A stretch of 64,000 nucleotides of DNA, from contig CAWJZV010000030.1 in assembly GCA_963847445.1 (NCBI GenBank), positions 1-64,000 of the forward strand. The letters run 5' to 3'. Source of the DNA: an uncultured delta proteobacterium. GTDB taxonomy: Bacteria > Desulfobacterota > Binatia > UBA9968. Made by a program: the position numbers and the translations under genes. Below are positions 1 to 64,000 of this stretch, piece by piece. How positions within the stretch are numbered: position 1 is the first letter of the stretch; each line of letters begins with the position of its first letter. Under the pieces are notes generated by a model. It did not search any database and was not told where the DNA came from. It saw only the letters and a program-made list of their open reading frames with translations.

Positions 1-993
1 GAACACCAAGGGCGGCGCTATCGCCGGCGTCGGTGTGGCGGTGTTGTTTTGGTCGGTGATAAAAGTCTTAGGCAACATTGAGAGCGCTCTCAACGATATT
101 TGGGGCATTTCCAAGGCGCGCGCCATGGGCGCAAGCTTGCCGATTATTTATCGGTGATGATGATCTGTCCGGTGCTGTTGATTATCGCCAGTAGCGTGAC
201 CCTGTTAGTGACCACGCAAATTACCACGATGGTCGAAAAACTTGCCTTCCTCGGTTATGCCGGCGGTATGATTATTTTTTTGATTAAGCTTTTGCCGTAC
301 ACGGTGATCTGGTTTTTGTTCACCTTCATGTATGTTTTCATGCCGAATACAAAAGTTCAGTTGAAATCCGCAATCTGGGGCGGGATCTTGGCCGGGACGA
401 TCTATCAACTGACGCAGTTTGCCTACATCAAATTTCAAGTTGGCGTCACCAGCTATGGCGCGATCTATGGGAGTTTCGCGGCGCTGCCGCTGTTTCTGGC
501 GTGGCTGCAATTGAGCTGGCTGATCGTTCTCTTCGGCGCCGAAGTCTCCTTTGCCCATCAGAATGTCGCCGCCTATGAGTTCGCCGCCGACTGCGCTCGT
601 CTTAGCCATCGCTTTAAACGCACGGTGGCCCTGTTCATCACCCAACATTGCGTCAAGGCATTTGTCCACGCGCAAAGGGCGCCCACCGCCGAGGAGCTCG
701 CCCAAGAATTGGAAATCCCCATCCGTTTAGTTCGCTCCACGCTTTTCGATTTGACGGAGCCAAGATTCTTGCGGAGATCCGTCACTGGCGGCAGTGAGCT
801 GGTCGCCTACCAGCCGGGCTGCCCGCTCGACCAGCTGACGGTAACCAAGATCATGGCCGCGCTGGACCGCCACGGTGAGGATGCTCTCCCGCTGGCGGAT
901 TCTCCCAGTTTAGACAAGTTGCGCGAGATCACCCGAAAGTTCGACGAGATATTGGAAACAGCGCCGGCGAATCTAAGGATTCAAGACTTGTAA
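1..993 (+). CDS. YihY/BrkB (ribonuclease BN-like) family membrane protein, 5'-truncated by window edge, frameshift near 100
   Basis: Hydrophobic ORF with YGAIYGSFAALPLFLAWLQLSWLIVLFGAE motif and C-terminal HTH-like region. Confidence 0.85.
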
Positions 994-1088
994 GCCAAGT
1001 ACAGCCTAAGGAGTCTCGCCTTCCCGCGATGGCATGAGATCATTCGCGAGCGCTTGCTCATGGCACCGTTTAGCTCTACGATTGGCTC

Positions 1089-1260
1089 ATGAATTACCAA
1101 GACATCATCACCCTTGAACCTGGGAAGCGCGGTGGCAAACCATGCATTCGGGGGATGCGGATTACTGTCTATGATATTCTAGAATACCTTGCCTCCGGAA
1201 TGTCGCATCAAGAAATTCTCGAAGACTTTCCTTATCTGACCGAGAAAGACATTCAGCGGG
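1089..1260 (+). pseudogene. DUF433 family antitoxin-like protein, 3'-truncated
   Basis: MNYQDIITLEPGKRGGKPCIRGMRITVYDILEYLASGMSHQEILEDFPYLTEKDIQ is typical DUF433; it then runs into a RAYT remnant. Confidence 0.8.
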
Positions 1261-1267
1261 GCAGTCG

Positions 1268-1560
1268 ATCATGTGACATCGCGCGGGAGACCGGCAGGAA
1301 ACGATCTTGGACGACGATCAATACCGCGCGGCGTTTTTCAAACTGCTAGGGGAAGTGGTTTTACGGTTTCGCTGGCGCTGTCATGCCTACTGCCTGATAG
1401 GGAACCATTACCACCTGATGATCAAAACCCCGGAAGCGAATCTGACCCAGGGATGAGGCAGTTAAACGGCGTGTTTACCCAATGGTCCAACCGGCGCCAC
1501 CAGCGCACCGGCCATTTGTTTCAAGGCCACTACAAAACGATTGTAGTGGACCGTGGTACG
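1268..1560 (+). mobile_element. REP-associated tyrosine transposase (RAYT, IS200/Y1 family) remnant
   Basis: Manual translation across frameshifts: HVTSRG...CHAYCLIGNHYHLMIKTPEANL..GMRQLNGVFTQWSNRRHQRTGHLFQGHYK (HUH motif HYH); C-terminus missing. Confidence 0.8.
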
Positions 1561-1935
1561 GTAATAGATCTGACTCTAGTCTTTTGGCTAATCTTTTGCA
1601 CCCCGCTTCCTGCAACTTCCCTCTCTTAGAACGCCGCGGGTTCACCGTTCCAGCTCCGTCCCGCCACTCGGCGTCGACCCACCTACGATTTCGCTCGAAG
1701 TACGTTTTCTTCGATACCCCGTTTCTTGGGCGGGGTTCTTCAATAGCGAGATGGGCTCCCGCCACAAGATTACCAAAGCGTAATTTTGCGATCATTTTCC
1801 AATTAGCTTCCGTTGCTAAAGTTGCCCTCGAAAGGAGGCGCAACATGAAACTTTAAGACCCCCATGAACGCTCGGCAAGGAGTCCAACCTAAACCGCAGG
1901 CGATCTCAAACTAACCACGTTATCTGGAGGGATCT

Positions 1936-2693
1936 ATGAAACAGGACAAGTATTTGAAGCAAGCCGGCTTGATCGCGTTGATCGTGACATTGTGCCGGGG
2001 ATTAAGCTTACAAGTGGGTCCCGGTAAGAGCGAATATTGCCGGCGGAATGCTCGACTCTCTACTAAATATCACGTGAACACTGATCACTCTTCAGTAGGC
2101 TGTCTGAAGGTCTTTCAAGGCGCGGATGGCCGGGCCAAGACGGTCGGCGTTCATATCTATCTCGCCGAGACTCGTTCATTTGATTGGAATGGCGCCGCCG
2201 TGCAGTGCCGGGTACTGCGCGAGGTAGCGTTTGAAGACGGCCAATTGCTGGAGATCTCGGACAACTATTTCGCACAGGCGGACGACGGCACCGTGTACTA
2301 TTTCGGCGAGGTGGCGACAACTACGAGAACGGCGTAGTTATCAACAACGACGGCAGTTGGCTGGTGGGTGGCCCTACCCTGCCGAGCGATCCGCTGACAA
2401 CGGCCAATGCCGCCAATCCGACGGTTTTCATGCCGGCCAATCCGGAAGTGGGAGACGTTTTCAAGCCCGAAAACTTGCCTCCGGTGGTGGATGAAACCGC
2501 TGAAGTCGAGCGCCTGAATGTCAGCGTAAAAGTGCCTGCAGACCGGTTTAGCGACACGATCAGGATCAAAGAAACGTCGTCACTGTCGCCGGGCGCGACC
2601 CAAAAATGGTACGCACCGGGCGTGGGTGTCGTAATGGAGAAGGCCAAACAGGAATATCTCAATCTGATTTCCTCAACCCTGGTCTCGCCGTAG
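1936..2693 (+). CDS. Putative secreted hypothetical protein (frameshifted, ORFs 1936..2337 + 2364..2693)
   Basis: GGAGG RBS, signal-peptide-like N-terminus, continuous sequence EISDNYFAQADDGTVYYFGE...KWYAPGVGVV. Confidence 0.6.
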
Positions 2694-2725
2694 CGCGCTT
2701 GACCAAAAGTGGCTTACCGTACGAT

Positions 2726-2762
2726 GCCGATGGCGAGCTCGACCTTTGAGCTCGCCATCGGC
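2726..2762 (+). terminator. GC-rich hairpin after CDS, probable terminator
   Basis: Perfect 15-bp stem GCCGATGGCGAGCTC/GAGCTCGCCATCGGC with 7-nt loop; no clear U-tract. Confidence 0.55.
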
Positions 2763-3150
2763 TCAACCAGCGATGAATCAATTACTCGAGTCGCGCTACA
2801 CTGAATCGGGTTTGTGGAACGGCCTTTGAGCGACGCGCACCGCACTGGGCTGGACGCACGCGGACGAAGCTCCGATGTTCACAAGCACGCGGGGACGAAA
2901 CCAAGAACACCTGCGCGGTGTCGGCCATCAAATAATCGTTCGAAGGTTCATGTGGTCAAGTTTCAAAGTATTCGGACTCGGCATCGAACCGTTCAAGATT
3001 AAGCCTTTGAACTATTTGATAACTCAGCAAACTTCCCTGCCGGGATACGCACGCGGGTGTACTTATCTTCCAAGTGATTTTTTGCCTTGTGATACTGGTC
3101 CACGGTCATGTTGTTCTTGGCGGCGCGCGATTGCCACTCCACTAACCCAA

Positions 3151-3172
3151 GGCGTATGCCATACGCCCCTAC
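3151..3172 (-). repeat. GTAG-type REP palindrome
   Basis: Reverse strand GTAGGGGCGTATGGCATACGCC. Confidence 0.55.
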
Positions 3173-3286
3173 GCTCGGATTTCATCTTGGGATTTTTTTG
3201 TGCCCTTTGTACTACTATAGTTGACAATTTGCCCGGCTCGCGCAAACTTTCGGGTGATCTGCAATATCCGAAGAGTGGGATCGACT

Positions 3287-3451
3287 CTCGCCAAGGCGCA
3301 AAGCACGCCAAGTTCTGAAAGGAAAAAAAATAGGACTCTTACAAACGGTCTTTACGATCTTATTTTCCGACCTTTGCGAGCTTAGCGCCTTTGCGGGAGA
3401 TATTCCGAGTTTCGGTTGCGGGTGTGCCGCGCTCGGCTCTTTGTGGTTAAA
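3287..3451. repeat. Intergenic palindromic element family A (CGCCAAGGCGCAAAG...CTTTGCG)
   Basis: Related copies at ~36081 and ~58329. Confidence 0.65.
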
Positions 3452-3467
3452 ACGCAACTTGAATTGA

Positions 3468-4451
3468 CTATCTACGCCCGTAAAGCTTGTCGATAAAGCC
3501 GCTGCTGCGCATCTGGTCGACGAAACGCAGGTCGACGAAATCCTCGGCTTTCGCCTTGGCGACCTTGGGATCCCAGGACGACTGGATCTCCAGCGTGTTG
3601 CGCAAGCCTTCGATCGTCGGATAGGTGTCTTCGACGAATAATTTGTTGTAAGCCGTGTAGGCGCCTTCGAGGATGGTGCGATCGGCGCCGCGAGTGTATT
3701 TACTCATTATCTTAATCGTCTCTTCCTTGTTGCTCTTAAAGAAGTGAACCCCGGCGGCGATCGCTTCGACCATGCGCCGCACGGTGTCAGGCTGCTCGCG
3801 AATCATTTTGAGCGAAGTGACGGTGCAGGTAAATTGAAACGGCACTTTGAGTTCGGCGATATCGATGATGACTTTCTGACCGACCCGTTCGCCTTGAATT
3901 CTCTCGGCGTCGCTGACGATGGTGAATTCCGCCTGGCCGTTGATCAAGGCGCCGATGCGCGCCGGCCCGCCGCCGACGGTGATCGCTTTGATCTGATTGT
4001 ACGGCAGGTTGATGCTCTTAAGCGCAAGCCGCAAAGCAAAGTCTGCCGCCGTGCCCGGTATATGCACCGCCGCGATGCGGCCTTTGAGATCGTCGCGCGA
4101 TTTGATCGCCGGATTGCCGATGATGTAGTAAGGCAGCGTGTTGACTATGCCATTGATGATCGCGATGTTGCCGCCGGCGGTCTTGCCGTTGATCGCCGAA
4201 GTCCCCACCGCTTCGGTGAAGCCGAGATCGCCGGCCAAGAGCGCTTGAATGCCGCGGGTGCTGCCGTCGATAAAGACCAGGTCGATGTCGAGCCCATACT
4301 TTTTGAATATCCCGGTTTCCTTGGCGATCCACTGGGGCACCGAGGAGCTCGGCGAGTCGGAGATATAGGCGATGGTGATCCTGGCCTGCGCTGGTGAATA
4401 CAGAAGCAGCATTATCAGCGACGATAGAGTGGCTCGAATCAGTAATCGCAT
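3468..4451 (-). CDS. ABC transporter substrate-binding protein, SsuA/THI5/NMT1 family
   Basis: Signal peptide MRLLIRATL..., WIAKETGIFKKYGLDIDLV motif; GGAGG RBS before ATG at 4451. Confidence 0.85.
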   Translation of the reverse strand: MRLLIRATLSSLIMLLLYSPAQARITIAYISDSPSSSVPQWIAKETGIFKKYGLDIDLVFIDGSTRGIQALLAGDLGFTEAVGTSAINGKTAGGNIAIINGIVNTLPYYIIGNPAIKSRDDLKGRIAAVHIPGTAADFALRLALKSINLPYNQIKAITVGGGPARIGALINGQAEFTIVSDAERIQGERVGQKVIIDIAELKVPFQFTCTVTSLKMIREQPDTVRRMVEAIAAGVHFFKSNKEETIKIMSKYTRGADRTILEGAYTAYNKLFVEDTYPTIEGLRNTLEIQSSWDPKVAKAKAEDFVDLRFVDQMRSSGFIDKLYGRR

Positions 4452-4697
4452 AGAACCTCCAGTGGCTGAACGCGGCGGACGTTTTTGATCTAGCGGTGGA
4501 AAGGGATCGGCAAAGATAGGCGCTGGCAAGAGAATTTGCCAAGGGATAAGCGAAAAGAACAGTCGAGTTTTTATCGATCGCATAAGCAGCGCCTCCAGCA
4601 AGTTTCCACTGCGTCAGCCGTAGTGGCTTACGGTTCCTTGTACGTTTGAAGCGCGCGCGAAGTCAATCGACAATTCGGCGGGGAAGTGGCGGCGGTA

Positions 4698-5207
4698 TTA
4701 CTTGCGCGCCGACCGGCGGTGGCGGCTGCGCATCGTCAGTTCGTCGAGTTTTGCGATGTTGAGGACTTCCTGAATGCGGCTGCCGTCAGGCAATTGGTAA
4801 TCGAGATGGACTTCCGCATCGCCCCAGGAGATCCGAAACTTGTGGGGTTCGACGCGATCGAGATGGCGGCCGAGAGAGCGCATCAGCTGAGCCAGGCTCT
4901 TCGTGCTGCTCGCGTGCCCGGAAAATCGATTGTGCCGTTTGCGCTGGCCTTGGGTTTCGAGCCAGGAAATATAGTCGGCGTCGTAGCGCAGCACGCCATC
5001 CTCGCGAAACAGTTTGGCCTGCCGCCGCGAGCTGGCCTCGATTTCCCAATCCTTTTCCGAAAGATTCGCCTTAGCCAACTTCGACGGGTCGAGCGGATCG
5101 CTGGTACGAACGGTGACGCCTTGCCCGGCCTTTTCTAAAGTAAAGGTGCGCACGCCGAGGGATTCGAGCGACTCACCGACGGTTCTGAAGGTTTTTGCAT
5201 GTGCCAT
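4698..5207 (-). CDS. Hypothetical protein
   Basis: 169-aa ORF co-oriented with neighbours. Confidence 0.6.
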   Translation of the reverse strand: MAHAKTFRTVGESLESLGVRTFTLEKAGQGVTVRTSDPLDPSKLAKANLSEKDWEIEASSRRQAKLFREDGVLRYDADYISWLETQGQRKRHNRFSGHASSTKSLAQLMRSLGRHLDRVEPHKFRISWGDAEVHLDYQLPDGSRIQEVLNIAKLDELTMRSRHRRSARK

Positions 5208-5278
5208 TTCAAGAATTATAGCCGATTATGCTGCGGTTTGAAGACACTTTCGGTTTCCCCGGTAGATTCCTGTTTGGC

Positions 5279-6097
5279 TCATTCCTTCTCCAGTTTCATC
5301 GTCCCCGACACCGGCCGGAGTTTTTTCTCGACGAACTGCTCCAGCCCGGGCCGCCCGCCCTGCTCACGAATGATCCGCTCGGAAATAAAGTTGGAGATCG
5401 TGAAGCCGACCTCCGGTGAGGCTTTCATACTCGTGTACCATGCCTCTTTAACGGCTCTTAGCGCCCGCGCGCTCTTTTCGGCGAGGCAATTGGCAAACTC
5501 GTTCACTTCGTTATCGAGTTCGGCGCGCGGCACCATCCGCGAAATCAAACCAATGCGTTCGGCTTCGTGAGCCGACATCATCTTGCCGGACAAGGCGTAA
5601 TAGAGGCCATGCTTGGATTGTAAATAGTTGGCCAAGATCGGTGTCGTTTCGCCGGCGGGAAAGTGGCCGAAGTTGACCTCCGGCAGGCCGAACTTGGCGT
5701 CATCGGCGGCGATCGCCACGTCACAGCCCACGATGACAGTGAGGGCACCGCCCAGACACCAGCCGGCGATGCGCGCGATGATCGGTTGCGGCAAGGCGCG
5801 CAGGAGCTCAGTGCGCCACTTGCGGACTTTCTCGCGAATTTCGTCCTTCACCCACTCGGGCTGGGACTCCATTTCCAAGCCATACTGTTTCAGATCTTGA
5901 CCGGCACAGAAATTATCCCCCGCGCCGGTGAGAACCACGACCTTGGTCTGTTTGTCGTAGCGTAGTTCGGTCAAGACCTGGTACATCTCGCGATGCAACT
6001 GCGGGCTCATGGCGTTGCGTTTTTCCGGACGATTAAAGGTAATAGTCGTGATGGCGCCATCTCGGGTCAGCAATAAGGTTTCAAATTTCTCGGTCAT
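5279..6097 (-). CDS. Enoyl-CoA hydratase/isomerase family, p-hydroxycinnamoyl-CoA hydratase/lyase-like
   Basis: NRPEKRNAMSP, FCAGQDLK, GWCLGGA, FGLPEVNFG crotonase motifs. Confidence 0.85.
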   Translation of the reverse strand: MTEKFETLLLTRDGAITTITFNRPEKRNAMSPQLHREMYQVLTELRYDKQTKVVVLTGAGDNFCAGQDLKQYGLEMESQPEWVKDEIREKVRKWRTELLRALPQPIIARIAGWCLGGALTVIVGCDVAIAADDAKFGLPEVNFGHFPAGETTPILANYLQSKHGLYYALSGKMMSAHEAERIGLISRMVPRAELDNEVNEFANCLAEKSARALRAVKEAWYTSMKASPEVGFTISNFISERIIREQGGRPGLEQFVEKKLRPVSGTMKLEKE

Positions 6098-6197
6098 GGT
6101 CTTTCTCCTGTTAGATGGTCGGAATTAATTTGACACAGACGAGCGCACTCGGCTAGGCTCCATTCGCCTTTGTCTAACGGTCAAGAGGAGCTGCGCC

Positions 6198-6535
6198 ATG
6201 AACACCATCGCTCTCGCGTTCCTGGTATTAGTTTTATCCACTGGCAGGCTGTCAGCGCAAGGCTCTTTTTTCGAGGGCAAGACGATCCGTATAGTCGTTG
6301 GTCTGCCGGCCGGCGACGCCTACGATATCTACGCCGCATGTTGGCAACCTACATGGGCAAGTATATCCCCGGCAACCCCACGCTGATGGTGCAAAACATG
6401 CCTGGAACATCGAGCATGATCACCGCGAACTATGTTTACAACGTCGCCAAGCCCGATGGCCTGACCTTCGGATCGACCTTGCCGTCACTCTACTTTGATC
6501 AATTGCTCGGACGTAATGAAGAGCTTTTGAAGTAA
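6198..6535 (+). pseudogene. Tripartite tricarboxylate transporter substrate-binding protein (TctC/Bug), N-terminal fragment
   Basis: FFEGKTIRIVVG...KYIPGNPTLMVQNMPG...ANYVYNVAKPDGLT, frameshifted and truncated. Confidence 0.75.
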
Positions 6536-6607
6536 ACTGAACGACCTTCGGTTATGGGCCCAGGCACTTTGCTCGCGACGACTAGAAGTCGGCTGGCTCT
6601 TTTTCAC

Positions 6608-6690
6608 CATTCCCGCGAAGGCGGAATCCAGGCTTTTTTTGAACTTGAAGCGAAGCCGAAGATGGATGCCGGCCTGCGCCGGCATGACGG
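6608..6690. repeat. Palindromic element family C (GTCATTCCCGCG..GGAATCCAG, dRS3-like)
   Basis: 6664..6690 is the exact reverse complement of 13272..13298. Confidence 0.75.
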
Positions 6691-6807
6691 AACTCGTCAA
6701 ACTTCACCACCAGTTAGAATGGCCAAGTGCCATCCAATGAAGTAGCCTTCACACAGCTGAGAATCTAGATCAGTAGTCTATAAAAATGCCTTCTCCGAGT
6801 TGTAAAC

Positions 6808-7764
6808 TTACTTACCGCCTAACATGTTGATGAAGCTGCGGTCGATCATCTCGTCGACAGTGATGCGCCGTTTGAGCCGGCCGTTTTCAAACTCTTGATC
6901 GATGACCGTGGGGATCGCTTTCTCGGCGATGGCGCCGTTGAGCGGGAAAGAGGTTCGGTACTCGATCGTAGCCCGCCGGCGCGTAGGCCGGATCGATTTT
7001 GACGTACTTGCGCATGGCCCGCACAGAGTCGTCCTTGCTGTCCCAGGTATGTTTGACGCCGCGTTGATAGGCGCGTAGAAATTTGGTGACGTCGTCGCGC
7101 TCCTTGGCTAACCATGGTTCGCGAGCGGCAAAGGTTTCGTAGGGCCATTCGGGGAACATTTCTTTCAGGTCAAAGAGCTTGCGAAAGCCCTGCGCTTTGG
7201 CGATCTCGGTGACCGGAAACCAGACCACAGAGGCGTCGACGGCGCCCGCTGATAGCGCGGCAAAGCGCGCCGGCGTGCTGCCGATTTGCAGTATCGTCAC
7301 CTCCTTGGGATCGATCCGATGGTGCTGCAAGGTGGCGCGGGTCAGAAAGTCGGTGAGCGAGCCAAAGCGGCTGATCGCAAAGCGCTTGCCCTTGGCCTGC
7401 TTTCATCGAAGTGAAGTTGGCAGTGGAGTAAAGTTCGAACGGCATCAAGTTAGAGATGCCCCAAAAGTTTTTGACGTCGATAACCGGCCGCGCGGCCGCC
7501 TAAAGTTTCGACGAAGGCGCTGCCCATCATCTGGATGTCGCCGCCCATGAGCGATTGCAGATTGGTCGAGCCGGCGTTGAATATGACGAACTGAACGTCG
7601 AGCCCTTCGTCTTTGAAAAAGCCCTTTTCCTGCGCTGACGTAGACCGGCAAGAAAGCGATGTTGACGGACGACAGACCGATGACAATGCTCGCCGCACCG
7701 GTTGCCAGAGCAGGCACACTAAGAATAACGCAGAGAATGACAATAACAGCTCAATTCGTTTCAT
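6808..7764 (-). CDS. ABC transporter substrate-binding protein, NMT1/SsuA family (multiple frameshifts)
   Basis: AQEKGFFKDEGLDVQ, IGSTPARFAALSAGAVDA segments in successive frames. Confidence 0.75.
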
Positions 7765-7814
7765 GGCATCGCTCCTTAATCGGTTTAGAGCACAGTTTGG
7801 TTTAGATGTCTTGA

Positions 7815-10076
7815 TTAGTTCGGCTTGATTCTTAGAGCCCGCCAAATCCGCTCCGGAGTCAGCGGCAGCTCACGAATGCGCACGCCGGTGGCGTTGAACA
7901 GCGCGTTGCCCACCGCCGGTGCGATGGAAACTATCCCTGACTCGCCCATGCCCTTGGCGCCGTAGGGGCCGGGGCCGTCGCCATTTTCGATCAAGGCCGA
8001 TTCGAAACTCTCCGGCAAGTCGGTGAAGCGCGGCACGCGGTAGTCGACCAGGTTGGCGTTGAGCGGTTGACCGTTGTCGTATTCGAGTGATTCAAAGAGC
8101 GTATTGCCCAGACCCTGGATCGTCGCGCCTTCATCTTGGCCTTCCGCCTGCACCGGATTGATCGCTCGACCGACATCCGCGACGGTCACGTACTTTTCCA
8201 GTTTGATCGCGCCGGTTTCCCGGTCCAGCGAGATTGCCGCACCGCCCATACCGGTTTCCCAGAACAAAGGAAAGGTCTTGCCCAACGCGCCGTCGGGGCG
8301 CATATAGCCGCGGCCGATCAATTCACCGCCGGGCATGCCGAAGAATTTGCTCACCACTTGAGCGTAGCTCAATGATTTATTGTCGCAGCGCGCTTCGCCG
8401 TTGCTCAACACGATCGAGTTCGGACTCGTGTTGAAGGCTTCGGCCGCGGCTTGAATCAATTGATTGCGCAAATCCTCGGCGGCGGCTTTGACGGCGCTGC
8501 CCATTACGGTCGTCGAACGGCTGGCGCCGGTGGAGCGGTCGAATGGCGTGGTCAACGTGTCGGTACCACGCATGCTGACGCGGTCGATCGGCATGGATAA
8601 TTCTTCGGCGACGATCTGGCTGAGCATCGTCCGCGCGCCCTGCCCCACTTCTGTGGTACCGGCGAGAACAATGACACTGCCGTCGGCGAGCAAGCGCACC
8701 AGCGCTACTGAAACCGGCATCGCTTCCGAATCGGAAACGCCGACGGCCACGCCAACGCCTTGCGATTTGTTGCGACTGCGGTTTTGCCAATCAAGCGGAG
8801 CCACCGCCGCTTGCATCCCTTGGCGCAGGTCGGCGTCGATCGCCGTGGCGCCCGGCTTCAGCAGTTCGCCGCGCTTGAGCAAATGGCGCATGCGATACTC
8901 CAACGGATCGAAACCGAGATTGCTGGCTAGCGAATCCATATGCGATTCCAATGCCCAGATCGATTGCGGCCCGCCGATGGAGCGCATTGAACCCGCCGGC
9001 ACCGTATTGGTGTAAAACGCCACGACATCGATCTTGCAATGGTCGAGTTTGTACGGCCCGAGCATGCGGCTGATCACTCGTTTCGCTACCCGTGGTCCGT
9101 TGTCGGCATAGGCGCCGGTGTCCATGAACACTTCGGCTTCGCGGGCGATCAGAGTGCCGTCGCGTTTGACGCCGGTCTTGATGCGCAGCCGCGCCGAATG
9201 GCGCCGCGTCGTCAGCATCGATTCGGTCACGCTTTGCACGATCCGCACCGGACGACCGCCGGTCTTGCGCGCGATGGCGACGGCGAGCGGTTCGATTTTG
9301 AAATAGGACTTGCTGCCGTAAGCGCCGCCGACATAGGGCACGATCACTTCGACCTTGGCATGCGGGTAGCCGAACATATGCGCCAGCTCGGAGCGCACCA
9401 AGAACGGATGGGCCGATGAACTCCACAACGTGATCCCAGCCGCATTTACCCGCGCCACCGCGCTATGCGGTTCCATGGCGTACTGATAGATCATCGGAAA
9501 TGTGAAGGTCTCGTCGACGATCTTATCGGCCTCGGCGAAGGCTTGGTCAGGATTGCCTTTGATAAACTGTTCGCGATGGCAGATATTGCCGCCGAAGGTT
9601 TCGCCGACGCCGGCGACGTCGTGAAACTCGCCGGCGCCGGACTCGCGCTCGTGCACCAGCGGCGCGCCTTCAGCCCGCGCCGCATCGATGTCGCCGACAC
9701 AGGGCAGTTCTTGATATCGCACGTCGATCAATGCCAGCGCTTGTTCGGCAATCAGGCCGCTTTCAGCGGCGACCACCGCCACCGGTTCACCGACGAAGCG
9801 CACTTTGTCCAGCGCCACCACCGCGCGGTCGCGCAGACAGTTACCATAGTAAGGATCGATGTCGCTGAGATCGTCACGGCTGAGAATCGCGGCGACGCCA
9901 GGTAGCGCCGCGGCTTTGCTGCAATCGACCGAGGTGATCGTCGCGTGGGCGAACGGGCTGCGCAGCACCTTGGCTTCGAGCAGATCGGCAAAGGCTAAAT
10001 CGCCGGTAAACTTGGCGGCACCGGTGACTTTTTCGACGCCGTCGACGCGGCGAACCTTACTGCCGATTATCGTCAT
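7815..10076 (-). CDS. Xanthine dehydrogenase family molybdopterin-binding (large) subunit
   Basis: 753 aa; VGGAYGSK, GTTEVGQG, GPYGAKGMGE motifs. Confidence 0.92.
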   Translation of the reverse strand: MTIIGSKVRRVDGVEKVTGAAKFTGDLAFADLLEAKVLRSPFAHATITSVDCSKAAALPGVAAILSRDDLSDIDPYYGNCLRDRAVVALDKVRFVGEPVAVVAAESGLIAEQALALIDVRYQELPCVGDIDAARAEGAPLVHERESGAGEFHDVAGVGETFGGNICHREQFIKGNPDQAFAEADKIVDETFTFPMIYQYAMEPHSAVARVNAAGITLWSSSAHPFLVRSELAHMFGYPHAKVEVIVPYVGGAYGSKSYFKIEPLAVAIARKTGGRPVRIVQSVTESMLTTRRHSARLRIKTGVKRDGTLIAREAEVFMDTGAYADNGPRVAKRVISRMLGPYKLDHCKIDVVAFYTNTVPAGSMRSIGGPQSIWALESHMDSLASNLGFDPLEYRMRHLLKRGELLKPGATAIDADLRQGMQAAVAPLDWQNRSRNKSQGVGVAVGVSDSEAMPVSVALVRLLADGSVIVLAGTTEVGQGARTMLSQIVAEELSMPIDRVSMRGTDTLTTPFDRSTGASRSTTVMGSAVKAAAEDLRNQLIQAAAEAFNTSPNSIVLSNGEARCDNKSLSYAQVVSKFFGMPGGELIGRGYMRPDGALGKTFPLFWETGMGGAAISLDRETGAIKLEKYVTVADVGRAINPVQAEGQDEGATIQGLGNTLFESLEYDNGQPLNANLVDYRVPRFTDLPESFESALIENGDGPGPYGAKGMGESGIVSIAPAVGNALFNATGVRIRELPLTPERIWRALRIKPN

Positions 10077-10106
10077 ATCAGTGGTCGCAAGAGGCGGAGG
10101 AATAAC

Positions 10107-10378
10107 TCACCACGAAGGGCCGGAGTCATTTCGGATAATGTGAACTCGAACTTCGTACTCTTCGTGATTCTCCTTCGACGCTAAATGTCGGGGGAATCTG
10201 CATACCGAAGAGCTGGGGATCGATACTCGCGAAGGCGCGGAATGCAGGCCAATTCGACGGGAACAAACCTGGACTCCCGCTTGCACGGTCTTCACCATCG
10301 AGGGGAAGTACGTTTGGGAATGCCAACCATTTTCATGCGCAGTATGGCGAGTGCAAGGTCATGAACACTTCGTGGTGA
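10107..10378. repeat. Composite element bounded by 11-bp inverted repeats TCACCACGAAG/CTTCGTGGTGA (family B) with internal degenerate family C copy
   Basis: Terminal IRs at 10107..10117 and 10368..10378. Confidence 0.6.
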
Positions 10379-10397
10379 AAACTAATTCCCATGTTGG

Positions 10398-11429
10398 CTA
10401 TATCACCGACTGCTCCGGCAAGATCGTCTTCAATACGCGCAGATAATTGCCGCCCAGTATCATCCTGATCTCGTCATCTTTGTAGCCATGCCGTTGCAAG
10501 CCATCGATTAGGTTCGGCAGATCTTCGATCTCTTCGAAGCCTTTGATCAGCGGATCTTTGTGCAGCGGATGATGGCGGTCCTTGAGTGTGCGCGGGCCGT
10601 CGTATTTGACGAAGTCCATGCCCAGCGCGAGATGCTCGATACCGACGAGTTTGATCATGTAGTCCATATGCTTCAGCATATCTTCGATGCCGACCTCGCC
10701 TTCGCCGACTCGTTCGGGCAATGCAAGTATGCCGACCAGGCCGCCCTGCTTGGCGATGGCTTTAATCTGTTCGTCGTCGAGATTGCGCGGGTTCTTGAGC
10801 ATGCCGCAGGCGTTGGCGTGGCTCACCAGCAACGGCGCGGTGGCCGCGTCCAGAGTTTGAAAGAAACCTTCGCGATTCATATGCGACAGATCGATCACCA
10901 TGCCCAAACGGTTGGCTTCCTTGATCACCTGCACGCCGAAGTTGGTCAGGCCGCCGCCGGTGCGGTTTTCCCACACGCCGTCGCCCAACTCGTTGCGAAA
11001 ATTCCACACCGGCTGGATCGAGCGCAGGCCCAAGCGGTAAAAATTGCGCAGGTTCTCGAGGCTGCCGCGCAGCGGCATGCAGCCTTCGAAGTGGAGCAGG
11101 AATTTCACGCTGCCCGGCTGCGGCTTTTCCGGCAGATCGCCGCGCGTCTTGACCATCTGGATCATGCCTTCGGAGCGCGGCGCTTCTTCGAGAAATTGAT
11201 CGATCTGCTCGAGGGCGGTTTCGAGATAGCGGCCGGTGTTCTGCGAGTGCGAATAGGAGTCGCCGCAAATCGCGTAGACGGTCATATTGATGCCATCGCG
11301 AATCAAGCGCGGCGCCACCGCATCGCGGATCGGCGACTCTTCGCCCACCGATTTGCGATAGATTTGTTCGTAAACATCGCGGTGGCCTTCGATCACCAAG
11401 CTGCCCATCAAAAGTTCTTTAGCGTCCAT
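10398..11429 (-). CDS. Membrane dipeptidase family (peptidase M19)
   Basis: IEGHRD, HFEG, IDLSH, VSHANA, RNLDDEQIKAIA, LGMDF motifs. Confidence 0.9.
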   Translation of the reverse strand: MDAKELLMGSLVIEGHRDVYEQIYRKSVGEESPIRDAVAPRLIRDGINMTVYAICGDSYSHSQNTGRYLETALEQIDQFLEEAPRSEGMIQMVKTRGDLPEKPQPGSVKFLLHFEGCMPLRGSLENLRNFYRLGLRSIQPVWNFRNELGDGVWENRTGGGLTNFGVQVIKEANRLGMVIDLSHMNREGFFQTLDAATAPLLVSHANACGMLKNPRNLDDEQIKAIAKQGGLVGILALPERVGEGEVGIEDMLKHMDYMIKLVGIEHLALGMDFVKYDGPRTLKDRHHPLHKDPLIKGFEEIEDLPNLIDGLQRHGYKDDEIRMILGGNYLRVLKTILPEQSVI

Positions 11430-11502
11430 ATTTACCCGCGCTTTCTTGAAGGAATAACTCGTGTTGCGCTACTAATACCTGCTAAACCAGCCACAAGCAA
11501 TA

Positions 11503-13098
11503 ATGTTTCACCGCACAATTCACCATCCCCTGCTCGCCATCCTCGCCATATATTTCATGGCGTTGCCCGGCTGTAAGTCCGCCAATAAAAGCGCTGCCGA
11601 CAACCATTTTCGCGCCAATCTCGGCACCGAACCGCCGAGCCTCGATTGGTCCATCGCCACCGACCATGTTTCGTTCAACGTTATTGCCAATCTCATGGTC
11701 GGCCTCACCGAGTTCGACAAAGAGTTGAAACCGGCGCCGGTGATCGCCAAGTCTTGGGAACTTTCCGACGGCGGCAAGAAGATCGTTTTCAAGCTGCGTG
11801 ACGATGTTCAATGGAGCGACGGCAAAACGGTCCGCGCCCAGGACTTCGAGTATTCATGGAAACGCTTGCTCGATCCCAAGACCGCTTCGCAGTACGCCTA
11901 TATCCTGTTCGACATCGCTAACGCCGCCGAATACGCCCAAGGCAAGCTCAAGGACCCGGCGCAAGTCGGCGTCAAAGCGGCGGACGATCACACCCTGGTC
12001 GTCACGTTGAAACATCCGGCCGCCTACTTTCTCGCCATCACTACTTTTGAAGTCACCTATCCACAGCGCCAGGATATCATCGAAAAGTACGACAACCGCT
12101 GGACCCAGCCCGGCAATATCGTCACCAACGGTCCGTTTCTCTTGGCATCATGGAAGCAGCAGAATGAAATCGAGCTGCGTGGCAACGCCAAGTATTTCCG
12201 CGGCAAACCGGCCATGGACAAAGTGACCCTGTACATGGTCAACGAAAAGACCACGGCGCTGACCATGTACGAGCAGGGCAATTTGGATTTCATGGATGAG
12301 AGTCACAGCATCCCGACTCTCGACAAGCCGCGCTTGGCCAAAATGCCGGAGTATAAACTCGTGCCGCAGTTGCGTGGCGAATATTACGGCTTCGCCGTCG
12401 ACCGCAAACCTTTTGACAATGCCAAACTGCGCCGGGCCTTTGCTCTAGCCATCGACCGAGAGGTTTTTCCAAAAATTCTCCAGGGCGGCAAAACTCCGGC
12501 GACTTCATGGATACCGCCGGGCATGCTGGCGCATAATCCAAAAATCGGTTTGGCCTACAATCCCAACGAAGCGCGCCGGCTTTTGGCGGACGCCGGATAC
12601 CCTGATGGTAAGGGCTTGCCAACCATCCTGCTCGGGTACAACACCCAAGAGGATCACAAGCTGGTTGCTGAGGCGATTCAAGCGATGTGGCAAAAGACGC
12701 TGAACGTGGTGGTCAAGATCGAAAACCAGGAGTGGAAAGTCTATCTCAAAAAGCTTCAGACCGATCCCTTCGTCGTCCATCGCGCCGGTTGGGGAGCCGA
12801 CTATCCCGACCCGGACAACTTCATGAAGCTGTTTACCGCGAACAGCGGCAACAACCATGGTCGCTGGAAGAACGCCAAGTACGACCAACTCCTCGACCAA
12901 GCCGCCAGCGAATCCGACAGCGCGAAACGGACCCAGCTCTACGACGAAGCGCAAAAATTATTGACCGAAACCGACGCCGCCATCGCGCCGCTATTCTGGA
13001 AAGCCGAAGCGACCATGCTCAGTCCCAAATTCACCGGTCTGGAATACAACTCGATGGCGCGAATGGATTTACGAAATGTCAGAGCCGTCAAGAAATGA
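11503..13098 (+). CDS. oppA: Oligopeptide ABC transporter substrate-binding lipoprotein
   Basis: SBP family 5 motifs (FKLRDDVQWSDG, VTNGPF, GWGADYPDPDNF); lipobox-like LPGC. Confidence 0.9.
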   Translation: MFHRTIHHPLLAILAIYFMALPGCKSANKSAADNHFRANLGTEPPSLDWSIATDHVSFNVIANLMVGLTEFDKELKPAPVIAKSWELSDGGKKIVFKLRDDVQWSDGKTVRAQDFEYSWKRLLDPKTASQYAYILFDIANAAEYAQGKLKDPAQVGVKAADDHTLVVTLKHPAAYFLAITTFEVTYPQRQDIIEKYDNRWTQPGNIVTNGPFLLASWKQQNEIELRGNAKYFRGKPAMDKVTLYMVNEKTTALTMYEQGNLDFMDESHSIPTLDKPRLAKMPEYKLVPQLRGEYYGFAVDRKPFDNAKLRRAFALAIDREVFPKILQGGKTPATSWIPPGMLAHNPKIGLAYNPNEARRLLADAGYPDGKGLPTILLGYNTQEDHKLVAEAIQAMWQKTLNVVVKIENQEWKVYLKKLQTDPFVVHRAGWGADYPDPDNFMKLFTANSGNNHGRWKNAKYDQLLDQAASESDSAKRTQLYDEAQKLLTETDAAIAPLFWKAEATMLSPKFTGLEYNSMARMDLRNVRAVKK

Positions 13099-13271
13099 CT
13101 CACCGAAGGTGAGAGGAGATTTCGCCACCGAGGGCATAGTTCGGCTACGCTCATCACGGGCGCCGCACAGAGAAGTAATTGCGAAATGGCCAGGCGGGTT
13201 TGAAACCGGCCGTCTTCCGCTATGGCGCAGAAAAAATTGCCGGCGCGGCAAATATTTTCCATTCTCTGTTT

Positions 13272-13353
13272 CCGTCATGCCGGCGCAGGCCGGCATCCTC
13301 CCCTTCGAATTCACCGGCAGAAACCTGGATGCCCGCGTGTGCTGGAATGACGG
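13272..13353. repeat. Palindromic element family C copy
   Basis: CCGTCATGCCGGCGCAGGCCGGCATCC...CTGGATGCCCGCGTGTGCTGGAATGACGG. Confidence 0.75.
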
Positions 13354-13500
13354 CGGTTTTGCAGCAGCGAGTCTAGTCCGGTGTACAGCGAAATTCCCTC
13401 TGAGAATTTGCCATCCGAGAGCAAAATCATGTTAGGTGCGGAGAGGCTGTGTAACGCTGCCATTTCGATTCAAACAAACACCGAGAGAAAGGTAGAATTC

Positions 13501-13990
13501 ATGGAACTCAGCGAAGACGATGTCTTGCATATTTTGAAGTTAATCGACGAGTCGAAGTTCGATTATTTTCAGCTCGAAGTCGGCGAATTGAAAATCACCG
13601 TCAGCAAAGGCGATCCGATCCCCCTGGGTAACTCCGCGCAGCCGGTAGCGATCAGCGCAGCTCCAGCCGCAGCGCCCGGCGCTTGCGCCCAAACCCGCGC
13701 CAGCTCCCGCCGCTTCGGCAGCCGCGCCAAAAGCCGCTGCGATTCCCGCCGGCCACGTCGCCGTCACGGCACCGATCCTGGGAACTTTCTATGTGGCGCC
13801 CGAACCCGGCGCGCCGCCGTTTGTGACCGTCGGCCAGCAAGTCACGGAAGACACCACCTGCGGACTGATCGAAGTAATGAAAGTCTTCAACAGCGTGCGC
13901 GCTGGAGTGAAGGGCACGGTCGTCGAAGTGATCGCGCCCAACGGCGGCTTCGTCGAGTTCGGCCAGCCCTTGATCATCGTCAAACCGTAA
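13501..13990 (+). CDS. accB: Biotin carboxyl carrier protein (frameshift in Ala/Pro linker)
   Basis: MELSEDDVLHILKLIDES... and IEVMKVFN biotin-attachment motif. Confidence 0.85.
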
Positions 13991-14074
13991 CCGTTATCTA
14001 CGTTTGGGGACGGACTACTTTTCGCATCTGGCGAAGAGCAGGCCTGTCCCCTTTTTCTTGCTTCAGGAGTTTCC

Positions 14075-15442
14075 ATGAGTGTCAGCCGAGTATTGGTCGC
14101 CAACCGCGGCGAGATCGCCGTGCGGGTGATTCGCGCCTGTCAAAGTTTAGGGATCGAAACCGTCGCGGCAGTATCGGACGCCGATCGCGAAAGCATGGCG
14201 GCGAAGATGGCCAATCGCGCCGTCTGCATCGGTCCAGCGAAATCTATTGATAGCTATCTCAAAGTCGAGAACGTCATCGCCGCCGCCCAGGGCACCGGCT
14301 GCGACGCGCTCCACCCCGGCTACGGTTTTCTTTCCGAGCGGGCGGCGTTGGCGCAAGCGTGCGTCGACAACAAAATCATTTTCGTCGGTCCGAGCGCCGA
14401 AAACATCACCATGATGGGCGACAAGCTCGAAGCCCGTAAAGTCGCCCGCAATGCCGGCGTGCCGCTGGTGCCCGGTTCGGATCATGCGCGCAATCCGCAC
14501 GAAGCCGCCCAGCTAGCTAAAGAGATCGGCTATCCCCTGCTGCTCAAAGCCTCCGCCGGCGGCGGCGGGCGCGGTATCAAATTAGTCTGGAACGAGCATG
14601 AGATCGAAGACACCTTTCGCATGGCCGCTGCCGAGGCGCGTGCCGCCTTCGGCAACGACACGCTTTACATGGAACGCTACGTCGGCAACGCGCGCCATAT
14701 CGAAGTGCAGATCCTCGGCGACCAGCATGGCAATGTCATTCATTTAGGCGAGCGCGATTGCTCGCTGCAACGGCGCCATCAGAAGATCGTCGAAGAAGCG
14801 CCGGCTTACGCCGTGCCGGCGGAAGTACGGGGGCAAATCTGCACTGCCGCGGCGATCTTGGCGCGCAGCATCGGCTACCAAAGCGCCGGCACCATCGAGT
14901 TCATCTACGACAACGACACCAGGGCCTATTATTTTCTCGAAATGAACACGCGCATCCAGGTCGAGCACCCGGTCACCGAAATGATCACCGGCGTCGATCT
15001 GGTCGCCCAGCAGCTGCGCATCGCCCGCGGCGAGCCGTTGCCCTACAAGCAGTCGGATATCACTTTCAACGGCCACGCCATCGAATGCCGCATCACCGCC
15101 GAGTCGCCGCAGCATGGCTTTCGCCCCTGCCCCGGCCTGATCTCAAACTGGCAGGGACCGACCGGACCGGGCATACGCCTCGACACCCACTGCTACAGCG
15201 GCTACTTCGTACCGCCCTATTACGATTCACTCTTGGCGAAACTGATCGTCCACGGCAAGAACCGGCAGGAATCGGCCGATGCGACTAACCGGGCGCTAGA
15301 GAATTTTCACGTCGAAGGCATCGATACCTTGATCCCGTTTTTGAAAGTCGTCATCGCCGACGACGACTACCGTAGCGGCAAGGTCAACACCCGCTGGCTG
15401 GAAAAGAAGCTGGAGGAGTACTCCGCGACTATTACAGGGTAA
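14075..15442 (+). CDS. accC: Biotin carboxylase
   Basis: ANRGEIAVR, HPGYGFLSE, ERDCSLQRRHQK, EMNTRIQVEH. Confidence 0.95.
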   Translation: MSVSRVLVANRGEIAVRVIRACQSLGIETVAAVSDADRESMAAKMANRAVCIGPAKSIDSYLKVENVIAAAQGTGCDALHPGYGFLSERAALAQACVDNKIIFVGPSAENITMMGDKLEARKVARNAGVPLVPGSDHARNPHEAAQLAKEIGYPLLLKASAGGGGRGIKLVWNEHEIEDTFRMAAAEARAAFGNDTLYMERYVGNARHIEVQILGDQHGNVIHLGERDCSLQRRHQKIVEEAPAYAVPAEVRGQICTAAAILARSIGYQSAGTIEFIYDNDTRAYYFLEMNTRIQVEHPVTEMITGVDLVAQQLRIARGEPLPYKQSDITFNGHAIECRITAESPQHGFRPCPGLISNWQGPTGPGIRLDTHCYSGYFVPPYYDSLLAKLIVHGKNRQESADATNRALENFHVEGIDTLIPFLKVVIADDDYRSGKVNTRWLEKKLEEYSATITG

Positions 15443-15461
15443 AGAAAGATGGAATTCATGT

Positions 15462-15543
15462 TCACCACGAAGGACACGAAGATCACGAAGTTCGGAGTAT
15501 TAATTGTCCGAAACCTTCGTGTCCTTCGTGAACTTCGTGGTGA
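15462..15543. repeat. 82-bp palindromic element family B (CACGAAG triplets)
   Basis: TCACCACGAAGGACACGAAGATCACGAAGTTCGGA...TCCGAAACCTTCGTGTCCTTCGTGAACTTCGTGGTGA; same-length copy at 58467..58548. Confidence 0.85.
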
Positions 15544-15568
15544 GATGAGATTTATACTCTCCAGCACC

Positions 15569-16487
15569 ATGCTACGCTTGCTGCTGAAACGATGTCTGCA
15601 TGGTCTGCTGGTCCTCTGGGTCGTCGCGACGCTGACGTTTCTCCTGCTGCGCATCGCCCCCGGCGGCCCCTTCGACAGCGAACGCAAACTGCCGCCGGAA
15701 GTGATCGCCAATCTCGAAGCCAAGTACCATCTCGACGAACCGGTGTGGCAGCAGTACCTGCGTTACCTGGGCGGCGTCGTTCAAGGTGACTTGGGGCCGT
15801 CGTACAAATATCTCGATCGCGGCGTCACCGAGATCATCGCCGAAACACTGCCGACTTCCATTGTTCTCGGCGGCTTGGCGATGTTATTCGCTGTCCTCGT
15901 CGCGTTCCCTGCCGGGCTCTGTGCCGCTTATTTTCGCAATTCGTTCATCGATCGCGTCTGTATGTCCATCGCCGCGCTGGGCATCTCGCTGCCCAATTTC
16001 GTCTTGGGCGCGCTGCTGATCTGGGCGGTGGCGCTGCAGCTGGGTTGGTTACAGATCGGCCGCTGGGACGACTGGTCGAGCGTGATCTTGCCGATGATCA
16101 CTCTGGGCGCCGCGCCGACGGCGTTTCTAGCCTCCTTGCTGCGTTCGACTTTGATTGAAACCATGAGCGAGGATTTTGTCCGAACCGCGCGGGCCAAGGG
16201 TTTAAAAGAGTCCATGGTGATCGTCAAGCATGCTCTGCTGCATTCGCTGATTCCGGTCTTGACGGTTATGGGACCGCTCGCCGCAGCGCTGCTGACCGGT
16301 TCCTTCGTCGTCGAGTTCGTTTTCGCCATCCCCGGCATGGGCCGGTTTTTTATCACCGCGGTCACCGATCGCGATTATCCGCTCATCATGGGCGTCACGC
16401 TGGTCTACACGGCGCTGCTGGTAGTGCGCCAACCTGGTCGTCGATCTGCTCTACAGCTTCGTCGATCCGCGCATCCGGGTCGAATAG
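15569..16487 (+). CDS. oppB: Oligopeptide ABC permease (frameshift near 16427 artificially fuses it to oppC)
   Basis: APGGPFD, DFVRTARAKGL, RDYPLIMG; alternative frame gives NLVVDLLYSFVDPRIRVE-stop at 16487. Confidence 0.88.
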
Positions 16488-16492
16488 CGTTC

Positions 16493-17326
16493 ATGGATTC
16501 TGCACGCAAGCCCTTTGACCTCGTCATCGCCTTGAGCGCGCTCTTTGTTGGCCTGGTGTTCGTCGCTGCCTGTCTGGCGCCGTGGATCGCACCCTATGCT
16601 CTCGGCGGCCTGGAAGAAAAACAAATGCTCCAAACCCCAAGCCTCTCCCATTGGATGGGCACCGACGGTCTGGGGCGCGACCTGCTCACGCGCGTGCTCT
16701 ACGGCGCCCGAGTATCGCTCGCGGTCGGACTCGGCACCGCGCTGATCTCGCTCCTGCTCGGCACCAGTTACGGCTTGATCGCCGGATTCAAAGGCGGCAA
16801 TTGGGATCATCTGATGATGCGCATCGTCGATATTTTCTACGGCCTGCCGGACATGCTGATCTTTATCTTGCTGTCGTTACTTTTTGGCCGGAACATCGGC
16901 GGTCTCTTGGTCGCCCTCGGTTTGGTGTCATGGGTTCGTTTCGCGCGCATCGCCCGCGGCCAAGTGTTGCAGACAAAAGAGTTGTTATTCGTCGAAAGCG
17001 CGCGCGCGTTAGGCGCTTCCAGAGGGCGAATATTGCTGCGTCATATCGTGCCGAACATTATCGGTCCGGTTATTGTGACGTTAACCTTCAGTATTCCGTC
17101 GGCGATCCTGGCGGAATCGACGCTCAGCTTCATCGGCATCGGCATCAACGATCCTTACAGCAGTTGGGGCACCAGCTGGGGCACGTTAGCGCAAGACGGT
17201 TACCGCGCCATGCGCAGCTATCCACACATGATCGCCTTCCCCGCCGCGGCGATTTTTCTAACGATTCTCAGCTTCAACACGTTGGGCAACGGCTTACGCG
17301 ACCTGCTCGATCCAAAACAAAAATGA
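16493..17326 (+). CDS. oppC: Oligopeptide ABC permease
   Basis: HWMGTDGLGRD, FVESARALGAS, LGNGLRDLLDPK. Confidence 0.9.
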   Translation: MDSARKPFDLVIALSALFVGLVFVAACLAPWIAPYALGGLEEKQMLQTPSLSHWMGTDGLGRDLLTRVLYGARVSLAVGLGTALISLLLGTSYGLIAGFKGGNWDHLMMRIVDIFYGLPDMLIFILLSLLFGRNIGGLLVALGLVSWVRFARIARGQVLQTKELLFVESARALGASRGRILLRHIVPNIIGPVIVTLTFSIPSAILAESTLSFIGIGINDPYSSWGTSWGTLAQDGYRAMRSYPHMIAFPAAAIFLTILSFNTLGNGLRDLLDPKQK

Positions 17327-17373
17327 CTGCGGTAAATTGCCCGGCTTAAGGCGACGGAATTGCTACCGTTTGT

Positions 17374-17402
17374 TTGACTTAGCGCGATAATCCCGTTATT
17401 AA
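17374..17402 (+). promoter_or_regulatory. Sigma70-like promoter of tRNA-Lys/Glu pair
   Basis: TTGACT-N17-TATTAA upstream of tRNA-Lys. Confidence 0.5.
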
Positions 17403-17430
17403 AGAAGTTCGATTTTTTTCCGCCAGCGAC

Positions 17431-17506
17431 GAGCCGTTAGCTCAGGCGGTAGAGCATCTGCCTTTTAAGCAGAGGGTCGCTGGTTCGAATCCAGCACGGC
17501 TCACCA
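17431..17506 (+). tRNA. tRNA-Lys(TTT)
   Basis: Cloverleaf, anticodon arm TCTGC-CTTTTAA-GCAGA, GTTCGAAT T-loop, CCA end. Confidence 0.97.
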
Positions 17507-17510
17507 GTTC

Positions 17511-17588
17511 GTCCCCGTCGTCTAGCTCGGCCCAGGACACCGGCCTTTCACGCCGATAACACGGGTTCAAATCCCGTCGGGGACGCCA
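17511..17588 (+). tRNA. tRNA-Glu(TTC)
   Basis: Anticodon loop CTTTCAC, GGTTCAAATCC T-arm, CCA end. Confidence 0.97.
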
Positions 17589-17661
17589 AATATTCCGATA
17601 GACAGCACCGCCGCGATAAGGATTCGCTCTCCATCGATTTGATCGTTAGACTTTGAAGGTT

Positions 17662-18231
17662 TCAACCTAATGCCGTAAATTGCATCGGTTCGCCTTCCGG
17701 CCACATCAATGAATAACCCTTGCCGCTCAAAATAATGACATGGGCGCCGGGCCCGTGGCGATGGGCTTTTTTGTAGGTTCCTACGGGAAATTGCGCGATG
17801 TGGCCGCACAACGTGTTATTGGAAAGCTCGAAACAAACCAGCGAGCTGCCGGCGCCTCGTACGCTACGATCCAGCAGCCGAAAGGAACGCGCATCCGATA
17901 TGAAGTTTGTTTCCCACACCATCCCGGGCTGCCAGTTTCCGCTATTGCTAAAATAGTTTTGTTCGCCATTGAAGCGGTCCTTGAAAACGTAATCGCAATT
18001 GAAAATAAAGTCGATGTTGTGCAGCAGATTGATCATGATCGGAGCGCTGGTGACACCAACGAAACGGGCGGGTTCGGATCCGCTGCCGTTAAAGTGCTGG
18101 CGCCACGCGTTGAAGGGAGGAGAGAAAAGCGAGCCCTCCTGCCATTCAAAGGTTTGCTTTTGGCCGCCTTCGGTCCAAACCGTGGTGGCGCCGGGACGTA
18201 TGGAAAAACCCGACGGCCAAACACGGCGCAC
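17662..18231 (-). pseudogene. Cupin-domain protein fragment
   Basis: TFEWQEGSLFSPPFNAWRQHFNGSG and YKKAHRHGPGAHVIILSGKGYS; both ends degenerate. Confidence 0.7.
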
Positions 18232-18720
18232 TTACAACATTGTCACAACCGAAGCGAACGATTAGCCACTAAACCTTTCAAGGTCCTTTGATTCAAAAAC
18301 ACAGATTGCCGCGTGCATGCTTTTAAGGTTGATGGGGTGCGCGCCATTGACTCACGAGACTGTCCATCCCAGACGGTGTCAGAAAAGACCGACGCGAAAC
18401 TCAATCTCGCGACTCGAAACTTCAAATCGTTTGATTCCTGCAATTGCAAAGATTTTCAGACAAGGCCAGGCTCCGGCCTATTTCCTTCACTGGCTCAAAA
18501 TACGGAAATCAGTGCTTGACACTCACCTTGGCTTGGCAGTAACTAGGTTTACTTGCTCAGGCTGGGTCTGGCCTGATCACCTCTGACTAGCAATCGTACG
18601 ACGGCCCCTCCCAGCGATTACCTCTTCTCGTCCGGCAAATAATGATTGTTGGTTTCAACAATCGAAGCGTAATGCTCGCTCTGAGTCTCTGATAATAGTT
18701 AAAGTCAAAAAGGAGTTTAT

Positions 18721-20292
18721 ATGAAAAGCAAATCTATGTTCTTTGCTTCCGTGATCGTTCTCGCACTGACGCTGCCTGCCCTAGCGCAGGAAGACAAGCT
18801 CGGCAAGGTTAGCTTCCCTACTTCTTGCGATCCCAAGGTGCAGGCTCAATTCGAGCGCGGCGTGGCGATGCTGCACTCTTTCTGGTACAGCGCCGGTGAA
18901 AAGATGTTTAACGACGTGCTGGCGCAGGACCCGTCGTGCGCCATCGCCACCTGGGGTATCGCAGCGCTTTTAATGTCCAACCCCCTCGCCGGAGCCGGTT
19001 CTTCGCCTAAGGGCGCGGCGCAGGCGCAAGCAGCAATTGATCAGGGCCGCAAAATCGGCGCTAAGACCCAGCGCGAGCGCGACTACATCGAAGCGGTTGC
19101 AGCCTACTACGAGGATTGGAGCAATCGCTATGAGAACGACCGTCAGAAGTCACGGGCCAAGGCATATGAGGCGCTTGCCGCCCGTTACCCAGAGGACGAC
19201 GAAGCGCAAATCTTTTATGCGCTTTATCTGGCCGGCACGCAGTCACAGGCGGAACAGACCTTTGCCACCTATCTAAAGTCCGCGTCGATCTTGGAAAAAC
19301 AATTCGCTAAGTACCCCGACCACCCAGGCGTGGCGCACTACCTGATCCACAGTTACGACGCTCCGCCCATCGCGCAAAAAGGCCTGCCGGCAGCTCGACG
19401 TTACGCGAGTATTGCACCCGCGGCGCCGCACGCCCTGCACATGCCGTCGCACATATTTACCCGGGTCGGGGCGTGGGCAGATTCGGCGGCGACCAACCAG
19501 CGCTCGGCGGACGCCGCAAAGAAGGGTAACGACAAGGACGAGCAAATGCACGCACTGGACTACATGGTATATGCCTACCTGCAGCTCGCACGTGACAATG
19601 ACGCGCGCCTGGTTATGGAGGAAGCTGCCCATGTATCCGGCTTCGTTCGAAATGCCGGGTCCTATGCGTTCGCGGCGATCCCTGCGCGCTATGCGATTGA
19701 GCGCGGTGACTGGAGCGGAGCGATGAAGCTGCAGCCAATCGCCAACGAATTCCATTACACCGAAGCGTTGACCCGCTATGCGCGCGCTCTCGGAGCTGCG
19801 CGCAGCGGAGACTCCGCGTCAGCCGAAACCGAAGTGGGTCACCTCGCCCGGCTGCGCGACACCTTAAAAACGGCGAAGAACAACTACTGGGCCACCGAAG
19901 TCGAGGTAAGCCGGCTTGCGGCCAGTGCTTGGACAGCTCTCGCGTTGGGCAAAAAAGATGAGGCCGTCAAACTTATGCGAAGCGCGGCGGACATGGAAGA
20001 CAAGAACGAAAAACATATCGTGACCCCGGGACGGATCGTTCCGGCGCGTGAACTTCTCGGGCAAATGCTGCTGGAGCTCAAGCGTCCTGCCGAGGCGCTC
20101 AAAGAGTTCGAGGCGTCGCAGACTCGCGAGCCAAACCGTTTTCACGGATTTGCCGGCGCCGCACAGGCGGCGGCGCAAAACGGAAACTCCGCCAAGGCCA
20201 AGCAGCACTATACCCGGCTCGTTGAACTCGTCGGTAAAGGCGGGCCGCGACCCGAACTCGATCGGGCAAAGGTTTTCCTGGCGCAGCGATGA
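18721..20292 (+). CDS. Secreted TPR-repeat protein with conserved His motifs
   Basis: Signal peptide; FERGVAMLHSFW, PDHPGVAHYLIHSYD, APHALHMPSHIF. Confidence 0.8.
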   Translation: MKSKSMFFASVIVLALTLPALAQEDKLGKVSFPTSCDPKVQAQFERGVAMLHSFWYSAGEKMFNDVLAQDPSCAIATWGIAALLMSNPLAGAGSSPKGAAQAQAAIDQGRKIGAKTQRERDYIEAVAAYYEDWSNRYENDRQKSRAKAYEALAARYPEDDEAQIFYALYLAGTQSQAEQTFATYLKSASILEKQFAKYPDHPGVAHYLIHSYDAPPIAQKGLPAARRYASIAPAAPHALHMPSHIFTRVGAWADSAATNQRSADAAKKGNDKDEQMHALDYMVYAYLQLARDNDARLVMEEAAHVSGFVRNAGSYAFAAIPARYAIERGDWSGAMKLQPIANEFHYTEALTRYARALGAARSGDSASAETEVGHLARLRDTLKTAKNNYWATEVEVSRLAASAWTALALGKKDEAVKLMRSAADMEDKNEKHIVTPGRIVPARELLGQMLLELKRPAEALKEFEASQTREPNRFHGFAGAAQAAAQNGNSAKAKQHYTRLVELVGKGGPRPELDRAKVFLAQR

Positions 20293-20334
20293 GTCTCGGT
20301 ACTGGAGCGTGCCCGCTTGAGAAATGGAATCCAA

Positions 20335-20827
20335 TGATTTCGCGGCGGCGAGCAATGATCATCGCGCTTGCCGCCGCAATCGGCCTTGGCACGGGTTCGC
20401 CTTGCTTTTCGGACCCGGCGGAAACTACTCCTGAAATTTCGGCGCAGGACCCTGATTACGTTGCCGGAGGAAAGCCCTTGAGGCAAAAAACTGGCCCTCC
20501 GCTATTAAGTCATTTTCGTCGGCCGCAGAGCGCAACCCCCGTAACGCTGACATCCAGAATTACCTCGGATATTCTTACCGCAAATCAGGAAAGCTCGATC
20601 TCGCATTCAAGCACTATAATCAAGCTCTCGCGCTAAATCCTCGCCACCGGGGTGCGCATGAATACATCGGCGAGGCTTATCTCCTCAAGGGTGACATCAA
20701 GAGCGCGCAAAAACACCTCGCTGCGCTACGCGAGATCTGTTCGCTACCGTGCGAAGAACTCACGGATCTTGAGCGCGAGATCGCGAAGCACATCAAGAAA
20801 CCAGCCGCGAGCCGTTCACGCCGATAA
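20335..20827 (+). CDS. Small secreted TPR protein (frameshift near 20470)
   Basis: Manual translation NADIQNYLGYSYRKSG...ALALNPRHRGAHEYIGEAYL; stop TAA lies inside the att repeat. Confidence 0.7.
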
Positions 20828-20856
20828 CATAGATTCAAATCGTGTCGGGGACGCCA
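20815..20856 (+). repeat. att-like direct repeat of tRNA-Glu 3' half
   Basis: TTCACGCCGATAACAtaGaTTCAAATCgtGTCGGGGACGCCA versus 17547..17588. Confidence 0.85.
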
Positions 20857-21412
20857 GATCAGGTCAATCTGCCAAATTAGACGCGGCAAACACAAACGAC
20901 GCCATGCAATAATTCGGTAAGATTGGTTCTTACACTTAGAATTGGTTTAGGGAGAAATAAACATAAAAACAGGCAACTACGAACCATTGCTAGTCCCTGC
21001 AACGCCACAGCGCCAGGGATGAGATCAAAGCATTAACAGCGCAACGGGATGAGCTGACTAAGGTGCTGAAACGAATGTTGGCAGACGTGGAGGCCTGGAA
21101 GGCTCACCCTAACGGACATTCGCCGACGATCTGTATTGCGCAAGCCCATGAAGCCCTAGCCAAGCTATAAAGGCGCGAAACGAGGTTTACCCTAGGTTTT
21201 TCAACTTTGACGACCGTGGCGTAGCCGAGGTATTCGGGTTGGCGTTTGCGCGGCTGATGGTCGATACAAGCTCGCCTGAGCTCGTAGCACGGCAGCGAGT
21301 TATTGAACGGCAAACCCCAAAATCGCCATATCGACGTTAATAGAAATACGTGGGCTTGAGCATCGGTGCGCCTTTTTTTTTAATAGCCACTGGGATACAA
21401 GGCGTTGCTTAG

Positions 21413-21850
21413 GTGCACTCAATGACAGTTCCAATAATCACGGCGGTTCTCACAATTATCGGTAGCGTCATTGTCTACGTTGCCGGTCAATTCATCAGCA
21501 AATTAATCATTGATCCATACCAGGACTACAGGAAAACTGTCGGCGAGATTGCTCACGCGCTCGTCTACTACGACAATGTGTCCGAGCGCAGCCGAAGGGA
21601 ATTGCAAGATGAGGCTGCAAAGGCGCTCAGGGACAAGGCTGCTTTACTTCGTTCCAAAGCTTATTGTATTCACTTCTACAGCTGGATTGCTCGCATCCTT
21701 CCAAACCGTATCCCAACATTCGCCTCAGTAATTGCCGCATCCAACGCCCTCATCGCTCTTAGCAATAGCGTGCACGGCGGTGATTTTGTTGGGATGAGGA
21801 AATACAAACTAACGGTCATTCGCTGTCTGAACTTACCAGTTGATTACTGA
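21413..21850 (+). CDS. Hypothetical single-pass membrane protein, lower GC
   Basis: N-terminal TM helix, 145 aa. Confidence 0.6.
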   Translation: MHSMTVPIITAVLTIIGSVIVYVAGQFISKLIIDPYQDYRKTVGEIAHALVYYDNVSERSRRELQDEAAKALRDKAALLRSKAYCIHFYSWIARILPNRIPTFASVIAASNALIALSNSVHGGDFVGMRKYKLTVIRCLNLPVDY

Positions 21851-22013
21851 ACACTCCTGGTCGTAATTACCGCCGCCCAACAACACTAAACCGGCTGTTC
21901 GTTAGCGTATGCCCCGGCTCGATCTCGTTCCCATCCATGGCCACAGCGCAACTCAACGTATCAAACCTCTTGAGAACCTCGGGAGATAAGAGCGCCCCGC
22001 GATGATGCAGCCA

Positions 22014-22042
22014 AAAAAAAGCCCTTGGTTTCCCAAGGGCTT
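22014..22042 (-). terminator. Intrinsic terminator after tRNA-Gly
   Basis: AAGCCCTTGGGAAACCAAGGGC hairpin followed by a T run on the minus strand. Confidence 0.8.
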
Positions 22043-22047
22043 GAAGG

Positions 22048-22124
22048 TGGAGCGGGTGATCGGGGTCGAACCGACGACCTTATGCTTGGCAAGCATACGC
22101 TCTAGCCAACTGAGCTACACCCGC
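22048..22124 (-). tRNA. tRNA-Gly(GCC)
   Basis: Anticodon arm TATGC-TTGCCAA-GCATA, CCA end; TTGACA-N17-TAGAAA promoter at 22135..22163. Confidence 0.97.
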
Positions 22125-22176
22125 ATCAAGTAAATTTCTACATGATGGCCTGGGCTTTGTCAATTTCGCTGGCGAT

Positions 22177-22746
22177 CTAGCGGGCGCTGCGGGCCAGTCG
22201 CAGGCGAAAGAACTGCACATGATAGTTGACGCCGGACCAGACCGCGATCACGGCGGACAGCACGAGGAAATACATCCCGGCGACAAAGAAATCCAAACCC
22301 CAGTATTGGTAATGCACGAGCAGCCCGACGATGGCGTAGGCTTGCATGATGAACTTATATTTACCCAAGGTCTCGGCATGCATGACGATGCCGTCGGAGA
22401 GCGCGATGCCGCGTATCACCGTGACCGCGCTCTCACGGGCAAGGATCACCACGACCAACCAGGCTGGCACGCTGGGCTCACCGGGCCGGTCCATGGCAGC
22501 GAGCATGATCAAGGCGGAGGCAACCATGAGCTTGTCCGCTAGTGGATCGAGGATCTTGCCGAGATCGGAAACGCTCTTGTTGCGCCGGGCGAAGTAGCCG
22601 TCGAAGTAATCGGTGATCGATGCCACCAGGAACAGCACGGCGGCCCACAGCGACGAGCGGCGGTCAGGAAAGCTCAGCAGATAAACCAAGAGCGGGATAA
22701 TCAGAATGCGAAATAGACTAAGCAGGTTCGGTAGTGTCCAAACCAT
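22177..22746 (-). CDS. pgsA: CDP-diacylglycerol--glycerol-3-phosphate 3-phosphatidyltransferase
   Basis: PNLLSLFR, TDYFDGYFARR, GKILDPLADK; adjacent tRNA-Gly. Confidence 0.93.
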   Translation of the reverse strand: MVWTLPNLLSLFRILIIPLLVYLLSFPDRRSSLWAAVLFLVASITDYFDGYFARRNKSVSDLGKILDPLADKLMVASALIMLAAMDRPGEPSVPAWLVVVILARESAVTVIRGIALSDGIVMHAETLGKYKFIMQAYAIVGLLVHYQYWGLDFFVAGMYFLVLSAVIAVWSGVNYHVQFFRLRLARSAR

Positions 22747-22781
22747 CGGGCCTCGAGAAAAACTAGTGCGAAATTAGCGCG

Positions 22782-23390
22782 CTACTGGGGCGCTTGCTGT
22801 AGAGGATTGAGACCGGTGCCGCGAAAGGCATCGTAAAAGCGCAGGACCTTGCGGACATACTCGCGGGTCTCGTTAAACGGCGGAATGCCGCCATGCTTTT
22901 CGACTGCGCCGGCTCCGGCGTTGTATGCTGCGAGCGACAATTCGAAATTGCCCTGGTAGCGTTCCAGCAGCATTCGTAGATGGCGCACGCCGCCATCAAC
23001 GTTTTCATTGGGATTGTAGGCATCGCTGACATTATGCAAGCGCGCTGTGTCAGGCATGAGTTGCATCAAACCCATGGCGCCCTTGTGCGAGCGCGCGTTA
23101 CTGTTGAAATCGGATTCGGTCTTGATCACGGCGCGGATTAGATCCGGATCGACATTGTAGCGGCCCGAAGCTGAGCTGATCAACTCGTCAAACGCCGTGC
23201 CAGTCGTTGCGCCGCCGCCGAACGCGGCCCCGCTGTCTCTAAGTATCCGCTTATAGCCGGTGTGGTTCGGCACATTGGTGAAGGTTAAAACCCCCTGCCT
23301 GTCCTTGAACATATAAACATCGGCGTGCGCCGGCTGAGCCGCGGCGACAAATAGACAAACGGCGGCAAGAGTTATGATTATACGTGTCAT
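22782..23390 (-). CDS. Lytic transglycosylase (SLT domain, DUF4124-like N-terminus)
   Basis: [24 protein letters not shown]; TTGACA-N17-TATTCT promoter supports start at 23390. Confidence 0.9.
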
Positions 23391-23481
23391 GAGAATACCG
23401 GAGAAGTTCTTAGTGGCGCTAGAATAGCTGCGCAACGGCGGGCTGTCAAATTAATGGGGCCGGCAATCTGTCACGAATCGA

Positions 23482-23922
23482 TTATTTTTTGCGAGAGACC
23501 GCAGTTTGTGCCGATAATTCCCCATTCACCAACTGATGAACCAGGGGCAAGTCCCCTTCGAGAAAGTCAAATTTCGCTATTTCGGCCAGGCTCGACCAGG
23601 CGATCTGTTCGAATACAAGATTTTTGATGACTCCTTGGTAATCCAGGACCTGATAAAAGCATAGCGAGACATCGGGCCCATCGGCATAGGCGTGGTTGTG
23701 GCGCTGAATCAATTTTAACTCACCGGTGCCGATGTCGAGTTCTTCTTTAAGTTCGCGAGCCAAGGCTGAGGTGGCCGATTCCCCGGCTTCAATTTTGCCG
23801 CCGGGAAACTCCCACTTGAGCGGAAAGGCAGCGTTGTGGTGGCGTTGGCAAACCAACAGATTTGGGCCATCGAAGATTAGCCCGGCGACAACTTCTATTT
23901 GCTTGCGTCTGGGCTGTTCCAT
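23482..23922 (-). CDS. MutT-like NUDIX (d)NTP pyrophosphohydrolase
   Basis: WEFPGGKIEAGESATSALARELKEELDI Nudix box. Confidence 0.9.
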   Translation of the reverse strand: MEQPRRKQIEVVAGLIFDGPNLLVCQRHHNAAFPLKWEFPGGKIEAGESATSALARELKEELDIGTGELKLIQRHNHAYADGPDVSLCFYQVLDYQGVIKNLVFEQIAWSSLAEIAKFDFLEGDLPLVHQLVNGELSAQTAVSRKK

Positions 23923-23940
23923 CGACGTCCCTCGCAGTGA

Positions 23941-24117
23941 CTACTCGTATACGTCGAGAAAGTTGCCGTCGGGATCATCCGCCACTTGATGCTGTCCGTA
24001 ACGGTAGGCTGCCAGCAAACCGAGCACGACTTTGTGTTCCGAAACCAAATTAGGCGCCAGCGGCGACAGCCATTCCGGGTCGACTTCGCGCAGGATTTCG
24101 ACGTCTTTTAGGCTCAC
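23941..24117 (-). CDS. 58-aa ORF or 3' remnant of an interrupted gene
   Basis: VSLKDVEILREVDPEWLSPLAPNLVSEHKVVLGLLAAYRYGQHQVADDPDGNFLDVYE-stop, host-like codon usage; below ORF-track cutoff. Confidence 0.4.
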   Translation of the reverse strand: MSLKDVEILREVDPEWLSPLAPNLVSEHKVVLGLLAAYRYGQHQVADDPDGNFLDVYE

Positions 24118-24165
24118 TCCATATCAGTGTGGAAACAGGAATGGAAACAATGAAACCAGTCTAAA

Positions 24166-24690
24166 TCAAACTGCAATCTCGTACTTCTCGACCAGTGCCG
24201 TCGCTTCCTTCGCTATCGTACAGAACACAAACGTCCCTGCCATTTCAAGGGCAAAGTTGTTCTTTATCCCGCAGAATTTGACGAATCTCCAGCCAAGGCG
24301 GTCGAGATCATCCGGGGAGTCACTAAAGGTTTTTTGGTATTCACCAAAATGCTTCGTGATCTTATCTACAAGGAGTGGGCTGCCATTTCGCAAACGTTCT
24401 ATAAAAGCCTCGCGCACTGATTCCCGCTGCTTAAACTTCTCACTTACACCGCCAGTAATACCGGTGCTCACCGCGAAAAATAATAGGCAGTTAATCTCCT
24501 CCAGCAAACGCTCCTGTCCAATCAGTTTGGATGCTGCTGTAAGGGGACGAATGGTACTCATTAAATTAATCGCTCGCTCTCCGAATATGAGCTGGTGCAG
24601 TTGTATAGCCAGTTCCTTGGGTGTGATCTTAGAACTTGTACTAAAAAAACCCATACGGCCGCTTATTTCGCACTCCACCTGCAAACGCAA
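24166..24690 (-). CDS. Hypothetical protein, lower GC (probable start MGFF ~24654)
   Basis: 174-aa ORF in AT-richer segment. Confidence 0.5.
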   Translation of the reverse strand: MRLQVECEISGRMGFFSTSSKITPKELAIQLHQLIFGERAINLMSTIRPLTAASKLIGQERLLEEINCLLFFAVSTGITGGVSEKFKQRESVREAFIERLRNGSPLLVDKITKHFGEYQKTFSDSPDDLDRLGWRFVKFCGIKNNFALEMAGTFVFCTIAKEATALVEKYEIAV

Positions 24691-24986
24691 ACCGGAAGGG
24701 TTGCGCGCAATGCGTCCAGGTTTAAATCGAGATTCTTCCGCACGTCGTGATTCGGACGCTCATCGATCGTATTCAGCAGACACCGCAACAACACCAAGCG
24801 AAGAAGCGCTTTGCCCTCAGATATATTCTATGATTGCTCTGCAATCTGCTTTGTAGGTTGTAGCCCTACCCTGTTTCCACGTAGTTTCCACGCTTCATCG
24901 ATTCAACCGACAGGCACCTCAATTCTATTTCCACTCTTTTAATTGTAGCTCACTTATCCCAGGACTATTCGATGTGCGAGTAGGAA

Positions 24987-25646
24987 TCAAAGCGCCGCAA
25001 CACATTCGGGAGAGTCAAACAGCGGACTGTTCACCAACTTGGAAACGTCGTGGCCATCCATCAACTCAGCTGGAAAAGGTCTAAGCAAGCTTAGAGCGTG
25101 GCCGATCTCACCGCCGCTAAGCCATTCAAGCGCGTTGCTGTCGCTAAGCATAACCGGCATACGATTGTGAACTGGTGCGAGCATTTCGTTGGGCTCGGTC
25201 GTGACGATTGTGTAAGTCCGCAACGTTTGGCCGTCTGGTTTCTTCCAAGCGTCCCACAAGCCGGCAAGCACGAACGGTTCGCCACTCTTGAGCTTGAACA
25301 GCATTGGCACTTTGCCCTTGCCTTCTTTACGCCATTCGTAGAAGCCATCCGCTAACACCAGACAACGGCGATTGTTGAGCAGACGCTTAAAGGTGGATTT
25401 CTCCGCTAGGGTTTCGGCGCGGGCGTTGATCATGCGATTACCTATCGAAATGTCTTTGGCCCATGATGGCACCAATCCCCATTGGAATAGCTCCACACGG
25501 TTCGCGCCGTCAAGGTTCGCTATGACCGGTGCTTGCTGCGTTGGCGCGATGTTGTAGCGGGGCTTGAACAGCGGAATCTCTTCAAGGTTGAAGCGTAGTT
25601 TGAGATCGGAAAATTCACCGGGGGTAACTTTGTATCGTCCGCACAT
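24987..25646 (-). CDS. SOS response-associated peptidase (SRAP/YedK/HMCES family)
   Basis: N-terminal MCGRY, RYNIAPTQ, INARAET, DGFYEW, HNRMPV. Confidence 0.93.
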   Translation of the reverse strand: MCGRYKVTPGEFSDLKLRFNLEEIPLFKPRYNIAPTQQAPVIANLDGANRVELFQWGLVPSWAKDISIGNRMINARAETLAEKSTFKRLLNNRRCLVLADGFYEWRKEGKGKVPMLFKLKSGEPFVLAGLWDAWKKPDGQTLRTYTIVTTEPNEMLAPVHNRMPVMLSDSNALEWLSGGEIGHALSLLRPFPAELMDGHDVSKLVNSPLFDSPECVAAL

Positions 25647-26012
25647 GCGGAAATCGTACCACGTGGGAGCTGTAGGAAAATAGGCAAAACTGACGCAGCG
25701 GTAAATCGTGGTCGAACGGGAGAACCGACACCCGAGACAAGCGCTCGAAGCGAATTTTTATTGACGTCCGCTGATAACAAATGGCGCCGCTCGGGTTATA
25801 GTACCGTGTATAAGCGGGCCAGGTCTCGCGCTGCTGGAAATTAAAAGCCTTTGTATTGTTCCATCATAAAGCCAGTGCGCCATTGACCACTCGTACTGAG
25901 CCGATGGCAAACGGGGGCCGAGCCCTAAGCGCGACGGCGGGCATAGGGTGAAAACCTGATAGACTTACTTGTGAAAGGTAAGGTAAACGAGCGTAATCTA
26001 AGTTTGATTGGT

Positions 26013-26029
26013 AGGGCACGCTCTCTGCT
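26013..26029 (+). promoter_or_regulatory. Sigma54 (-24/-12) promoter of flp pilin
   Basis: GGGCACGCTCTCTGCT: GG-N10-GC spacing, ~67 nt upstream of ATG. Confidence 0.6.
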
Positions 26030-26095
26030 TAGGTCAAGTATCAGTGTTTAAAAGCAAATAAGGGCAAGAGTCTCTAAGAAAGTGGGTGAATTTAG

Positions 26096-26290
26096 ATGAA
26101 GCTGTTGAAACGTTTGTTAGTCGAAGAAGATGGTCAAGGTCTCGTTGAGTACACTTTGATCGTGGTTTTGGTGGCGCTCGTTTTTTGGGTCGCCGTTAAG
26201 AATACTAATATTGGTAATGGATTGGCGAGTGGTTGGAGTAAGATAACGGCGTGTGTTGGTGCGCCCTCAAGTTGCGATTCGGCATCCTAG
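26096..26290 (+). CDS. flp: Flp/Fap type IVb pilin
   Basis: EEDG^QGLVEY prepilin cleavage/Flp motif followed by hydrophobic helix. Confidence 0.88.
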   Translation: MKLLKRLLVEEDGQGLVEYTLIVVLVALVFWVAVKNTNIGNGLASGWSKITACVGAPSSCDSAS

Positions 26291-26412
26291 TTCTGCAACT
26301 TTCCTGCGCATTGATGGCAAGGGTAACTCTTTGCTGTCAATTCGCATCGACACGACAGTGGAAACAATTGTAAAGAAGATCAGACTTATGGCGTGTAACC
26401 CATTGAAAAGAA

Positions 26413-26489
26413 TGGCGCGCCTGGAGGGACTTGAACCCCCAACCCTCAGATTCGAAGTCTGATGCTCTATCCACTTGAGCTACAGGCGC
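26413..26489 (-). tRNA. tRNA-Arg(TCG)
   Basis: Anticodon arm TCAGA-CTTCGAA-TCTGA, CCA end. Confidence 0.96.
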
Positions 26490-26503
26490 ACATGCGGCAT
26501 CGG

Positions 26504-28291
26504 TTATTGAAAATAGACGATATCCAGCCCTTTTTCAAAAAAGAAACGGTGTAACCCAGCGGGAATCTGCCGGTCGGTGACAAACATCGAGCGCTGCGGC
26601 AGATGAAATCCCCATGCGGTCACCGTCAAGCGATCTTTTGCCTCGCCATTGGCCGCCGGGAAACGATGCTCGCGATAGGCGGTCGGGGCGCCTAACAGAT
26701 TCACAATCCGGTTGATCACCTCCCGCGAACTTAAGGTGGTCAGATCGAGGTCGACAGCGCGCACCCCTTGAGTTTCTTGCAGCGCCTTGACGACTTCGGA
26801 GTCGGGGCGCTGGAAAAATAACGCGGTCTTTGTGCCGGAGAACTCAAATACGCGATCGCTGCGGGCATCGAGGCGCAGGCCGTCGCGCAGCTGCACGGAA
26901 ATGCTTTCCGCCACGCCGAACGGCACACCGAAGGAAAACAGCAACGCATCGACCATCTCGCGCTTATCACGCGGCCAGGTTTTGATCTGGGTCAAGACAT
27001 CCTTGGATTCGCTTCTGGCCTGCTGCGCCGCTTGGATCGGCGCACCCGACACCAGGATATCTTGCAGATGCAAGCCGTTTTTTTGTAACTGGCTCTTTAG
27101 ATAGTCGGGAATTTCACCAGCGGCTTCGGCCAAACTGATGAGATAAACTTCCTGCGGCTGGTTGCTCTGCGCCGGCGCCAGCGCCATCCAGCTACCCTTG
27201 GCCTCGTAGGCAACCCCTTCTTCTTGAACGATCACCGGCCGGTCGGTGGGCAGCGATTGATAGCCCAATCCAGCGAGCAATTGGTTAACCGCATTTTGGA
27301 TGGAAACGCCGTTGGCCATCGGCACGATCGCTGTGCCGACTCGTGGATCCGCCAGCTTGCTACGCAGGGACGCGGGAATTTTTCCGTCCGGGTCGATTAC
27401 CACTTTCTGGCGTAGCGCGGCACTGTACACCACCGGATAGCTCGCCTTGTCGAAACGAAGGTTGCCATCAATGATCGATATCACTTCTTCACCGCTATTT
27501 TGCATTTCACCGCCGATCGCCTCAGCGATTTTGGCGAACAGCGCCATGTTCTCTTTGGCCGGCGCGCGCATCGCCTGACGGCGATCGAGCGTGGCGGCAG
27601 CCGGTTTAGTTTCACTCGTTGGCCGAGATCCCAACGCCGGACGATTTTCCGCCGGGGTGGTTTCAACGGGTGGCAAAGACTTGAGCGCCGGCGCTGCCGC
27701 GACTTGACCCCCTTGGCCTAGCATCGGTAAGCGAATGATCTCGCCTTCGGATATGCTATCCCAGTTCTTGCGCTCAGGATTCAAGTCTTTGACCAAAGCG
27801 TAATACTGCGCCAATTTGAGCTCGTCGGTGGGTTTTAACTGTTCGCGCAGGATTTGGTAGAGATGCTCGCCGGCTTTGACCCGATAGTTGGTCGTGGTTC
27901 CCCGGCCGCTGTTCGAGCGATCTGCCGATAGGTCCGACACCGGGCGTGCGCCAGCGACTTGATCTGGCCGCAGCGGGATAAAAATCTTGTCGCCGACCCG
28001 GAGGATTTGAGGATCTTTGATTTGCGGATTCAGCCCGCGAATCACCACCAGGTAACTGTGAAAGTGCTGTCCGGGCAAACCTTTGTCGCGCACCAACATG
28101 CGCCACAGAGTATCCCCCGGGACGATTTGGCGCTCCTCACCTTCAACTTCGCGTCCCTGGTAGGGCCGGCTCTGAGCCGACCGCCGTAAATTAATCTCCG
28201 CTTGGCCGCCACCGGCCGTTTCCTGCGCCAGAACCGACCAACTCCCAGCGAGCCGCCGACCACAAACCAACGGCAATAAGGAATCCGCCAC
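26504..28291 (-). CDS. LysM peptidoglycan-binding domain protein
   Basis: Two LysM-like repeats (IVPGDTLW...LNPQIKDPQILRVGDKIFIP; YRVKAGEHL...LNPE...ISEGEIIRLP). Confidence 0.8.
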   Translation of the reverse strand: MADSLLPLVCGRRLAGSWSVLAQETAGGGQAEINLRRSAQSRPYQGREVEGEERQIVPGDTLWRMLVRDKGLPGQHFHSYLVVIRGLNPQIKDPQILRVGDKIFIPLRPDQVAGARPVSDLSADRSNSGRGTTTNYRVKAGEHLYQILREQLKPTDELKLAQYYALVKDLNPERKNWDSISEGEIIRLPMLGQGGQVAAAPALKSLPPVETTPAENRPALGSRPTSETKPAAATLDRRQAMRAPAKENMALFAKIAEAIGGEMQNSGEEVISIIDGNLRFDKASYPVVYSAALRQKVVIDPDGKIPASLRSKLADPRVGTAIVPMANGVSIQNAVNQLLAGLGYQSLPTDRPVIVQEEGVAYEAKGSWMALAPAQSNQPQEVYLISLAEAAGEIPDYLKSQLQKNGLHLQDILVSGAPIQAAQQARSESKDVLTQIKTWPRDKREMVDALLFSFGVPFGVAESISVQLRDGLRLDARSDRVFEFSGTKTALFFQRPDSEVVKALQETQGVRAVDLDLTTLSSREVINRIVNLLGAPTAYREHRFPAANGEAKDRLTVTAWGFHLPQRSMFVTDRQIPAGLHRFFFEKGLDIVYFQ

Positions 28292-28303
28292 CAGCCCCGC
28301 CCA

Positions 28304-29709
28304 TCATCTTACTTTCCATATCGTCCCCTCCGGCGTGTCCTCAATCGCGACTCCGTGCCGATTGAGCTCATCGCGAATTCGATCCGCTTCCGGAAAATTC
28401 TTGGCTTTGCGCGCTTCGTTGCGCTGGCCGATCGCCGCCAGGATCTCCCCTTCCGATAGGATGCTGTTTTTTAACCAGCGCTGTTTCTTGCGCTCAAAAT
28501 AACCTTCCTGCAGCAGTCCCAAAACATCGCACATGGAACGCAAGGCCGCATAGCGCGCGGCAATGCCCTTGGCTTGTTTTTCGTCGACCAGCTTATTGAG
28601 CGCGCGCACTTCATCGAAGATCAGCGCCAGCGCCCGCGGCGTGTTGAAATCATCGTCCATCTCCTGGCGGAACGATTCCATCAGCGCGCCATCGGCGGTC
28701 GCTTGGGCGCTGGCCTTGACCGATTTCCCCAACCGCTCGATGGTATCGAAGATCCGGTCGGCCGCTTTGCTCGCCTCTGCCAAGCCATCTTTAGAGAAGT
28801 CCAGCGGATTGCGATAGTGGCTGCCGAGAAAAAAATGGCGCAACGCCACCGCATCGAATTCGCCGAGAATATCGCGAATGGTGAAAAAATTGCCGAGCGA
28901 CTTGGACATCTTTTCGTGATTGATGTTGAGAAAGCCGGCGTGAATCCAATAGCGCGCCAACGCTTGGCCGAATGCGCCCTCGGATTGAGCGATTTCGTTC
29001 TCGTGATGGGGAAAAATCAAATCCCGTCCACCGCCGTGAATATCAAATGGCTGGCCGAGATATTTAGTGCTCATGGCCGAACATTCGATATGCCAGCCCG
29101 GCCGCCCGGGACCCCACGGGCTATCCCAGGTCGGCTCGCCGGGTTTGCTCGATTTCCACAAAGCGAAATCCAGCGGCGAGCGCTTGCGTTCATCGACTTC
29201 GACTCGGGCGCCGGCCTCCAGCTCGTCGATCTTTTTACGCGACAGTTTGCCGTATTCGGCAAAGCCCGAAACCGCGTAATACATGTCGCCGTCGACCCGG
29301 TAGGCCAGTGCCTTTGGCTTCGAGCCTTTCAATGATCGCGATGATCTCGGCGATATGCTCGGTGGCGCGCGGTTCGCGCGACGGCCGCAGCCAGCCCAGG
29401 CTCTCACCGTCTTGGGCAAACTCTTCGATGTAACGGCCGGTGATGGTGTCGCAGCTCACCCTCTCGTCGTTGGCTTTGTTGATGATCTTGTCGTCGACAT
29501 CGGTAAAGTTGCGCACGTACTCAACGTCGTAGCCGGAGAACTTCAAATAGCGATAGATGATGTCGAAGGTGAAGAACGAGCGCGCATGGCCGATATGCGC
29601 CGAGTCGTACACCGTCACGCCGCAGACGTACATGCGCACGTTGCCGGGCTCAATGGGCGTAAACGAGTTCTTTAGCGTTGGTCAGAGTGTTGAAAATTTT
29701 CAATGACAT
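28304..29709 (-). CDS. cysS: Cysteine--tRNA ligase (frameshifted)
   Basis: [32 protein letters not shown]. Confidence 0.95.
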
Positions 29710-29809
29710 CGGAGCGGACAGTCAATTTTACGATGCGCCGGTAAATATGCAAGCAATATCGCCCGAATGGCCTTGATTAACCAGAAAAAAAATCATAGAC
29801 CAAAACTCT

Positions 29810-31469
29810 ATGAATTTTGCCAAGCCCTATCACGATCTGCGCGAGTTTATCGGCGAACTGGAAAAGCACGAGAAGCTTTATCGCATCGGCCGCGAAATCA
29901 ACAAAGACAACGAGCTGCAGCCGCTGGTGCGCTGGCAGTATCGCGGCGGCATCGCCGAAGCGCAGCGGCGCGGTTTCTTGTTCGACAACGTCGTCGACGG
30001 CAAAGGCCACAAGTACAACTGCTCGGTGCTGGTCGGCGGCCTGTCCGGCTCGGAAGCGATTTATTCGCTGGGACTTAAATGCCAACCGGAGGAAGTTCCC
30101 GATCGTTGGATCCACGCGCTGGATAATCTGATCCCGCCGATCATGGTCGACAGCGGCCCGGCCCAGGAAGAAGTCCACATGGGCGCCGATCTGCTCGCCC
30201 ATGGCGGCATTAACGAGTTCGCCGTGCCGATCTCCACGCCCGGATTCGACAACGGCCCGTACATCACCGCCGGCCACTGGATCACCAAGGATCCCGAGAC
30301 CGGCCAGCGCAACGTCGGCAACTACCGCGGTCTGATCAAAGGGCCGGATCGCACCGGCCTCATGACCGGCACGCCGCAAGATCTGTCGAATCAATGGGAG
30401 AAATGCCGGCGCATGGGCAAGCCGCTGGAAGTCGCCATCGTCGTCGGCACCATCCCGGTGGTGTCCTATGCCGCGACGCAGAAAGTTCCGCCGGATGTCG
30501 ATGAGTTGGCGCTTGGCGGGCGGTCTCCAGGGAGCGCCAGTAGAATTGATCAAGTGCAAGACCGTCGACCTGGAGGTGCCGGCCACCTCGGAAATCGTCT
30601 TGGAAGGCGTTATCCCCACGCAGTACATGGAAGAAGAAGGCCCCTATGGCGAGTCGATGGGCTATATCGATCCGCGCACGCTGAGCCTCATGTTCGAATT
30701 GAAATGCGTCACGCACCGGAAAAATCCCATCTGGGTTTCGATCATCAGCCAGGTGACGCCGAGCGAAAGCTCGAAGATCAAGGCGATGGGCATGTCGACG
30801 TTGATCAAGCGCTATTTGATCAAGAAAGGCTTTGACAGCGTCCACGATGTCCATCTGATCGAGCCGCTGGTGAATCTGCGCCCCTACGTCGCCGTCAGTC
30901 TCAAGAAGCGCAACGACGAAGAGCCGGGACAAGTCATGCAAGCGATCCTGGATTACGGCGATCGGGTCGGCAAGATGGTCGTTGCCTGCGACGAGGACAT
31001 CAACATCAAAGACCCGGTGGCGGTCACCTGGGCGATCACGCACCGCTCGCAGCCGCACAAGGATTTTAAAATTATTCCCGACCGGCCGTTCGGCGCGACT
31101 CCCATCGGCATGGTCTGCACCCATCCGTCGAGCCGTTACGACCATTCCGAGTCGTCTGTTTTGATCGATGCAACGCGCAAGGCCGACTTCCCGCCGCTGT
31201 CGCTGCCCAAGAAGGAATTCATGGTGCGCGCCAAAGAGCTGTGGGAGGAGCTGGGATTGCCCAACCTCGAACCGCAGGAGCCTTGGCATGGCTATCTGAT
31301 GGGCTATTGGCCGGACGACCTATCCCAAGAAGCCGATCTGGCGGCGCAAAGCGAGCATGAAAAAGTCTGGGAGCGCTTACGCCAAACTCGCGTCCAAGTC
31401 GGCGAAGGCGACACCATGAAAACCATGCGCGCGCGCTGGGGTAAGACCCACTCGGGACGATCGGTTTAA
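29810..31469 (+). CDS. UbiD family prFMN-dependent decarboxylase (frameshift near 30520)
   Basis: DLREFIGELE, RNVGNYR, VPATSEIVLEG, EEGPYGE. Confidence 0.88.
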
Positions 31470-31483
31470 GCGGCGCAGGTTTT

Positions 31484-32961
31484 TTAAGCTGGAAGAGGCG
31501 GTCTGCGCCTGTACCATTCAGTCGAGCCGTTCGTAGGCGTGCGCCACCTGGAATAGCAACGGCTCTTGAAACGAGCCGGCGACGATCTGCAAACCGAGCG
31601 GCAATCCTGATTGGGAAAAACCGCAGCACACAGCTGATCGCCGGCAAACCGGTGACGTTGAACGGGATGCAGCAAAGGCTTTCGAGCCCGCCGCGGCAAT
31701 CTCGTCCTGACGTGTATTTTTTTGCCGTCGAATTCCACATAGCCCGCTTGGCACTCGCTCGATCGACGGCACGGGAAAACGCGATCGTCGGCAAGATCAG
31801 CAACTGCACGCGCTTCAGCAGGTGCATCGAACTCATCGCAGACAATCCGCCGCGCCCGTTGCGCCATCACATAGGTCGTCGCCGGCGTCAGCAGCGCGGC
31901 AGATGTAGCTGTGCAGCGTCGGCTTTGCTGTATTCGTTTGCGCTCTGGTTCGCAGATAGGGATCGTGGGCGGCGGCGTTTTCGACGCGGCTGGTGCAAAC
32001 TTTGATCGCTGGAATCAGATCCATGATGCGGGGTCGTCACTTCTTCGGTTTGCATGCCCAGTGAGCTCTAACGCCGCCACGGCTTGGTCAAACACTGGCG
32101 CTCGACCTCCTTGGCGATGAACGCATCGAAGTAGCCGCGCAGAATGCCGACTTTCATGCCTTTGACCTCCTTGCCGATGGCGAGCGCAAAAGTTCGGCAC
32201 CGGCGCATGGGCGCTGAGCGGATCTTTGGGATCGTGGCCGGCGATGGTCTGCAGAACCAGCGCGCAATCTTCCACGGTCCGAGTCAGCAATACCTGTATG
32301 ATTCGTCGAATAGGCGCCGGTGCCGGCGACCGTGCCGAACTGACTCACTCGCCCGTAGGTCGGTTTGAGTCCGACGATGCCGCACATGGAAGCGGGGTTG
32401 CGCACGGATTGCGCGCTGTCGGTGCCGATGGAAGCGAGGCACAAGTCTGCCGCCACCGCGGCCGCGGAGCCGCCGCTCGAACCCGCCTGCAATGTAGTCG
32501 ACGTTCCAGGGATTGTGTGTCGTGCCGTAGAACGGATTGATCGTCGTGCCGCCGAGCGCCCATTCGTGCATGTTGGTTTTGCCGAGCAGGATCGCGCCGG
32601 CCGCCTTTCAGCCGCTTTGCACCGCCGTGGCATCGAAGTTCGGGAACCCAATCGGCGAGAATCTTCGATCCCAGCGGTGGTTCTGACTCCCCGCGTCGAT
32701 AGATTATCTTTGATCGAAAACGGAATGCCGTGCAGCGGGCCGCGATACGAGACTCCGGTGTATTTCTCGCTGCGCTCGAGCCGCGTCGGCGAGCGCCTGC
32801 TCTTCGGTCAGCGGTTAGTGTAGGCATTGAGATGCGGATTGAGCCGCTTGGCACGCGGTCGAGGTAGTAGCCGGGTCAGTTCAACGGAGCGATCGTTCTT
32901 TGCGGCGGAGCAGCGGCGCAGCTCGCTGATGAGTCGCGGCGATAGCGTCAGCCACGGCCAT
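31484..32961 (-). CDS. Amidase signature family protein (heavily frameshifted)
   Basis: [52 protein letters not shown]. Confidence 0.8.
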
Positions 32962-32963
32962 GG

Positions 32964-33936
32964 CTAGGACGTTTTGTCGAGCTTTAGCAGCGGCCTTGAG
33001 CTCGCGCTGCACCTGCACCGGACGCAATTCCGGCGGCGTGCGCACGTCGACGTAAATCGAGCAAACGCCGGGATAGTAGTTCGGCCGGAACGGCGCGCCG
33101 CCTTGAATCGAGCCGATGTTGACCTTGGGCACGAGCGGGCCGTGCGGCGACGCATAAACGTGAGCGCGTTCGAACTCCGCGGCCCAGCCATCGATCGCCT
33201 GCAAGACTTTAATCATTTTCAAAATGGCGCTCGAAGCTTCGGGCGGCTTTTCCTCGCGTGTAACACCCCACGCGGCGTGCGGATCGCCGAAGGCGCTGAT
33301 CTTGAATTGCGCCACGCCGTTTTGCGCCCACACGATGGAATGGCCCGACCGGTCCGCCACGATGGCGTAGTCGGACTGAATGCCATGGGTCAACAAGTGA
33401 ATGGTGCCGGTGCCCTCGCCGCGATACGCTTCCGACTGATAGGGACCGATCGGCGTGCGCGAGATTTCGCCGGCCACCGCGGCGAGGATCAGATCGCCTT
33501 TCAGCGCCGCACGGCTTTCGCGGATCGCCTTCCCGGCGATCATAAAGGCGGCGAGTCCGGACTTCATGTTGGATGCGCCGAGGCCGAACACTTTGCCGTC
33601 GCGCACCACGCCTTTGAGATCGTCATCGGGCTCCAGGGTGCGGCAGAACATCGCATCTTCCGCGGTGCCGGTGTAACTCGTGTCCATGTGGCCGTTGATC
33701 ATGAGCGAAACACCGTTGGCGCCGCCTTCGATAATCCCGACGGCATTGAGGCGCTCGGGGCCGATCTCCTGACGCACGGATTTGATGCCGTGGCGGCTTA
33801 ACCAGTTGAGAATAAACTCGCCGAGCGCTTTTTCCGAACCGGTCGGACTTGGAATATCGACGAGCTCCTTAGTGAGCGCGGCCAGCTCATCACGGTCGAT
33901 CCTTTTGATGACTTCCGCTTGTTGCTGCTGACTCAT
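32964..33936 (-). CDS. M20 family peptidase/deacylase (ArgE/DapE-like), C-terminus apparently missing
   Basis: LVDIPSPTGSE, INGHMDT, GLGASNMKSG, AVAGEI. Confidence 0.8.
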
Positions 33937-34022
33937 TATCGCTCTTTCGCTTTAAGCATTGCGAAGCGTCACCGGCCGCCACTGGTTCTAAACTATTACG
34001 GCTCCCAGCTCGCATTTCGCTG

Positions 34023-35097
34023 TTAGTTTTCCCACAAGGGCTTGACGTTGGCGTCGAGCCACTTGCGCGGGTCTTCGGAATACGCGCTATTGATGAGCGG
34101 GATTGGCTTAACCTTACTGCCCCACGCGCTCTCGACCGACGCTTTGGATTTCATCCCTTTGCGCGACACTTCCCGTCCCACTGCCGCCACCGCCATCTGT
34201 CCCTCCGGCGCGATCATCCACTCGGCGAATAGTTTGGCGCTGTTGATATGCGGCGCTTTGCCGTAGATGCCCAACTGTTGCGCCGAAATAATCGGTGCAG
34301 CGCTTCTCACGTAGTCGACCGGACTGCCCTTTTCTTTCTCTTCGACCACGTCGTGCAGAAGCGAAGGCATAGCGATGGAATATTCGCCGGCAACCAATAG
34401 GCGAAACATCGCGCTGGTGCTTTTGTGCACCGTGACATTGAGCGCTTTGAGGCCGCGAATATATTTGGCCCAGCGCGCGTCGTCTTTCCAGTACTCCTTC
34501 GTTCCCGCGAGCAATCCGCTCAATGGCCCAGCCCGCAATGGATCGTCGAGCGCCACCATCGCTTTATATTTGGGATTGATCACATCCTCCCAGCTTTGCG
34601 GCAGCTCTTCCGGCTTTGAGCTTTTTGGTATTGTAGGAAAGCGCCATGATCTGCAGGCTCACCGTCGGCAGTGTCGGGTCGTGCAACAGCAGCGCGCCAG
34701 CTTGCACGGTGTTATACGGCTCGATCGCCCCCGCGGCGCGCAGCACCACCGGCGCGCCTTCGCTAAGAATCACATCAGTGCTTTTCTGGTCGCCTTGAAA
34801 CTCGGTCAAGGTGCGGGCGATGATCTCGGAGCGCGTGCCCTGCCAATAGCTAGTTTTGATGTCCGGAAATCGTTTATTGTAAGCCGCCAGGATCGAGCGG
34901 ATATGCTCGATATCCCAAATCGTATAGACCACCAACGAACCTTCTTTTTTTGCTTTCGGATATAAATCTTTGGCGAGCTTTTCGAAGCTCGGGTCAGTGG
35001 CGCCGGTGCTTTGCGCGAGCACGCCGGTTGACTCGATATTGAAACTGGCAAGCGCAATCAGCGCCAGGATTAGGAACCGCAGCTTTTTGTTCGTCAT
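34023..35097 (-). CDS. Iron/polyamine-type ABC substrate-binding protein (frameshift near 34615)
   Basis: AKKEGSLVVY, YNTKK, APHINSAKLFAEWMIAPEGQ. Confidence 0.8.
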
Positions 35098-35505
35098 GTC
35101 GATCTCCTTGTCCGCGCCCGGCACGGTGTTTCAGGAAATTCTTGACGATCAGGATAATGACACGCTAAGCCCGCTCAATTGGCGGCTATATTACATCCGA
35201 ATCGCCAGTCCAGTAAAAAGTTTCAGGAAGCATGGGGAGCAAGCTGCGGGCCAATCTCGTATTTTAACGAACCATCTATTCGGAATAGATATACCTGGGA
35301 TAAACGCGAAGATTACGATAGCACTGAAAAAATCTAGCAGTATCGACTGCCGGTTTTGCGAGCAGCTTGCCTAAGCACTAGGCAGTGCACCCATCGAGTA
35401 ATCTAAATTGCTCACGAAACTCCCGATGGCACCGTGGCGCGCCCCCGCCGCTTTTGCATGCCTGCAACATTGAAACCGTCGCCGACTCAGGCTATGTTCG
35501 CCGAC

Positions 35506-36058
35506 ATGAAAAGACAACTCACGCTCACCGTCAACGGCGCAGGACCACGAAGTTGAAGTCGAAGCCAATCGCTTACTGCTGCAAGTGCTGCGCGACACTC
35601 TCGATCTCACCGGCACCAAAGAGGGTTGCAGCATCGGCGTGTGCGGCGCGTGCAGCGTCATCATCGACGGCCGCTTGGTCAGTTCTTGCCTGACCCTCGC
35701 CGCCGGCTGCGTAGGCAAGAAGATCGAAACGATTGAAGGTTTGGCCAAAGACGGCAAGCTCCATCCGCTCCAGCAGGCGTTTATCGAATACGGCGGTTTT
35801 CAGTGCGGTATCTGCACTCCGGGTCAGATCATGGCTGCCAAAGCCTTGCTCGACGAAAACGCCAAACCCAGCGAAGAAGAAGTCAAAGAATGGATGTCGG
35901 GCAACCTGTGCCGCTGCACGGGGTATTATAAAATTCTTGAATCGGTGATGGCGGTGGTGGATGGCAAGACCGATCCCGACTACGCGTTTCGCAAGCGCGA
36001 GACCACCGCGAAGATTCAGAGCTTGGACGTTTATAAACCGGTTGCGAAAACGAGCTGA
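35506..36058 (+). CDS. (2Fe-2S)-binding small subunit, CoxS/XdhC-like (5' frameshift)
   Basis: GTKEGCSIGVCGACS, FQCGICTPG, GNLCRCTGY. Confidence 0.9.
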
Positions 36059-36078
36059 TATCATCTCGAAGGGATAAT

Positions 36079-36170
36079 GTCTCGCGCCAAGGCGCAACGG
36101 ACCCCAAGTTCGGAAAGGCAGCAATCAGTTTTCCTTTGCGCCCTTGCGCCTGCGGAGATAATCCGAGAAA
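36079..36170. repeat. Palindromic element family A copy inside operon
   Basis: CGCCAAGGCGCAAC..CCAAGTTCGG..CTTTGCGCCCTTGCGCC. Confidence 0.6.
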
Positions 36171-36189
36171 ACAGCGAGCCGCATCAATC

Positions 36190-38542
36190 ATGTCTAAATC
36201 AGAAAACTTCTCCGTCGTCGGCAAGCGCGTGCAGCGCGTCGAGGGCTTCGACAAAGTCACCGGCGATTCAAAATTCATCGCCGACATTCATTTGCCCGGC
36301 ATGCTGACCGGCAGAATCCTGCGCAGCCCCTACCCCCACGCGCGCATCCGCGCCATCGACACCAGCAAGGCGGAGAAGCTGCGCGGCGTGCGCGCCGTGG
36401 TCACCGCCGAAGACACCCTCAAACGACCCTGGGGCGCGTTCTTCGCCGACCAATACATTCTATCCGTCGGCAAGACCCGCTATGTCGGCGAAGAGGTCGC
36501 GGCGGTGGCGGCCATCGATCCGGATATCGCCGAGGAGGCGCTGGATTTGATCGAGGTGGATTGGGAACCGTTGCCCGGAGTGTTCGACGCCGAGGAAGCG
36601 ATGCACGACGGCGCGCCACTGGTGCACGACGACAAGCCCAACAACATCGCCATGCATCTGGATCTCGAACGCGGCAACATCGCTCAAGCCTTCGCCGACT
36701 CGGACATTATCGTCGAGGACACCTTCACCAGCATGCCGCAGTGGCACTGCTCCATCGAAACCATCGGCAGCGTGGTCGAGTACTCGCCCAACGGCAAATA
36801 CACGATCTACATGAATACTCAGACTCTGTTTAACGCGCGCTATCGCATCGCCACGGCTCTCGGCGTGCCCGAGACCGACGTGCGGATCATTCAGAGCGCC
36901 GTCGGCGGCGGTTTCGGCGGCAAGTCGTGCGACGATAACAATGCGCTGGTCTGTGCCGTGCTCGCGCGCAAGGCCGGCAAACCGGTGCGCGTCATCAATA
37001 CGCGCGAAGAAGAGTTCCTCGCCGGCTGCCGGCCGCGCGTGTTCATGAAGATCAACGTCAAGTTGGGGTTCAAGAAAGACGGCCGCATCCGTGCCAAAGA
37101 ATTAAAAGTCATCGCCGACAACGGCGCCTACTCGGCCAAGGCGCCGGCGATCACCGGCGTCGCGGCGATGCGCCATGACACCTGTTACAAGTACTCCGAC
37201 GTCAAGCTCGAAGCCAAGCTGATCTACACCAACAAGATTCCCACCGGCGCCTTCCGCGGCTTCGGCAATCCGTCGGCGGAATGGGCGGTGGAGCAAGCCA
37301 TCGACTTGGGCGCCCACGCTCTCGGCATCGATCCATTGGAGATAGCCCGGATCAACGCCGCGGAAACCGGCTACGTCTCGCCCCATGGCAATCGCGTCAC
37401 CAGCTGCGAGCTCAAGCAATGTCTCGACATGGCTGAGCAGATGATCGACTGGAAAGCCAAGCGTGCCAACAAAGCGCCGAATACGGGCTTGGGCTTGGCC
37501 TGCACCGTGCACGTCAGCGGCAAGCGCCATTTCGGCGATTACGACGGTAGCTCGGCGACCATCAAGATCAACGAAGATGGCAAGGCGCTGATCCTGAGCG
37601 GCGAAGGCGAATGCGGCCAGGGCGTGCATACGGCGATGTGCCAGATCGCCGCCGAAGAGTTGGGCGTGGCGGTGGAAGACGTGGAAATCTCCCGCGCCGA
37701 CACCGATCTGACGACCTTTTGTCTGGGCGCTTTCGCCAGCCGCTTGACCTACGTCAGCGGCAACGCGGTCAAGAACGCCGCCACCAACGTCAAAGCACAG
37801 CTCTTCGAGCAAGCCGCCGAAATGTTGGAGGCCAACGCTGCCGATTTGATGTCGCGGGACGGCAGGATTTTCGTCAAAGGCGCCGAAGGCAAAGCGGTGA
37901 CCGTCGCCGATGTCGCTCGTGCGCGCTTATTCCGCCACAACGGCGCGCCGATTGTCGGTTCCGGCAGTTTCGACGCCGACTCGGTGTTGCCCAGATAGCA
38001 CGCGCTTCGGTAATGAATCGGGCGCTTACAATTACGGCGTGCAAGCGGCGCAAGTCCATGTCGACCCGCAAACCGGCCAGGTTAAAGTCTTGCAAATGGT
38101 CGTCGCCTCCGACTGCGGCACAGTGATCTATCCCATCGGCGCCGAAGGCCAGGTCGAGGGCGGTTTGGCCCAAGGCATCGGCTACGCCCTCACCGAAGGT
38201 TTGCAGATCGACGAAGGCCGGCCGCTCAATCCCAATTTTTCCGATTACCGCATCCCCTCCATGCGCGACATGCCGCCGTTACAGCATGCCTTCGCCGATT
38301 CCTACGAGCCAACGGGACCGTTCGGCGCCAAAGGACTGGGCGAACTCAACATGGACCCGACAGCCGCGGTTATCAACAACGCCATCTTCGACGCCGTCGG
38401 CGTGCGGGTGAAGACCCTGCCGATCACCCCGGAAAAAATCCTACGTGCGCTAAAGGAAAACAGAGCAACAAGTAAGCAGCACAAGAGCCATGATGAGAAA
38501 GACTTTTCACCACGATCACGAAGCACCATGCTTGAAGAATAA
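36190..38542 (+). CDS. Xanthine dehydrogenase family Mo-binding large subunit (frameshift near 37990)
   Basis: VGGGFGGK, GAFRGFGNP, GECGQG, GPFGAKGLGE. Confidence 0.9.
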
Positions 38543-38595
38543 TCATCCGACCGTTGTGGTGCATAGCTATTTGCGCTGTCCGCGCGAGAACAAGC

Positions 38596-39456
38596 ATGAT
38601 TAGATTCGACTACCAGGAACCGACGACGCTGAAAAAAGTCTTCGCCTTGATGGAAAAACATGGCGACGATGGCCGCGTCATCGCCGGCGGGACATCGTTG
38701 ATCATCATGATGCGCCAGCGCTTGCTCACCCCCAAAGTGGTCATCAGTTTGGCGCGGCTGTCGAAGTTCGACAAGATCAGCTACGGCGCCAAAGACGGCC
38801 TGCGCATTGGCGCCGGTGCGCGCCATCGCGACATCGAGCTGTCGAAAGCCGTGCAGCAGCATTATCCCCTGCTCCACGAAACCTTTCGTAAAGTCGCCCA
38901 GCCGCGCATTCGCAACATGGGCACCGTCGGCGGCAACCTCGCCGCCGGCGATCCGCTGACCGATCCCGGCGCCAGCCTGATCGCTCTTGATGCCGAAGTG
39001 ACGCTCACCAGTAGTAAGGGCCACAGAACATTGCCGTTGGATGAGTTCTTCATCGACTACTATCAAACAACCATGGAACCCGGCGAATTGCTGACTGAAA
39101 TCCACGTCCCACCGCCGACCCGGCCCGGCTGGTCACATATCAAGTTCACGCCGCGCAGCGTCGAAGATTTCGCCACGGTGGGCGTGGCAATCACTCTGCG
39201 AACCAAGGATGGCATCTGCGAGGATGTGCGGCTCGGCCTCAATTCGGTTTCCTCGACGATAGTTCACGCTAAGAAAGCCGAAGCGATTTTGCGCGGCAAA
39301 GCCATCACGGACGAGCTACTGCGCGAAATGGGCGAAGTCGCCGCCAGCGAATGCGATCCCACCGACGACAACCGCGGCTCTGCCGAATACAAACGCGAGC
39401 TTGTGAAAGTCTTGGTCCCCCGCGCCGCGAACGAAGCAATTGCGCGCGCCGGTTGA
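38596..39456 (+). CDS. FAD-binding medium subunit, CoxM-like
   Basis: IAGGTSL, IRNMGTVGGNL, DNRGSAEYK. Confidence 0.9.
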   Translation: MIRFDYQEPTTLKKVFALMEKHGDDGRVIAGGTSLIIMMRQRLLTPKVVISLARLSKFDKISYGAKDGLRIGAGARHRDIELSKAVQQHYPLLHETFRKVAQPRIRNMGTVGGNLAAGDPLTDPGASLIALDAEVTLTSSKGHRTLPLDEFFIDYYQTTMEPGELLTEIHVPPPTRPGWSHIKFTPRSVEDFATVGVAITLRTKDGICEDVRLGLNSVSSTIVHAKKAEAILRGKAITDELLREMGEVAASECDPTDDNRGSAEYKRELVKVLVPRAANEAIARAG

Positions 39457-39587
39457 ACTTTCTCACCAAATAATTTGCTGACCACCGGGTCTCGGCCTAC
39501 CACGCAGCAAGCTGTGGGGATTCGACCCAGTGAGCATGCTCTGAGCCCGCTGGCCGAGTAGAATTTACAATCTCCGAGAGTCGTTTC

Positions 39588-40817
39588 ATGGCCAGCGACA
39601 CCAAAGGTCTGCAGTTTCTCGTGCGCGCATTAGGTTCGCGCAACTTTCGGCTGTTTTTCTTCGGCCAAGCCGTGTCGTTGATCGGCACCTGGATGCAACT
39701 CATCGCCATGCGCTGGCTGGTCTATCGCTTGACGAAATCCGAGCTGACGTTGGGCATGGTGGGATTTATCAGCGACCTCCCGCTCTTTCTTCTCGTGCCC
39801 TTTGCCGGGGTGTTGGCGGACCGAATCAAGCGTGACCGGATCATGATCGTCACCCAAGCGCTCTCGGCGCTCCAGGCAGCGCTATTGGCGCTGCTCGTCT
39901 TCACCGATCAAGTGGCGGTCTGGCATGTGTTCGTTCTCGGCGGGCTGCTGGGCATCGTCAGCGCCTTCGATATCACTGCGCGCCAAGCCTTTATCGTCGA
40001 CATCATCGAAGAAAGAGCGAACCTGCCCAACGCCATCGCCTTAAACTCTTTCATTTTTAACGGCGCATTACTGGTCGGTCCCGCCGTCGCCGGCATTCTC
40101 ATCGCCTTGGTCGGCGAAGGGCCCTGTTTCGCCCTCAACAGCTTGAGTTATCTGGCGGTCCTAGGCGCGCTCCTCCTGATGAAAATTCCGGAAAAGACTT
40201 TTTCCGGCAGCCCGCTGGATTTCACGGCGGCGATCATGGAAGGCGCCGCGTACACGTTCGCTTCGGTGCCCATGCGATCCATCCTAATGCTGGTTGCGGC
40301 GGTCAGTCTTGTCGCCGCATCGTACACCCTGCTCATGCCGGTATTCGCCGAAGACATTCTGCGCGGCGGCCCGAAGGTCTTCGGCTATCTCATGTCCGCC
40401 ACCGGCGTTGGCGCCCTCGCCGGCGCGATATTTCTCGCCTCGCGCAGGCGCCTCAAAGGGCTGGCCGAGATGATTGTGATCGCCGGCACACTCTACGGCG
40501 TCGGCTTGGTGGCGTTGTCATTCTCAGCTTCACTAGCGATCGCGTTGATCATCGCCCTGGTGCTGGGACTCTCCTTGATGCTGCAAATGGCGATCGAGCA
40601 ACACCATCGTCCAGAGCATTGTCGACGACCAGAAACGCGGCAGGGTAATGAGCCTGTTTGTCATGGCGCGCCGCGGCATCGAATCCTGGGCAGCCTATTG
40701 TTCGGCGTTATCGCCGACTGGGTTGGCACACCCAGGACTTTGATGATCGGTGGCGCGTTCTGCCTGCTTGCGGTGGCTGCTTTAGGGTGCAATTCAACTC
40801 CAAAAACCTGCCGCTAA
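39588..40817 (+). CDS. MFS transporter (3' frameshifts)
   Basis: RNFRLFFFGQAVSLIGTWMQ, GVLADR, NAIALNS. Confidence 0.88.
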   Translation: MASDTKGLQFLVRALGSRNFRLFFFGQAVSLIGTWMQLIAMRWLVYRLTKSELTLGMVGFISDLPLFLLVPFAGVLADRIKRDRIMIVTQALSALQAALLALLVFTDQVAVWHVFVLGGLLGIVSAFDITARQAFIVDIIEERANLPNAIALNSFIFNGALLVGPAVAGILIALVGEGPCFALNSLSYLAVLGALLLMKIPEKTFSGSPLDFTAAIMEGAAYTFASVPMRSILMLVAAVSLVAASYTLLMPVFAEDILRGGPKVFGYLMSATGVGALAGAIFLASRRRLKGLAEMIVIAGTLYGVGLVALSFSASLAIALIIALVLGLSLMLQMAIEQHHRPEHCRRPETRQGNEPVCHGAPRHRILGSLLFGVIADWVGTPRTLMIGGAFCLLAVAALGCNSTPKTCR

Positions 40818-41520
40818 ACGCTTCGACCACTCTAATACGGGAAGCAATCATTGGATCGACAACCTGCTACGGTGCGACCCGATGCGTTGCCGCATGGTGC
40901 CTGGATCGGCGCTGAACGGACGCCGGATAAAGTCACTTTGGCCTTTGCGGCAGATGCCGTATTCATGGCAGTCTGCTTTTCTTAAAATGCTCTCGATGAG
41001 ACATCCGAGCCGCTTGGCGCTTGCGCCGTTGCAAGTTCTGACGTTTAGCATTCTGGTTCATCGTAGTGCCTCCATGCCATAGGTTACTGAACAGACTCCA
41101 AGCTTCTATCAAATACTCACTATCGAACAACAAAGTTCCATTGTAGGCCGGGTCTTAAACGTTGCCGTGTCAAACGTAAACGAGTCCGGAACCTGTCAAG
41201 TGCGCCAGGAAAATCTAGACGATTCCGAAGGTTTGAACTGGGGACCTTTGCGCTTCTGGCAGGTTTTGGCAGCATACACATCGTAGGACGGTTGAATGTT
41301 GGCGATCCGGTCTATCTGTCGGCTTTTCCTCGCGGCTTTTTAAGTAACGTCCTGAACGGAGCGCAGCGGTTGAACGGCTTGAACGTTTTGATCGGTTTCT
41401 TCCCTGTCCCTTTGCTTGCCATCCCATCCCGTTGACACGAGCTCTGAATCCGCTAGGGTTTTTATATTGGCTCAATGAAGCGAGCGGCAGACTTATTATT
41501 GAAGAAAGCTAGATTACGCA

Positions 41521-41961
41521 ATGACACGAACAAAATATTTTCTCGCCGCGGTGCTCTTTCCCTTGACCCTGATTGCCTGCGCAGCGCAGCGCCCGGTACT
41601 TTATCCAAATCAACACTTGCAACGGGTTGGCAGCAGCGCGGCGGATCGGGACGTCAATGAATGCATGCAACGAGCTGAGGAATATGTTTCCTCGGATGCC
41701 GGCAGAGCAGCGTTGGAGCAGGCAGCGGTGAGTGGCGGTACCAGCGCGGCCGTAGGCGCCGCGGCCGGAGCAGCCGGCGGCGCGGTATGGAGTCGCGCCG
41801 GGACGGGCGCCGCAGCGGGCGCTGCCGGCGGCGCAGCTGCCGGTGTCACGCGCGGCCTAATTCACGGTCTCACGCGTAAGCAAAGCCCGAGTCCGGTTTA
41901 CAAGAGTTTCGTCAATCGCTGTTTACGCGAGAAAAACTACGATCCGATCGGCTGGCAATAG
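41521..41961 (+). CDS. Glycine-zipper lipoprotein
   Basis: Lipobox LIAC, GAAAGAAGG repeats, FVNRCLREKNYDPIGWQ. Confidence 0.75.
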   Translation: MTRTKYFLAAVLFPLTLIACAAQRPVLYPNQHLQRVGSSAADRDVNECMQRAEEYVSSDAGRAALEQAAVSGGTSAAVGAAAGAAGGAVWSRAGTGAAAGAAGGAAAGVTRGLIHGLTRKQSPSPVYKSFVNRCLREKNYDPIGWQ

Positions 41962-41974
41962 ACCGCGGCGTCGA

Positions 41975-42195
41975 ACAAGAGCAAGATGAAAGATTGACCT
42001 TCAACAACGAAATGACCGGCGCTTCCAGCATCGACTGAAGCGAGCCGAACTGCTTCAACAACTGCCGCGCCAATTCAACTGCCTTCGTGCTTTTGACGCC
42101 AACCCGAAGCAATATCGTGACAAGCTCCGCATTTTCAGCGCCCGCGCGCCCTTGCACAACCGCCGTTCCCGTGTGCGTTCATCCTGAGATCATTA
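41975..42195 (-). pseudogene. RadC/UPF0758 N-terminal fragment
   Basis: ENAELVTILLRVGVKSTKAVELARQLLKQFGSL resembles RadC N-terminus; JAB domain absent. Confidence 0.6.
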
Positions 42196-42346
42196 TGCGA
42201 TACTAATCGTTGTAACTTTCATACGTCGGGGTGATTGATTTGGTTCAAATCGCTCCGCTTCCTTCAAACGCGGCGCATGCGCAACTATCGTGCGCAATTA
42301 TCGGCGAAGCTTGATTCACTGAATCTCTACAGATATTCTCCGCCTT

Positions 42347-42830
42347 ATGAAACAAACGCATCCGTGTCACTATCAATGGCCGGCTCTACGAAGAAGAGGT
42401 CGAGCCGCGCATTTTGCTCGCCCATTTTCTGCGCGAGACCATCGGACTGACCGGCACCCATGTCGGCTGCGTCATCGGCGAATGCGGCGCCTGCTCGGTG
42501 CTGCTCGACGGCAAAGTGGTCAAGTCTTGCCTGCACTTCGCGGTGCAGGCCGACGGGCGGGAGATCACGACCATCGAAGGCTTGGCCAAAGACGGCGAGC
42601 TCAATCCGGTGCAGGAAGCGTTCGTCAAGAATTACGCCTTTCAGTGCGGCTATTGCACGCCGGGCATGGTGATGACCAGCCACGCGCTGCTTGCAGAAAA
42701 ACCCCAATCCATCGGAAGAGGAGATCCGCAAAGCGCTGGCCGGCAATCTGTGCATGTGCACCGGCTATGTGCAGATCGTCGACGCGGTGAAAGACGCGGC
42801 AAAGGGAATGAAAAATGGCTAAGTTCGTAG
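42347..42830 (+). CDS. (2Fe-2S)-binding small subunit (frameshifted)
   Basis: [33 protein letters not shown]. Confidence 0.88.
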
Positions 42831-45247
42831 GCAACCGTTCACGCAGCAAAGAAGGGCCGCGCCATGTCACCGGCCGCGGTCTTTTCACCGATGATTTCAC
42901 AATTGCCCGGCATGCTCCAGGCGATGATTCTGCGCAGTCCGCACGCCCATGCGAAAATACTTTCCGTCGATGCCTCGGAAGCGCTCAACCAGCCCAACGT
43001 GTTTGCCGTGGTCACCCCCGACGATGTCAAAAAACTGACCAAGCCCTTCAAGCCCGGCCGCTATGCCGCCGGTTTGAAAAGACCAATTGACGAGTACGCC
43101 GGCGCCGTCGACAAGGTCCGCTATGTCGGCGAGCCCATCGGCGCGGTGGCGGCATGGGATCGCGGCACGGCGGAAGATGCTCTCGAATTGATCCAAGTCG
43201 ACTACGAGCCGCTGCGCCCCAACGTCGACGTGCACGAAGCGATCAAGCCGTCGTCGGCGGCTTTATTCGACGAGCTCGGCACCAATCTGGCCTGGACCGG
43301 TTCGCTGCAATACGGCGACATCGACGCTGCGTTCAAGTCCGCCGATCGCGTCGTCACCGAGAAATCTGAAAATTCATCGCTACAGCTCGACGCCGTTGGA
43401 ACCCTTCAACGTCATCGCCTCCTTTGACGCCGCGAGCAAACGCTTGACCGTGTGGGTGACGGCGCAGGTGCCGGAAGTGATTTACGACGGCCTGCGCGAA
43501 GCGCTTGGGGCTGCAAGACGTTCGCGTGATCATTCCCGATGTCGGCGGCGGCTTCGGCCAGAAGATTCATTTGATTCGCAAATACGTCGTGCTGGTGTCG
43601 CTCTTGGCGATGAAAACCGGCCGGCCGGTGAAATGGATCGAGGACCGCACCGAGCACATGATGGCCGGCGGCCATGCCTGCGCTCAGGAAGTCGAAGCCG
43701 AAGCGGCGGTGAAGAACGACGGCACGGTGCTCGGTCTCAAATTCAAAGAATATGATGACGTCGGCGGCTCGATCAGCACGCTGACGATTCACTTCACCAA
43801 CAAGCTCAACAATCTGTCGAACACCTACAAGACGCCGGCCATCTACATGGAAGGCAATGCGGTGGTGACCAACAAGTGCCCGGTCATTCCCAACCGCGGC
43901 ATCGGCAAGCCGGGCATGTGCTTCATCTGGGAACGGATGATGGACCGGGTGGCCCAGGCGCTGAACTTGAGCCCCATCGAAGTGCGCCGGAAAAATCTCA
44001 TCCAGGCCAACGAGATGCCCTACACGCACCATCAGCGGCAACGTCTACGACAGCGGCGATTACCCCGGCCTGCTGAAAACGCTTTTGGAGAAAATCGACT
44101 ACGACAAGCTGCGCGAAGAGCAGAAAACAAGCGCGCGAACAAGGCAAGCTGATCGGCATCGGCATCGTCATCGGCGTCGAGCCCGGCGGGCGCAATGCGG
44201 CGCGCGACATGGCGATCTTTCCCGAGATGAAAGAACCGCCCGGCTCCGGCGGCGTCAACGGCGCGAAAATTAAACTGGAGAAAAACGGCACGCTGTCGCT
44301 CCACTTGGGCTCGCCCAACTGCGGCCAGGCGCATGAGACGACGACGGCGCAGGTCGCCGCCGATATTCTCGGTTCGACGCCGGATAAGATTCAGCACCAG
44401 CATCCCCTTCGACAGCGATCTGTCGTCCTGGGGCGTGGCCGCGGCCAATAGCGGCAATAACTTTCACTTATACGATATCGGCGCGATCCACGGCGCAGCG
44501 ACCAAGCTGCGCGAGAAGATTCTCAAGCTCGCCGCTTTCAATCTCAAAGCCGAACCGTCCGAACTGATCATTGAAGACAGCGTCGTGAAAGTCCCCGGCG
44601 CGGCGGCGAAACAAATCACCTTCGCCGAGTTGGGCCGCATCGCCTACAACAACCAGCATCTGATCCCCGACGACATGGAACCGGGGCTAGAGGCGACCTT
44701 CTACTACATGTTTCCCCACGCCAAACCGAACATCGTGCCCGGCGCCGACCGCAAGGTGCGCGCGCAGTTTACCTTTTCCGCCGGCGCCCATGCGGCCATC
44801 GTCGAAGTCGACAAGAACACCGGCGCGGTGCATGTGCTGCGCTATTTGATCGTCGGCGACAACGGCACGGTGATCAATCCCGATGTCGTCAACGGCCAGG
44901 TTTACGGCTCGGCGGCCCACGGCATCGCCGTCGCCCTGGGCGAGGGTTTCATGTACAGCCCCGAGGGCCAGCCGCTGACGATCACCTATCTCGACTACGG
45001 CAAATGCTCGACGGCGGAGACGCCGCGCGTCGAAGTCATCCATCAGCCCTCGCCGTCGCCGTTCACCTCGCTGGGCCAGAAAGCCGCCGGCGAAGGCGCG
45101 GCGATCCCCTCGCCCGCCGCCATCGCCAGCGCCGTCGAGGATGCCTTGCAGCCCTACGGCGTGAAAGTTTGCGAGTTGCCGATCACACCCGAAGCGGTGT
45201 GGCGCTTGATCAATCACAATCCGGAAAAAGAGCGGAGGACTTTCTAG
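42815..45247 (+). CDS. CoxL-like molybdopterin hydroxylase large subunit (several frameshifts)
   Basis: [39 protein letters not shown]. Confidence 0.85.
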
Positions 45248-45249
45248 TC

Positions 45250-46110
45250 ATGATTCCCGGCTCTTTCGAATACTTTGCGCCCCGTTCTCTCGACCGATGC
45301 GGTAAAGTTCCTGGCGGATCATCGCGACGATGTAAAAATTCTCTCCGGCGGGCAGAGCTTGCTGCCGCTGATGAAGATGCGCTTGTCAAAGCCCGCCTAC
45401 ATCGTCGACATCGGCCGCATCCCCGGCTTGGATACGATCAGCGAAGACGGCAACAATCTCATCATCGGCGCGCTGGTCACCCACGAACAGATCGAATATT
45501 CCGACCTGCTCAAGGTTAAATGCCCGCTGCTGCCGCAAACCGCCACGACCATCGCCGACGTGCAGGTGCGCAACCGCGGCACCATCGGCGGCAGCATCGC
45601 CCACGCCGATCCGGCCGGCGATTGGCCGGCTGCGGTCATCGCCCTTGACGCCGAGATTCGCGTCTTCGGTCCCAGCGGCGAGCGTTGGGTCAAGTGTGAC
45701 GACTTCTTTCTCGGCTTGCTTGATGAGTGTGCTCGGAACCGGATGAGATCGTCACTGGAATCAAAGTGCCGGTGACCGGCAGCGACAAGACCGCCTATCA
45801 GAAAGCCGCGCCACGCTCTTCCGGCTTCGCCGTCACCGGCGTCGCCGTGCGTTTGGCGGTCGATGCCGCCGGCACATGCAGCCGCGCGGCCATCGGCATC
45901 ACCGGCGTCGGCGACAAGGCTTACCGCCCCGAGCGCACCGAGCAGATGTTAACCGGCAAGAAGCTCGACGCGAAATTGATCGAGGACGCGGCCGCCGAGT
46001 CGACGCGCAATATCGAAGTCATCGAAGACATCAACGGCTCGTCGGAATACCGCGCCCATCTGACTCATGTCTACGTCGTTCGCGCGATACAAGAAGCATT
46101 GAGCCGATAG
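45250..46110 (+). CDS. FAD-binding medium subunit (frameshifted)
   Basis: SGGQSLLP, QVRNRGTIGGSIAHADP, DINGSSEYR. Confidence 0.88.
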
Positions 46111-46163
46111 CGGCAACCTACGGCAATTGATGTGGAGGCGCAGCATGCTGCGCCCTGGCCTTT

Positions 46164-47048
46164 TCACATAACCTGGCGGCGCAGGTAGGCGCTGATGTAA
46201 TCGACAATCGTCACCAAAATGTAAATCGCTATGATTAAGGTCAGCAACTGCTGCTCAAAAAATAAGCTGATGGCGATATGGATGCGCTGGCCTAAACCGC
46301 CGGCGCCAACCAGCCCCAACACCGCGGCCATGCGAATGTTAACTTCCCAGCGATAAAGCGTGTAGGAAATAAACTGCGGCAGCACCTGCGGCACGATGCC
46401 GTAGAATAATATTTGCAACCGATTCGCCCCGGTGGCTTGGAGCGCTTCGATGGGCTGGGAATCGACGTTTTCCAGCACTTCACCGAAGAGTTTGCCAAGC
46501 ACGCCGCCGGTGTGAACGCCGAGGGCGAGGACCCCCGGAAACGGCCCGAGGCCGACGAGAAATACAAAGATCAACGCCCACACCATCTCCGGCACCGTGC
46601 GCAGTATATTGAGCAGGCTCTTCGCCGCGAGATAGGGCACGATGCGCGCCTTGCGCCGCCAACCCTGTTTGGGCTCCATCTCATAGAGCAAACCGGAAAA
46701 TATTAAGTTGCGCGAAGCGAAAAATACCACTGACAGCGCGATGGCCACGGCCAGGAGCGTTCCCATGAAGGAAATCGCGAAGGTCTCAATGCTCCCCTTC
46801 ATCGCCTCGTGCAAGACGTTGGGCGAAAGATCCGGTGGCAGCAATTTTTTTATGTAGATGAGGATCTGTCCGAAGCTGTCGGCGCTGAAGAGCTGCGCCA
46901 GATCGATGCCCGCGCCGCGATAGCTCCAGATAAGAAAGGCGCCAAAGGCCAAACCGATGGCAGCGTTCTTCCATGTCGAGGGCGTGGCAGCACGGGCGCG
47001 GGTCGGCGGAATCGTCTCACAAGCGTTCGGCAGCGGCGACGGGCTCAT
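46164..47048 (-). CDS. phnE: PhnE/PtxC family ABC permease
   Basis: RTVPEMVWA, YRWEVNIR, LGLVGAGGLG. Confidence 0.88.
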   Translation of the reverse strand: MSPSPLPNACETIPPTRARAATPSTWKNAAIGLAFGAFLIWSYRGAGIDLAQLFSADSFGQILIYIKKLLPPDLSPNVLHEAMKGSIETFAISFMGTLLAVAIALSVVFFASRNLIFSGLLYEMEPKQGWRRKARIVPYLAAKSLLNILRTVPEMVWALIFVFLVGLGPFPGVLALGVHTGGVLGKLFGEVLENVDSQPIEALQATGANRLQILFYGIVPQVLPQFISYTLYRWEVNIRMAAVLGLVGAGGLGQRIHIAISLFFEQQLLTLIIAIYILVTIVDYISAYLRRQVM

Positions 47049-47899
47049 AGCATGGCACGCACTTTCGCGCTCAAGTAATCCACTGCGGCAACCATCAGAA
47101 ACAACATGATCAAGATCGTCAGCACTTCATTGAAATTGAACATGCGCATGGAGATTTCGATCTGCTGGCCCAAGCCGCCGGCGCCGACCAAGCCTAAAAT
47201 TGCCGAGGCGCGCACAGCGCACTCCCAGCGATACAGCGTATAGGAAACGAAATTGGGCAGCGCCTGGGGAAACCAGCCATAGAAAAACACCTGCAGCTTA
47301 TTTGCCCCGGTGGCCTGCAACGCTTCCAGAGGCCGGGAATTCACCGACTCGAAGATCTCTGAATAGACTTTGCCGAGCATGCCGCCGTAGGCGACCCCGA
47401 TGGCGAGCACGCCGGGAAACGGCCCCAAGCCGACGGCGCGAACGAACATGAAGGCCCAGACGAATTCCGGTATTGAGCGGAATAGACTCAGCAAGCCGCG
47501 CGCGACCAGATAGATGCCCTGACGTAGACCCCGGCGTAGGGGCGCGCCTTGGAGCTCGGCATCGTTGAGGATGCCGCCGACGACCAGCGTATGGGTGCCC
47601 AACAGTCCGAGTGGAAAACCGATCAGAACCGCGATCGCCGTGCCCCAGATAGAGATTTGAATAGTCTCTAAAGCCGGACGCAGCATCAAGGATAGAAAAT
47701 TCCACGAGACCTCCGGCGGAAACATGCCGGTAAGAAATTTCCCCAACGACGCGCGCCCGCGGTTGGAAAAAAACAGCTCCGGCTCGATCCCCGCCCTTCT
47801 CCAACTGTCGACGAATACTATTACGAAGAGAGCCGCGAAAAGATAGGGAAAGTAGGCTTTAGCTGAGCGAAGGGTAAGCGATGGGCTCGATGGTTTCAC
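47045..47899 (-). CDS. phnE: PhnE/PtxC family ABC permease
   Basis: RSIPEFVWA, YRWECAVRAS, LGLVGAGGLG. Confidence 0.88.
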   Translation of the reverse strand: MKPSSPSLTLRSAKAYFPYLFAALFVIVFVDSWRRAGIEPELFFSNRGRASLGKFLTGMFPPEVSWNFLSLMLRPALETIQISIWGTAIAVLIGFPLGLLGTHTLVVGGILNDAELQGAPLRRGLRQGIYLVARGLLSLFRSIPEFVWAFMFVRAVGLGPFPGVLAIGVAYGGMLGKVYSEIFESVNSRPLEALQATGANKLQVFFYGWFPQALPNFVSYTLYRWECAVRASAILGLVGAGGLGQQIEISMRMFNFNEVLTILIMLFLMVAAVDYLSAKVRAML

Positions 47900-48683
47900 G
47901 CGCGGTCTCGGTCACGGCAGGGTCGCGAAAATTGCCGGAGTACAAATCCTCTAACATATCCTCGCCGATCTTGTCAGGGGACAGATCGAAAGTTACCCGG
48001 CCCTGCTTGATGCCAACGACGCGAGGGAAATAGGCGAGCGCGAGGTCGACACTGTGCAGGCTGACCAGCAAAGTCTTGCGCGTGTTTTGGCTGATATCGA
48101 CCAACAGCCGAACAATCGACGAAGCCAGGGTGGGGTCGACGGATGAAACCGGCTCATCGGCAAGAATAACTTCAGGGTCCTGCACCAAGACACGGGCGAT
48201 CGCGACTCGCTGCTGTTGGCCGCCGGAGAGCTCATCGGTACGCTCAAAAATCTTCTCGGGGATTTCCACTTGGCTGAGCGCGCTGTGGACAAGTTCGACA
48301 TCGGCTGGCTTGCACAAAGACAAGAGCGACCGCAGCGTCGGCCAGCGGCCCAATTGGCCGGCTAGGACGTTATGAATCACGCGCAGGCGCGGCACTAGAT
48401 TATGCTGTTGGTAAACGCTGCCGATGCGGCGCCGCACATGGCGTAAACGCTGGCCATGCAATAAGTCAATATCTTCGCCGTCAATATAAAGTTTTCCCGA
48501 AGTCGGCCGGAGCGTGCAGTTGAGCAGACGAAACAGCGTGGTCTTGCCGGCGCCGCTGGGACCGATCAGGGCGACTTTCTCGCCCTGATCGATCTTTAGA
48601 TCGATGCCGTCGAGCGCCACCTGAAGGCGGCCAAACTCCTTGCGTACGGATTCGAGTTGATATTGCCGGGCCGGGGTGTTCAC
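47859..48683 (-). CDS. phnC: PhnC-like ABC ATP-binding protein
   Basis: GPSGAGKTT, LSGGQQQRVAIAR, LADEPVSSVDP. Confidence 0.9.
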   Translation of the reverse strand: MNTPARQYQLESVRKEFGRLQVALDGIDLKIDQGEKVALIGPSGAGKTTLFRLLNCTLRPTSGKLYIDGEDIDLLHGQRLRHVRRRIGSVYQQHNLVPRLRVIHNVLAGQLGRWPTLRSLLSLCKPADVELVHSALSQVEIPEKIFERTDELSGGQQQRVAIARVLVQDPEVILADEPVSSVDPTLASSIVRLLVDISQNTRKTLLVSLHSVDLALAYFPRVVGIKQGRVTFDLSPDKIGEDMLEDLYSGNFRDPAVTETARETIEPIAYPSLS

Positions 48684-48688
48684 GCGAT

Positions 48689-49546
48689 TTACTTGAACAG
48701 GCCAGCCGCCACCGCCGCCTCTTCGATGCCCTTCCAGTCCGCATCCTTGGCGACGATGTAGCCCTTGGTGCGGTGCAGGTCGAGAAGCTTTTTGTCGTCG
48801 GGTTTGTTGTAGTCGAGTTTGAGAAACGCTTTGGTGATTTTTTCGACCGTAGCCTTGTCGACACCGGCGCGCACGGTCCAGACGTAATCGACATAAGGCG
48901 GCGTGGTCCAGAAAATATTCACCTTGCTGGTATCGACCTTTTTGGTTTCGACGAGCTTATCCCAAACCAAGAAATTCAACGCGCCGGCATCCACCTGGCC
49001 GGATTCGACCCAAGCGGCAGTCGCATCGTGGGCACCGCTAAAGCTGAACTTGGAAAAATCTTTTTCCGGGTTGACGCCGCCTTTGATCAAGAAGTAGCGC
49101 GGCATCAGATGCCCGGAAGTGGAACTGACGCTGCCGAATGCAAAGGTTTTGCCCTTTAAATCTTTCAGACCTTTGATGCCCGTGTCCTTTCGGGTGATAA
49201 AGTGGCTCTTAAACTCGGCGTCCTCTTTGCGCATGATGACACGGTGCGCGCCTTTGGCCTGCTTGGCAGCTTGCACAGACGTCAAGCCGCCGTACCAAAC
49301 CATTTCCAGGCGATTGGCGGCGAGACCTTCAACCGTCGCGGCGTAATCGACCACGGGAGTGAATTTGACTGGAATGCCGATCTCCTTGGTCAAATAATCG
49401 GCAAACGGCGCATAGATGCGCAGCATCTCCTGCGGGTTTTCATCGGGAATCGCCGATATTCGTAATTCCTTCAACCCCTGGGCTTGCGTGCTAGCCCAAC
49501 CCAAAGAGATTGCCAGAGCCGCCGCAAAAAATACTACTCGCTTCAT
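48689..49546 (-). CDS. PhnD-fold binding protein, putative selenate ABC transporter subfamily
   Basis: SAIPDE, WYGGLTSVQA, GSVSSTSGHLMPR, FSGAHDAT, TTPPYVDYVWTVR recalled as typical of the putative selenate subfamily. Confidence 0.75.
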   Translation of the reverse strand: MKRVVFFAAALAISLGWASTQAQGLKELRISAIPDENPQEMLRIYAPFADYLTKEIGIPVKFTPVVDYAATVEGLAANRLEMVWYGGLTSVQAAKQAKGAHRVIMRKEDAEFKSHFITRKDTGIKGLKDLKGKTFAFGSVSSTSGHLMPRYFLIKGGVNPEKDFSKFSFSGAHDATAAWVESGQVDAGALNFLVWDKLVETKKVDTSKVNIFWTTPPYVDYVWTVRAGVDKATVEKITKAFLKLDYNKPDDKKLLDLHRTKGYIVAKDADWKGIEEAAVAAGLFK

Positions 49547-49594
49547 GATCTCCCCCTTATAAATATCGCTCACAATCGTGACCCATGTTAGATA

Positions 49595-49631
49595 ACAGAG
49601 ACAGCCTATAAGTCAAATCGATTTTATCTAT
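49595..49631. promoter_or_regulatory. Paired LysR-type boxes upstream of the transporter
   Basis: ACAG-N7-CTAT (49595..49609) and ATCG-N7-CTAT (49617..49631), 22 bp apart. Confidence 0.55.
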
Positions 49632-49713
49632 CGGTGCCGAGCGAACAAAGGCAGCGGCTACGCTCCCGTGCAATAGCCGGTTGCCCAGGACGTGCAAGCC
49701 GTCCGGCGGCGCG

Positions 49714-50185
49714 CTAACTTTGCGCTTTCAGAAAATCCATCACGGCTTCAGGATGCTCCTCGGCCTTTTTAACAGTCGTCCAGTGCTTGATCACGTCGCC
49801 TTTGGGATCGATCACGACCGTGGAACGGATCGTGCCCTGCACCTCTTTGCCGTACATCATCTTCTTGCCGAAGGCGCCGTATTTTTTCATCACCTCGGTC
49901 TTGGGATCTGAAAGCAATATGAAGGGCAATTTATAACTTCTCGACGAACTTGTTGTGGGACTCGATGCTATCCTTACTGACACCGAGAACGACCGTTCCG
50001 GATTTCTTCAATGCAGCATTCAAATCGCGAAATCCGCAGGCTTCTTTGGTGCAACCGGGCGTGTTGTCCTTTGGATAAAAATAAATCACCACGGTTTTGC
50101 CTTTGTAGTCGTCCAGTGAATGCGTCTTGCCATCGTTGCCTTCCAGGCTAAATGCCGGCGCTTTCTTGCCTTCTAAACTTGCCAT
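49714..50185 (-). CDS. bcp: Peroxiredoxin BCP/PrxQ, Cys form (1-nt frameshift near 49934)
   Basis: [18 protein letters not shown]; Cys45 TGC at 50051..50053. Confidence 0.9.
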
Positions 50186-50252
50186 CGGTTTATTCCTCCT
50201 AGACTTGTCGAACGGATATTCAAAACGCTGATGAATTATTTAGCACCGCCGG

Positions 50253-51053
50253 TCAAACTAACGAAACCCGCTCGGCCTTGTGCGCCATCGCGCGTATCGG
50301 ATCGTAGTCGTGATCATCGGCGGCGGTAAAACGCAACCATCGGCCATCCGCGAGGACCTTGCGGCCAGCGGGATCGAGATGCATCTCGACGAGCAACTGG
50401 CGCAGCGCCTGCCGTTGGGATGCCGCAACCTGGCGCGAGATCACCCAGGGCGGAATCGGACTCGGCCCGATGGTGTCGATCACGCGAATTTCATCCGCTA
50501 GATCATTTCGCTGGCCGCCGAGCCACTCCAACACGGTGCTGTCGATGGCCGCGCCGTCGACGGCTCCCGATAAGATCATTTGCAACGACTTGGTATGGGC
50601 GCCGGCTTCCACCGCCGCGGCAAAAAAATTATCGATTTCACCGAGATCGAAGAGATGCGCGCGCACGACGTTGAAACCGGAATGGGAACGCGGCTCGTTG
50701 TAAGCCCAGGTCGCGCCACGGAGGTCACGGAAAGATCGGCAAGCGCTGTCCCGCCGCACCACCACATCGGAGAAATACACCGGTCTGGATCCGTAGCGCT
50801 CTCCCACCGGTATCGGCACGGCGAGCAACTCCATACTGCTCTCGGCAAGGTCGGCCTTGTGGACGTAGGGTAATCCACAGAGCCAAAGCACTTGAATCTC
50901 GCCGCGATCGAAGAGCGCTTCACGCTCCTGCCAGGGCATGCCGGTCACATACTCCGTCGGGACATTGAGCTTCCCTTGCAGATACCCGGCGATAGCTCGA
51001 CAGAAATCTTCGGTGTTCTCCGCCATGCAGGAAGCGAGCTTTAAAGGATTCAT
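50253..51053 (-). CDS. PhnD/SsuA/transferrin-family binding protein without signal peptide
   Basis: WLCGLPY, YFSDVVV, YNEPRSHSG, GAHTKS, GPSPIPP. Confidence 0.8.
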   Translation of the reverse strand: MNPLKLASCMAENTEDFCRAIAGYLQGKLNVPTEYVTGMPWQEREALFDRGEIQVLWLCGLPYVHKADLAESSMELLAVPIPVGERYGSRPVYFSDVVVRRDSACRSFRDLRGATWAYNEPRSHSGFNVVRAHLFDLGEIDNFFAAAVEAGAHTKSLQMILSGAVDGAAIDSTVLEWLGGQRNDLADEIRVIDTIGPSPIPPWVISRQVAASQRQALRQLLVEMHLDPAGRKVLADGRWLRFTAADDHDYDPIRAMAHKAERVSLV

Positions 51054-51066
51054 CGAGGCGGAACTG

Positions 51067-51348
51067 CTACTCGCTGACCGTCACGCCACGCCAAAAGGCA
51101 ACGTAGTTTTTAATCGAGCCCGCCGCCTCTTTGGGTTCTGGATAAAACCAAGCGGCATCTTGGTTGACCTGGTCGCCCACCTTGACGTGATAGTAACTGG
51201 CCAGCCCTTTCCAGGGACAAGTGCTGTGGGTGTCGCTCGGCGCGAAGCAATCTTTCTTGATCGATTCCGGCGGAAAGTAATGGTTGCCTTCGACGACGAT
51301 GGTTTCGTTTGATTCGGCGACAACCGTATTCTTCCAAACTGCTTTCAT
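51067..51348 (-). CDS. DUF427 domain protein
   Basis: VVEGNHYFPP, STCPWKGLASYY, AAWFYPEPK. Confidence 0.9.
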   Translation of the reverse strand: MKAVWKNTVVAESNETIVVEGNHYFPPESIKKDCFAPSDTHSTCPWKGLASYYHVKVGDQVNQDAAWFYPEPKEAAGSIKNYVAFWRGVTVSE

Positions 51349-51374
51349 GATCAATCCTTTCGATTTACTACGGG

Positions 51375-52736
51375 TCAGTCAGTGACGCAGCGAAACTTGG
51401 CGAACACATAGGGATAGTGCGCTTGATACCAATTGCGAAAACTTGGCCGCAGCAGTGCCGCATCGGTGGCCCAGGACGCGCCTTTGACGACAAAATGTTT
51501 GCCGTCGAAAAAATCCTTGGAATAGTCGGGATAGGTCGTCATGTAGGGCGTGAACCCCGGCAGCGGTGCAAACGGTGTATCGGTCAGCTCCCAACCATTG
51601 CCGACCAGCTCTTGAACTCCCCAGCGGCTAGCACCCGCGGGATGTGAACCGACCGGCTGCGGCGACCATGCGCCAAAGTTGAAGTTGCCATGGCGGGCCG
51701 CAGGCTCGGCATCGCCCCAAGGATACGCCGACTCCCGTTCGTCTGGACCGTAGTAGGCGGCGCGCTGATATTCGGCCTCGGTCGGCAAGCGCTTGCCGCG
51801 CCACGCGGCATAGGCACGCGCTTCAGCCAGACTTACGTAGACCGGCCAACTGGCAACTTGCTCCAGCGGAAATTGGTCGAACATCGCACGGTATGACCAG
51901 GTGTCATCCTGTTTGAACCAACCGGTCGGATGTTGTTTCTTCTCAAGTTCTTTCCAGTGCCAATCATCCTCGCGCCAGTAGCGGCGCGCCGCGTAGCCAC
52001 CGGAAAGAACAAACTCGAGATATTCGCCATTGGTAACCGGCAAAGAGTCCATCGCGAAGCCTGCGACATCAACCGTGATCTCGGAGAACTCATTGTCCCA
52101 GCCAAAAGTGATATCTTCTAATCGCGCCCCCAACCGGGCTCTGCCTGGGGGAATGCGAATACTCTCCGCTCTTGCGGCGCGCCCGAATGCGTAACGGGCA
52201 AGACTCGCGCGGCCGAACTTTATCGCCGGGCGCCATCTGCTGCATCATGTAGAGCAAGGTCTCTTGATGCATGTATTCATGCTCCAAGATCAGCTCAAAG
52301 ACGCGCCCGCCTTGGGCCAACAGATCGGTAGAACGGCAATAGCCGAGCGCATCAGTCGACTCTAAGAGAGAGCGCCGGACTTTGTCACGATACTCGAGGG
52401 TCTCACCAAGGCTGGGCCATTGATCCGGTACTTCCGGGTGCCAGTGGCATTCGCCGGTGTCGACGTCGGGATCGATGCCGCGGCAGAACAGATCGTCAAA
52501 ATAAGCATTGAACAGACGGCCAGTGCAGAATGCCGCCGCAAACCTGGTTCCAGGAAAACGCCGGCAAATGACCGATATAAAAAATAAACGGATGACGCCA
52601 AACGATCGGCTTGGTCAAACGTTTGGCCGGTGCCAACGATGGCGAAAATCTTGTCTGAACGCGCCCAGGCATCGACCAACCTGTCACGCAACTGCTCGGC
52701 AGCGCTCGGACCGCGGCTCTTTAACGGCAGTGCCAT
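51375..52736 (-). CDS. DinB + FGE-sulfatase non-heme iron sulfoxide synthase (EgtB/Egt1/OvoA/SenA superfamily), frameshifted
   Basis: RHPFIFYIGHLPAF, FCRGIDPDVDTGECHWHPEVPDQWP, EHEYMHQETLLYM iron-ligand motif, KRLPTEAEY, RPSFRNWYQ. Confidence 0.85.
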
Positions 52737-52753
52737 AACTCGGTACCTCCATT

Positions 52754-52785
52754 AATTAGCTATATACTAAATAGGAATTAGCTAT
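52754..52785. promoter_or_regulatory. LysR-type box upstream of sulfoxide synthase
   Basis: ATAG-N7-CTAT at 52771..52785; AATTAGCTAT repeated 22 bp apart. Confidence 0.6.
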
Positions 52786-52829
52786 GTAAGACCGCGGAGG
52801 TAAAATTTCGATGAAAAAAATGCCGCAGA

Positions 52830-53742
52830 TTATCGGTGTTTGAGAAAATCGCGGAAAGCTTGGGCGATGGGATGGAACGGCCGGCGGCTATGAAAGACTT
52901 GGTAGAAGTTGCGTTCGAGTTTCAGGCCACGGATCGGCACTTCGACGATGCTGCCTTGATCGAGCTCATGGCGAATCGAGATGCGCGATAAAATCGAAAA
53001 GCCGTAACCGGCCATCAGGGCTCCCTTGACGGCTTCCGTGCTGCCAAGCTCCATGGTGATGTTCAAAAGGTCGTGGGCGGGCGGTTTGCGTTTGACCGAG
53101 CAATTGCCGGATGGAATCCAACGTCCCCGAGCCATGTTCGCGTGAAATGAATCGTTCACTGCGCAGGTCCGCGACTTCGATCGCTTTACAGCGGCTCCAT
53201 GGATGGCCTTTGGGCACGGCGACGACCATTTCGTCATCCCAAATCTTTTCGAAACTAAGTCTAGGATCGTCGCCTTTGAAGCCGACGAAGCCGATCTCGA
53301 CCTTGCCATCCAAGAGATCGGCGACCACACCGGCGGAATCGCCAATGCGCAGGATCGGTTTTACCTGGGGAAACTTTTTGATGAACTCGCCGAGCTTTTG
53401 CGGCAGGAGATATTCGCCGGGAATGCTGCTGCCGCCGACCCAAAGCTCGCCGCTGAGAGTGCCGTGAAATTGCTCCACCGCGGCGACGGTTTCGCGTTTG
53501 AAGGCGAGTAGATTCTTCGCCCGTTCGGCGAGCATGAGGCCCAACGGCGTCAGACTGATCTTGCCCGGCATGCGGTAGAGCAGTTTGCCACCCACCGCTT
53601 CTTCGAGCTCTTGGACATGAGCGCTGATGGTGGGCTGGCGCAGCGAGAGCAGCTCGGCAGCCTGAGAAAAACTCTTATGTTCAGCGACCCAGTAGAAAAT
53701 TTCTAATTTGTGGAGATCGAGGTCGGCTTTGATTTTCGCCAT
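52830..53742 (-). CDS. LysR family regulator (CysL/CmpR-like, resembles selenium-metabolism-associated LysR), frameshift near 53090
   Basis: HTH SFSQAAELLSLRQPTISAHVQELE; GSSIPGEYLLP, REHGSGT, ELGSTEAVK. Confidence 0.85.
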
Positions 53743-53762
53743 GGAACAGGAAAAGCTTTGTC

Positions 53763-53808
53763 GCTGAGGGAGCGCGCCATTACAAACAATCGGCCGCGCT
53801 CCCTCAGC
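53763..53808. other. 14-bp perfect hairpin between Sec-peroxiredoxin and LysR
   Basis: GCTGAGGGAGCGCG...CGCGCTCCCTCAGC. Confidence 0.7.
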
Positions 53809-53822
53809 TAGGGTTTGACTAC

Positions 53823-54290
53823 TTACTTACCGAGGAATTCCAACACTTCCGCCGGATGGGCGCCGGCGTCAGTGACAGGAATCCAATGCTTCTTAATCGT
53901 GCCATCGGGGCCGATCAATGCGGTCGAGCGGATCGTCCCTTCCGAGACTTCGCCCGCGGCATTTTTGCGCGGTCCCCAGGCGCCATAGGCTTTCATGGTT
54001 TCTTTCTGCTGGTCGGCTAAGAGCACGAACGGCAGGTTGAACTTGTTGATGAACTGATTGTGAGAGTCGATGCCATCCGGGCTGACACCTACAACCACGG
54101 TATTGGCTTTCGTCACGGTATCGATAGCGTCGCGGAACCCGCACGCTTCTTTGGTTCAGCCAGGTGTGTCGTCTTTCGGATAAAACCACAGAATGACGTT
54201 TTTGCCGGCGTATTCCGCCAGCGAATGTTGCTTGCCGTCGCTCCCCGCCAAAGTGAACGCCGGCGCTTTTTGCCCTTCAAGTCCTGCCAT
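53823..54290 (-). CDS. Selenocysteine-containing peroxiredoxin BCP/PrxQ (155 aa, Sec45)
   Basis: Single frame from ATG 54290 with GGAGG RBS: WFYPKDDTPG-TGA(54158..54156)-TKEACGF; TGA aligns with Cys45 of the paralog. Confidence 0.88.
54127..54146 (-). promoter_or_regulatory. Bacterial SECIS-like stem-loop
   Basis: GCGUGCGG-GUU-CCGC(G)ACGC starting 10 nt after UGA, G in apical loop. Confidence 0.75.
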
Positions 54291-54308
54291 GAAGCACCTC
54301 CGTATTAA

Positions 54309-54325
54309 GATAGTGTTTGTCTATC
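54309..54325. promoter_or_regulatory. LysR-type palindromic box upstream of Sec-peroxiredoxin
   Basis: GATAG-TGTTTGT-CTATC (T-N11-A core). Confidence 0.65.
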
Positions 54326-54408
54326 ACACCGATAATCTATCTATCAATGATCGAGGACCGGCCATTGGCATTGTCAACGGCAATGCTTGACGGTATATTT
54401 TCGCAACT

Positions 54409-55578
54409 ATGGCAAAGCGATCGACCCTATCGGATTTGCACGAACGCCAAGGGGCGACTTTTATCGAACGGGACGGCTGGCTATTGCCCGACCATTTCGG
54501 CGATCCGGCGAGCGAGTACAATTCGGTTCGTGAATCCGCCGGCCTGTTCGACCTCGCCAATCGCGCCATGCTGCAATTCACCGGCGAGGACCGGCTATCC
54601 TATCTGCAAGGCATGCTATCCAATGATCTGCGCCCGCTTAAAATGTTCGATGGCCAGCAGGCGACGATTCTGACGCAGCAGGGCAAGGTGGTCGCCGATG
54701 TTCGCGTACTCTGCTCCTTGAACTCTTTTTACCTGGATTTCTGGGAGCCGCTCAAGGAAAAGATTCTCACCCATCTCAATCGCTATCTGGTCGCCGATGA
54801 CGTAGAGATCCATGATCCCAATGAGCAATGGAAAATGCTTTCGCTGCAAGGGCCGCGGGCGCAAGTGATGCTTGATCAAGTGTTTGCCAATGCCGAGCTG
54901 CCGGCGCACGCGAATCACCATGGCATGGTGCAATTCGACGGCACTCCGGTCTGCGTCGTGCGCGCCGATCGCACGGGCCATGACGGCTTCGATCTGATCG
55001 TGCAAACTTCTCAGCTCCTAACCTTTGCCCAACGCCTGACCGAGCTCGGCGCGGCCTGGGTCGGCGCACAGGCGCAGAATATCTTGCGCGTCGAAGCCGG
55101 TATGCCTCGTTACGGCGTCGATTTCTCCGAAGATAATCTGCTTCTTGAAGTTGCCCTGGATGACGCCGTGAGTTTCACCAAGGGCTGTTATTTGGGCCAG
55201 GAAGTCGTCGAGCGCATCCGCTCGCGCGGCCATGTCAACAAGAAGCTATGCGGGCTCTTGCTCGATGGCGACACCCCGGCAAGCCCTGGCGACAGGATCA
55301 GCGCCAGCGGCAAAGAGGTTGGCCAGATTACCAGCTCCGTCGCCTCCCTCGCCCTCCAGCGGCCTATTGCCTTGGGCTATGTCAACAAGGACTGCTGGAC
55401 GCCGGGCACCAAGTTGGCGGTAAGCCATGGCGGCAGTGAATTCGCGCGCGACGATAACCTGCAAGACCGATCGTCCCCGCTGCACACCCTGGCCCTTGAA
55501 TCCATGTCTCAACTCCGTATATTAGGCGGAAATTTGCTCCAGCTCAGAAAGGAACTTCGGCAATGGCCAATTTCGTAA
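54409..55578 (+). CDS. GcvT/YgfZ-like folate-binding aminomethyltransferase family protein (3' end probably frameshifted)
   Basis: SFTKGCYLGQEVVERI motif, RADRTG, LRVEAG. Confidence 0.88.
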   Translation: MAKRSTLSDLHERQGATFIERDGWLLPDHFGDPASEYNSVRESAGLFDLANRAMLQFTGEDRLSYLQGMLSNDLRPLKMFDGQQATILTQQGKVVADVRVLCSLNSFYLDFWEPLKEKILTHLNRYLVADDVEIHDPNEQWKMLSLQGPRAQVMLDQVFANAELPAHANHHGMVQFDGTPVCVVRADRTGHDGFDLIVQTSQLLTFAQRLTELGAAWVGAQAQNILRVEAGMPRYGVDFSEDNLLLEVALDDAVSFTKGCYLGQEVVERIRSRGHVNKKLCGLLLDGDTPASPGDRISASGKEVGQITSSVASLALQRPIALGYVNKDCWTPGTKLAVSHGGSEFARDDNLQDRSSPLHTLALESMSQLRILGGNLLQLRKELRQWPIS

Positions 55579-55871
55579 AAGTCTGCAAAACCGATGAGGT
55601 CAAAGGCGGTTGCGGCAAAAGCTTAGAGATCGACGGCAAAGCCATCGGCGTGTTCAATGTCGACGGCAAGTTCTACGCGATCAACGATGTCTGCGGCCAC
55701 CGCGGCGGCCCGCTCGCCGAAGGCGAGATGGATGGCACCACCGTGATCTGTCCCTGGCATGGCTGGCGCTACAACGTCACCACCGGCGAAAACGAATTGT
55801 TGCCGGCTCTGCCCACGGAAAAGTATGAAGTCCAGGTCGAAGGCGACGACGTACTGGTCGATTTAGGTTAG
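55563..55871 (+). CDS. Rieske-type ferredoxin
   Basis: CGHRGGPL and CPWHGW motifs. Confidence 0.92.
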   Translation: MANFVKVCKTDEVKGGCGKSLEIDGKAIGVFNVDGKFYAINDVCGHRGGPLAEGEMDGTTVICPWHGWRYNVTTGENELLPALPTEKYEVQVEGDDVLVDLG

Positions 55872-55988
55872 TCTAATCCACAATAAAGCAGTGGAGGCCC
55901 GCAGCTTGAATCAAGCTCGCGGGCCTTTTGTTATGCGGTGAATACGTTGTTGAGCTGACCGGTTCAGTAAAGCGCTCTTGCTTTTTCC

Positions 55989-56016
55989 GTCATTCCCGCG
56001 CACGCGGGAATCCAGG
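55989..56016. repeat. Family C half-element, ATTCCC-N8-GGGAAT
   Basis: GTCATTCCCGCGCACGCGGGAATCCAGG. Confidence 0.7.
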
Positions 56017-56038
56017 TTCACCGAAACGACACACATTG

Positions 56039-56590
56039 TTATTTCAGATAAGCCCGAATGTAGTCGTTAAGCGCGTCCTTGGTGCTGTCGAAGGCGAGCT
56101 CATGCCAGGGCACTTCTTTGGGCGCAAAGATTGCGGCATCGGTCGACTCGTCCGCAGCCGTCATCGTGCCGCCGACCACTTCCGCCGTGTAGACGACGAT
56201 GACATTGGGCGAACGTGGATAGGAGTAAACGTTAAGCAGCGGCCCAAGCTTGACGTCGAGCAAACACTCTTCTTTGGTCTCACGCACCGCCGCATCTTGC
56301 ACGCTCTCGCCGCGGTCGACGTAACCGCCGGGAAACACCCACTTGCCCAGTGCCGGTTCGACGCCGCGTTTGAGCAAAACGATCCCGCCGTTCAACGTGA
56401 ATACCGTGCCGGCGACGACCTTGGGGTCCTGGTAGAAAATAAACGAACAGGCCTGGCAGACCAGCCGCCTCGGCTCGCTCGTTTTGACGATCTTCTTATC
56501 CAATCCGCCGCCACACTTCGGACAAAATCGGTACTCGATATGGCCGTGCCCGTGGCCGGCGTGATGCGCCTGATGATGATCTGCTGCCAT
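56039..56590 (-). CDS. NUDIX hydrolase with zinc-ribbon and His-rich N-terminus
   Basis: FCPKCG...VCQAC, PGGYVDRGESVQDAAVRETKEE. Confidence 0.9.
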   Translation of the reverse strand: MAADHHQAHHAGHGHGHIEYRFCPKCGGGLDKKIVKTSEPRRLVCQACSFIFYQDPKVVAGTVFTLNGGIVLLKRGVEPALGKWVFPGGYVDRGESVQDAAVRETKEECLLDVKLGPLLNVYSYPRSPNVIVVYTAEVVGGTMTAADESTDAAIFAPKEVPWHELAFDSTKDALNDYIRAYLK

Positions 56591-56649
56591 GGTTGGTTAT
56601 CTAGCGCAGATCGCGTTGAAACAAAAGACGAATCCTGTAAGTTAACCGC

Positions 56650-57327
56650 ATGCTGCGCGCGGTCATTTTCGATTTCAACGGCATCATCGTCGACGACGAG
56701 CCGATCCATTTCGAACTGTTCCAAAAGGTTCTTGCCGAAGAAGGCATTGAGCTGACTAATGACGCCTACTATGCCCGCTATCTGGGCTTCGACGACCGTG
56801 GCGCCTTCAGCTTCGGTTATCGCGAGCACGACCGGCCCTTGAGCCAACTGAAGCTGGCGGAGTTAATCGCGCGCAAAGCCGTCTACTACCAGGAAGCGAT
56901 CCGCAATCATGTGGCGATCTTTCCCGGCGTCAAGAAACTGGTCGCCGATTTGGCGCAAAGTCTGCCGCTGGCCGTCGCCTCGGGTGCCCTGCGCAACGAG
57001 ATCGAAACCATCCTGACCACCGCCAACTTAATCCATCACTTTAAGGTGGTCGTCAGCGCCGAGGACGTCGAACGGGGCAAGCCGGAACCGGATATTTTTT
57101 TGCAAGCGCTGGCAGCATTGAATGCGCACGACGGTAACCCCATCCAAGCGAATCAATGCGTCGTCATCGAAGATTCCAAAGAGGGCATCAAAGGCGCCCG
57201 CCGCGCCGGCATGAAGTGTCTGGCGGTCACCAACTCCCATGCAGCTGAACTGCTCGGAGAAGCTAACCTGATCGTGAAAAGTCTCGATGAAGTGGGGCTG
57301 GCCCGACTAGCTCAGCTTTGTCCATAG
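56650..57327 (+). CDS. HAD superfamily phosphatase
   Basis: IFDFNG, ASG, KPEPDIF, IEDS. Confidence 0.9.
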   Translation: MLRAVIFDFNGIIVDDEPIHFELFQKVLAEEGIELTNDAYYARYLGFDDRGAFSFGYREHDRPLSQLKLAELIARKAVYYQEAIRNHVAIFPGVKKLVADLAQSLPLAVASGALRNEIETILTTANLIHHFKVVVSAEDVERGKPEPDIFLQALAALNAHDGNPIQANQCVVIEDSKEGIKGARRAGMKCLAVTNSHAAELLGEANLIVKSLDEVGLARLAQLCP

Positions 57328-57439
57328 CCAGAATTCTGAACCACGTTGAGTAAGATGTTGGGAATCTCCCCTTTGAAAAAAGGGGCGATTTTACGCGATC
57401 AACGCGGCGAATTTTTCAACGAACTATTGGGGCCGGACG

Positions 57440-58201
57440 CTATTGACTGGCCGACACAAAGACACCAGTCTGGTGAAAGGCAACCGTGAGCAGTCTCGCA
57501 TGTACTGAATACCACTGGCCGCGCTTGCCGCGCGACACTACCACAGCGATAGCTTCAAGCGTTGCATCACGAAATTTAAATACCTGGTCAATCTCAAGAG
57601 CAATATCCGAATAAAAACTTATCCCGGTCAAAGAGAGGTCGCGCATCTTAACCGTCATGCTTTGGGCCTGTCCGATTGGATGAATGGTGGCGAAGTGGCT
57701 CTTCACGATGCGCGGCGTAGCGCGCCGGCCGAAGAGTTCGCGCCCAAAAGCACCTGGCTTTGGCGACGCGTACAACGGACTGCGGCAGCGCTCGCAGCGC
57801 GTATCCGGCCGGATCAACTTCGGCAGCGCTGTATTGCAGTAGGGGCACTGACCGGCTTTCCCTTCGCGCGCTTGGGGCGCAGGGCTCGGCCGTCCTGTCG
57901 ACCCGGCAGCCGGCCGTGCGCCAGCGCTATTCGCGGTTCTTTTCGCCCTCTCGCGGGCGGCGGTCTGCGCCGCCTGAATCCGTTGCAGCAAATACAAGCG
58001 ATCGTACTTAACCCGTTTCGATTCATCCTTGAGCACCGCGTAGGCTTCGTTGATCTGTGCCGCGACATCGTGATCGCCGCCCAGATCCGGGTGCATCTTC
58101 ATCGTCACCATTAGCGTGCGATAACTTGCTTTGATCGTATCGACCGATGCGTTGTGCTGAACTCGAAGAATAATGTAGTAGTTGGGAAGGTTTTTAGCCA
58201 T
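57440..58201 (-). CDS. J-domain / zinc-ribbon / PilZ fusion protein
   Basis: NYYIIL...HPD J-domain; CPYC..CERC; RATPR and DLSLTG PilZ motifs. Confidence 0.8.
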   Translation of the reverse strand: MAKNLPNYYIILRVQHNASVDTIKASYRTLMVTMKMHPDLGGDHDVAAQINEAYAVLKDESKRVKYDRLYLLQRIQAAQTAARERAKRTANSAGARPAAGSTGRPSPAPQAREGKAGQCPYCNTALPKLIRPDTRCERCRSPLYASPKPGAFGRELFGRRATPRIVKSHFATIHPIGQAQSMTVKMRDLSLTGISFYSDIALEIDQVFKFRDATLEAIAVVVSRGKRGQWYSVHARLLTVAFHQTGVFVSASQ

Positions 58202-58225
58202 GCGCGCAGATGTGCCTTTATGCAT

Positions 58226-58252
58226 CTATCGGCTCAAACATGGAATTCTTTA
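58226..58252 (-). promoter_or_regulatory. Sigma28 (FliA) promoter
   Basis: TAAA-N15-GCCGATAG on the minus strand, 25 nt upstream of ATG 58201. Confidence 0.75.
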
Positions 58253-58272
58253 GGAAGGTGTTCAACAAAAAA

Positions 58273-58600
58273 GTAGAGCGGGTTTCAAACCCGCCCCTAC
58301 GTCGAACCGTCGGATTAGGATACTTTCTCCCGCCAAGGCGCAAAGACGCCAAGTTCGGAAGAGGATCATAAAAGTTCGAGAGGATAGTTTACCCATTCTG
58401 CTCTGAACTTTGCGGCCTTGGCACCGGTGCTGCTAAGTAGTCGCGCTCAATGAGAAAAATTCAATCTCACCACGAAGAACACGAAGATCACGAAGTTCGG
58501 AGAAATAATTTTCCGAAACCTTCGTGTCCTTTGTGACCTCCGTGGTAAAAATCTTTCCCATTTGGTTGCGGCTGTGCCGCGCTAGGTTCTTTGCGGCTAA
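58273..58600. repeat. Cluster of stacked repeats: GTAG REP, family A, family B (58467..58548), family A tail
   Basis: GTAGAGCGGGTTTCAAACCCGCCCCTAC; CGCCAAGGCGCAAAG; TCACCACGAAG element; TTGGTTGCGGCTGTGCCGCGCT. Confidence 0.75.
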
Positions 58601-58625
58601 CAATCCGATTCGGAAACCGGATTCT

Positions 58626-59690
58626 TTACAGCCGGTAGAACTCCTTGGAGTTGCTCTCAAGAATCTTGTGCGCCTGAGCATCGTTGATCCGGCCCTCGTC
58701 GACCCAGCCGCGCACCTCGTCGAGGGCGCTCAGATTGGCGGAGATATCGGTGTGGCTGTAGTCGGTGCCGATCATCAGGTTGTCCTCCGTGCCGAACTTG
58801 AGAATCGACTCGATGTCGTCGATCGGGTCGATGGTGACGAACAACCGGTTGGCGCGGAACATCTCCGGTTCCAATTCATAAAGATTGGGCAAGCGCGTCC
58901 CCTTGCCGCGCAGCGATTGGCGTTTCACCGCGCCCAACTGGGAAATGGTATAGGGAATCCATGACGCCCCCGACTCAATGAAACCAAATCTCAGTTTCGG
59001 GAACTTCTTCGCAATCCCCGAGCTGACCACGGCGTAACAGGAGTACATGATCGGAAAGCCGCGATCCCATTCGTGGCTCGGCAGCGGATGGCCGGTGTGG
59101 ATGCACAGCGGCAGGTCGAGGGCGCTGGCCTCCTCGTAGACTGGAAAGAAGTGCGGATCGGTCACATACCGGTCAAGGTCGAAGCCGCGCTTGAAGATGC
59201 CGCAGGCGCCGTTCTCTTTCGCCCAACGCACTTCGGCAACCGCTTTGTCGGGACTCAGGAAGGGCAATACTGCGGCCCAGCGCAGCCGCCCGTTGGTAGC
59301 CGCGCATTTCTCGGCAAGCCAGCGGTTGTAGGTCGTGGTCAATGCCCATTCGGCCTCGGCATTACTGGTATTGTAACGGATGAAAAACGTCGGGAAGATG
59401 ACCTGAACGGCCACGCCCATCTTGTCCATGTGAGCGACCCGGCCCGGCACGTCCTGAAGCTCGCGAAACACCCGGGGAGGATGGTTGATATCATCGCGGA
59501 TCGCCCGGTTTTGCAGCCTGCCCTCGACCACCCAACAGCGGCTGTTGGTCGGATTATAGCCGGCCCGTTTAGCCTCGTCCGGCGGCATCGTTGTCGTCAC
59601 GGGAATGTACTTGGCGTAGGGCGTACCCTCCAACTTTTTCCAAGTTTCTTCGCACTCGTCGACATGAGTATCGGCATCGATCATGGACAT
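58626..59690 (-). CDS. Amidohydrolase_2 family metal-dependent hydrolase/decarboxylase
   Basis: IDADTH, CIHTG, FIESGASW, GTDYSH. Confidence 0.88.
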   Translation of the reverse strand: MSMIDADTHVDECEETWKKLEGTPYAKYIPVTTTMPPDEAKRAGYNPTNSRCWVVEGRLQNRAIRDDINHPPRVFRELQDVPGRVAHMDKMGVAVQVIFPTFFIRYNTSNAEAEWALTTTYNRWLAEKCAATNGRLRWAAVLPFLSPDKAVAEVRWAKENGACGIFKRGFDLDRYVTDPHFFPVYEEASALDLPLCIHTGHPLPSHEWDRGFPIMYSCYAVVSSGIAKKFPKLRFGFIESGASWIPYTISQLGAVKRQSLRGKGTRLPNLYELEPEMFRANRLFVTIDPIDDIESILKFGTEDNLMIGTDYSHTDISANLSALDEVRGWVDEGRINDAQAHKILESNSKEFYRL

Positions 59691-59872
59691 CGGGTATCCT
59701 CCACTAACAACTTTAGGATTTCTTTCCTATAGAGTTACAGTTTATGGATTTTCCTGTCAAATCGTGAAGGGCGTCCGACATGAACATGACGAATAGACCT
59801 CGCCCATGCTGGAGCAAGCTGCGGGGAATGATTAGATTCAATTCAATTAACCAATCCGCCAGCTAAATAGAG

Positions 59873-60580
59873 TTATCTATACGGCGTACGTTGCGGCCGA
59901 ATCGTAATCTCGACGGGACACGCCGTTGCCGGCGCGTTGACAATGTAAAGCACTGCTTGAGCTACGTCATCAGCTTGAATCATCTTGCTGCGGTCCAAAT
60001 GTTTCACCGGCGGAATCATCGGTGTGTCGACGAAACCCGGCAAGATCACCGCGACTTTGATGCCGTGCTCTCGGACTTCTTCGTACAGGGATTGGGTGAA
60101 ACCGATCAGGCCGAACTTCGAGGCTGAGTAGGCGGCGCCGTTGGCTTCGCCGCTTTTGCCTGACACCGAGCCGATGTTGACGACCGCGCCCTCGCCTTTC
60201 TTGATCATTGCCGGCACAAGCTCTTTGGCGAGGATCATCGGCGCGCGCAGGTTGACGCGGAATGTTTGATCCCAGTCGTCGACAAGCGAGCGCACCACCG
60301 ATGCGCGCTTGCCCCAACCGGCGTTGTTGATGAGAAAGTCTACTGCACCGCAGGCCTGAACTAACGAATGCAGATCGTGGTCGCGGGTGAGATCGGCTTG
60401 GATGACCCGAGCTTCGCCTTTGGCCGCAAGGATCTGTTGCTGAACAGATACCAGTTCCGGCGCCGTCCGCGCCGTTAGATAGACAGCACAGCCGGCTTTG
60501 CCCAGGGCAATGGCGATGGCGCGGCCTATTCCCCGGCCAGCACCTGTGACGAGCGCGGTTTTACCTGTGAGATTTTCCAT
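59873..60580 (-). CDS. SDR family oxidoreductase
   Basis: TGAGRGIG, NNAG, YSASK. Confidence 0.92.
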   Translation of the reverse strand: MENLTGKTALVTGAGRGIGRAIAIALGKAGCAVYLTARTAPELVSVQQQILAAKGEARVIQADLTRDHDLHSLVQACGAVDFLINNAGWGKRASVVRSLVDDWDQTFRVNLRAPMILAKELVPAMIKKGEGAVVNIGSVSGKSGEANGAAYSASKFGLIGFTQSLYEEVREHGIKVAVILPGFVDTPMIPPVKHLDRSKMIQADDVAQAVLYIVNAPATACPVEITIRPQRTPYR

Positions 60581-60699
60581 TATTACAGCGTCAACGAGAG
60601 AATTAGAAATACTTCAACAAGCTCAGCTGAACGGAATATTTTTTTGAACTCAATCACTCATGAATCGATTCCACCAACTCGCTGCACCGAAATCCGAAC

Positions 60700-60730
60700 G
60701 TAGGATGGGTTGAGCGTTAGCGATACCCAT
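60700..60730 (+). repeat. GTAG-type REP palindrome
   Basis: GTAGGATGGGTTGAGCGTTAGCGATACCCAT. Confidence 0.6.
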
Positions 60731-60776
60731 AGATTCCCGGACGCGGATATCGCCGTTCTGCGCTTGTACGTCGCGG

Positions 60777-61199
60777 TTAGTGAACCGTATTGCTCTCATC
60801 CTGATCCGGCGGCTGCGATACCGACGAGCCGTGATGCAGGATCATGCGCCAGCCGTCCGCGGTCTTTTGAAACATATTCGTGGTCAGTATCGCGGCGGAG
60901 AAAGTCTGGCCTTCGATGGAGCTCGCCAGGTTTTCATACTGCGTCACCCAGGCAAGCTCGCCGCGCACTTCGATCTTCACATCGGTCAAAGTGAACTGCA
61001 CAGACGGGGTATTTTGAAAAATCCTTTTCCAGCTCTCCATCACCGGGCCCCAGCCCCGCAGGATACGCCAGCCGGGATGACCGCATTGAATGTCGGCGTC
61101 TTTCGACCACACTTGTTCCATGGCCTCGATCTTGAGAGTTTCGAAGGCATGGTAAAAGGCTTGGTTCGCCTGAGCGATTGCTTGGATTTCGTCAGTCAC
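60777..61199 (-). CDS. NTF2/SnoaL-like protein
   Basis: ANQAFYHAF, CGHPGW, TNMF...WRMILHHGS. Confidence 0.85.
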   Translation of the reverse strand: MTDEIQAIAQANQAFYHAFETLKIEAMEQVWSKDADIQCGHPGWRILRGWGPVMESWKRIFQNTPSVQFTLTDVKIEVRGELAWVTQYENLASSIEGQTFSAAILTTNMFQKTADGWRMILHHGSSVSQPPDQDESNTVH

Positions 61200-61301
61200 A
61201 GCTTCCCTCGTTTAGCCTCATCGTCGCAGTTCAAACACGAAGTTTCGATTCGAATTGACGTTGAACTTTTGAACCTGGAACCTTGAACCGCCCGCTTCGG
61301 C

Positions 61302-61628
61302 TCAATGATGCGGTTTGGGCGTCACGAAAACCAGGGTCACCAGGCGCGATTGGCTGCGATTGGCGACGCCGTGGCTCTGGCCGGCCGGCGCCAAGGCGAT
61401 CTCGCCCACTCCCAACTCCCTTTCTTCAGCACCGATGGTGAACGAACCGCGCCCTTCGAGCACGTAGTAGACCTTGTCTTCACCGGCGTGGGTGTGCGGC
61501 TTCTGCTCTTGTCCAGGCTCGAAACAGTAGGTGTCGCAGAAGAAACGCTCGGTCTCGAAGACGCCATTCTTTTTCATCTTGTCCGCCGAATAGCTCATGG
61601 CATCGGTTAGTTTCTTGAAGTTGCTCAT
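61302..61628 (-). CDS. Cupin domain protein
   Basis: PHTHAGEDKVYYVLEG, APAGQSHGV. Confidence 0.85.
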   Translation of the reverse strand: MSNFKKLTDAMSYSADKMKKNGVFETERFFCDTYCFEPGQEQKPHTHAGEDKVYYVLEGRGSFTIGAEERELGVGEIALAPAGQSHGVANRSQSRLVTLVFVTPKPHH

Positions 61629-61714
61629 CGCTCACTCCTCATTTATTTCGTCGTGCGATACTACCATAGGGCCGACGGCATGCAAAAGCCGGATGAATCT
61701 GTTAGTTCTCGTGC

Positions 61715-62875
61715 ATGGATTCCGTTCTGATCCGCTATCACGAAATCGCTCTCAAAAAGGGCAACCGGGCTTATTTCACCGAGATGCTCAAGCGTAACAT
61801 CCTCGCCTCGGTCAAAGACTTGGGCGCCAAGGAAATCCGCAGTCTCCATGCCCGCTTGCTGCTGACTTTCAGAAACGAAATCGCGCCGGAGGTCATCGTC
61901 AAACGGATTTCCAGTGTGTTCGGCATCGCCAATTTCTCCCTGGTTCGGCGCACCGAGCGTGATATCGACGAATTGCGCAGGCAAATCTTGACCGGGATCA
62001 ATGGCAGCCAATTCGCCAGTTTCCGCATCGACACCCAGCGCGGCGACAAAAATTTTGCGCTAAACTCGGTGGAGATCAATCGCCAATTGGGCGCGGCGGT
62101 GCAAGAGAAATCCGGCGCCCGGGTCGACCTGACTAACCCTGAGTTCACCGTCTTCGTCGAAGTCTTGCCCAAGGATGCGTTCTTCGGTTTCAACAAACTG
62201 CCAGGCCCCGGCGGCCTGCCGGTGGGTGCCAGCGGACGGTTGGTGTCGCTGATCTCCGGCGGCTTCGACTCGCCGGTGGCGGCTTATCGCATGATGCAGC
62301 GCGGCTGCCGGGTGATCTTCGTGCACTTTCACAGCGCGCCCTACCAGGACAAGACTTCCCAGGACAAAGTGCGCGAGCTGGTCAAGCTGCTGACGCGCCA
62401 TCAGTTTCAATCGCGCCTCTACATGGTTCCCTTCGGCGAGATTCAACGCCAGATCGTCGCCGCGGTGGCGCGGCCTCTGCGCGTGGTGCTCTACCGGCGC
62501 ATGATGTTGCGCATCGCCGAGAAGATCGCCCGCAGCGAGAAAGCCAAGGCGCTCGTCACCGGCGAAAGCTTGGGCCAAGTGGCGTCGCAGACGTTGGAAA
62601 ACATGACGGTGATTCAACAAGCGGTAACCATGCCGATCCTGCGCCCGTTGGTGGGCATGGATAAGCAGGAGATCGTCGACCAGGCGCGCCGCATCGGTAC
62701 CTTCGATATTTCGTCAGTCCCCGACCAGGACTGCTGCCAGCTGTTCGTGCCGAAACACCCATCGACCAAGGCGAGATTCGATGAAGTCGCAGCGGACGAG
62801 ACGAAGCTCGATGTGAATGAATTAGTCGGCTACGGGTTGGAGAATGTGAGCGACGAGGATGTTACTTTTCCGTAA
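61715..62875 (+). CDS. thiI: tRNA 4-thiouridine synthase, short form without rhodanese domain
   Basis: RYHEIALKKGNR, THUMP region, PP-loop SGGFDS, TGESLGQVASQT, DCC. Confidence 0.93.
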   Translation: MDSVLIRYHEIALKKGNRAYFTEMLKRNILASVKDLGAKEIRSLHARLLLTFRNEIAPEVIVKRISSVFGIANFSLVRRTERDIDELRRQILTGINGSQFASFRIDTQRGDKNFALNSVEINRQLGAAVQEKSGARVDLTNPEFTVFVEVLPKDAFFGFNKLPGPGGLPVGASGRLVSLISGGFDSPVAAYRMMQRGCRVIFVHFHSAPYQDKTSQDKVRELVKLLTRHQFQSRLYMVPFGEIQRQIVAAVARPLRVVLYRRMMLRIAEKIARSEKAKALVTGESLGQVASQTLENMTVIQQAVTMPILRPLVGMDKQEIVDQARRIGTFDISSVPDQDCCQLFVPKHPSTKARFDEVAADETKLDVNELVGYGLENVSDEDVTFP

Positions 62876-63005
62876 TAGCTAGACATCGCGCACTAGCCCT
62901 GAAAAACTGCCACAACCCTTAAGCGAAGCTTGAAACCTGTTGTCAAATGTTTGGCACTTGTCTTAATTGTGCCGGAGGCTGTGTTCTGATTCAGCTGAGG
63001 TAACG

Positions 63006-63908
63006 ATGAGGAACCGAACCTACGTTGTCGTCGCATTGATGCTCACGATTACTGCCGTGGCCGTTTTATCGCCCCAAGGGCCGCTCCAGAATGTCGCCAT
63101 CAGGACTTTTATATGGGCAACCGGCAATGGAGGGGGTTGTACGTTTGCGCAATGTGTCAATGAGATAGGGAATGGTCTGCTCGAAAAAGCGGAGAGTATC
63201 AAAGCCAAAAGTACTCTGATGACGACCAACCGAGACCTCGAGCTGTGGGACACTCCCTCCGGTCAATTCTGGAACCCCAAGGGAAACGCGCTGTTCTTCG
63301 ATCTGGCCGAGCAATCTTTCGATGTGTACCAAAGTAAACAGGGTGGAATCCGCGACGGCGACATCGTGCTTGATTGTGGAGCTAACGTGGGCACATTCAC
63401 TCGAACCGCCCTTATGCAAGGCGCTTCGCTTGTGGTCGCGTTCGACATCGATCCGCGCAACATCAAGAGCCTAAACGCGACGTTCTTCAAGGAAATTGCT
63501 GCCGGGACCGTCATTGTCGTGCCTGAAGGGGTGTGGCACCAAGACGACACTCTGGAGGCGAAGTTTTACTCGAACACAAACCTAAATACCATCACGATGG
63601 CGACCCGAACGGAAACCGACGAGAAACCAGAGATGGTTAGAGTTCCACTTACTAAGATCGACACGGTGGTAGAACGCCTTGGGTTGCCGCGTGTCGATTA
63701 CATCAAAATGGATGTCGAGGGAGCCGAGGCCGCTGCGCTTCGCGGTGCCCGTGCGACCATTACGCGATTCCATCCGAGAATGAGCATCGCTGTGGAAAAC
63801 GAACCGGGAGACATCGATACAATTCCGGCGCTCCGAGCGGCTTGGCAGATTAACCTGGATTCCGCGTGGCGAATGACGGAAGATTTCGACCATCCGCAAA
63901 CGTTTTGA
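63006..63908 (+). CDS. FkbM family methyltransferase
   Basis: VLDCGANVG, YIKMDVEGAE. Confidence 0.85.
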   Translation: MRNRTYVVVALMLTITAVAVLSPQGPLQNVAIRTFIWATGNGGGCTFAQCVNEIGNGLLEKAESIKAKSTLMTTNRDLELWDTPSGQFWNPKGNALFFDLAEQSFDVYQSKQGGIRDGDIVLDCGANVGTFTRTALMQGASLVVAFDIDPRNIKSLNATFFKEIAAGTVIVVPEGVWHQDDTLEAKFYSNTNLNTITMATRTETDEKPEMVRVPLTKIDTVVERLGLPRVDYIKMDVEGAEAAALRGARATITRFHPRMSIAVENEPGDIDTIPALRAAWQINLDSAWRMTEDFDHPQTF

Positions 63909-64000
63909 CCGGCTGGAACCTGTGGAACGTTTGGAACCTTGGAACAAACCGCGAAGCGGTTACACATAGTGTTGTATCCGTTCCAAGCTCGGCGCAAAAA

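Follow-up and report, generated by a model that had tools for sequence, protein, structure and literature searches.

A conserved gene cluster of peroxiredoxins and a sulfoxide synthase beside a selenium-family LysR regulator in an uncultured Binatia bacterium

The 64-kb stretch of DNA analysed here (the window) carries on its minus strand ten co-oriented genes, spanning 46164-54290, which are a real and conserved gene group (Table 1). Their function is most likely that of a selenium-status-controlled peroxidase and ergothioneine-type module; the fuller explanation, a conserved redox-defence cluster in which peroxidases, an ergothioneine-type synthase and selenium import are placed under the cluster's own selenium-family LysR, has in our judgement about an even chance of being correct. 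The number and orientation of the genes bear out an earlier sequence-only reading, and synteny was strong in the survey of relatives that this reading had proposed: the order Prx–LysR–synthase–DUF427–(binding protein)–Prx is kept in all 14 same-genus loci examined, and the core cluster is also kept in Binatia-type MAGs (L056-L060 and L096). Synthase orthologues were found in 20 of 30 same-genus genomes, the unpublished genome G005 included. The host resembles Syntrophobacter sp. SbD2 (Thermodesulfobacteriota), a bacterium of soil or peat. The ABC importer adjoins the cluster in only 4 of the 14 relatives' loci. RNA sequencing runs searched for the window's stretch gave no match.

Table 1. Genes, predicted structures and candidate operators of the cluster (window coordinates)
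Feature	Position	Strand	Basis or remark
Sec-PrxQ (PrxQ/BCP-type peroxiredoxin)	53823-54290	-	PF00578; PrxQ models (TGA read as C)
LysR_Se regulator	52830-53742	-	NF040786; frame-broken, insertion at about 53094
DinB_2 + FGE-sulfatase non-heme-iron sulfoxide synthase	51375-52736	-	frame-broken, insertions at about 52621, 52513 and 52199
DUF427 small protein	51067-51354	-	PF04248
Leaderless PhnD-fold protein, AioX/ArrX subfamily	50253-51053	-	Pfam/NCBIfam, structure alignment
PrxQ2	49714-50185	-	peroxidatic Cys in window; frame-broken, insertion at about 49935
PhnD periplasmic binding protein	48689-49573	-	TIGR04553
PhnC-type ABC ATPase	47859-48683	-	Pfam; TIGR02315 at 259.3 bits, just below cut-off 266.1
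Two PhnE-type permeases	47045-47899 and 46164-47048	-	TIGR01097 at 249.9 and 255.8 bits (cut-off 216.7)
SECIS-like hairpin	54123-54149	-	predicted fold; begins 6 nt past UGA
13-bp perfect inverted repeat	53764-53807	-	between Sec-Prx stop and LysR start
ATAG-N7-CTAT box (LysR-type T-N11-A)	54310-54324		exact; between Sec-Prx and divergent ygfZ-like gene
Composite candidate operator ATAG-N7-CTAT-N7-ATAG	52760-52785	-	24-49 nt upstream of synthase start codon
Composite candidate operator ATAG-N7-CGAT-N7-ATAG	49606-49631	-	upstream of PhnD

The gene at the head of the cluster is a selenocysteine peroxiredoxin, as the sequence-only reading had proposed from a UGA codon and a SECIS element. The TGA at 54156-54158 takes the peroxidatic position (DTPGUTKEACGF), the resolving Cys follows five residues beyond, and all 14 sequences compared, those of the window and 13 relatives, read TGA at the catalytic position (a further relative, L044, ends before the site and was left out of the count). 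The folding energy of the hairpin is by itself unexceptional (-18.4 kcal/mol, z -1.5) and no Rfam family matched it. Its 20-nt core is invariant across the 14 sequences, and the first 33 nt past the TGA contain 5 variable columns, compared with 27 in the next 33 nt and 15 in the equivalent 33-nt stretch of the Cys-type paralogue. With its AhpC/TSA fold, T-P-G-U motif and resolving Cys the protein shows no essential difference from the family COG1225 Bcp (TxxU), which the accessible part of PMC9312934 lists as a selenocysteine peroxiredoxin family, and represents an already known kind of selenoprotein. The second peroxiredoxin, PrxQ2, has Sec at the peroxidatic position in 3 (L041, L043, L053) and Cys in 7 of the 10 relatives' loci in which the site is readable. 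The pairing of head Prx and PrxQ2 is U,C in the window, U,U in L041 and C,U in L057; because it flips between lineages, it fits poorly with a simple Cys back-up operon model. The inverted repeat behind the head gene is possibly a terminator or attenuator; a consensus terminator scan made no call there.

The link to selenium extends beyond the UGA codon, and two matches to selenium-associated protein families, which the sequence-only reading had suggested looking for, uphold it. A full-length LysR orthologue passed NF040786, 'selenium metabolism-associated LysR' (267.8, cut-off 250), as its sole curated model, OxyR being among the weaker family matches. PhnD passed TIGR04553 (334.9, cut-off 250), in whose name, 'putative selenate ABC transporter SBP', 'selenate' is itself a prediction. 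Of 31 genus genomes, 19 had an NF040786 match over cut-off, and 18 of these matches fall at the coordinates of the Prx–synthase cluster; the 19th match (G017) lies on a different contig, where its position relative to the cluster is not checkable. LysR_Se regulators are known from HrsM, which governs Sec/Cys hydrogenase isoforms in methanogens and represses the Cys isoforms when selenium is present, and a survey found LysR_Se confined to SelD-containing organisms (accessible parts of PMC5322559 and, for the regulator family, PMC9312934). The window's regulator resembles HrsM in passing the family model, in adjoining a selenoprotein gene and in the presence of selD in the organism. It differs in its setting, with peroxiredoxins, a synthase of the thiohistidine type and an importer around it, and in that, G017 aside, it occurs in the genus only with the cluster.

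Candidate operators, recognised by their sequence, precede three units, namely Sec-Prx, synthase–DUF427–binding protein–PrxQ2 and the ABC importer. A shared ATAG-N7-CTAT motif had been claimed for all three: exact copies precede Sec-Prx and the synthase (52771-52785 for the latter), while PhnD is preceded only by two one-mismatch copies (49595 and 49617). The expected number of exact copies in 64 kb is 0.22; the observed two were reached in 4 of 100 shuffles. When the motif was extended to ATAG-N7-C[GT]AT-N7-ATAG, the whole genome (7.19 Mb) contained 2 matches, one before the synthase and one before PhnD. All five relatives searched retain the composite operator before the synthase, and 12 of 14 relatives' loci have the exact box; L040-L042 have a one-mismatch box at the place equivalent to the Sec-Prx box. 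No ATAG box was found in a scan of the sel and sen loci. The whole cluster is probably a single regulon.

These data also bear on a general oxidative-stress regulon without selenium sensing, in which an OxyR-like LysR answers peroxide or thiol state, the UGA is incidental and a phosphite/phosphonate importer lies downstream by chance in some genomes. The weaker OxyR matches, the infrequent adjacency of the importer and its nearest solved structures, which are phosphonate/phosphite binders (205 and 189 bits), agree with such a regulon. So do genus genomes without the cluster, which still have tRNA-Sec (G004, G007) and egtD; this LysR is therefore not a general regulator of selenium use there. 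We nevertheless regard this regulon as unlikely, as the LysR orthologue passes the selenium-associated model alone, its family is limited to SelD-containing organisms in the survey (PMC5322559, accessible part), and the importer possesses the genome's sole other composite operator copy as well as a binding protein passing TIGR04553.

The synthase belongs, judged by its sequence, to the OvoA/EgtB-IV branch. It had been labelled 'Egt1-like', which is wrong because no methyltransferase domain was found in it; nor is it SenA-like or OvsA-like. Among solved relatives the clade profile scored highest against EgtB-IV (8vih, 249 bits), followed by MthEgtB (221), OvoA (191), OvsA (147) and SenA (119), and the synthase stayed below the cut-offs of both the SenA model (221, cut-off 420) and the EgtB model TIGR03440 (224, cut-off 360). 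Its signature residues (R47, Y53, H56, D88, H152, H156, Y401, Y404, N434, W435, Y436; positions 1-4 and 7 mapped from alignments to 8vih and 8khq) are of the EgtB-IV cysteine/hercynine type save at position 16, where Y436 replaces Phe. EgtB-IV (8vih, 8vig), an OvoA-like enzyme producing ergothioneine from hercynine and cysteine, likewise has two domains and no methyltransferase domain. The wider clade of the synthase is egtD-linked: NWF-type (Asn-Trp-Phe) homologues have egtD within 8 kb in 64 of 65 cases, L126 being an example with a synthase–EgtD–DUF427 operon. In a quick tree the selenium-context synthases group together as a single branch (98 SH-aLRT), whose sister clade is egtD-linked. 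In contrast to EgtB-IV, the window's cluster has no egtD, and its synthase, placed between two peroxiredoxins, stands under a LysR of the selenium family. The counterpart of Y436 in AshA, Tyr528, binds unmethylated histidine at its free amino group; histidine instead of hercynine may therefore be the substrate.

The sequence-only reading had envisaged a novel selenium-compound synthase lacking senB, selD and egtD. None of the three is in the cluster, but egtD (C23:10516-11406; 298.4, cut-off 290.9), a TGA-containing selD and a senA cut by a contig end are present elsewhere in this genome, egtD is found in 30 of 31 genus genomes, and the genus has a canonical senA-senB...egtD at a separate locus. 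Of the Sec machinery, the window's genome also holds selA and selB (in pieces); an intact tRNA-Sec gene was not found in this assembly. The cluster has in common with the sen (selenoneine) locus that an organism using selenium carries a TIGR04553-type transporter together with a sulfoxide/selenoxide-synthase homologue. The synthase might form a C-Se bond without a selenosugar, from selenocysteine or from selenium passed on by the cysteine of the AioX-like protein, making the cluster a self-contained uptake and selenometabolite pathway. Fission-yeast Egt1 yields selenoneine on selenium feeding. Every neighbour of the synthase has a selenium connection, position 16 is Tyr where SenA has Phe or Tyr, and the AioX-like protein both keeps the cysteine through which AioX bonds a pyramidal metalloid oxyanion and is restricted, in the loci searched, to this synthase clade (6 of 6 selenium-context loci and L075). 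We consider such a pathway decidedly unlikely, given the failed SenA model, the Asp at the donor-binding position 7 (as in OvoA and EgtB-IV; His in SenA and OvsA), the true sen locus already carried by the genus, and four myxobacterial NWY-type homologues that adjoin egtD with no selenium genes nearby. An EgtB-IV-type signature and egtD-linked nearest outside relatives lend no support to the proposed novel synthase.

Within the same unit the DUF427 protein has an invariant H-x2-C-x-WKG motif. The gene labelled 'SBP' does encode a PhnD-fold protein, but it has no leader peptide (0 of 26 orthologues) and is AioX/ArrX sensor-like: its nearest solved structures are AioX and ArrX (about 78-79 bits), and 6 of 7 AioX pocket residues align with it, C59, Y93, S123, S125, H153 and D171 corresponding to Cys106, which bonds arsenite, Tyr131, Ser161, Ser163, His192 and Asp210. 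All six are invariant in the 26 orthologues; AioX Tyr88, which shifts upon arsenite binding, is replaced by W41. A metalloid-stress module, in which this protein serves as an intracellular sensor or sink for arsenite or selenite while peroxiredoxins and a thiohistidine counter oxyanion-caused oxidative damage, would suit the retained pocket with its Cys and the two peroxiredoxins and antioxidant synthase in one operon. However, no ars, aio, arr, histidine kinase or response regulator genes were found in its neighbourhood, the arsenic-oxyanion sensors AioX/ArxX/ArrX are found in the periplasm and pair with sensor kinases (PMC5908839, accessible part), unlike the leaderless protein, and Trp replaces the mobile Tyr88. 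We find this module highly doubtful.

Three genes of the window, LysR, synthase and PrxQ2, contain in total five single-base insertions relative to two relatives. Were these frameshifts real, the three would be pseudogenes in a decaying cluster, and the confinement of all breaks to them, with the other seven genes intact, would agree with decay. The breaks nevertheless look like assembly errors. Four of the five insertions, LysR's among them, are absent from contigs of the public runs X1 and X2, which diverge about 3-6% from the window and therefore are near relatives, not the same strain; the fifth site was uncovered. Frame changes also occur in the adjoining CoxL-like gene (at least 7) and CoxM-like gene (at least 2), selB is likewise fragmented, and the genome is a 48-contig MAG. 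Together with the uniform single-base nature of the breaks, this makes decay extremely improbable.

For the favoured redox-defence cluster we propose that the synthase descended from egtD-linked EgtB-IV-like ergothioneine enzymes and, by its signature, probably couples cysteine to hercynine, giving an ergothioneine-type 2-thiohistidine. Hercynine would be supplied by egtD at the separate selenoneine locus, and DUF427 may act upon the product. The two PrxQ proteins would remove peroxide, the ABC system would import a selenium oxyanion, and the leaderless protein may bind a metalloid oxyanion in the cytoplasm via its conserved cysteine, most plausibly selenite. By analogy with the archaeal HrsM, LysR_Se would read selenium status and set the levels of peroxidase, sulfur-based antioxidant and selenium import, so that hercynine would be divided between ergothioneine and selenoneine. 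The sequence-only reading did not recognise the architecture as described. The co-occurrences have in fact been tabulated (DUF427 5.7%, PhnE 3.1% and ABC_peri_selen 3.1% with such synthases; Table 1 of PMC13674229), and in the accessible part of that paper they are not followed up. As a studied system the arrangement is new: Sec/Cys peroxidases, a synthase, DUF427, an AioX-like protein and a predicted selenium importer, probably under one selenium-family regulator.

Gene calling in the window confirmed the ten co-oriented minus-strand genes of the sequence-only reading (46164-54290), and their assignments are listed in the table. The order Prx, LysR, synthase, DUF427, Prx is kept in 14/14 same-genus loci compared, which were drawn from 20 orthologue-bearing genomes with preference for longer contigs, the unpublished genome G005 being left out. 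The proposed gene-neighborhood check in relatives thus showed a conserved core. Synthase orthologues of at least 62% identity are present in 20/30 same-genus genomes including G005 (19/29 without it). The PhnD-fold protein without leader peptide ("leaderless protein") occurs in 8/14 loci and the ABC operon adjoins the cluster in 4/14, at about 80% identity in L050 and L051 and about 45% in L044 and L053. Binatia-type MAGs show the arrangement LysR, Prx, synthase, binding protein, Prx. Upstream of the cluster, a divergent YgfZ/GcvT-like folate-binding gene and a Rieske-type ferredoxin gene (54409-55871, plus strand) are syntenic with it in genome G014 (locus L041) and in L057.

Genes of the cluster (feature, window position, strand, basis of assignment, remark)
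PrxQ/BCP peroxiredoxin (Sec)	53823-54290	-	Pfam + NCBIfam	
LysR regulator	52830-53742	-	Pfam + NCBIfam	frame-broken
Synthase, DinB_2 + FGE-sulfatase	51375-52736	-	Pfam + NCBIfam	frame-broken
DUF427	51067-51354	-	Pfam + NCBIfam	
PhnD-fold protein without leader peptide	50253-51053	-	Pfam + NCBIfam	
Second PrxQ (PrxQ2)	49714-50185	-	Pfam + NCBIfam	frame-broken
ABC importer PhnD-PhnC-PhnE-PhnE	46164-49573	-	Pfam + NCBIfam	

The source MAG comprises 7.19 Mb in 48 contigs (completeness 91.8%, contamination 6.9%). LysR, synthase and PrxQ2 carry five frame breaks, each a single extra base in comparison to two relatives. Four of these bases (53094, 52621, 52513 and 52199) are missing from contigs of one or both public sequencing runs X1 and X2, and the fifth, at about 49935 in PrxQ2, lies outside their coverage. 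Intact synthases of 450-458 aa are found in nine relatives. The CoxL- and CoxM-like molybdenum hydroxylase genes at 42496-46110 (plus strand) contain at least seven and at least two frame changes, which shows how common indel errors are throughout the assembly. The five breaks are likely assembly errors, a grading we keep at likely since the X1 and X2 contigs come from near relatives of a different strain.

An intact LysR orthologue (L041) scores 267.8 bits on NF040786, "selenium metabolism-associated LysR" (cut-off 250), a positive outcome of the suggested HMM comparison with selenium-associated subfamilies; the first 258 residues of the frame-broken window copy reach 191.3. This LysR_Se family, with HrsM, is already documented in parts of PMC9312934 and PMC5322559, the latter describing a conserved proline in the substrate-binding domain. 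Matches above the cut-off were obtained in 19/31 genus genomes, in 18 of them at the coordinates of the cluster (G005 counted); the position in the nineteenth, G017, falls outside the coordinate comparison. Genus genomes free of the cluster gave only generic LysR matches of about 150 bits. Such genomes nevertheless have egtD, and two of them (G004 and G007) have tRNA-Sec, so that LysR_Se is local to the cluster.

The motif ATAG-N7-CTAT, thought to precede three transcription units, occurs in exact form ahead of both Sec-Prx and the synthase, two copies against 0.22 expected; ahead of the synthase it is also exact in 12/14 relatives. At PhnD the claim holds only for a variant: the longer form ATAG-N7-C[GT]AT-N7-ATAG has two matches in the 7.19 Mb, one ahead of the synthase and one ahead of PhnD. 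Before the synthase it is kept in 5/5 relatives searched, and a reversed-pattern control gave two matches across the genomes of the same five. The exact box was not found at the sel locus or the sen/egtD locus. A further match in a relative (G006, C167:14823) was taken as chance because cluster genes are absent nearby. A promoter and terminator scan yielded nothing usable (4 promoter-like sites, 4.3 expected), and no RNA dataset covering 46164-54400 was found. The box at 54310-54324 sits between the YgfZ/GcvT-like and Rieske-type genes and Sec-Prx. After PrxQ2, most relatives carry a Tat-signal transglutaminase-like gene (L041:8530-9624) instead of the ABC importer; it is preceded by two one-mismatch boxes 22 nt apart and may on these grounds share the regulon of the cluster.

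The head peroxiredoxin matches the AhpC/TSA fold (PF00578) and PrxQ models and reads DTPGUTKEACGF, with TGA (54156-54158) at the position of the peroxidatic Cys. This codon is TGA in 14/14 sequences, and fold and in-frame TGA together place the protein with Sec-PrxQ/BCP; Sec-Prx of this kind (COG1225, TxxU) is already catalogued in parts of PMC9312934 and PMC5322559. The 33 nt past the TGA show 5 variable columns and a 20-nt invariant core, compared with 27 in the following 33 nt, 11 in the 33 nt before the TGA and 15 in the equivalent stretch of the Cys-type paralogue. A hairpin is predicted directly after the UGA, weak on energy alone (z -1.5); covariation is not countable, as the sequence is nearly invariant. 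No Rfam model matched the hairpin, and over 45500-55000 Rfam gave just one ribozyme match at chance level (E 0.71). Of the proposed UGA/SECIS peroxiredoxin, the UGA is seen in all sequences compared, and the SECIS element is a predicted hairpin. The peroxidatic residue of PrxQ2 is Cys in the source MAG and seven relatives and Sec in three relatives; in L057 the pair is reversed, with Cys in the head PrxQ and Sec in PrxQ2. L057, from a Binatia-type MAG, has another AhpC/TSA-family gene with in-frame TGA (…FTGGU…) near the cluster, at 4225-4692. A perfect 13-bp inverted repeat (53764-53807, minus strand) follows the stop codon of Sec-Prx, ahead of the start of LysR, and could act as a transcript separator or read-through attenuator.

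The machinery for selenocysteine was partly recovered from the source MAG. selA, selB (in pieces) and selD are grouped on contig C14; selD (C14:194887-195726) directly follows the other two and contains one in-frame TGA, so that it is probably a selenoprotein itself. An intact tRNA-Sec gene was not found in the assembly. The tRNA-Sec gene of the same-genus genome G003 is represented by its first 23 nt at C4:239464-239486 and its last 24 nt at C12:77579-77602, with the G003 flanks mapping beside the matching halves, which indicates that selC was split by insertion or rearrangement, or mis-assembled. tRNA-Sec is present in 6/8 same-genus genomes searched (G005 counted). An ARAGORN "tRNA-SeC" at C2:139122-139203 was rejected, having a poor acceptor stem and no Rfam match even at E 1. 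The check for Sec machinery thus yielded selA and selD, a fragmented selB and two end pieces of selC.

The binding protein of the importer scores 334.9 bits on TIGR04553, "putative selenate ABC binding protein" (cut-off 250), in agreement with the selenate-type transporter of the sequence-only reading; the solved structures closest to it are of phosphonate or phosphite binders. According to the selenoneine preprint, many sen clusters have a putative selenate transporter nearby. The leaderless protein is closest among solved structures to AioX and ArrX (75-79 bits), well above PhnD. In AioX the pocket consists of Tyr88, Cys106, Tyr131, Ser161, Ser163, His192 and Asp210, with arsenite bonded to Cys106 (PMC5908839, in the part describing the pocket). 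By alignment, the equivalents are W41, C59, Y93, S123, S125, H153 and D171, all invariant in 26 orthologues. The leaderless protein thus keeps six of the seven residues of the AioX/ArxX/ArrX pocket, Tyr88 being replaced by Trp. However, AioX, ArxX and ArrX are periplasmic, and genes for a sensor kinase and a response regulator accompany theirs, whereas the leaderless protein starts directly with the fold's first strand (homologues 257-270 aa) and has no kinase/regulator pair beside it. A lipoprotein reading of L-A-S-C near its start was rejected, since only eight residues precede the Cys, the Cys is unconserved and many homologues begin at Met10. The family has 2841 metagenomic relatives at E up to 1e-10, and the best 120 of these are 257-301 aa long with generic names. 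DUF427 (PF04248) scores 113.6 bits against a gathering score of 22.1 and carries an invariant H43-x2-C46-x-W-K-G motif. Its only solved relative, 3djm, has no assigned function; the beta-tent fold is shared with MsrB, as stated in part of PMC4287342.

The synthase had been read as Egt1-like, making a histidine-chalcogen antioxidant. Its orthologues consist of DinB_2 and FGE-sulfatase domains only (452 aa), and the Egt1-like reading fails on the absence of a methyltransferase domain. Full-length orthologues remain below all curated cut-offs: 259 vs 400 bits for the OvoA N-terminal model TIGR04344, 221-224 vs 360 for EgtB (TIGR03440), by which they do not count as EgtB, and 220-221 vs 420 for SenA (NF041186). 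Using a clade profile, the best solved relative is EgtB-IV 8vih (249 bits), followed by EgtB-IV 8vig (232), MthEgtB (221), OvoA (191), OvsA (147 to 8ux5), SenA (119) and EgtB-II (105). Composite motifs were compared by the criteria that the ovoselenol preprint (PMC11030361) sets out in its methods, with residues taken from structure alignments. The signature of the synthase is R47, Y53, H56 / D88 / H152, H156 / Y401, Y404 / N434, W435, Y436. For this mapping we take MthEgtB H134, Q137, H138, Y377, Y380, N414, W415, D416 and R420 as anchors; their numbers match the chain index at an offset of one. The EgtB-IV motif, given in the same methods (PMC11030361) as RxYH--DxHxHYxNWFx, is shared except for position 16, where Tyr replaces Phe, so that the motif is not matched in full. 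The egtD gene accompanying EgtB-IV is present in the genome (C23:10516-11406), outside the cluster. OvoA differs by its methyltransferase domain and (Y/F)-A-F at positions 14-16, in contrast to N-W-Y here. SenA has His at the Arg87 position and an adjacent senB, whereas the synthase has Asp88 and its cluster lacks senB. The OvsA motif xNEH--HRHxHYMQAYR is likewise not matched (Y, Y, N, W, Y and Asp88).

Among 80 aligned sequences (the reference and 79/80 loci, L073 being omitted as its best tblastn piece was below 380 residues), positions 14-16 read NWF in 65 and NWY in 13 including the reference; two loci are cut before this site, leaving 77 readable, 12 with NWY. An egtD gene lies within 8 kb at 64/65 NWF loci, and eight of those 64 also have DUF427; L126 has the order synthase, EgtD, DUF427. 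Six of the 12 NWY loci stand in the LysR/Prx/binding-protein context and four, from myxobacteria, beside egtD; one has a binding protein alone and one none of these neighbors. In a quick IQ-TREE analysis with SH-aLRT (81 rows; a filter for more than 400 residues removed none) the sequences in selenium context formed one clade (98), sister (96) to an egtD-linked clade of Methylomirabilota and Verrucomicrobiota, with the SenA outgroup on a long branch. Motif, egtD linkage and tree suggest a derivative of ergothioneine-type, EgtB-IV-like synthases. The synthase is most likely of ergothioneine type and not a new selenium-carbon enzyme: its motif is EgtB-IV-like with Tyr at position 16, its NWF relatives are, with one exception, egtD-linked, and it falls short of the SenA cut-off. 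As to the acceptor, the OvoA-like AshA accepts unmethylated histidine, its Tyr528 bonding the free amino group (PMC13674229, in part). We take Tyr528 to correspond to position 16, which would make histidine a possible acceptor. The R-Y-H/D/H-H/Y-Y/N-W-Y class may already be among the uncharacterised subfamilies in Table 4/Fig. 2 of the ovoselenol paper. Complex prediction for the synthase with DUF427 scored 0.00 in both runs, and we draw nothing from it.

The statement that senB, selD and egtD are missing applies to the cluster, not to the organism, since egtD, selD on C14 and senA pieces lie elsewhere in the genome. EgtD is found in 30/31 genus genomes (G005 counted). In G014 a SenA paralogue (489 vs 420 bits) adjoins SenB (TIGR04348, 339 vs 300), with EgtD (304 vs 290.9) about 6 kb away and a ProV/permease-OpuAC transporter alongside. 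In the source MAG, egtD has the same neighbors, two SenA-like pieces run off the start of C23, and SenB was not found in the assembly, its expected position being past the contig end. The selenoneine-type locus (C23:1-15300, L135, with the contig beginning within senA; G014 C29:292000-306000, L149) comprises senA, senB (G014), a GlcNAcase-like gene, an alpha/beta hydrolase, an FGE-only protein, LysE, a desaturase and egtD, and ProV with a permease-OpuAC fusion, which resembles the ergothioneine transporter EgtUV.

Taken together, the cluster is real and conserved, probably a single selenium-responsive regulon, with function and direction of control inferred. It is built from known kinds of parts and two orphan families, so that its value lies in the combination and the two orphans. 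As to novelty, a description of the LysR_Se/Prx/synthase/AioX-like arrangement was not found in the main texts searched, partly in line with the claim of an undescribed architecture; co-occurrence of synthases of this kind with DUF427 (5.7%), PhnE (3.1%) and ABC_peri_selen (3.1%) is already tabulated in PMC13674229, without follow-up in that part of the paper. A joint reading as a switch between chalcogens, equipped with a novel handler of selenium, we regard as improbable. Here the dedicated LysR_Se would read selenium status and steer shared hercynine either into ergothioneine, by way of the synthase, or into selenoneine, by way of senA and senB. The leaderless AioX-like protein would bind selenite in the cytoplasm, holding the selenium on its conserved cysteine. 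In its boldest form, this protein would pass selenium to the synthase, a third, sugar-independent route to a C-Se bond.

The pathways to ergothioneine, selenoneine and ovoselenol are known as biosynthetic cassettes. To our knowledge, almost nothing is known of their regulation in bacteria or of links to peroxide-removing enzymes. Here a thiohistidine-type synthase comes under a regulator of a family with a presumed role in selenium sensing, next to a Sec/Cys peroxiredoxin pair and an importer predicted to take up selenium; the lineage also has selenoneine genes. The cluster offers a testable system for how hercynine is split between sulfur and selenium antioxidants and for what bacterial LysR_Se controls, as well as a first functional context for DUF427 and for the leaderless AioX-like proteins, a family with many metagenomic members and a conserved cysteine pocket.

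Follow-up and report, generated by a model that had tools for sequence, protein, structure and literature searches.

Two peroxiredoxin genes in the analyzed window (the whole stretch of 64,000 nucleotides) show cleanly how a selenium-insertion RNA hairpin freezes silent codon positions. These gene twins, a Sec and a Cys form of a PrxQ/BCP-type peroxiredoxin, are a new instance of a known principle and reveal no new mechanism; Sec-peroxiredoxins, pairs of Sec and Cys homologs, and the constraint imposed by an in-frame SECIS are already published. The best overall explanation, and one that we consider highly probable, is that the Sec copy (paralog A) is a genuine selenoprotein gene with a selected in-frame SECIS, that the second copy (paralog B) is a labile paralog, and that the frame breaks in this region are assembly errors.

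Paralog A (53823..54290, minus strand) comprises 155 codons and contains a PxxxTxxU motif with a Cys at +5 (C50), and its in-frame UGA at codon 45 (54156..54158, minus strand) aligns with the peroxidatic Cys of paralog B, where codon 45 is TGC (50051..50053, minus strand). Paralog B (49714..50185, minus strand) starts at 50185 and is read in two frames (49931..50185 and 49714..49929). The two genes lie 4105 nt apart on the same strand, in agreement with an original prediction of Sec and Cys paralogs ~4 kb apart, which had given the positions correctly. That prediction had overlooked the split frame of B, the Sec forms of B in congeners, and the conserved selenium-linked cluster around the pair. 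Both proteins carry the AhpC/TSA domain (PF00578; 1.1e-36 for A, and 2.1e-27 and 6e-07 for the N- and C-terminal parts of B), with 64% identity over residues 1-84 and 49% over residues 84-153 (about 57% overall). Both fall under the NCBIfam equivalog cut-offs for PrxQ and BCP, the best NCBIfam match of A being PrxQ, at 155 bits against a cut-off of 260. The active-site peptide TKEACGFRD is the same in A and B, and the codons quoted for this region proved exact, namely GCG TGC GGG TTC CGC GAC GCT in A and GCC TGC GGA TTT CGC GAT TTG in B. We infer that Sec is inserted into A and that the enzyme depends on thioredoxin, with UGA45 predicted to stand in for the peroxidatic Cys in PxxxTxxC, and with the selenol at this position expected to be resolved by Cys50.

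The SECIS hairpin of A (54123..54149, minus strand), which would be built from codons 48-56, reads GCGUGCGG-GUU-CCGC(G)ACGC plus two outer pairs, with an apical loop that begins G-U, 17 nt after the UGA; it is indicated by folding, the bSECIS model, frozen silent sites, and a compensatory change. As in the bacterial Sec pathway, SelB with Sec-tRNA(Sec) would bind this hairpin and deliver Sec. When folded from codon 45 over 36 nt, A reached -12.6 kcal/mol (6/200 shuffles as good), whereas B reached -3.5 kcal/mol (165/200). Within this genome alone, the 30-nt core of A was matched in folding by 2.4% of 3000 synonymous recodings (p ~0.024), and the comparison over 45 nt gave p 0.12; over 76 nt, neither copy exceeded its shuffles (z 0.49 and 0.93). 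Among orthologs, the 45-nt energies overlapped, with Cys forms at -5.0 to -16.8 kcal/mol (-16.8 in L062 and -13.7 in L063) versus -11.3 to -14.8 kcal/mol for A, and raw folding energy fails to separate the Sec from the Cys groups. As a model, we used four bSECIS constraints taken from PMC13188914, in our own coding. A shows all four, with (i) a 3-nt GUU loop, (ii) an upper stem of 4+4 bp, (iii) a loop that opens with G and then U, and (iv) a 17-nt spacing, at a hairpin energy of -11.6. The test was passed by 33/33 A_Sec sequences, which are related orthologs and not 33 independent events, and by 8/9 B_Sec sequences, versus 0/12 B_Cys and 0/8 distant Cys forms; it is an imperfect test, which only 23/44 distant Sec forms passed, and its background in synonymous recodings was 42/400 and 27/400. 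Both the 36-nt folds and the contrast between A_Sec and B_Cys bear out the claim that the hairpin forms in the Sec copy only. Moreover, the stem covaries, its column 15-30 pair being GC in 12, AU in 2, UG in 3, and GU in 1 (19 sequences, at least four phylum labels), and a compensatory G-C to A-U change is seen in the stem of two loci (L093 and L131).

A comparison of synonymous-site conservation between Sec and Cys orthologs, which had been proposed as a check, gave a clear result. In 30 Sec orthologs of A, silent-site diversity across codons 49-55 was 0.026, as compared to 0.466 elsewhere (rank 1/139 windows, the lowest), whereas in 10 Cys orthologs of B it was 0.45, as compared to 0.41 (rank 102/139); B_Sec sequences gave 0.226 and 0.418 (rank 4/139). 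The hairpin is itself part of the coding sequence, and selection therefore freezes codons 49-55 at their silent positions, including the rare Gly codon GGG, which represents 12% of Gly codons (190,628 codons sampled) yet is used in 30/30 A and 9/9 B_Sec rows. TGC in B needs no SECIS, and drift at its silent positions has presumably removed the hairpin in this genome. These alignments support the view that an in-frame SECIS is under selection in the Sec copy and is absent from the Cys copy.

Over evolution, B has switched readily between Sec and Cys. Paralog A is present in 24/30 genomes of the genus, with TGA in all, and B occurs in 18 of those 24, being without a stop in 12 and with TGA in 6, the genomes in which both copies are Sec being G008, G010, G011, G014, G021, and G029; nine distinct B sequences of the genus are Sec forms. 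The B_Sec hairpins follow two designs, either the A-type or GGGUUC-CGUGAUUU-GAACCC, which recruits the next two codons, and in our reading of the aligned sequences the B gene of this genome retains 5/6 pairs of the second design. In the trees, one of them a quick protein tree, A and B each form a 100/100 clade, and starred branches force at least two state changes for B_Cys; the duplication probably occurred inside this genus-level lineage. The records of the relatives carry the label Candidatus Binatia or "uncultured delta proteobacterium".

Two readings would deny one or the other copy its function. The hairpin could arise incidentally from the peptide EACGFRD and from GC-rich codon usage, with TGA45 being a stop or a sequencing error; the peptide does have a tendency to fold however it is coded (null mean of synonymous recodings, -7.8 kcal/mol for the 30-nt core), and the bSECIS model is loose enough to admit ~10% of recodings. 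However, TGA is kept in 33/33 distinct A sequences and 44 distant homologs, with an open and conserved frame downstream, the frozen silent sites are confined to Sec forms, the stem shows compensatory changes, and 0/20 Cys forms pass the model; the kept TGA, the silent-site freeze, and the bSECIS group test effectively refute this reading, to which we give almost no credence. Alternatively, B could be a true pseudogene in this genome, its frameshift being real and the Sec copy alone functional. A one-base insertion at 49934..49936 interrupts the frame of paralog B, whose first frame stops at TAA after 84 codons; the break is present in the assembled sequence, and its position is covered by no independent contig. 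The extra base is absent in 5/5 aligned relatives, and one-base insertions occur elsewhere in this assembly too, in the LysR gene, the EgtB-like gene (three), the 3' end of a GcvT-like gene, selA, and selB. Single-base insertions relative to all five relatives occupy at least eight sites in 6.5 kb of the window, and at 5/5 such sites covered by short-read contigs (97-98% identical strains, three studies) the extra base is absent; that in the LysR gene, near 53094-53098, is missing from the relatives and from the contigs of three studies. Further, both halves of B are open and conserved relative to A, with no further stops, and the nearest relative (G003) has A broken and B intact, as random errors would give. 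We therefore judge a pseudogene improbable; an assembly error most likely explains the frame break of B, as it does those of the LysR and EgtB-like genes. The orthologs of B listed for comparison are uninterrupted, and the copy in G027 is likewise split. Read literally, the assembled sequence also suggests a broken Sec machinery, with frameshifted selA and selB genes in a selA-selB-selD operon (contig C14) whose selD contains TGA. A tRNA-Sec is present in 5/5 congeners (73-77 bits); in this 91.8%-complete assembly, the gene was not found, and there are a poor ARAGORN candidate without an Rfam match (contig C2) and a 35-nt 3' tRNA-Sec fragment (contig C12).

The pair is part of a conserved, selenium-linked cluster of co-directional genes on the minus strand, in the order PrxQ-A (Sec), LysR_Se, EgtB-like, DUF427, PhnD-like, PrxQ-B, and a putative selenate ABC transporter. 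The selenium metabolism-associated LysR-type regulator (LysR_Se/HrsM-like; 52830..53742), which is split by its one-base insertion, matches NF040786 in two pieces (191.3 and 57.5 bits); an intact ortholog scores 267.8 bits against the NCBIfam equivalog cut-off of 250 for "selenium metabolism-associated LysR", and the gene is the sole one of its kind in the genome. It is followed by an EgtB/OvoA/SenA-like sulfoxide-synthase homolog (DinB_2 and FGE-sulfatase; 51375..52736), which three one-base insertions divide into at least three frames, a DUF427 protein (51067..51354; 3.9e-33), which is kept in the cluster of relatives, and a PhnD-like substrate-binding-fold protein (50253..51053), which is under every NCBIfam cut-off and which some relatives lack. 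Beyond B lie the substrate-binding protein of the putative selenate transporter (48689..49573; TIGR04553, 334.9 bits against a cut-off of 250), its PhnC-like ATPase (47859..48683), and its two PhnE-like permeases (47045..47899 and 46164..47048). Upstream of A, an alignment of 32 upstream regions revealed a conserved promoter-like block (54291..54347, minus strand) consisting of TTGAT, about 17 nt, TGTGATAGA, and then GGAGGT, and the 80-nt gap between A and the LysR gene contains a 14-bp perfect inverted repeat (53762..53809, minus strand; -35.9 kcal/mol, 0/200 shuffles as good), which is a possible terminator or attenuator. With this block and the hairpin before the LysR gene, separate transcription of A and B would be possible.

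The cluster bears on the further suggestion that the Cys form is a backup used under selenium limitation and switched by the adjacent LysR. In a specified form of this model, LysR_Se would sense selenium status, by analogy via SelD selenophosphate, and would act as an HrsM-like isoenzyme switch, such that B and the adjacent putative selenate uptake operon would be repressed when selenium is replete, and B would substitute for A when it is scarce. Family membership and the single copy of the LysR gene favor this model, as do the promoter-like block of A and the strong hairpin behind it, the position of B directly upstream of the TIGR04553 transporter in this genome as in L076, L087, and L089, and the LysR gene directly preceding that transporter in L082. 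There is also a real archaeal precedent, as PMC5322559 equates the selenium-linked LysR subfamily with HrsM, which, according to PMC11097638, represses Cys isogenes under selenium. However, B is Sec in 6/18 genomes that have it, so a Cys backup of this kind does not exist there, and the LysR gene adjoins a Sec-Prx gene only in this genus (0/56 more distant loci), which makes the linkage a single evolutionary event. Moreover, the cluster genes are co-directional rather than divergent, most relatives have a transglutaminase-like gene and not the transporter after B, the upstream alignment revealed no conserved operator in front of B, and among the matches read from full-text literature searches none describes a bacterial switch of this type. 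Selenium-responsive control by this LysR is thus a tentative proposal, drawn by analogy, and we regard the switch itself as rather unlikely. A reading that comes close to an even chance is that A and B are sub-functionalized paralogs with different partners or substrates and no backup relation; the Sec/Cys choice of B would then differ among species, either with the selenium or oxygen of the habitat or almost neutrally, and the LysR would control selenium uptake and the EgtB-like genes rather than a peroxiredoxin switch. Its merits are that the clades of A and B are old and well separated and have both been kept, that B toggles between Sec and Cys, that six genomes of the genus have two Sec copies, and that frequent Sec/Cys conversions in thiol oxidoreductases are described in PMC1794560. 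It is weakened by the identity of the active-site peptide in the two copies, and the kept co-location with a selenium-family regulator still wants explaining.

A genuine selenoprotein gene beside a labile paralog can be compared with several known systems. A Sec-containing "Prx" family (PF00578, TxxU) is listed as established in a 2026 review (PMC13188914), and PMC1794560 counts 12 Prx selenoproteins with 5 Cys-to-Sec conversions. Paralog A resembles the bacterial Sec-Prx proteins in (i) its AhpC/TSA fold, (ii) the Sec predicted in place of the peroxidatic Cys in PxxxTxxU, and (iii) an in-frame bacterial SECIS directly downstream, but its subtype is PrxQ/BCP-like, its second Cys is of the CxxxxC type, it scores only 41 bits on NCBIfam PrxU (cut-off 270), and in soil MAGs that carry the label Binatia it is one member of a tandem-region pair, either Sec/Cys or Sec/Sec. 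The Methanococcus HrsM switch (Frc/Vhc versus Fru/Vhu hydrogenases), as described in PMC11097638 and PMC5322559, shares with this cluster the selenium-linked LysR subfamily of its regulator and the presence, within a single genome, of a Sec gene and a Cys isogene; however, it is archaeal, involves 3'-UTR SECIS elements and hydrogenases, and has regulation proven by experiment, whereas in the present system the control is putative and several congeners have two Sec copies. Similarly, as for LysR_Se (Lin et al. 2015; NF040786), the ortholog here passes the curated cut-off, in a genome with SelD and Sec genes, and has selenium-related neighbors; the association published for LysR_Se, as given in PMC5322559, is with selA/selB/selD neighborhoods, whereas here the gene adjoins a selenoprotein gene near a putative selenate transporter, the sel operon being on another contig. 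Remnant SECIS-like structures after Cys codons (Zhang et al. 2006, Fig. 4 legend; PMC1794560) likewise involve an in-frame hairpin compared between Sec and Cys forms; unlike those remnants, the present case offers paralogs in one genome, along with ~20 orthologs that toggle their state in one genus, which makes a quantitative silent-site test possible.

Two reverse-strand genes in the window encode paralogous peroxiredoxins, namely Prx-A (53823..54290), an AhpC/TSA protein of 155 residues provided that the in-frame TGA of its peroxidatic codon 45 (54156-54158) encodes Sec, and Prx-B (start at 50185, end at 49714), whose codon 45 is TGC (50051-50053; Cys45). Between the two active-site codons lie 4105 nt, in agreement with the original prediction of a Sec copy and a Cys copy about 4 kb apart, and the codons that it quoted for both copies proved exact on re-reading. 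Identity between the two proteins falls from 64% across residues 1-84 to 49% across residues 84-153. In a profile search, the AhpC/TSA domain (PF00578) of Prx-A scored 125.9 bits against a cut-off of 26, and U45 of its active site, P38-K-D-D-T42-P-G-U45, aligns with Cys45 of Prx-B. Both share the motif PxxxTxxU/C with a second Cys at +5, which is the resolving Cys in the thioredoxin-reduced BCP/PrxQ enzymes. The best NCBIfam matches are the PrxQ/BCP equivalogs NF053650 and NF006960, on which Prx-A (155.4 and 116 bits) and a Prx-B orthologue (176.2 and 131.7 bits) stay under the respective cut-offs of 260 and 140. Sec-containing peroxiredoxins (TxxU) are described as an established bacterial selenoprotein family in the available text of two sources (PMC13188914; PMC1794560), and sequence tests place Prx-A in this family by (i) its domain, (ii) its TGA at the peroxidatic position, and (iii) its SECIS.

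As assembled, Prx-B lies in two frames: the first has 84 codons and closes with a TAA, and the sequence for the C-terminal part carries on in another frame to 49714. The original prediction, exact in the codons of this copy, had overlooked the break at 49934-49936. The break is caused by one extra base at 49934-49936 that is absent from all five aligned relatives. Against all five relatives, the window has further single-base insertions, three of them in the EgtB-like gene, one in the LysR gene, two at the 3' end of the GcvT-like gene, and one further on. At 52199, 52511/52513, 52621, 52829, and 53094, the extra base is missing from contigs of three other studies that match the window at 97-98% identity, and these are all of the single-base sites of this kind that those contigs cover; 49934-49936 lies outside them, and 54156-54158 is not readable in them. 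Because insertions of the same type elsewhere are absent from the contigs of other studies, because selA and selB on contig C14 of the same assembly are broken up in the same way, and because the nearest relative (G003, 89.6% nucleotide identity) has a broken Prx-A and an intact Prx-B, the break in Prx-B is probably an assembly error and not the mark of a pseudogene. A programmed +1 frameshift was rejected, since the five aligned relatives lack the extra base and the Prx-B orthologues of the de-duplicated set described below are uninterrupted. Between 43400 and 55900, single-base insertions split the CoxL-like gene (43505-45247, three pieces), the CoxM-like gene (45275-46110, two pieces), Prx-B, the EgtB-like gene (three sites), LysR, and the GcvT-like 3' end, as well as selA and selB at C14:191492-194790, and such split genes are to be borne in mind in gene calls on this assembly.

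The 36 nt of Prx-A from codon 45 onward fold at -12.6 kcal/mol as GCGUGCGG-GUU-CCGC(G)ACGC (6 of 200 shuffles as good), whereas the corresponding segment of Prx-B reaches -3.5 kcal/mol (165 of 200 shuffles as good). The available text of a 2026 review (PMC13188914) gives as bacterial SECIS constraints a loop of 3-9 nt with G in its first two positions, an upper stem of at least 4 bp, a spacing of 16-37 nt, and an energy of -7.5 kcal/mol or lower. Prx-A lies within all four of these, with a 3-nt GUU loop (starting G-U), a stem of 4+4 bp, 17 nt from UGA to loop, and a hairpin of -11.6 kcal/mol. Among 3000 synonymous recodings of the Prx-A peptide, 2.4% are as stable on the 30-nt core and 12% on 45 nt; Prx-B ranks near the bottom for structure, as 93% of the recodings of its own peptide fold at least as well. 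EACGFRD is by nature a hairpin-prone peptide, and at 76 nt the folds of both genes do not differ from shuffles. Taken from this genome alone, the hairpin evidence is only moderately convincing.

It is the relatives, and not this assembly alone, that decide for reading the hairpin as a selected SECIS. We searched 61 genomes, this one among them, and a collection scan gave further sequences. Within the genus, Prx-A is present in 24 of 30 genomes, always with one TGA, and Prx-B in 18 of these 24 (12 without a stop and 6 with a TGA); it lies 3.2-4.6 kb downstream of Prx-A in the 16 genomes with both on one contig, and on a different contig in G010 and G017. The de-duplicated set holds 33 Sec-encoding orthologues of Prx-A (A_Sec), 9 Sec (B_Sec) and 12 Cys (B_Cys) orthologues of Prx-B, 44 more distant Sec forms, and 8 distant Cys forms, the orthologue rows being related to one another and not independent. 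One genome flagged as unpublished (G005) contributes one A_Sec (L035/L084) and one B_Cys sequence (L071), and no conclusion rests on it.

Across codons 49-55, which comprise stem and loop, the silent-site diversity of A_Sec is 0.026 versus 0.466 elsewhere, the lowest of 139 seven-codon windows (30 of 33 rows; two copies with frameshifts and one truncated where its contig ends are omitted). In B_Cys, by contrast, it is 0.45 versus 0.41 elsewhere and ranks 102 of 139 (10 of 12 rows; excluded were the window's own copy, deliberately, and L056, which fell to a filter aimed at its broken Prx-A). The corresponding values for B_Sec, with all nine rows, are 0.226 versus 0.418 (rank 4 of 139). The suggestion that the pair is an internal control for SECIS selection is thus borne out at synonymous sites, where constraint is found in the A_Sec orthologues and none in B_Cys. 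The codon GGG, which makes up 12% of Gly codons (190,628 codons sampled), is present in 30 of 30 Prx-A rows and 9 of 9 B_Sec rows versus 2 of 9 B_Cys rows. Further, our bSECIS model, which is our own coding of the published criteria and not bSECISearch, is passed by 33/33 A_Sec, 8/9 B_Sec, 0/12 B_Cys, 0/8 distant Cys, and 23/44 distant Sec sequences, on a background of 42/400 and 27/400 random recodings. Compensatory G-C to A-U changes in the stem are seen in L093 (a Prx-A sequence) and in L131 (a record labelled Vulcanimicrobiota), and the stem pair formed by columns 15 and 30 is GC 12, AU 2, UG 3, and GU 1 times (19 sequences). Raw MFE was rejected as a Sec/Cys discriminator: the 45-nt folding energies of the groups overlap (B_Cys, -5.0 to -16.8 kcal/mol; Prx-A, -11.3 to -14.8 kcal/mol), and 76-nt folds match shuffles. 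Because of this overlap, the discriminator is a conserved, correctly placed hairpin, and not foldability.

The Sec forms of Prx-B carry (i) a hairpin of the Prx-A type at the same place, either as GCUUGCGG-GUU-CCGCGAGC (L059) or with a wider loop as GCUUGCG-GGUUU-CGCGAGC (L066 and L068), or (ii) a second design, GGGUUC-CGUGAUUU-GAACCC, which takes in the Asn-Pro codons (L061, L064, L070, L087, L090, and L097). As read from the sequences, the window's Prx-B retains five of the six pairs of this second design. After removal of codons 45-60, a careful codon tree gives Prx-A and Prx-B each as a 100/100 clade; the B_Cys forms cannot be one clade, because the starred branches force at least two changes, and the test does not reject one B_Sec clade (p-AU 0.47). 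A quick protein tree (102 rows) agrees and puts the Sec forms of other phyla outside Prx-A plus Prx-B. Since the Cys forms of Prx-B are not one clade, at least two Sec/Cys conversions, in either direction, followed the duplication. The accessible part of the 2026 review regards Sec-to-Cys changes as rare in bacteria (PMC13188914), and a 2006 study already described, in the portion available to us, both Sec/Cys homologue pairs and SECIS-like hairpin remnants that follow Cys codons (PMC1794560). We found no link between the state of Prx-B and the gene downstream: a transporter comes after B_Cys in three cases (the window, L076, and L089) and after B_Sec in L087, and a transglutaminase-like gene lies downstream of B_Sec and B_Cys alike.

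For a constraint known from textbooks, the genus offers a natural experiment of unusual clarity, in which one nine-residue peptide has three encodings: its silent sites are frozen behind UGA and free behind UGC, and in the third case a second, different hairpin lies behind UGA. Few silent changes part a Cys gene from a Sec-competent one, and the natural variant sets are ready for reporter tests of minimal bacterial SECIS needs. The value of the series is limited because the organisms are known from MAGs alone and because every element is already in print, including Sec-peroxiredoxins, Sec/Cys pairs, the in-frame SECIS constraint, and the selenium-associated LysR subfamily; the finding is a useful natural variant series and no new principle.

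The genome also carries a sel operon on C14, with selA (569.8 bits) and selD (360.3 bits; with an in-frame TGA of its own) both above their cut-offs, and selB in four pieces. Searches of the 91.8%-complete assembly with Rfam, ARAGORN, a motif scan, and BLAST did not find selC beyond a 35-nt 3' fragment, which was matched by BLAST with selC of congeners (3' ∼35 nt, T-arm and acceptor end, 97-100% identical) at C12:77569-77602 on another contig. This fragment could stem from an unassembled selC, or it could be a duplicate tRNA end that an integrating element left behind. The best RF01852 matches were tRNA-Ser and tRNA-Leu, not tRNA-Sec (150 of 964 first-look candidates scored), and an ARAGORN candidate on contig C2, with a poor acceptor stem and no Rfam match, was rejected. 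The motif scan gave nothing credible in the assembly, and no tRNA-Sec gene was found near the sel operon or within the window. In all five congeners tested, tRNA-Sec scored 73-77 bits.

All genes from 54290 to 46164 are co-directional, in the order Prx-A, LysR, EgtB/OvoA/SenA-like, DUF427, PhnD-like, Prx-B, substrate-binding protein, ATPase, and two permeases. The order from Prx-A through LysR, the EgtB-like gene, DUF427, and (where present) the PhnD-like gene to Prx-B recurs throughout the genus on all contigs of sufficient length; the gene after Prx-B is transglutaminase-like or a transporter, and in L082 the transporter directly follows LysR. The window's split LysR scored 191.3 + 57.5 bits on NF040786, the 'selenium metabolism-associated LysR' subfamily (LysR_Se), and is the sole such gene in the genome; an intact orthologue (L072) scored 267.8 bits against the equivalog cut-off of 250. 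As far as its available text goes, PMC5322559 predicted LysR_Se in 2015, defining it as a subfamily, equating it with archaeal HrsM, proposing selenophosphate as the effector, and reporting it only in SelD-containing, Sec-decoding organisms near selenium-related genes. The same context is found here, with SelD and Sec genes in the genome and selenium-related neighbours.

The EgtB/OvoA/SenA-like enzyme (51375-52736, reverse strand; intact orthologue L072:7554-8912) has DinB_2 and FGE-sulfatase domains and, though its scores on the three NCBIfam models are good, falls under all three cut-offs (258.8 vs 400, 224.5 vs 360, and 220.3 vs 420). It could represent a subfamily of its own, with a sulfur- or selenium-histidine compound as product; SenA makes selenoneine. 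In the conserved setting of this gene, the neighbours are a selenoprotein gene, a LysR from a selenium-associated family, and a putative transporter of selenate. The last of these is a PhnCDE-like ABC transporter (46164-49573, reverse strand; binding protein, ATPase, and two permeases), whose binding protein scored 334.9 bits against a cut-off of 250 on TIGR04553, 'putative selenate ABC transporter substrate-binding protein'. TIGR04553 is itself a 'hypothetical equivalog', and selenate as substrate is therefore unproven.

The 80-nt gap between the Prx-A stop and the LysR start holds an inverted repeat (53762-53809) with a perfect 14-bp stem and a 20-nt loop (-35.9 kcal/mol; 0 of 200 shuffles as good). 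The repeat has a U-poor tail behind it and might serve as terminator, attenuator, or binding site for a protein. Upstream of Prx-A, a block at 54291-54347 that is conserved in 32 orthologous regions (TTGAT, ∼17 nt, TGTGATAGA, then GGAGGT) looks like a promoter with an extended -10 element and a ribosome-binding site, and a GATAG-N7-CTATC dyad overlaps this block in the closest relatives. A consensus promoter/terminator scan gave counts no higher than shuffles, and in RNA run X20 the fraction of words present was 0.07. Two candidate LysR boxes, ATTCA-N9-TGAAT upstream of Prx-B (50218-50236) and GTCAA-N9-TTGAC in the intergenic region between Prx-A and the GcvT-like gene, occur in the closest relatives only.

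According to the original prediction, Prx-B is a Cys backup switched by the adjacent LysR. HrsM, the archaeal regulator of the Methanococcus Sec/Cys isogene switch, represses Cys isogenes when selenium is adequate, as stated in the available part of PMC11097638, and by this analogy the prediction is reasonable, if doubtful. In its favour, the regulator belongs to the appropriate family, LysR_Se, and a putative selenate transporter adjoins Prx-B. However, Prx-B is itself a Sec protein in nine distinct genus sequences (6 of 18 genus genomes with Prx-B), LysR adjoins the Sec-peroxiredoxin in 0 of 56 more distant loci, with two DUF427 genes instead in the sister genus, and an alignment of the poorly conserved regions upstream of Prx-B revealed no conserved operator. 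This genome pairs a Sec gene with a Cys isogene, as do 12 of the 18 congeners that have Prx-B, and both copies are Sec in 6 of 18. We rate slightly above the LysR switch a reading in which the paralogues are simply sub-functionalised and the Sec/Cys state of Prx-B is labile, which approaches an even chance; the two readings are not exclusive of each other.

A broader proposal, again by analogy and rather improbable, is that the cluster is a bacterial counterpart of HrsM, in which one LysR_Se would couple selenium status to three outputs, namely (i) the Sec peroxiredoxin, (ii) its Cys (or second Sec) paralogue, and (iii) a selenate uptake transporter, while the EgtB/OvoA/SenA-like enzyme might make a sulfur- or selenium-containing histidine derivative of the same redox module. 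If the HrsM counterpart were true, the repeated Sec/Cys flips of Prx-B inside a single genus, with two alternative hairpins made from one and the same peptide, would record the adaptation of soil lineages to local selenium supply. A non-exhaustive full-text literature search found, among the papers listed, no report of a LysR_Se-controlled Sec/Cys switch in a bacterium. The cluster ties LysR_Se, a predicted bacterial regulator family that is experimentally untouched, to concrete candidate targets.

Beyond the genus, Sec forms (WFYPKDDTPG-U) occur among L101-L151 in MAGs whose record titles label them as Acidobacteriota, Vulcanimicrobiota, Gemmatimonadota, Latescibacterota, Planctomycetota, Dormiibacterota, and Polyangia. 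In the forms under the label Vulcanimicrobiota, Ser replaces the second Cys (EASQFRD), with a 7-bp hairpin still at the same place. In the sister genus g9 (L049-L053, same order), a Sec-peroxiredoxin with TGA at the same codon is present in 18 of 19 genomes, alongside two DUF427 genes, a family also found in the window's cluster (51067-51354). The g9 hairpin, CCYGYA-GUA-URCGGG, keeps its pairing through substitutions that change the amino acid (C/R and I/L/M).

What the first reader, a model, noticed from the sequence alone, without database searches (positions are those of the whole stretch)
51375..52736. Bacterial sulfoxide synthase resembling fungal Egt1, orphaned from EgtD/SenB and placed in a Se locus
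Seen after joining frames: KPIVWRHPFIFYIGHLPAF, FCRGIDPDVDTGECHWHPEVPDQWP and EHEYMHQETLLYM. From memory, the RGIDPDVD..CH.H.E.P..WP segment is characteristic of fungal Egt1-type enzymes rather than mycobacterial EgtB or SenA, and fission-yeast Egt1 can yield selenoneine. No histidine methyltransferase or C-S lyase is in the window. Inference: it may use selenocysteine or another Se donor, giving a SenB-independent route or a new product.
Basis: partly seen in the sequence, partly recalled or inferred. Interest (0 to 1): 0.75.

Follow-up and report, generated by a model that had tools for sequence, protein, structure and literature searches.

The report
Egt1-like ergothioneine synthase in selenoprotein island
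This is a bacterial copy of the fungal-type enzyme that makes the antioxidant ergothioneine, probably intact in nature despite three assembly frameshifts, sitting in a conserved gene island with selenium-containing peroxide-removing enzymes rather than being a new selenium pathway.

Summary
Minus strand 51375-52736 encodes a DinB + FGE-type non-heme-iron sulfoxide synthase read across three frames, and all three quoted peptides are present.

The three breaks are single extra bases. Contigs of ~98%-identical relatives from three studies lack exactly these bases. The assembly's only cysS, plus selB and lysR, are broken too, so assembly error is the likely cause.

The protein is far below the NCBIfam cut-offs for EgtB, SenA and OvoA. 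Its nearest relatives are EgtD-fused Egt1-type enzymes (up to 46% identity), which share the GIDPDVD..CH.H..P..WP and RNWY motifs.

In a tree, the window's subgroup is one clade (SH-aLRT 99) nested among bacterial enzymes that sit next to egtD. This subgroup lost that adjacency. It lies instead in a conserved cassette: Sec-PrxQ, selenium-associated LysR, synthase, DUF427, cytoplasmic PhnD-like protein, PrxQ.

egtD is elsewhere: on contig C23 here, and in 20 of 22 related genomes, next to canonical SenA/SenB. Predicted substrate-binding residues match the EgtD-linked relatives.

Best reading: an ordinary hercynine + cysteine synthase for ergothioneine in a selenium-linked antioxidant island. 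A SenB-independent selenium route is unsupported.

Earlier notes of this scan describe the same cassette in other genomes.

The parts
51375..52736 (-). Egt1-like non-heme-iron sulfoxide synthase (DinB + FGE domains), read in four frame pieces
52621..52621 (-). first extra base (frameshift); absent from relatives' contigs in 3 of 3 runs that cover it
52511..52513 (-). second extra base (frameshift); left out at 52511 (X1, X5) or 52513 (X10)
52199..52199 (-). third extra base (frameshift); absent in 2 of 2 runs that cover it
51067..51354 (-). DUF427 (beta-tent fold) small protein, about 20 nt downstream of the synthase
   Evidence: Pfam PF04248 113 bits; PDB 3djm; found in 24 of 79 related loci
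50253..51053 (-). PhnD-fold protein with no evident signal peptide; closest solved relatives are the arsenite/arsenate binders AioX and ArrX
49714..50185 (-). PrxQ/Bcp peroxiredoxin A (Cys form), split by one frameshift
48689..49573 (-). periplasmic binding protein, TIGR04553 'putative selenate ABC transporter'
   Evidence: 335 bits, cut-off 250
46164..48683 (-). PhnC-like ATPase and two PhnE-type permeases of the same ABC transporter
52830..53742 (-). LysR regulator of the 'selenium metabolism-associated' family, split by extra bases at 52829 and 53094
53823..54290 (-). PrxQ peroxiredoxin B with in-frame TGA (54156-54158) at the peroxidatic Cys: predicted selenoprotein
   Evidence: tRNA-Sec, SelB and SelD in the genome
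54409..55871 (+). divergent GcvT/YgfZ-like protein and Rieske ferredoxin, syntenic with the cassette

Best explanation
The gene encodes a standalone bacterial member of the Egt1-like (type III-like) branch of non-heme-iron sulfoxide synthases. In the living organism it is most likely intact; the three frameshifts are consensus errors of the assembly.

Inferred mechanism: Fe(II) is held by three histidines (H56, H152, H156 in the numbering of orthologue P0001). The enzyme uses O2 to join the sulfur of cysteine to C2 of hercynine, giving hercynylcysteine sulfoxide. An unidentified lyase then converts this to ergothioneine.

Hercynine would come from the genome's single EgtD, which lies on another contig beside a SenA-type selenoneine synthase. 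One methyltransferase would therefore feed both a sulfur branch and a selenium branch.

The synthase gene has moved out of an egtD-egtB pair into a conserved antioxidant cassette: Sec-PrxQ, LysR, synthase, DUF427, PhnD-like protein, PrxQ. The cassette is presumably controlled by the selenium-associated LysR.

Shown here: family, motifs, phylogenetic position, synteny, egtD/senA co-occurrence, and intact frames in relatives.
Inferred: substrates, product, regulation, and any role of DUF427 and the PhnD-like protein.
For: Integrity:
- Contigs of ~97-98% identical relatives from three independent studies omit exactly the extra bases at 52621, 52511/52513 and 52199, and at 52829 and 53094 in lysR.
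- The only cysS in the assembly is split into two frames. selB is in four pieces.
- Many 452-aa intact orthologues of 65-91% identity are listed among the best 120 of 3631 hits.

Family:
- Pfam and NCBIfam place it in the EgtB/OvoA/SenA superfamily but below every equivalog cut-off.
- The best long relatives are EgtD-fused proteins, up to 413 bits and 46% identity; fungal ones score 185-240 bits.
- The motifs GIDPDVD..CH.H..P..WP, YPxYS and RNWY are shared with them.

Substrate:
- 29 of 79 related loci have egtD directly adjacent.
- The window's subgroup (17 rows) is monophyletic (SH-aLRT 99). It nests in a 24-row clade (97) with 5 EgtD-adjacent rows and 2 others.
- 71 positions are conserved across the subgroup, the other bacterial relatives and the fused forms. 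They include the Fe ligands, Y401/Y404 and N434/W435.
- The ovoselenol preprint states that a bulky aromatic residue at the W435-type position marks hercynine-accepting subfamilies.
- A true EgtD is present in this genome (298 bits, cut-off 291) and in 20 of 22 genomes of the subgroup.

Context:
- Synteny with PrxQ, LysR, DUF427 and the PhnD-like gene in about 40 of 79 loci.
- A Sec-type PrxQ in 29 of 80 loci, all of them in the syntenic group.
Against: - No activity was measured. Substrate assignment rests on homology and gene linkage.
- No C-S lyase was identified here or in the cassette.
- Two of 22 subgroup genomes showed no EgtD. Both also lacked SenA. Their completeness is unknown.
- The cassette's tight link to selenoproteins, a selenium-associated regulator and, in this window, a putative selenate transporter is not explained by plain ergothioneine synthesis.
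- DUF427 and the PhnD-like protein have no assigned role.
- W46 next to R47 is specific to the subgroup and could alter the thiol pocket.
- The laid contigs come from relatives, not from this strain, so a strain-private pseudogene is not strictly excluded.
- The tree is a quick search with SH-aLRT support only. It holds no EgtB-IV, SenA or OvsA rows. The relation between the fungal Egt1 clade, OvoA and the bacterial clade is unresolved.
- The syntenic loci share flanking housekeeping genes, so they are kin and their counts are not independent.
Confidence: 0.62

Rival explanations
1. The subgroup has been recruited to selenium chemistry. It would join hercynine to selenocysteine or another selenium donor, perhaps supplied through the PhnD-like protein, DUF427 or the selenate-type transporter. 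The product would be selenoneine, or a hercynyl-selenocysteine intermediate, made without SenB.
For: - The cassette holds a Sec-PrxQ, a regulator of the NF040786 selenium-associated family and, in this window, a TIGR04553 binding protein.
- The PhnD-like protein resembles oxyanion binders such as AioX and ArrX.
- The genome decodes selenocysteine.
- S. pombe Egt1 is required for selenoneine formation via hercynylselenocysteine (PMC4020840, passages read).
- SenB was not found in this assembly.
Against: - Canonical SenA is over its cut-off in 15 of 20 subgroup genomes, and in 18 of 20 counting fragments.
- SenB sits next to SenA and near EgtD in the one such region annotated.
- In this genome SenA is cut by the start of contig C23, exactly where SenB is expected.
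- Predicted substrate-binding residues are unchanged from EgtD-adjacent relatives and Egt1.
- The selenate-type transporter is adjacent in only 5 of the 79 related loci and is missing from the closest one, L010.
Confidence: 0.12
2. The enzyme works with DUF427 and the PhnD-like protein on a different acceptor or towards a new thio-imidazole product. DUF427 would process the sulfoxide in place of a PLP lyase.
For: - DUF427 follows the synthase in 24 of 79 loci.
- DUF427 is listed as co-encoded with 5.7% of all such synthases (Table 1 of PMC13674229, section read).
- It has the beta-tent fold shared with the sulfoxide reductase MsrB (PMC4287342, passages read).
- No lyase is in the cassette.
- Two subgroup genomes lack a detectable EgtD.
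Against: - DUF427 and the PhnD-like gene are missing from a good part of the syntenic loci.
- The acceptor-side residues are those of hercynine-using relatives.
- There is no biochemical datum on DUF427.
Confidence: 0.1
3. The gene is a true pseudogene in this strain, inactivated by three real insertions.
For: - Three frameshifts in 1.36 kb, none in a long homopolymer.
- rpoB elsewhere in the assembly is intact.
- The laid contigs are from relatives, not from this strain.
Against: - The essential single-copy cysS, selB, lysR, prxQ-A, ubiD and several others are broken in the same way.
- All three changes are +1, and together they restore the frame.
- Outside the breaks the protein sequence is conserved (91% identity to P0001 over the C-terminal piece).
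Confidence: 0.08

Closest known systems
Fungal Egt1 (type III EgtB; EgtD-sulfoxide synthase fusion of N. crassa and S. pombe)
   Same: It has the same DinB + FGE synthase domain with the shared motifs GIDPDVD..CH.H..P..WP, HExMHxE, YPxYS and RNWY. Identity is 32-39% to fungal proteins and up to 46% to other EgtD-fused proteins. The predicted reaction is the same: hercynine + cysteine.
   Different: It is standalone, with no fused or adjacent EgtD. It is bacterial. It lies in a Sec-PrxQ/LysR/DUF427 cassette. The fungal clade is a separate branch (SH-aLRT 100) whose relation to the bacterial clade is unresolved.
EgtB-IV (OvoA-like ergothioneine synthase; PDB 8vih, 8vig)
   Same: It is the closest solved structure by sequence (211 and 181 bits). 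It shares the OvoA-like N-terminal residues (R..Y..H) and the NW hercynine-type motif. It is also standalone.
   Different: EgtB-IV lacks the CH.H insertion and has NWF rather than NWY (Supplementary Table 4 of PMC11030361). No EgtB-IV row could be put in the tree.
EgtD-adjacent bacterial relatives (Rokubacteria, Methylomirabilota, Gemmatimonadota and Acidobacteriota MAGs)
   Same: They belong to the same family at 44-60% identity. 17 of 28 carry the CH.H motif. The window's subgroup nests among them.
   Different: They keep egtD next door (29 of 79 loci) and have none of the PrxQ, LysR or DUF427 neighbours. SenA is over its cut-off in only 4 of 20 of their genomes, against 15 of 20 for the subgroup.
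SenA/SenB selenoneine pathway
   Same: SenA is from the same enzyme superfamily and uses hercynine from the same EgtD. It co-occurs with the window's subgroup in the same genomes.
   Different: SenA is a separate gene on another contig (C23). The window's protein scores 223 bits against the SenA cut-off of 420. No selenosugar genes lie in the cassette.

Membership tests
[quoted passage not shown] | N-terminal DinB domain followed by a C-terminal FGE-sulfatase (C-type lectin) domain | tested here: met
   FGE-sulfatase scores 146 bits on the C-terminal piece. DinB_2 scores only 16.8 bits on the broken middle piece. Intact orthologues carry PF12867 + PF03781.
[quoted passage not shown] | Three-histidine iron site (His in the DinB helix plus HxxxH) and a catalytic tyrosine | tested here: met
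   H56, H152, H156, E158 and Y401 are invariant in alignments A1 and A2 and are present in the window's frames. Their equivalence to the ligands of solved enzymes is by alignment to 8vih.
Egt1-type (type III) EgtB | Closest sequence relatives are EgtD-fused synthases; shared GIDPDVD..CH.H..P..WP and RNWY motifs | tested here: met
   Fused proteins score up to 413 bits and 46% identity. The motif is present in 30 of 30 subgroup proteins and 76 of 120 fused proteins by a strict pattern. Alignment A2 shows it directly.
Egt1-type (type III) EgtB | Fusion to an EgtD methyltransferase domain | tested here: not met
   The protein is a 452-454 aa standalone. No Methyltransf_33 is found in the window. 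EgtD is on contig C23.
Egt1-type (type III) EgtB | Hercynine + cysteine gives hercynylcysteine sulfoxide | not testable with these tools
   Needs an enzyme assay.
EgtB (TIGR03440, types I/II) | Score over the curated cut-off of 360 bits | tested here: not met
   Intact orthologue P0001 scores 220 bits. The family is separated from TIGR03440-type rows by a branch with SH-aLRT 99.
SenA (NF041186) | Score over 420 bits; senB/senC neighbours | tested here: not met
   223 bits. No SenB or SelD family is in the window.
OvoA (TIGR04344) | Score over 400 bits and a C-terminal methyltransferase domain | tested here: not met
   255 bits. The protein ends after the FGE domain. True OvoAs score 684-715 bits and form their own clade.
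EgtB-IV | Composite motif RxYH--DxHxHYxNWFx (ovoselenol preprint) | tested here: inconclusive
   A hand mapping from the 8vih alignment gives RHYH..HMH.YY.NWY, which differs at NWF versus NWY. Positions 7-8 could not be mapped, and no EgtB-IV sequences were available for the tree.

The most novel reading that the evidence does not exclude
The cassette is a selenium-responsive antioxidant unit in which the Egt1-like synthase does more than make ergothioneine. Either it accepts a selenium donor, giving a second, SenB-independent entry to selenoneine, helped by the oxyanion-binder-like PhnD protein and DUF427. Or its thione product is the dedicated reductant or partner of the selenocysteine peroxiredoxins, under a regulator that senses selenium status.
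Probability: 0.12. Interest if true: 0.8.

Novelty: new variant of a known kind. Interest (0 to 1): 0.42.

Why it matters
The literature I could search treats type III (Egt1-type) EgtB as fungal. The ovoselenol preprint says so in the passage read. My search for 'type III EgtB', 'EgtB-III', 'Egt1-like' and 'type III sulfoxide synthase' found only that work.

Here a large bacterial family shares the Egt1 signature. One of its clades has left egtD and settled between selenocysteine peroxiredoxins, under a selenium-associated regulator. The genomes that carry it also carry the canonical selenoneine cluster.

This gives a concrete, testable case for two ideas:
- Bacteria may run a sulfur branch and a selenium branch from a single hercynine supply.
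- Ergothioneine synthesis may be co-regulated with selenoprotein peroxidases.

It also points to DUF427 as a candidate pathway component. DUF427 is listed in print as co-encoded with these synthases (PMC13674229, Table 1) but is not characterised there.

For annotation, the gene should not be called a pseudogene on the strength of this assembly.

Tried and rejected
- Complex prediction of the synthase (alignment A1) with DUF427 (alignment A3) gave no answer: score 0.00, controls not run. This says nothing for or against binding.
- The RNA after the PrxQ-B UGA folds into a hairpin, but no better than shuffled sequence (z = 0.76). I make no SECIS claim from it.
- P0027 (402 aa) looked like a synthase-DUF427 fusion. 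Its N-terminus is out-of-frame sequence and the stop codon is read through, so I treat it as an assembly artefact, not as evidence of a fusion.
- I checked the six uncharacterised subfamilies A-F in Supplementary Table 4 of the ovoselenol preprint. None has this family's motif.
- The first large alignment timed out. I repeated it with faster MAFFT settings.
- A greedy ORF pick on high-GC loci gave spurious antisense ORFs. I replaced it with tblastn using this genome's own EgtD.
- Run X7 did not cover the three frameshift places.
- In the sample of the window's phylum I found 7 of 251 genomes with OvoA, 2 of 251 with EgtB over cut-off and 0 of 251 with SenA over cut-off. This family was not found in those genomes. 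I used these searches only to fetch reference sequences.
- Scan look-ups by place and by sequence gave nothing relevant.
Full report
**Observation**

The start (MALPLKS..., 52736) and the last 252 residues share one frame. KPIVWRHPFIFYIGHLPAF lies in a second frame. FCRGIDPDVDTGECHWHPEVPDQWP and EHEYMHQETLLYM lie in a third.

The C-terminal piece is an FGE-sulfatase domain (146 bits). The middle piece matches DinB_2 weakly. NCBIfam scores the C-terminal piece about equally against OvoA (181 bits), SenA (177) and EgtB (175), all far under their cut-offs.

**Are the frameshifts real?**

Against an intact orthologue (L010, 89.7% nucleotide identity) the window has three single extra bases near 52621, 52513 and 52199. 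None is in a long homopolymer, and together they restore the frame.

I laid contigs of four public runs on 51000-54400. Relatives of about 97-98% identity, from three different studies, leave out one base at each of these places:
- 52621: in X1, X5 and X10.
- 52511 or 52513: in X1, X5 and X10.
- 52199: in X1 and X5, the only runs covering it.
- 52829 and 53094, inside the neighbouring lysR: also left out.

These are relatives' contigs, not this strain's reads.

Other genes in the assembly are broken the same way:
- The only cysS is split into two frames.
- selB is in four pieces.
- In the window, prxQ-A, lysR, ubiD, an amidase and several molybdenum-hydroxylase subunits are also split.
- rpoB is intact, so the errors are uneven across the assembly.

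I put about 0.9 on assembly error and about 0.08 on a true pseudogene.

**What family is it?**

A search with the 289-aa C-terminal frame found 3631 relatives. Most of the best 120 are 452-aa intact proteins, the best at 91% identity, named at most 'SUMF1/EgtB/PvdO family' or 'EgtB'.

The intact orthologue P0001 scores below every NCBIfam equivalog cut-off:
- OvoA: 255 bits (cut-off 400).
- SenA: 223 bits (cut-off 420).
- EgtB: 220 bits (cut-off 360).

Among solved structures, by sequence:
- EgtB-IV (8vih): 211 bits, the nearest.
- Mycobacterial EgtB: 181 bits.
- OvoA: 154 bits.
- OvsA: 113 bits.
- SenA: 88 bits.
- Type II EgtB: 68 bits.

A search restricted to longer proteins found 329 fused forms. 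Nearly all of the 120 listed have the Egt1 architecture (EgtD domain + DinB + FGE). They reach 413 bits and 46% identity. They include Plasmodiophora (45-46%), chytrids (34-39%), Mortierella and Coemansia (33-35%), basidiomycetes (about 35%) and ascomycetes (32-33%). One is annotated as histidine methyltransferase / hercynylcysteine S-oxide synthase.

Fungal proteins read ..ERGIDPDVDDPTKCHAHSEVPDEWP.. and end ..SFRNWYQ.NYP..FA.FR... EgtB-IV lacks the CH.H segment.

By a strict pattern, the CH.H motif is present in:
- 30 of 30 proteins of the window's subgroup.
- 17 of 28 EgtD-adjacent bacterial relatives.
- 3 of 7 other bacterial relatives.
- 76 of 120 fused proteins.

Among 50%-identity representatives of at least 400 aa, it is present in 24 of 88. 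It therefore marks an Egt1-like branch that includes bacteria. It is not a fungal-only feature.

**Genomic context in relatives**

A scan of species-representative genomes gave 79 loci, all from metagenome-assembled genomes. I ran tblastn with the window's neighbours against them. About 40 loci share this order:
- Rieske and GcvT/YgfZ-like, divergent (37 and 34 loci).
- PrxQ.
- LysR (38 loci).
- The synthase.
- DUF427 (24 loci).
- PhnD-like protein (19 loci).
- PrxQ (40-41 loci).

The selenate-type binding protein is adjacent at 47% identity or more in only 5 loci: L020, L024, L036, L044 and L048. It is absent from the closest locus, L010.

The remaining loci have none of these neighbours. Instead, 29 of the 79 have an EgtD gene directly beside the synthase. 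None of these belongs to the syntenic group. One further 38-aa hit in L021 is spurious.

An in-frame TGA at the peroxidatic cysteine of a PrxQ occurs in 29 of 80 loci (the 79 plus the window). All of them are in the syntenic group.

In the window this is PrxQ-B, which reads ..[19 protein letters not shown]... The genome has tRNA-Sec, SelB and a Sec-containing SelD. Intact LysR orthologues pass the 'selenium metabolism-associated LysR' model (268, 262 and 260 bits; cut-off 250).

The syntenic loci L011, L012 and L017 also share the flanking NUDIX, HAD and molybdenum-hydroxylase genes with the window. Many of these loci are therefore kin, and the counts are not independent.

Loci L015 and L058 belong to genomes that the tool flags as unpublished. 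They enter these counts.

**Phylogeny**

I built a tree of 66 rows with IQ-TREE (quick search, LG+C20, SH-aLRT support only). The rows were:
- 17 of the syntenic subgroup.
- 16 other bacterial relatives.
- 20 EgtD-fused forms.
- 4 other fusions.
- 5 OvoA (684-715 bits).
- 4 TIGR03440-type EgtB.

Results:
- The syntenic subgroup is one clade (SH-aLRT 99).
- It lies inside a 24-row clade (97) with five EgtD-adjacent rows (L033, L054, L060, L064, L075) and two rows without an adjacent EgtD (L052, L059).
- A 48-row clade (89) unites all bacterial relatives with the non-fungal fused forms.
- Fungal Egt1 (9 rows, 100) and OvoA (100) are separate. Their order relative to the 48-row clade is unresolved.
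- All of these are split from TIGR03440-type EgtB by a branch of 99.

Correction: in the script I labelled L052, L056, L059 and L083 'EgtD-adjacent', although one search found no EgtD beside them.

The tree holds no EgtB-IV, SenA or OvsA rows, because I could not obtain such sequences as session objects.

**Where is EgtD, and what else do these genomes make?**

In this genome, contig C23 holds:
- A true EgtD (TIGR03438, 298 bits; cut-off 291) at 10495-11652, next to a ProV/OpuB-type ABC transporter.
- About 9 kb away, a SenA-like gene. Its two frame pieces score 190 and 157 bits for SenA, against 157 and 49 for EgtB. It is cut off by the start of the contig.

SenB was not found in the assembly (best hit 37 bits).

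In a related genome, SenB (389 bits; cut-off 300) lies directly beside SenA (505 bits; cut-off 420), with EgtD 7 kb further on. In this genome SenB would therefore fall in the unassembled gap.

Across genomes of the syntenic subgroup:
- EgtD was found in 20 of 22, one copy each, never beside the synthase. 12 score over the cut-off; the others score 278-290 bits. The count is 18 of 20 without the two unpublished genomes.
- SenA is over its cut-off in 15 of 20, and in 18 of 20 counting fragmentary copies. It typically lies 3-10 kb from EgtD.
- The two genomes without SenA are the same two without EgtD.

In genomes of the other bacterial relatives, SenA is over its cut-off in only 4 of 20.

**Has the subgroup changed its chemistry?**

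I compared 35 subgroup proteins, 28 EgtD-adjacent proteins and 120 fused proteins.
- 71 positions are conserved in all three sets. They include H56, H152, H156, E158, Y401, Y404, N434 and W435.
- Only seven well-conserved positions set the subgroup apart from its EgtD-adjacent relatives: V45, W46, Q64, L150, E375, P396 and Y436.
- At Y436 the subgroup agrees with the eukaryotic forms.
- W46, next to R47, is the only one of these that might touch the thiol pocket. That is my inference, not something tested.

The ovoselenol preprint states that hercynine-accepting subfamilies carry a bulky aromatic residue where histidine-accepting ones have alanine (passage read). The family has W435 at the aligned NW position.

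**Explanation**

The simplest account is an Egt1-like hercynine-cysteine sulfoxide synthase for ergothioneine. It shares the single EgtD with the SenA/SenB selenoneine pathway. It is placed in a selenoprotein-peroxiredoxin cassette under a selenium-associated LysR.

The same preprint reports that egt and sen clusters co-occur more often than expected (passage read), which fits this account.

A selenium-donor role remains possible. S. pombe Egt1 is required for selenoneine formation via hercynylselenocysteine (PMC4020840, passages read). But no residue change supports it here, and the presence of the canonical pathway makes it unnecessary.

The roles of two cassette proteins are open:
- DUF427 has a beta-tent fold like MsrB and no zinc site (PMC4287342, passages read; PDB 3djm).
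- The cytoplasmic PhnD-like protein has the arsenite/arsenate binders AioX and ArrX as its closest solved relatives.

**Comparison with print and with earlier notes**

Table 1 of PMC13674229 (section read) lists genes co-encoded with these synthases: DUF427 (5.7%), a putative selenate transporter (3.1%) and PhnE (3.1%). It does not follow them up.

Supplementary Table 4 of the ovoselenol preprint (searched) lists six uncharacterised subfamilies. None has this family's motif. I did not read the supplement of PMC13674229 beyond its file list. It may bear on these co-occurrences.

Three earlier notes of this scan (e1-6644503, e1-6785517, e1-6784765) describe the same cassette in other genomes and reach the same reading. 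They are not independent evidence. I reached and tested the reading here before seeing them.

**Verdict**

The enzyme looks ordinary in its chemistry. Its bacterial Egt1-like identity and its selenium-linked setting make it a new variant of a known kind, of moderate interest.

Noticed in passing
window 53823-54290 (-), TGA at 54156-54158: This PrxQ peroxiredoxin has an in-frame TGA exactly at the peroxidatic cysteine, so it is a predicted selenoprotein. The same feature occurs in 29 of 80 related loci. In some loci both flanking PrxQ genes are of the Sec type.
   Followed up: yes
window 28313-29672 (-), and many other genes in the window: The assembly's only cysS is split into two frames. ubiD, an amidase, several xanthine-dehydrogenase-type subunits, prxQ-A and lysR are also frame-broken, which points to local single-base errors in this contig.
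   Followed up: partly
G000 contig C23:1-16000 (L090): A SenA-like selenoneine synthase is cut by the contig start and frameshifted. It is followed by a GlcNAcase-like gene, and about 9 kb away lies a true EgtD beside a ProV/OpuB-type ABC transporter. SenB was not found in the assembly.
   Followed up: partly
G000 contig C14:192903-195726: selB is in four frame pieces, directly upstream of a selD that has one in-frame TGA (a Sec-containing SelD).
   Followed up: no
window 7815-10076, 35510-39456, 42351-46107: Three sets of CoxSML/xanthine-dehydrogenase-type molybdenum hydroxylase genes lie in one 64-kb window. Two of these sets are syntenic with the cassette in loci L011, L012 and L017.
   Followed up: no
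proteins P0128, P0156, P0126, P0129, P0131 (P0128 and P0156 in alignment A2): Some eukaryotic fusions have the synthase domain first and EgtD at the C-terminus, the reverse of fungal Egt1. Others add a class I/II aminotransferase domain, so the whole pathway sits in one protein.
   Followed up: no
proteins P0135 and P0138: These are bacterial relatives of the synthase fused to other domains. P0135 carries a pyridine-nucleotide-disulfide oxidoreductase. P0138 carries PAS and GGDEF domains. Both nest among Acidobacteriota rows in the tree.
   Followed up: no
loci L011 11130-12236 and L012 11077-12216: Where the window has the selenate-type ABC transporter after the second PrxQ, these relatives have a transglutaminase-like gene. 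The transporter is therefore a variable insert in the cassette.
   Followed up: partly

Follow-up and report, generated by a model that had tools for sequence, protein, structure and literature searches.

A putative selenocysteine-containing BCP/PrxQ peroxiredoxin gene in an uncultured Binatia bacterium whose tRNA-Sec gene is found in two pieces

The locus and its in-frame TGA

The window, that is, the whole stretch of 64,000 nucleotides that was analyzed, carries on its minus strand a peroxiredoxin gene with one TGA codon inside its reading frame. The elements of this gene, in window positions, are the following:

53823..54290 (-): predicted Sec-BCP/PrxQ peroxiredoxin gene, 155 codons, Sec45, from ATG 54290 to TAA 53823
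54297..54301 (-): GGAGG, Shine-Dalgarno-like in sequence, 6 nt before the ATG
54156..54158 (-): TGA codon 45, at the peroxidatic position of P38-x3-T42-x2-U45; TGA in 30/30 loci read, aligned with the peroxidatic Cys of solved BCPs
54127..54146 (-): SECIS-like hairpin (predicted fold), +10 to +29 after the TGA, with a G-first apical loop; identical in 25/25 genus loci and frozen at silent sites
54141..54143 (-): codon of Cys50, candidate resolving Cys in helix alpha2, inside the hairpin stem; the only Cys of the protein, kept in 24/24 orthologues
53928..53930 (-): codon of Arg121, invariant in 43/43 aligned Sec-BCPs

As proposed in the preliminary description of this DNA, ATG 54290 and TAA 53823 delimit a single minus-strand frame of 468 nt, and the TGA at codon 45 is its sole internal stop, in the context YPKDDTPG*TKEAC. 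That description also took the product for a selenoprotein with Sec at the peroxidatic site, a claim supported by the conservation of the TGA and by the alignment with solved BCPs. In a search of 60 related genomes at E 1e-30, matches were found in 24/30 genomes of the genus and in 18/19 of a second family, and in none of the 11 genomes of the remaining genera. The 30 best loci (25 of the genus, own locus included, and five of the second family) were read codon by codon, and the TGA at codon 45 was retained in every one (25/25 and 5/5), as had been anticipated for homologues; in the second family, one TGA is listed in all 18 matches. The raw pN/pS of the gene, calculated against 22 relatives' loci, was 0.03-0.22 across its full length.

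These data bear on the simplest alternative, in which sequencing error or nonsense mutation has turned a Cys codon into TGA, and the gene is a pseudogene beside an intact paralogue. The assembly is indeed error-prone, and many nearby genes are frameshifted. However, the same TGA was present in 29/29 other loci from independent assemblies, which agrees with the earlier opinion that it is not an error of the indel type seen elsewhere in the window; moreover, purifying selection is strong downstream of the TGA, and the hairpin that follows it is frozen at silent sites. Since the TGA is found in all the loci and the raw pN/pS is low over the whole length, an error or a dead gene can be discarded, and we regard the probability of this alternative as practically negligible. 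The sequence comparison argues strongly that purifying selection acts on the whole Sec-BCP protein, and the apparent stop almost certainly encodes selenocysteine in a gene that is intact. The promoter scan of the window found no promoter on the strand of the gene. It should be noted that standard gene callers split the Sec-BCP gene at the TGA, and the value of the observation is mainly for annotation.

The same strand carries further elements downstream of the gene:

53763..53808 (-): strong GC-rich hairpin between the Sec-BCP gene and lysR, predicted terminator or repeat; z = -4.3, 0/200 shuffles
52830..53742 (-): selenium-metabolism-associated LysR regulator, frameshifted here; NF040786 191 bits on a 258-aa piece
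51375..52736 (-): EgtB/OvoA/SenA-like sulfoxide synthase, frameshifted here; below all three cut-offs, full-length relatives too
49714..50185 (-): BCP paralogue with Cys (TGC), one frameshift; TGA in 6/17 genus copies read
46164..49573 (-): putative selenate ABC transporter (binding protein, ATPase, two permeases); TIGR04553 335 bits (cut-off 250), PhnC- and PhnE-type partners

The order downstream of the Sec-BCP gene is hairpin, LysR, synthase, a small conserved gene, a PhnD-like protein, the BCP paralogue and the transporter. The Sec-BCP gene heads a selenium-linked cluster, the other members of which lie at positions 46164-53742 of the window. The terminator scan did not call the hairpin at 53763..53808. 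The LysR gene comes next after Sec-BCP in 9/9 loci listed, and NF040786 scores 262 and 268 bits in two full-length relatives (cut-off 250); of these nine loci, only three have the transporter after the paralogue. A selenoneine pathway was considered for the sulfoxide synthase and rejected, as the protein scores below the SenA cut-off; senB was above the cut-off in 4/4 relatives and was not found in this assembly.

The paralogue (50185-49714), itself split by a frameshift, has TGC at the site equivalent to the TGA, just as the preliminary description stated. Among the 17 genus copies, 11 have Cys and six have TGA. The six Sec alleles group in a single clade (97/94), a placement that conflicts with the main-copy tree (AU p 5e-7; six genomes tested, with the group chosen after seeing the trees). 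This topology would fit one Cys/Sec switch in the paralogue followed by allele exchange. The Cys paralogue is probably a selenium-independent back-up. The Sec and Cys forms of the same enzyme, 4 kb apart in a selenium-uptake cluster, are a possible test pair; our literature search found no biochemical study of a Sec-BCP.

The predicted protein and the SECIS-like hairpin

The assignment to the BCP/PrxQ class, made at first from the sequence alone, was borne out by the closest sequence and structure matches. The Pfam domain AhpC-TSA (PF00578) spans the TGA, covering residues 6-134 with 126 bits (cut-off 26). Among NCBIfam models, PrxQ and bcp score best, each below its cut-off (NF053650, 155 bits against 260; PRK09437, 116 bits against 140), a shortfall that limits the naming and not the subfamily, both models being lineage-specific. 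In addition, the best sequence matches in the PDB are named BCP or are BCP-sized peroxiredoxins. The AlphaFold model, built from a 43-row alignment with Sec modelled as Cys, reached a pLDDT of 96, and the top ranks of its Foldseek search are BCP/PrxQ entries with TM values of 0.85-0.94. Residues 45 and 50 are held in the same modelled helix (43-54), and Arg121 is what we take to be the catalytic arginine of peroxiredoxins.

Following established bacterial Sec decoding, SelB with Sec-tRNA would bind the hairpin loop some 18 nt past the UGA and insert Sec45. As in the chemistry of PrxQ, Thr42 and Arg121 would then hold the selenolate of Sec45 while it reduces H2O2 or alkyl hydroperoxides; the selenenic acid would react with Cys50 of the same helix, upon local unfolding, to give an Se-S bond, and a thioredoxin-type reductant would recycle this bond. 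Cys50 is, by analogy, a candidate for the resolving residue. It may be dispensable for Sec-BCPs, because few TGA-bearing matches carry a Cys at +5 (32/120 of those listed in the collection scan). Furthermore, 29 of the 75 full-length TGA-bearing matches listed have no Cys at all after the Sec. As a side observation, Sec-BCPs mostly are without the alpha2 resolving Cys (the same 32/120 listed), versus about 60% having it as reported for PrxQ overall (PMC4749874).

A stem-loop had been described as starting 10 nt past the TGA, with GUU in its loop, and it folds as drawn, the loop lying at +18 to +20. The bacterial SECIS consensus is a hairpin directly 3' of the UGA with a G in the apical loop. 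When the RNA folding was checked, the predicted shape stood and an unusual stability did not: the folding-energy z was -0.64 over 59 nt, -0.54 over 49 nt, -1.47 over 99 nt, and -2.12 over a 31-nt piece trimmed to the hairpin. By itself, such an energy says little in favor of a SECIS, and as proof of one it was rejected, not being significant. The evolutionary evidence is of another kind. The 20-nt hairpin is invariant in the genus, silent sites included, while the rest of the gene and the Cys paralogue vary. Codons +4 to +9 are each represented by one codon in 24/24 orthologues, whereas of the 26 further degenerate codons whose residue does not vary, none is so restricted (Fisher p 6e-6, a value overstated by the non-independence of kin). 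The 11 Cys copies of the paralogue serve as an internal control and vary freely over the hairpin-equivalent codons; for example, the Gly codon at +6 is GGG in 30/30 Sec copies versus 3/11 Cys copies. No compensatory changes were found within the genus, because the hairpin does not vary there. Taken as a pattern of substitutions, these results support a hairpin under nucleotide-level constraint, which makes it a candidate SECIS.

Decoding machinery and the divided tRNA-Sec gene

With regard to decoding, the preliminary description had staked its reading on a genome with tRNA-Sec and SelAB. The protein part stood, selA and selB being present together with selD; for the RNA part, the assembly has pieces of tRNA-Sec and no intact copy, a gap being likelier than a true loss. 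At G000:C14:191.5-195.8 kb (G000 being this genome) lies an operon of selA, selB and selD, the last with a TGA of its own; selA and selD are above their cut-offs, and selB was found in frameshifted pieces. The single-base insertions present here, one in selA, four in selB and one in selD, are read as long-read errors, and the frames are open in G014, G021 and G015. The raw pN/pS of the three genes was 0.10, 0.11 and 0.16 here against G021, similar to the 0.11, 0.10 and 0.11 of G014, and in amino-acid change they do not exceed their counterparts in relatives. In G003, an insertion with a transposase-like frame lies between selA and selB.

Three family searches plus 20 hand-picked candidates yielded at least 37 genes with a TGA at a catalytic-Cys site, a lower bound that leaves formate dehydrogenases outside the search and includes three near-identical pairs, possibly assembly duplicates. 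The TGA occupies such a site in 12/27 AhpC-TSA matches, 8/19 CMD matches, five GrdB genes and SelD, and 11 of the 20 hand-picked candidates fall into known selenoprotein families. Seven of the 20 were dropped, namely three to which no family could be assigned, carB, two gene junctions, and one whose TGA precedes a UbiD domain. Counting the cyclase described below and a PrdB-like gene (C34:308521) would bring the total to 39. Six TGA-bearing redox genes (OsmC, three CMD, two Prx-like) were observed within 6 kb at G000:C16:39000-45000, and many TGA-bearing AhpC-TSA genes occur in other members of the genus too. For one gene of this genome, the nearest named protein, at 95% identity, bears the label Candidatus Binatia. 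The published selenoproteome records given in PMC13188914 are 57 and 63. The wider point is the large selenoproteome of the genus (at least 37 sites).

The cyclase is a class III adenylate/guanylate cyclase with an N-terminal CxxC...CxxU module, located at G000:C17:178219-178731(-) with the TGA at 178545. This TGA was present in 11/11 genomes with a match, and at the CxxU site in 9/9 read; exact matches in metagenomes number at least 120 and share a conserved hairpin, and full-length homologues are accompanied by many truncated database entries. No cyclase is among the 119 selenoprotein families of Table 1 in PMC13188914, and the literature search found no paper on a TGA- or Sec-containing cyclase. 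This cyclase is more novel than the Sec-BCP.

A different decoding of the TGA was also weighed, namely, that UGA is decoded as Cys or Trp by a suppressor tRNA or under an altered code. Two facts speak for it: some deltaproteobacteria have UCA tRNAs that insert Cys, and no tRNA-Sec is assembled here. Nevertheless, the UCA tRNA of 12/12 relatives' loci examined is the 95-nt tRNA-Sec (RF01852, 73-77 bits), selABD are conserved, and the in-frame TGAs coincide with catalytic Cys positions in established selenoprotein families. TGA also terminates ordinary genes, as at the two gene junctions among the 20 candidates. We consider readthrough as Cys or Trp very improbable.

No intact tRNA-Sec was detected in the assembly by an Rfam search (150 of 964 candidates from the own genome scored), a stem-loop scan, BLAST with a relative's tRNA or a pattern search allowing three mismatches. 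An ARAGORN 'tRNA-SeC' at G000:C2:139122-139203 was rejected, as it is without a proper D or T arm and without an RF01852 match. The 95-nt gene is intact in 16/30 genus relatives. In this assembly we found two pieces of it: a 5' piece (nt 1-23, two substitutions) in the middle of a contig, at G000:C4:239464-239486, and a 3' piece (nt 68-95) at C12:77602-77575, beside the tyrosine integrase of a lower-GC element. The flank of each piece matches that in the close relative G003. The DNA joined to the 5' piece is genuine: a 233-nt short-read contig of run X1 crosses this junction with one difference (one contig, from one of the four runs compared, among the matches listed). In the search of sequencing runs for the selC junction, no run contained half of it, the best value being 0.47 and those of RNA runs 0.05-0.06. 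The element behind the 3' piece (G000:C12:77650-98679) is integrative and carries the integrase; by eye, it also carries genes for a lytic transglycosylase, a primase, a helicase and SSB.

The DNA between the two pieces is missing, C4 being foreign from about 250 kb and C12 ending inside the island. The C4 tail, from about 250 kb to its end, duplicates rpsB, tsf, pyrH, frr and gltX, with about 50% identity to the resident genes (of which rpsB, tsf, pyrH and frr are on C15). By gene order the tail is presumably alphaproteobacterial, and it is a chimeric join. Related sequences present comparable arrangements. In G025 a decayed 5' piece of tRNA-Sec precedes the intact gene by 2.5 kb, and in G011 a displaced 5' piece is followed by other DNA. 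Viral contig L371 carries an integrase and then exactly the first 42 nt of tRNA-Sec, which would be the attachment site expected of an element supplying a new 5' half of selC.

The divided gene admits another interpretation, in which this is a true Sec gene no longer decoded in this strain: insertions would have destroyed the only tRNA-Sec, UGA 45 would end translation and the Cys paralogue would substitute. The two tRNA-Sec pieces are all that was found, the 5' junction is confirmed independently by the short-read contig, and the paralogue does have Cys in this strain. But the DNA between the pieces is precisely what is missing from the assembly, the genome is 91.8% complete, and G025 shows a decayed 5' piece and an intact gene side by side. 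Likewise, selA, selB, selD and Sec-BCP show no excess of amino-acid change, and TGA and hairpin are kept in dozens of Sec genes. Phage contig L371, for its part, fits the known island type that replaces the 5' part of the tRNA gene (PMC4383910). We therefore judge a loss of decoding unlikely. The same low odds apply to the idea of a strain caught losing selenocysteine, with selC hit by mobile elements from both ends and Sec-BCP and some three dozen intact Sec genes just silenced; if true, Cys paralogues such as the neighboring BCP would cover for the silenced genes, and the strain would be a natural experiment on the decay or Cys conversion of a very large selenoproteome.

The split tRNA-Sec probably reflects an assembly gap at an integration hotspot. 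An intact tRNA-Sec very likely lies within that gap, and the most likely place of a functional copy is the unassembled middle of the islands inserted at selC. In our reading, for which we estimate a probability of about 0.89, the locus holds an intact gene for a BCP/PrxQ-class selenoprotein, decoded via a tRNA-Sec that is most likely in the assembly gap. The genus's single tRNA-Sec gene would then depend on repair by inserted elements.

Comparison with known families and systems

Islands in tRNA genes with a displaced 5' fragment of the tRNA account for 159/3919 in Islander (PMC4383910). In such islands the 5' tRNA piece lies upstream and the 3' piece beside a tyrosine integrase, as at the selC site here; the differences are that the regenerated tRNA between the pieces is absent from this assembly and that only 23 nt of the 5' piece are left.

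PrxU of Eubacterium acidaminophilum has Sec at the peroxidatic position, as proposed here. However, it belongs to another subfamily: the protein described here reaches 41 bits against the NF040737 cut-off of 270, and the PrxU model has a length of 233 versus 155 aa. The Cys-type BCP/PrxQ proteins of known structure (3drn, 5enu, 5iiz) are alike in fold (TM 0.85-0.91), in the YPKD.TPG[C/U]T.E motif and in the conserved Arg, and differ in having a peroxidatic Cys where Sec is predicted here. No solved Sec form of BCP/PrxQ was seen among the structure matches.

The gene is a further member of a long-catalogued and common Sec-peroxiredoxin family (TxxU, COG1225); COG1225 is, as we understand it, the Bcp group. 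The exact-pattern scan of species genomes gave at least 120 matches, and since the pattern demanded TGA, it gives no Sec-to-Cys ratio. Of the wider TGA matches listed, 117/120 stay open for at least 90 codons, and the 80 titled ones among those listed bear the labels Acidobacteriota, Actinomycetota, Alphaproteobacteria, Binatia, Geobacteraceae and Bacillota. The motif is present in many phyla, and Sec-BCP is common in uncultured soil and sediment bacteria. Sec-peroxiredoxins (TxxU, PF00578/COG1225) have been catalogued since 2005, with 43 sequences in the Sargasso Sea set (PMC1088965); 253 were reported in the GOS set (PMC2398784), and 12 in genomes, with five Cys-to-Sec events (PMC1794560). 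The Sec-Prx family also appears in Table 1 of PMC13188914, as experimentally verified via PrxU. In these surveys the COG1225 family is named 'Peroxiredoxin', and the Zhang/Gladyshev supplements may show Sec-BCP alignments explicitly. The AhpC-TSA domain, the PxxxTxxU motif, and the in-frame UGA with a hairpin in the coding region are common to that family and to the gene described here. This copy does not differ in kind; its own features are the Cys five residues after the Sec and its position in a selenium-linked cluster together with a paralogue that alternates between Cys and Sec.
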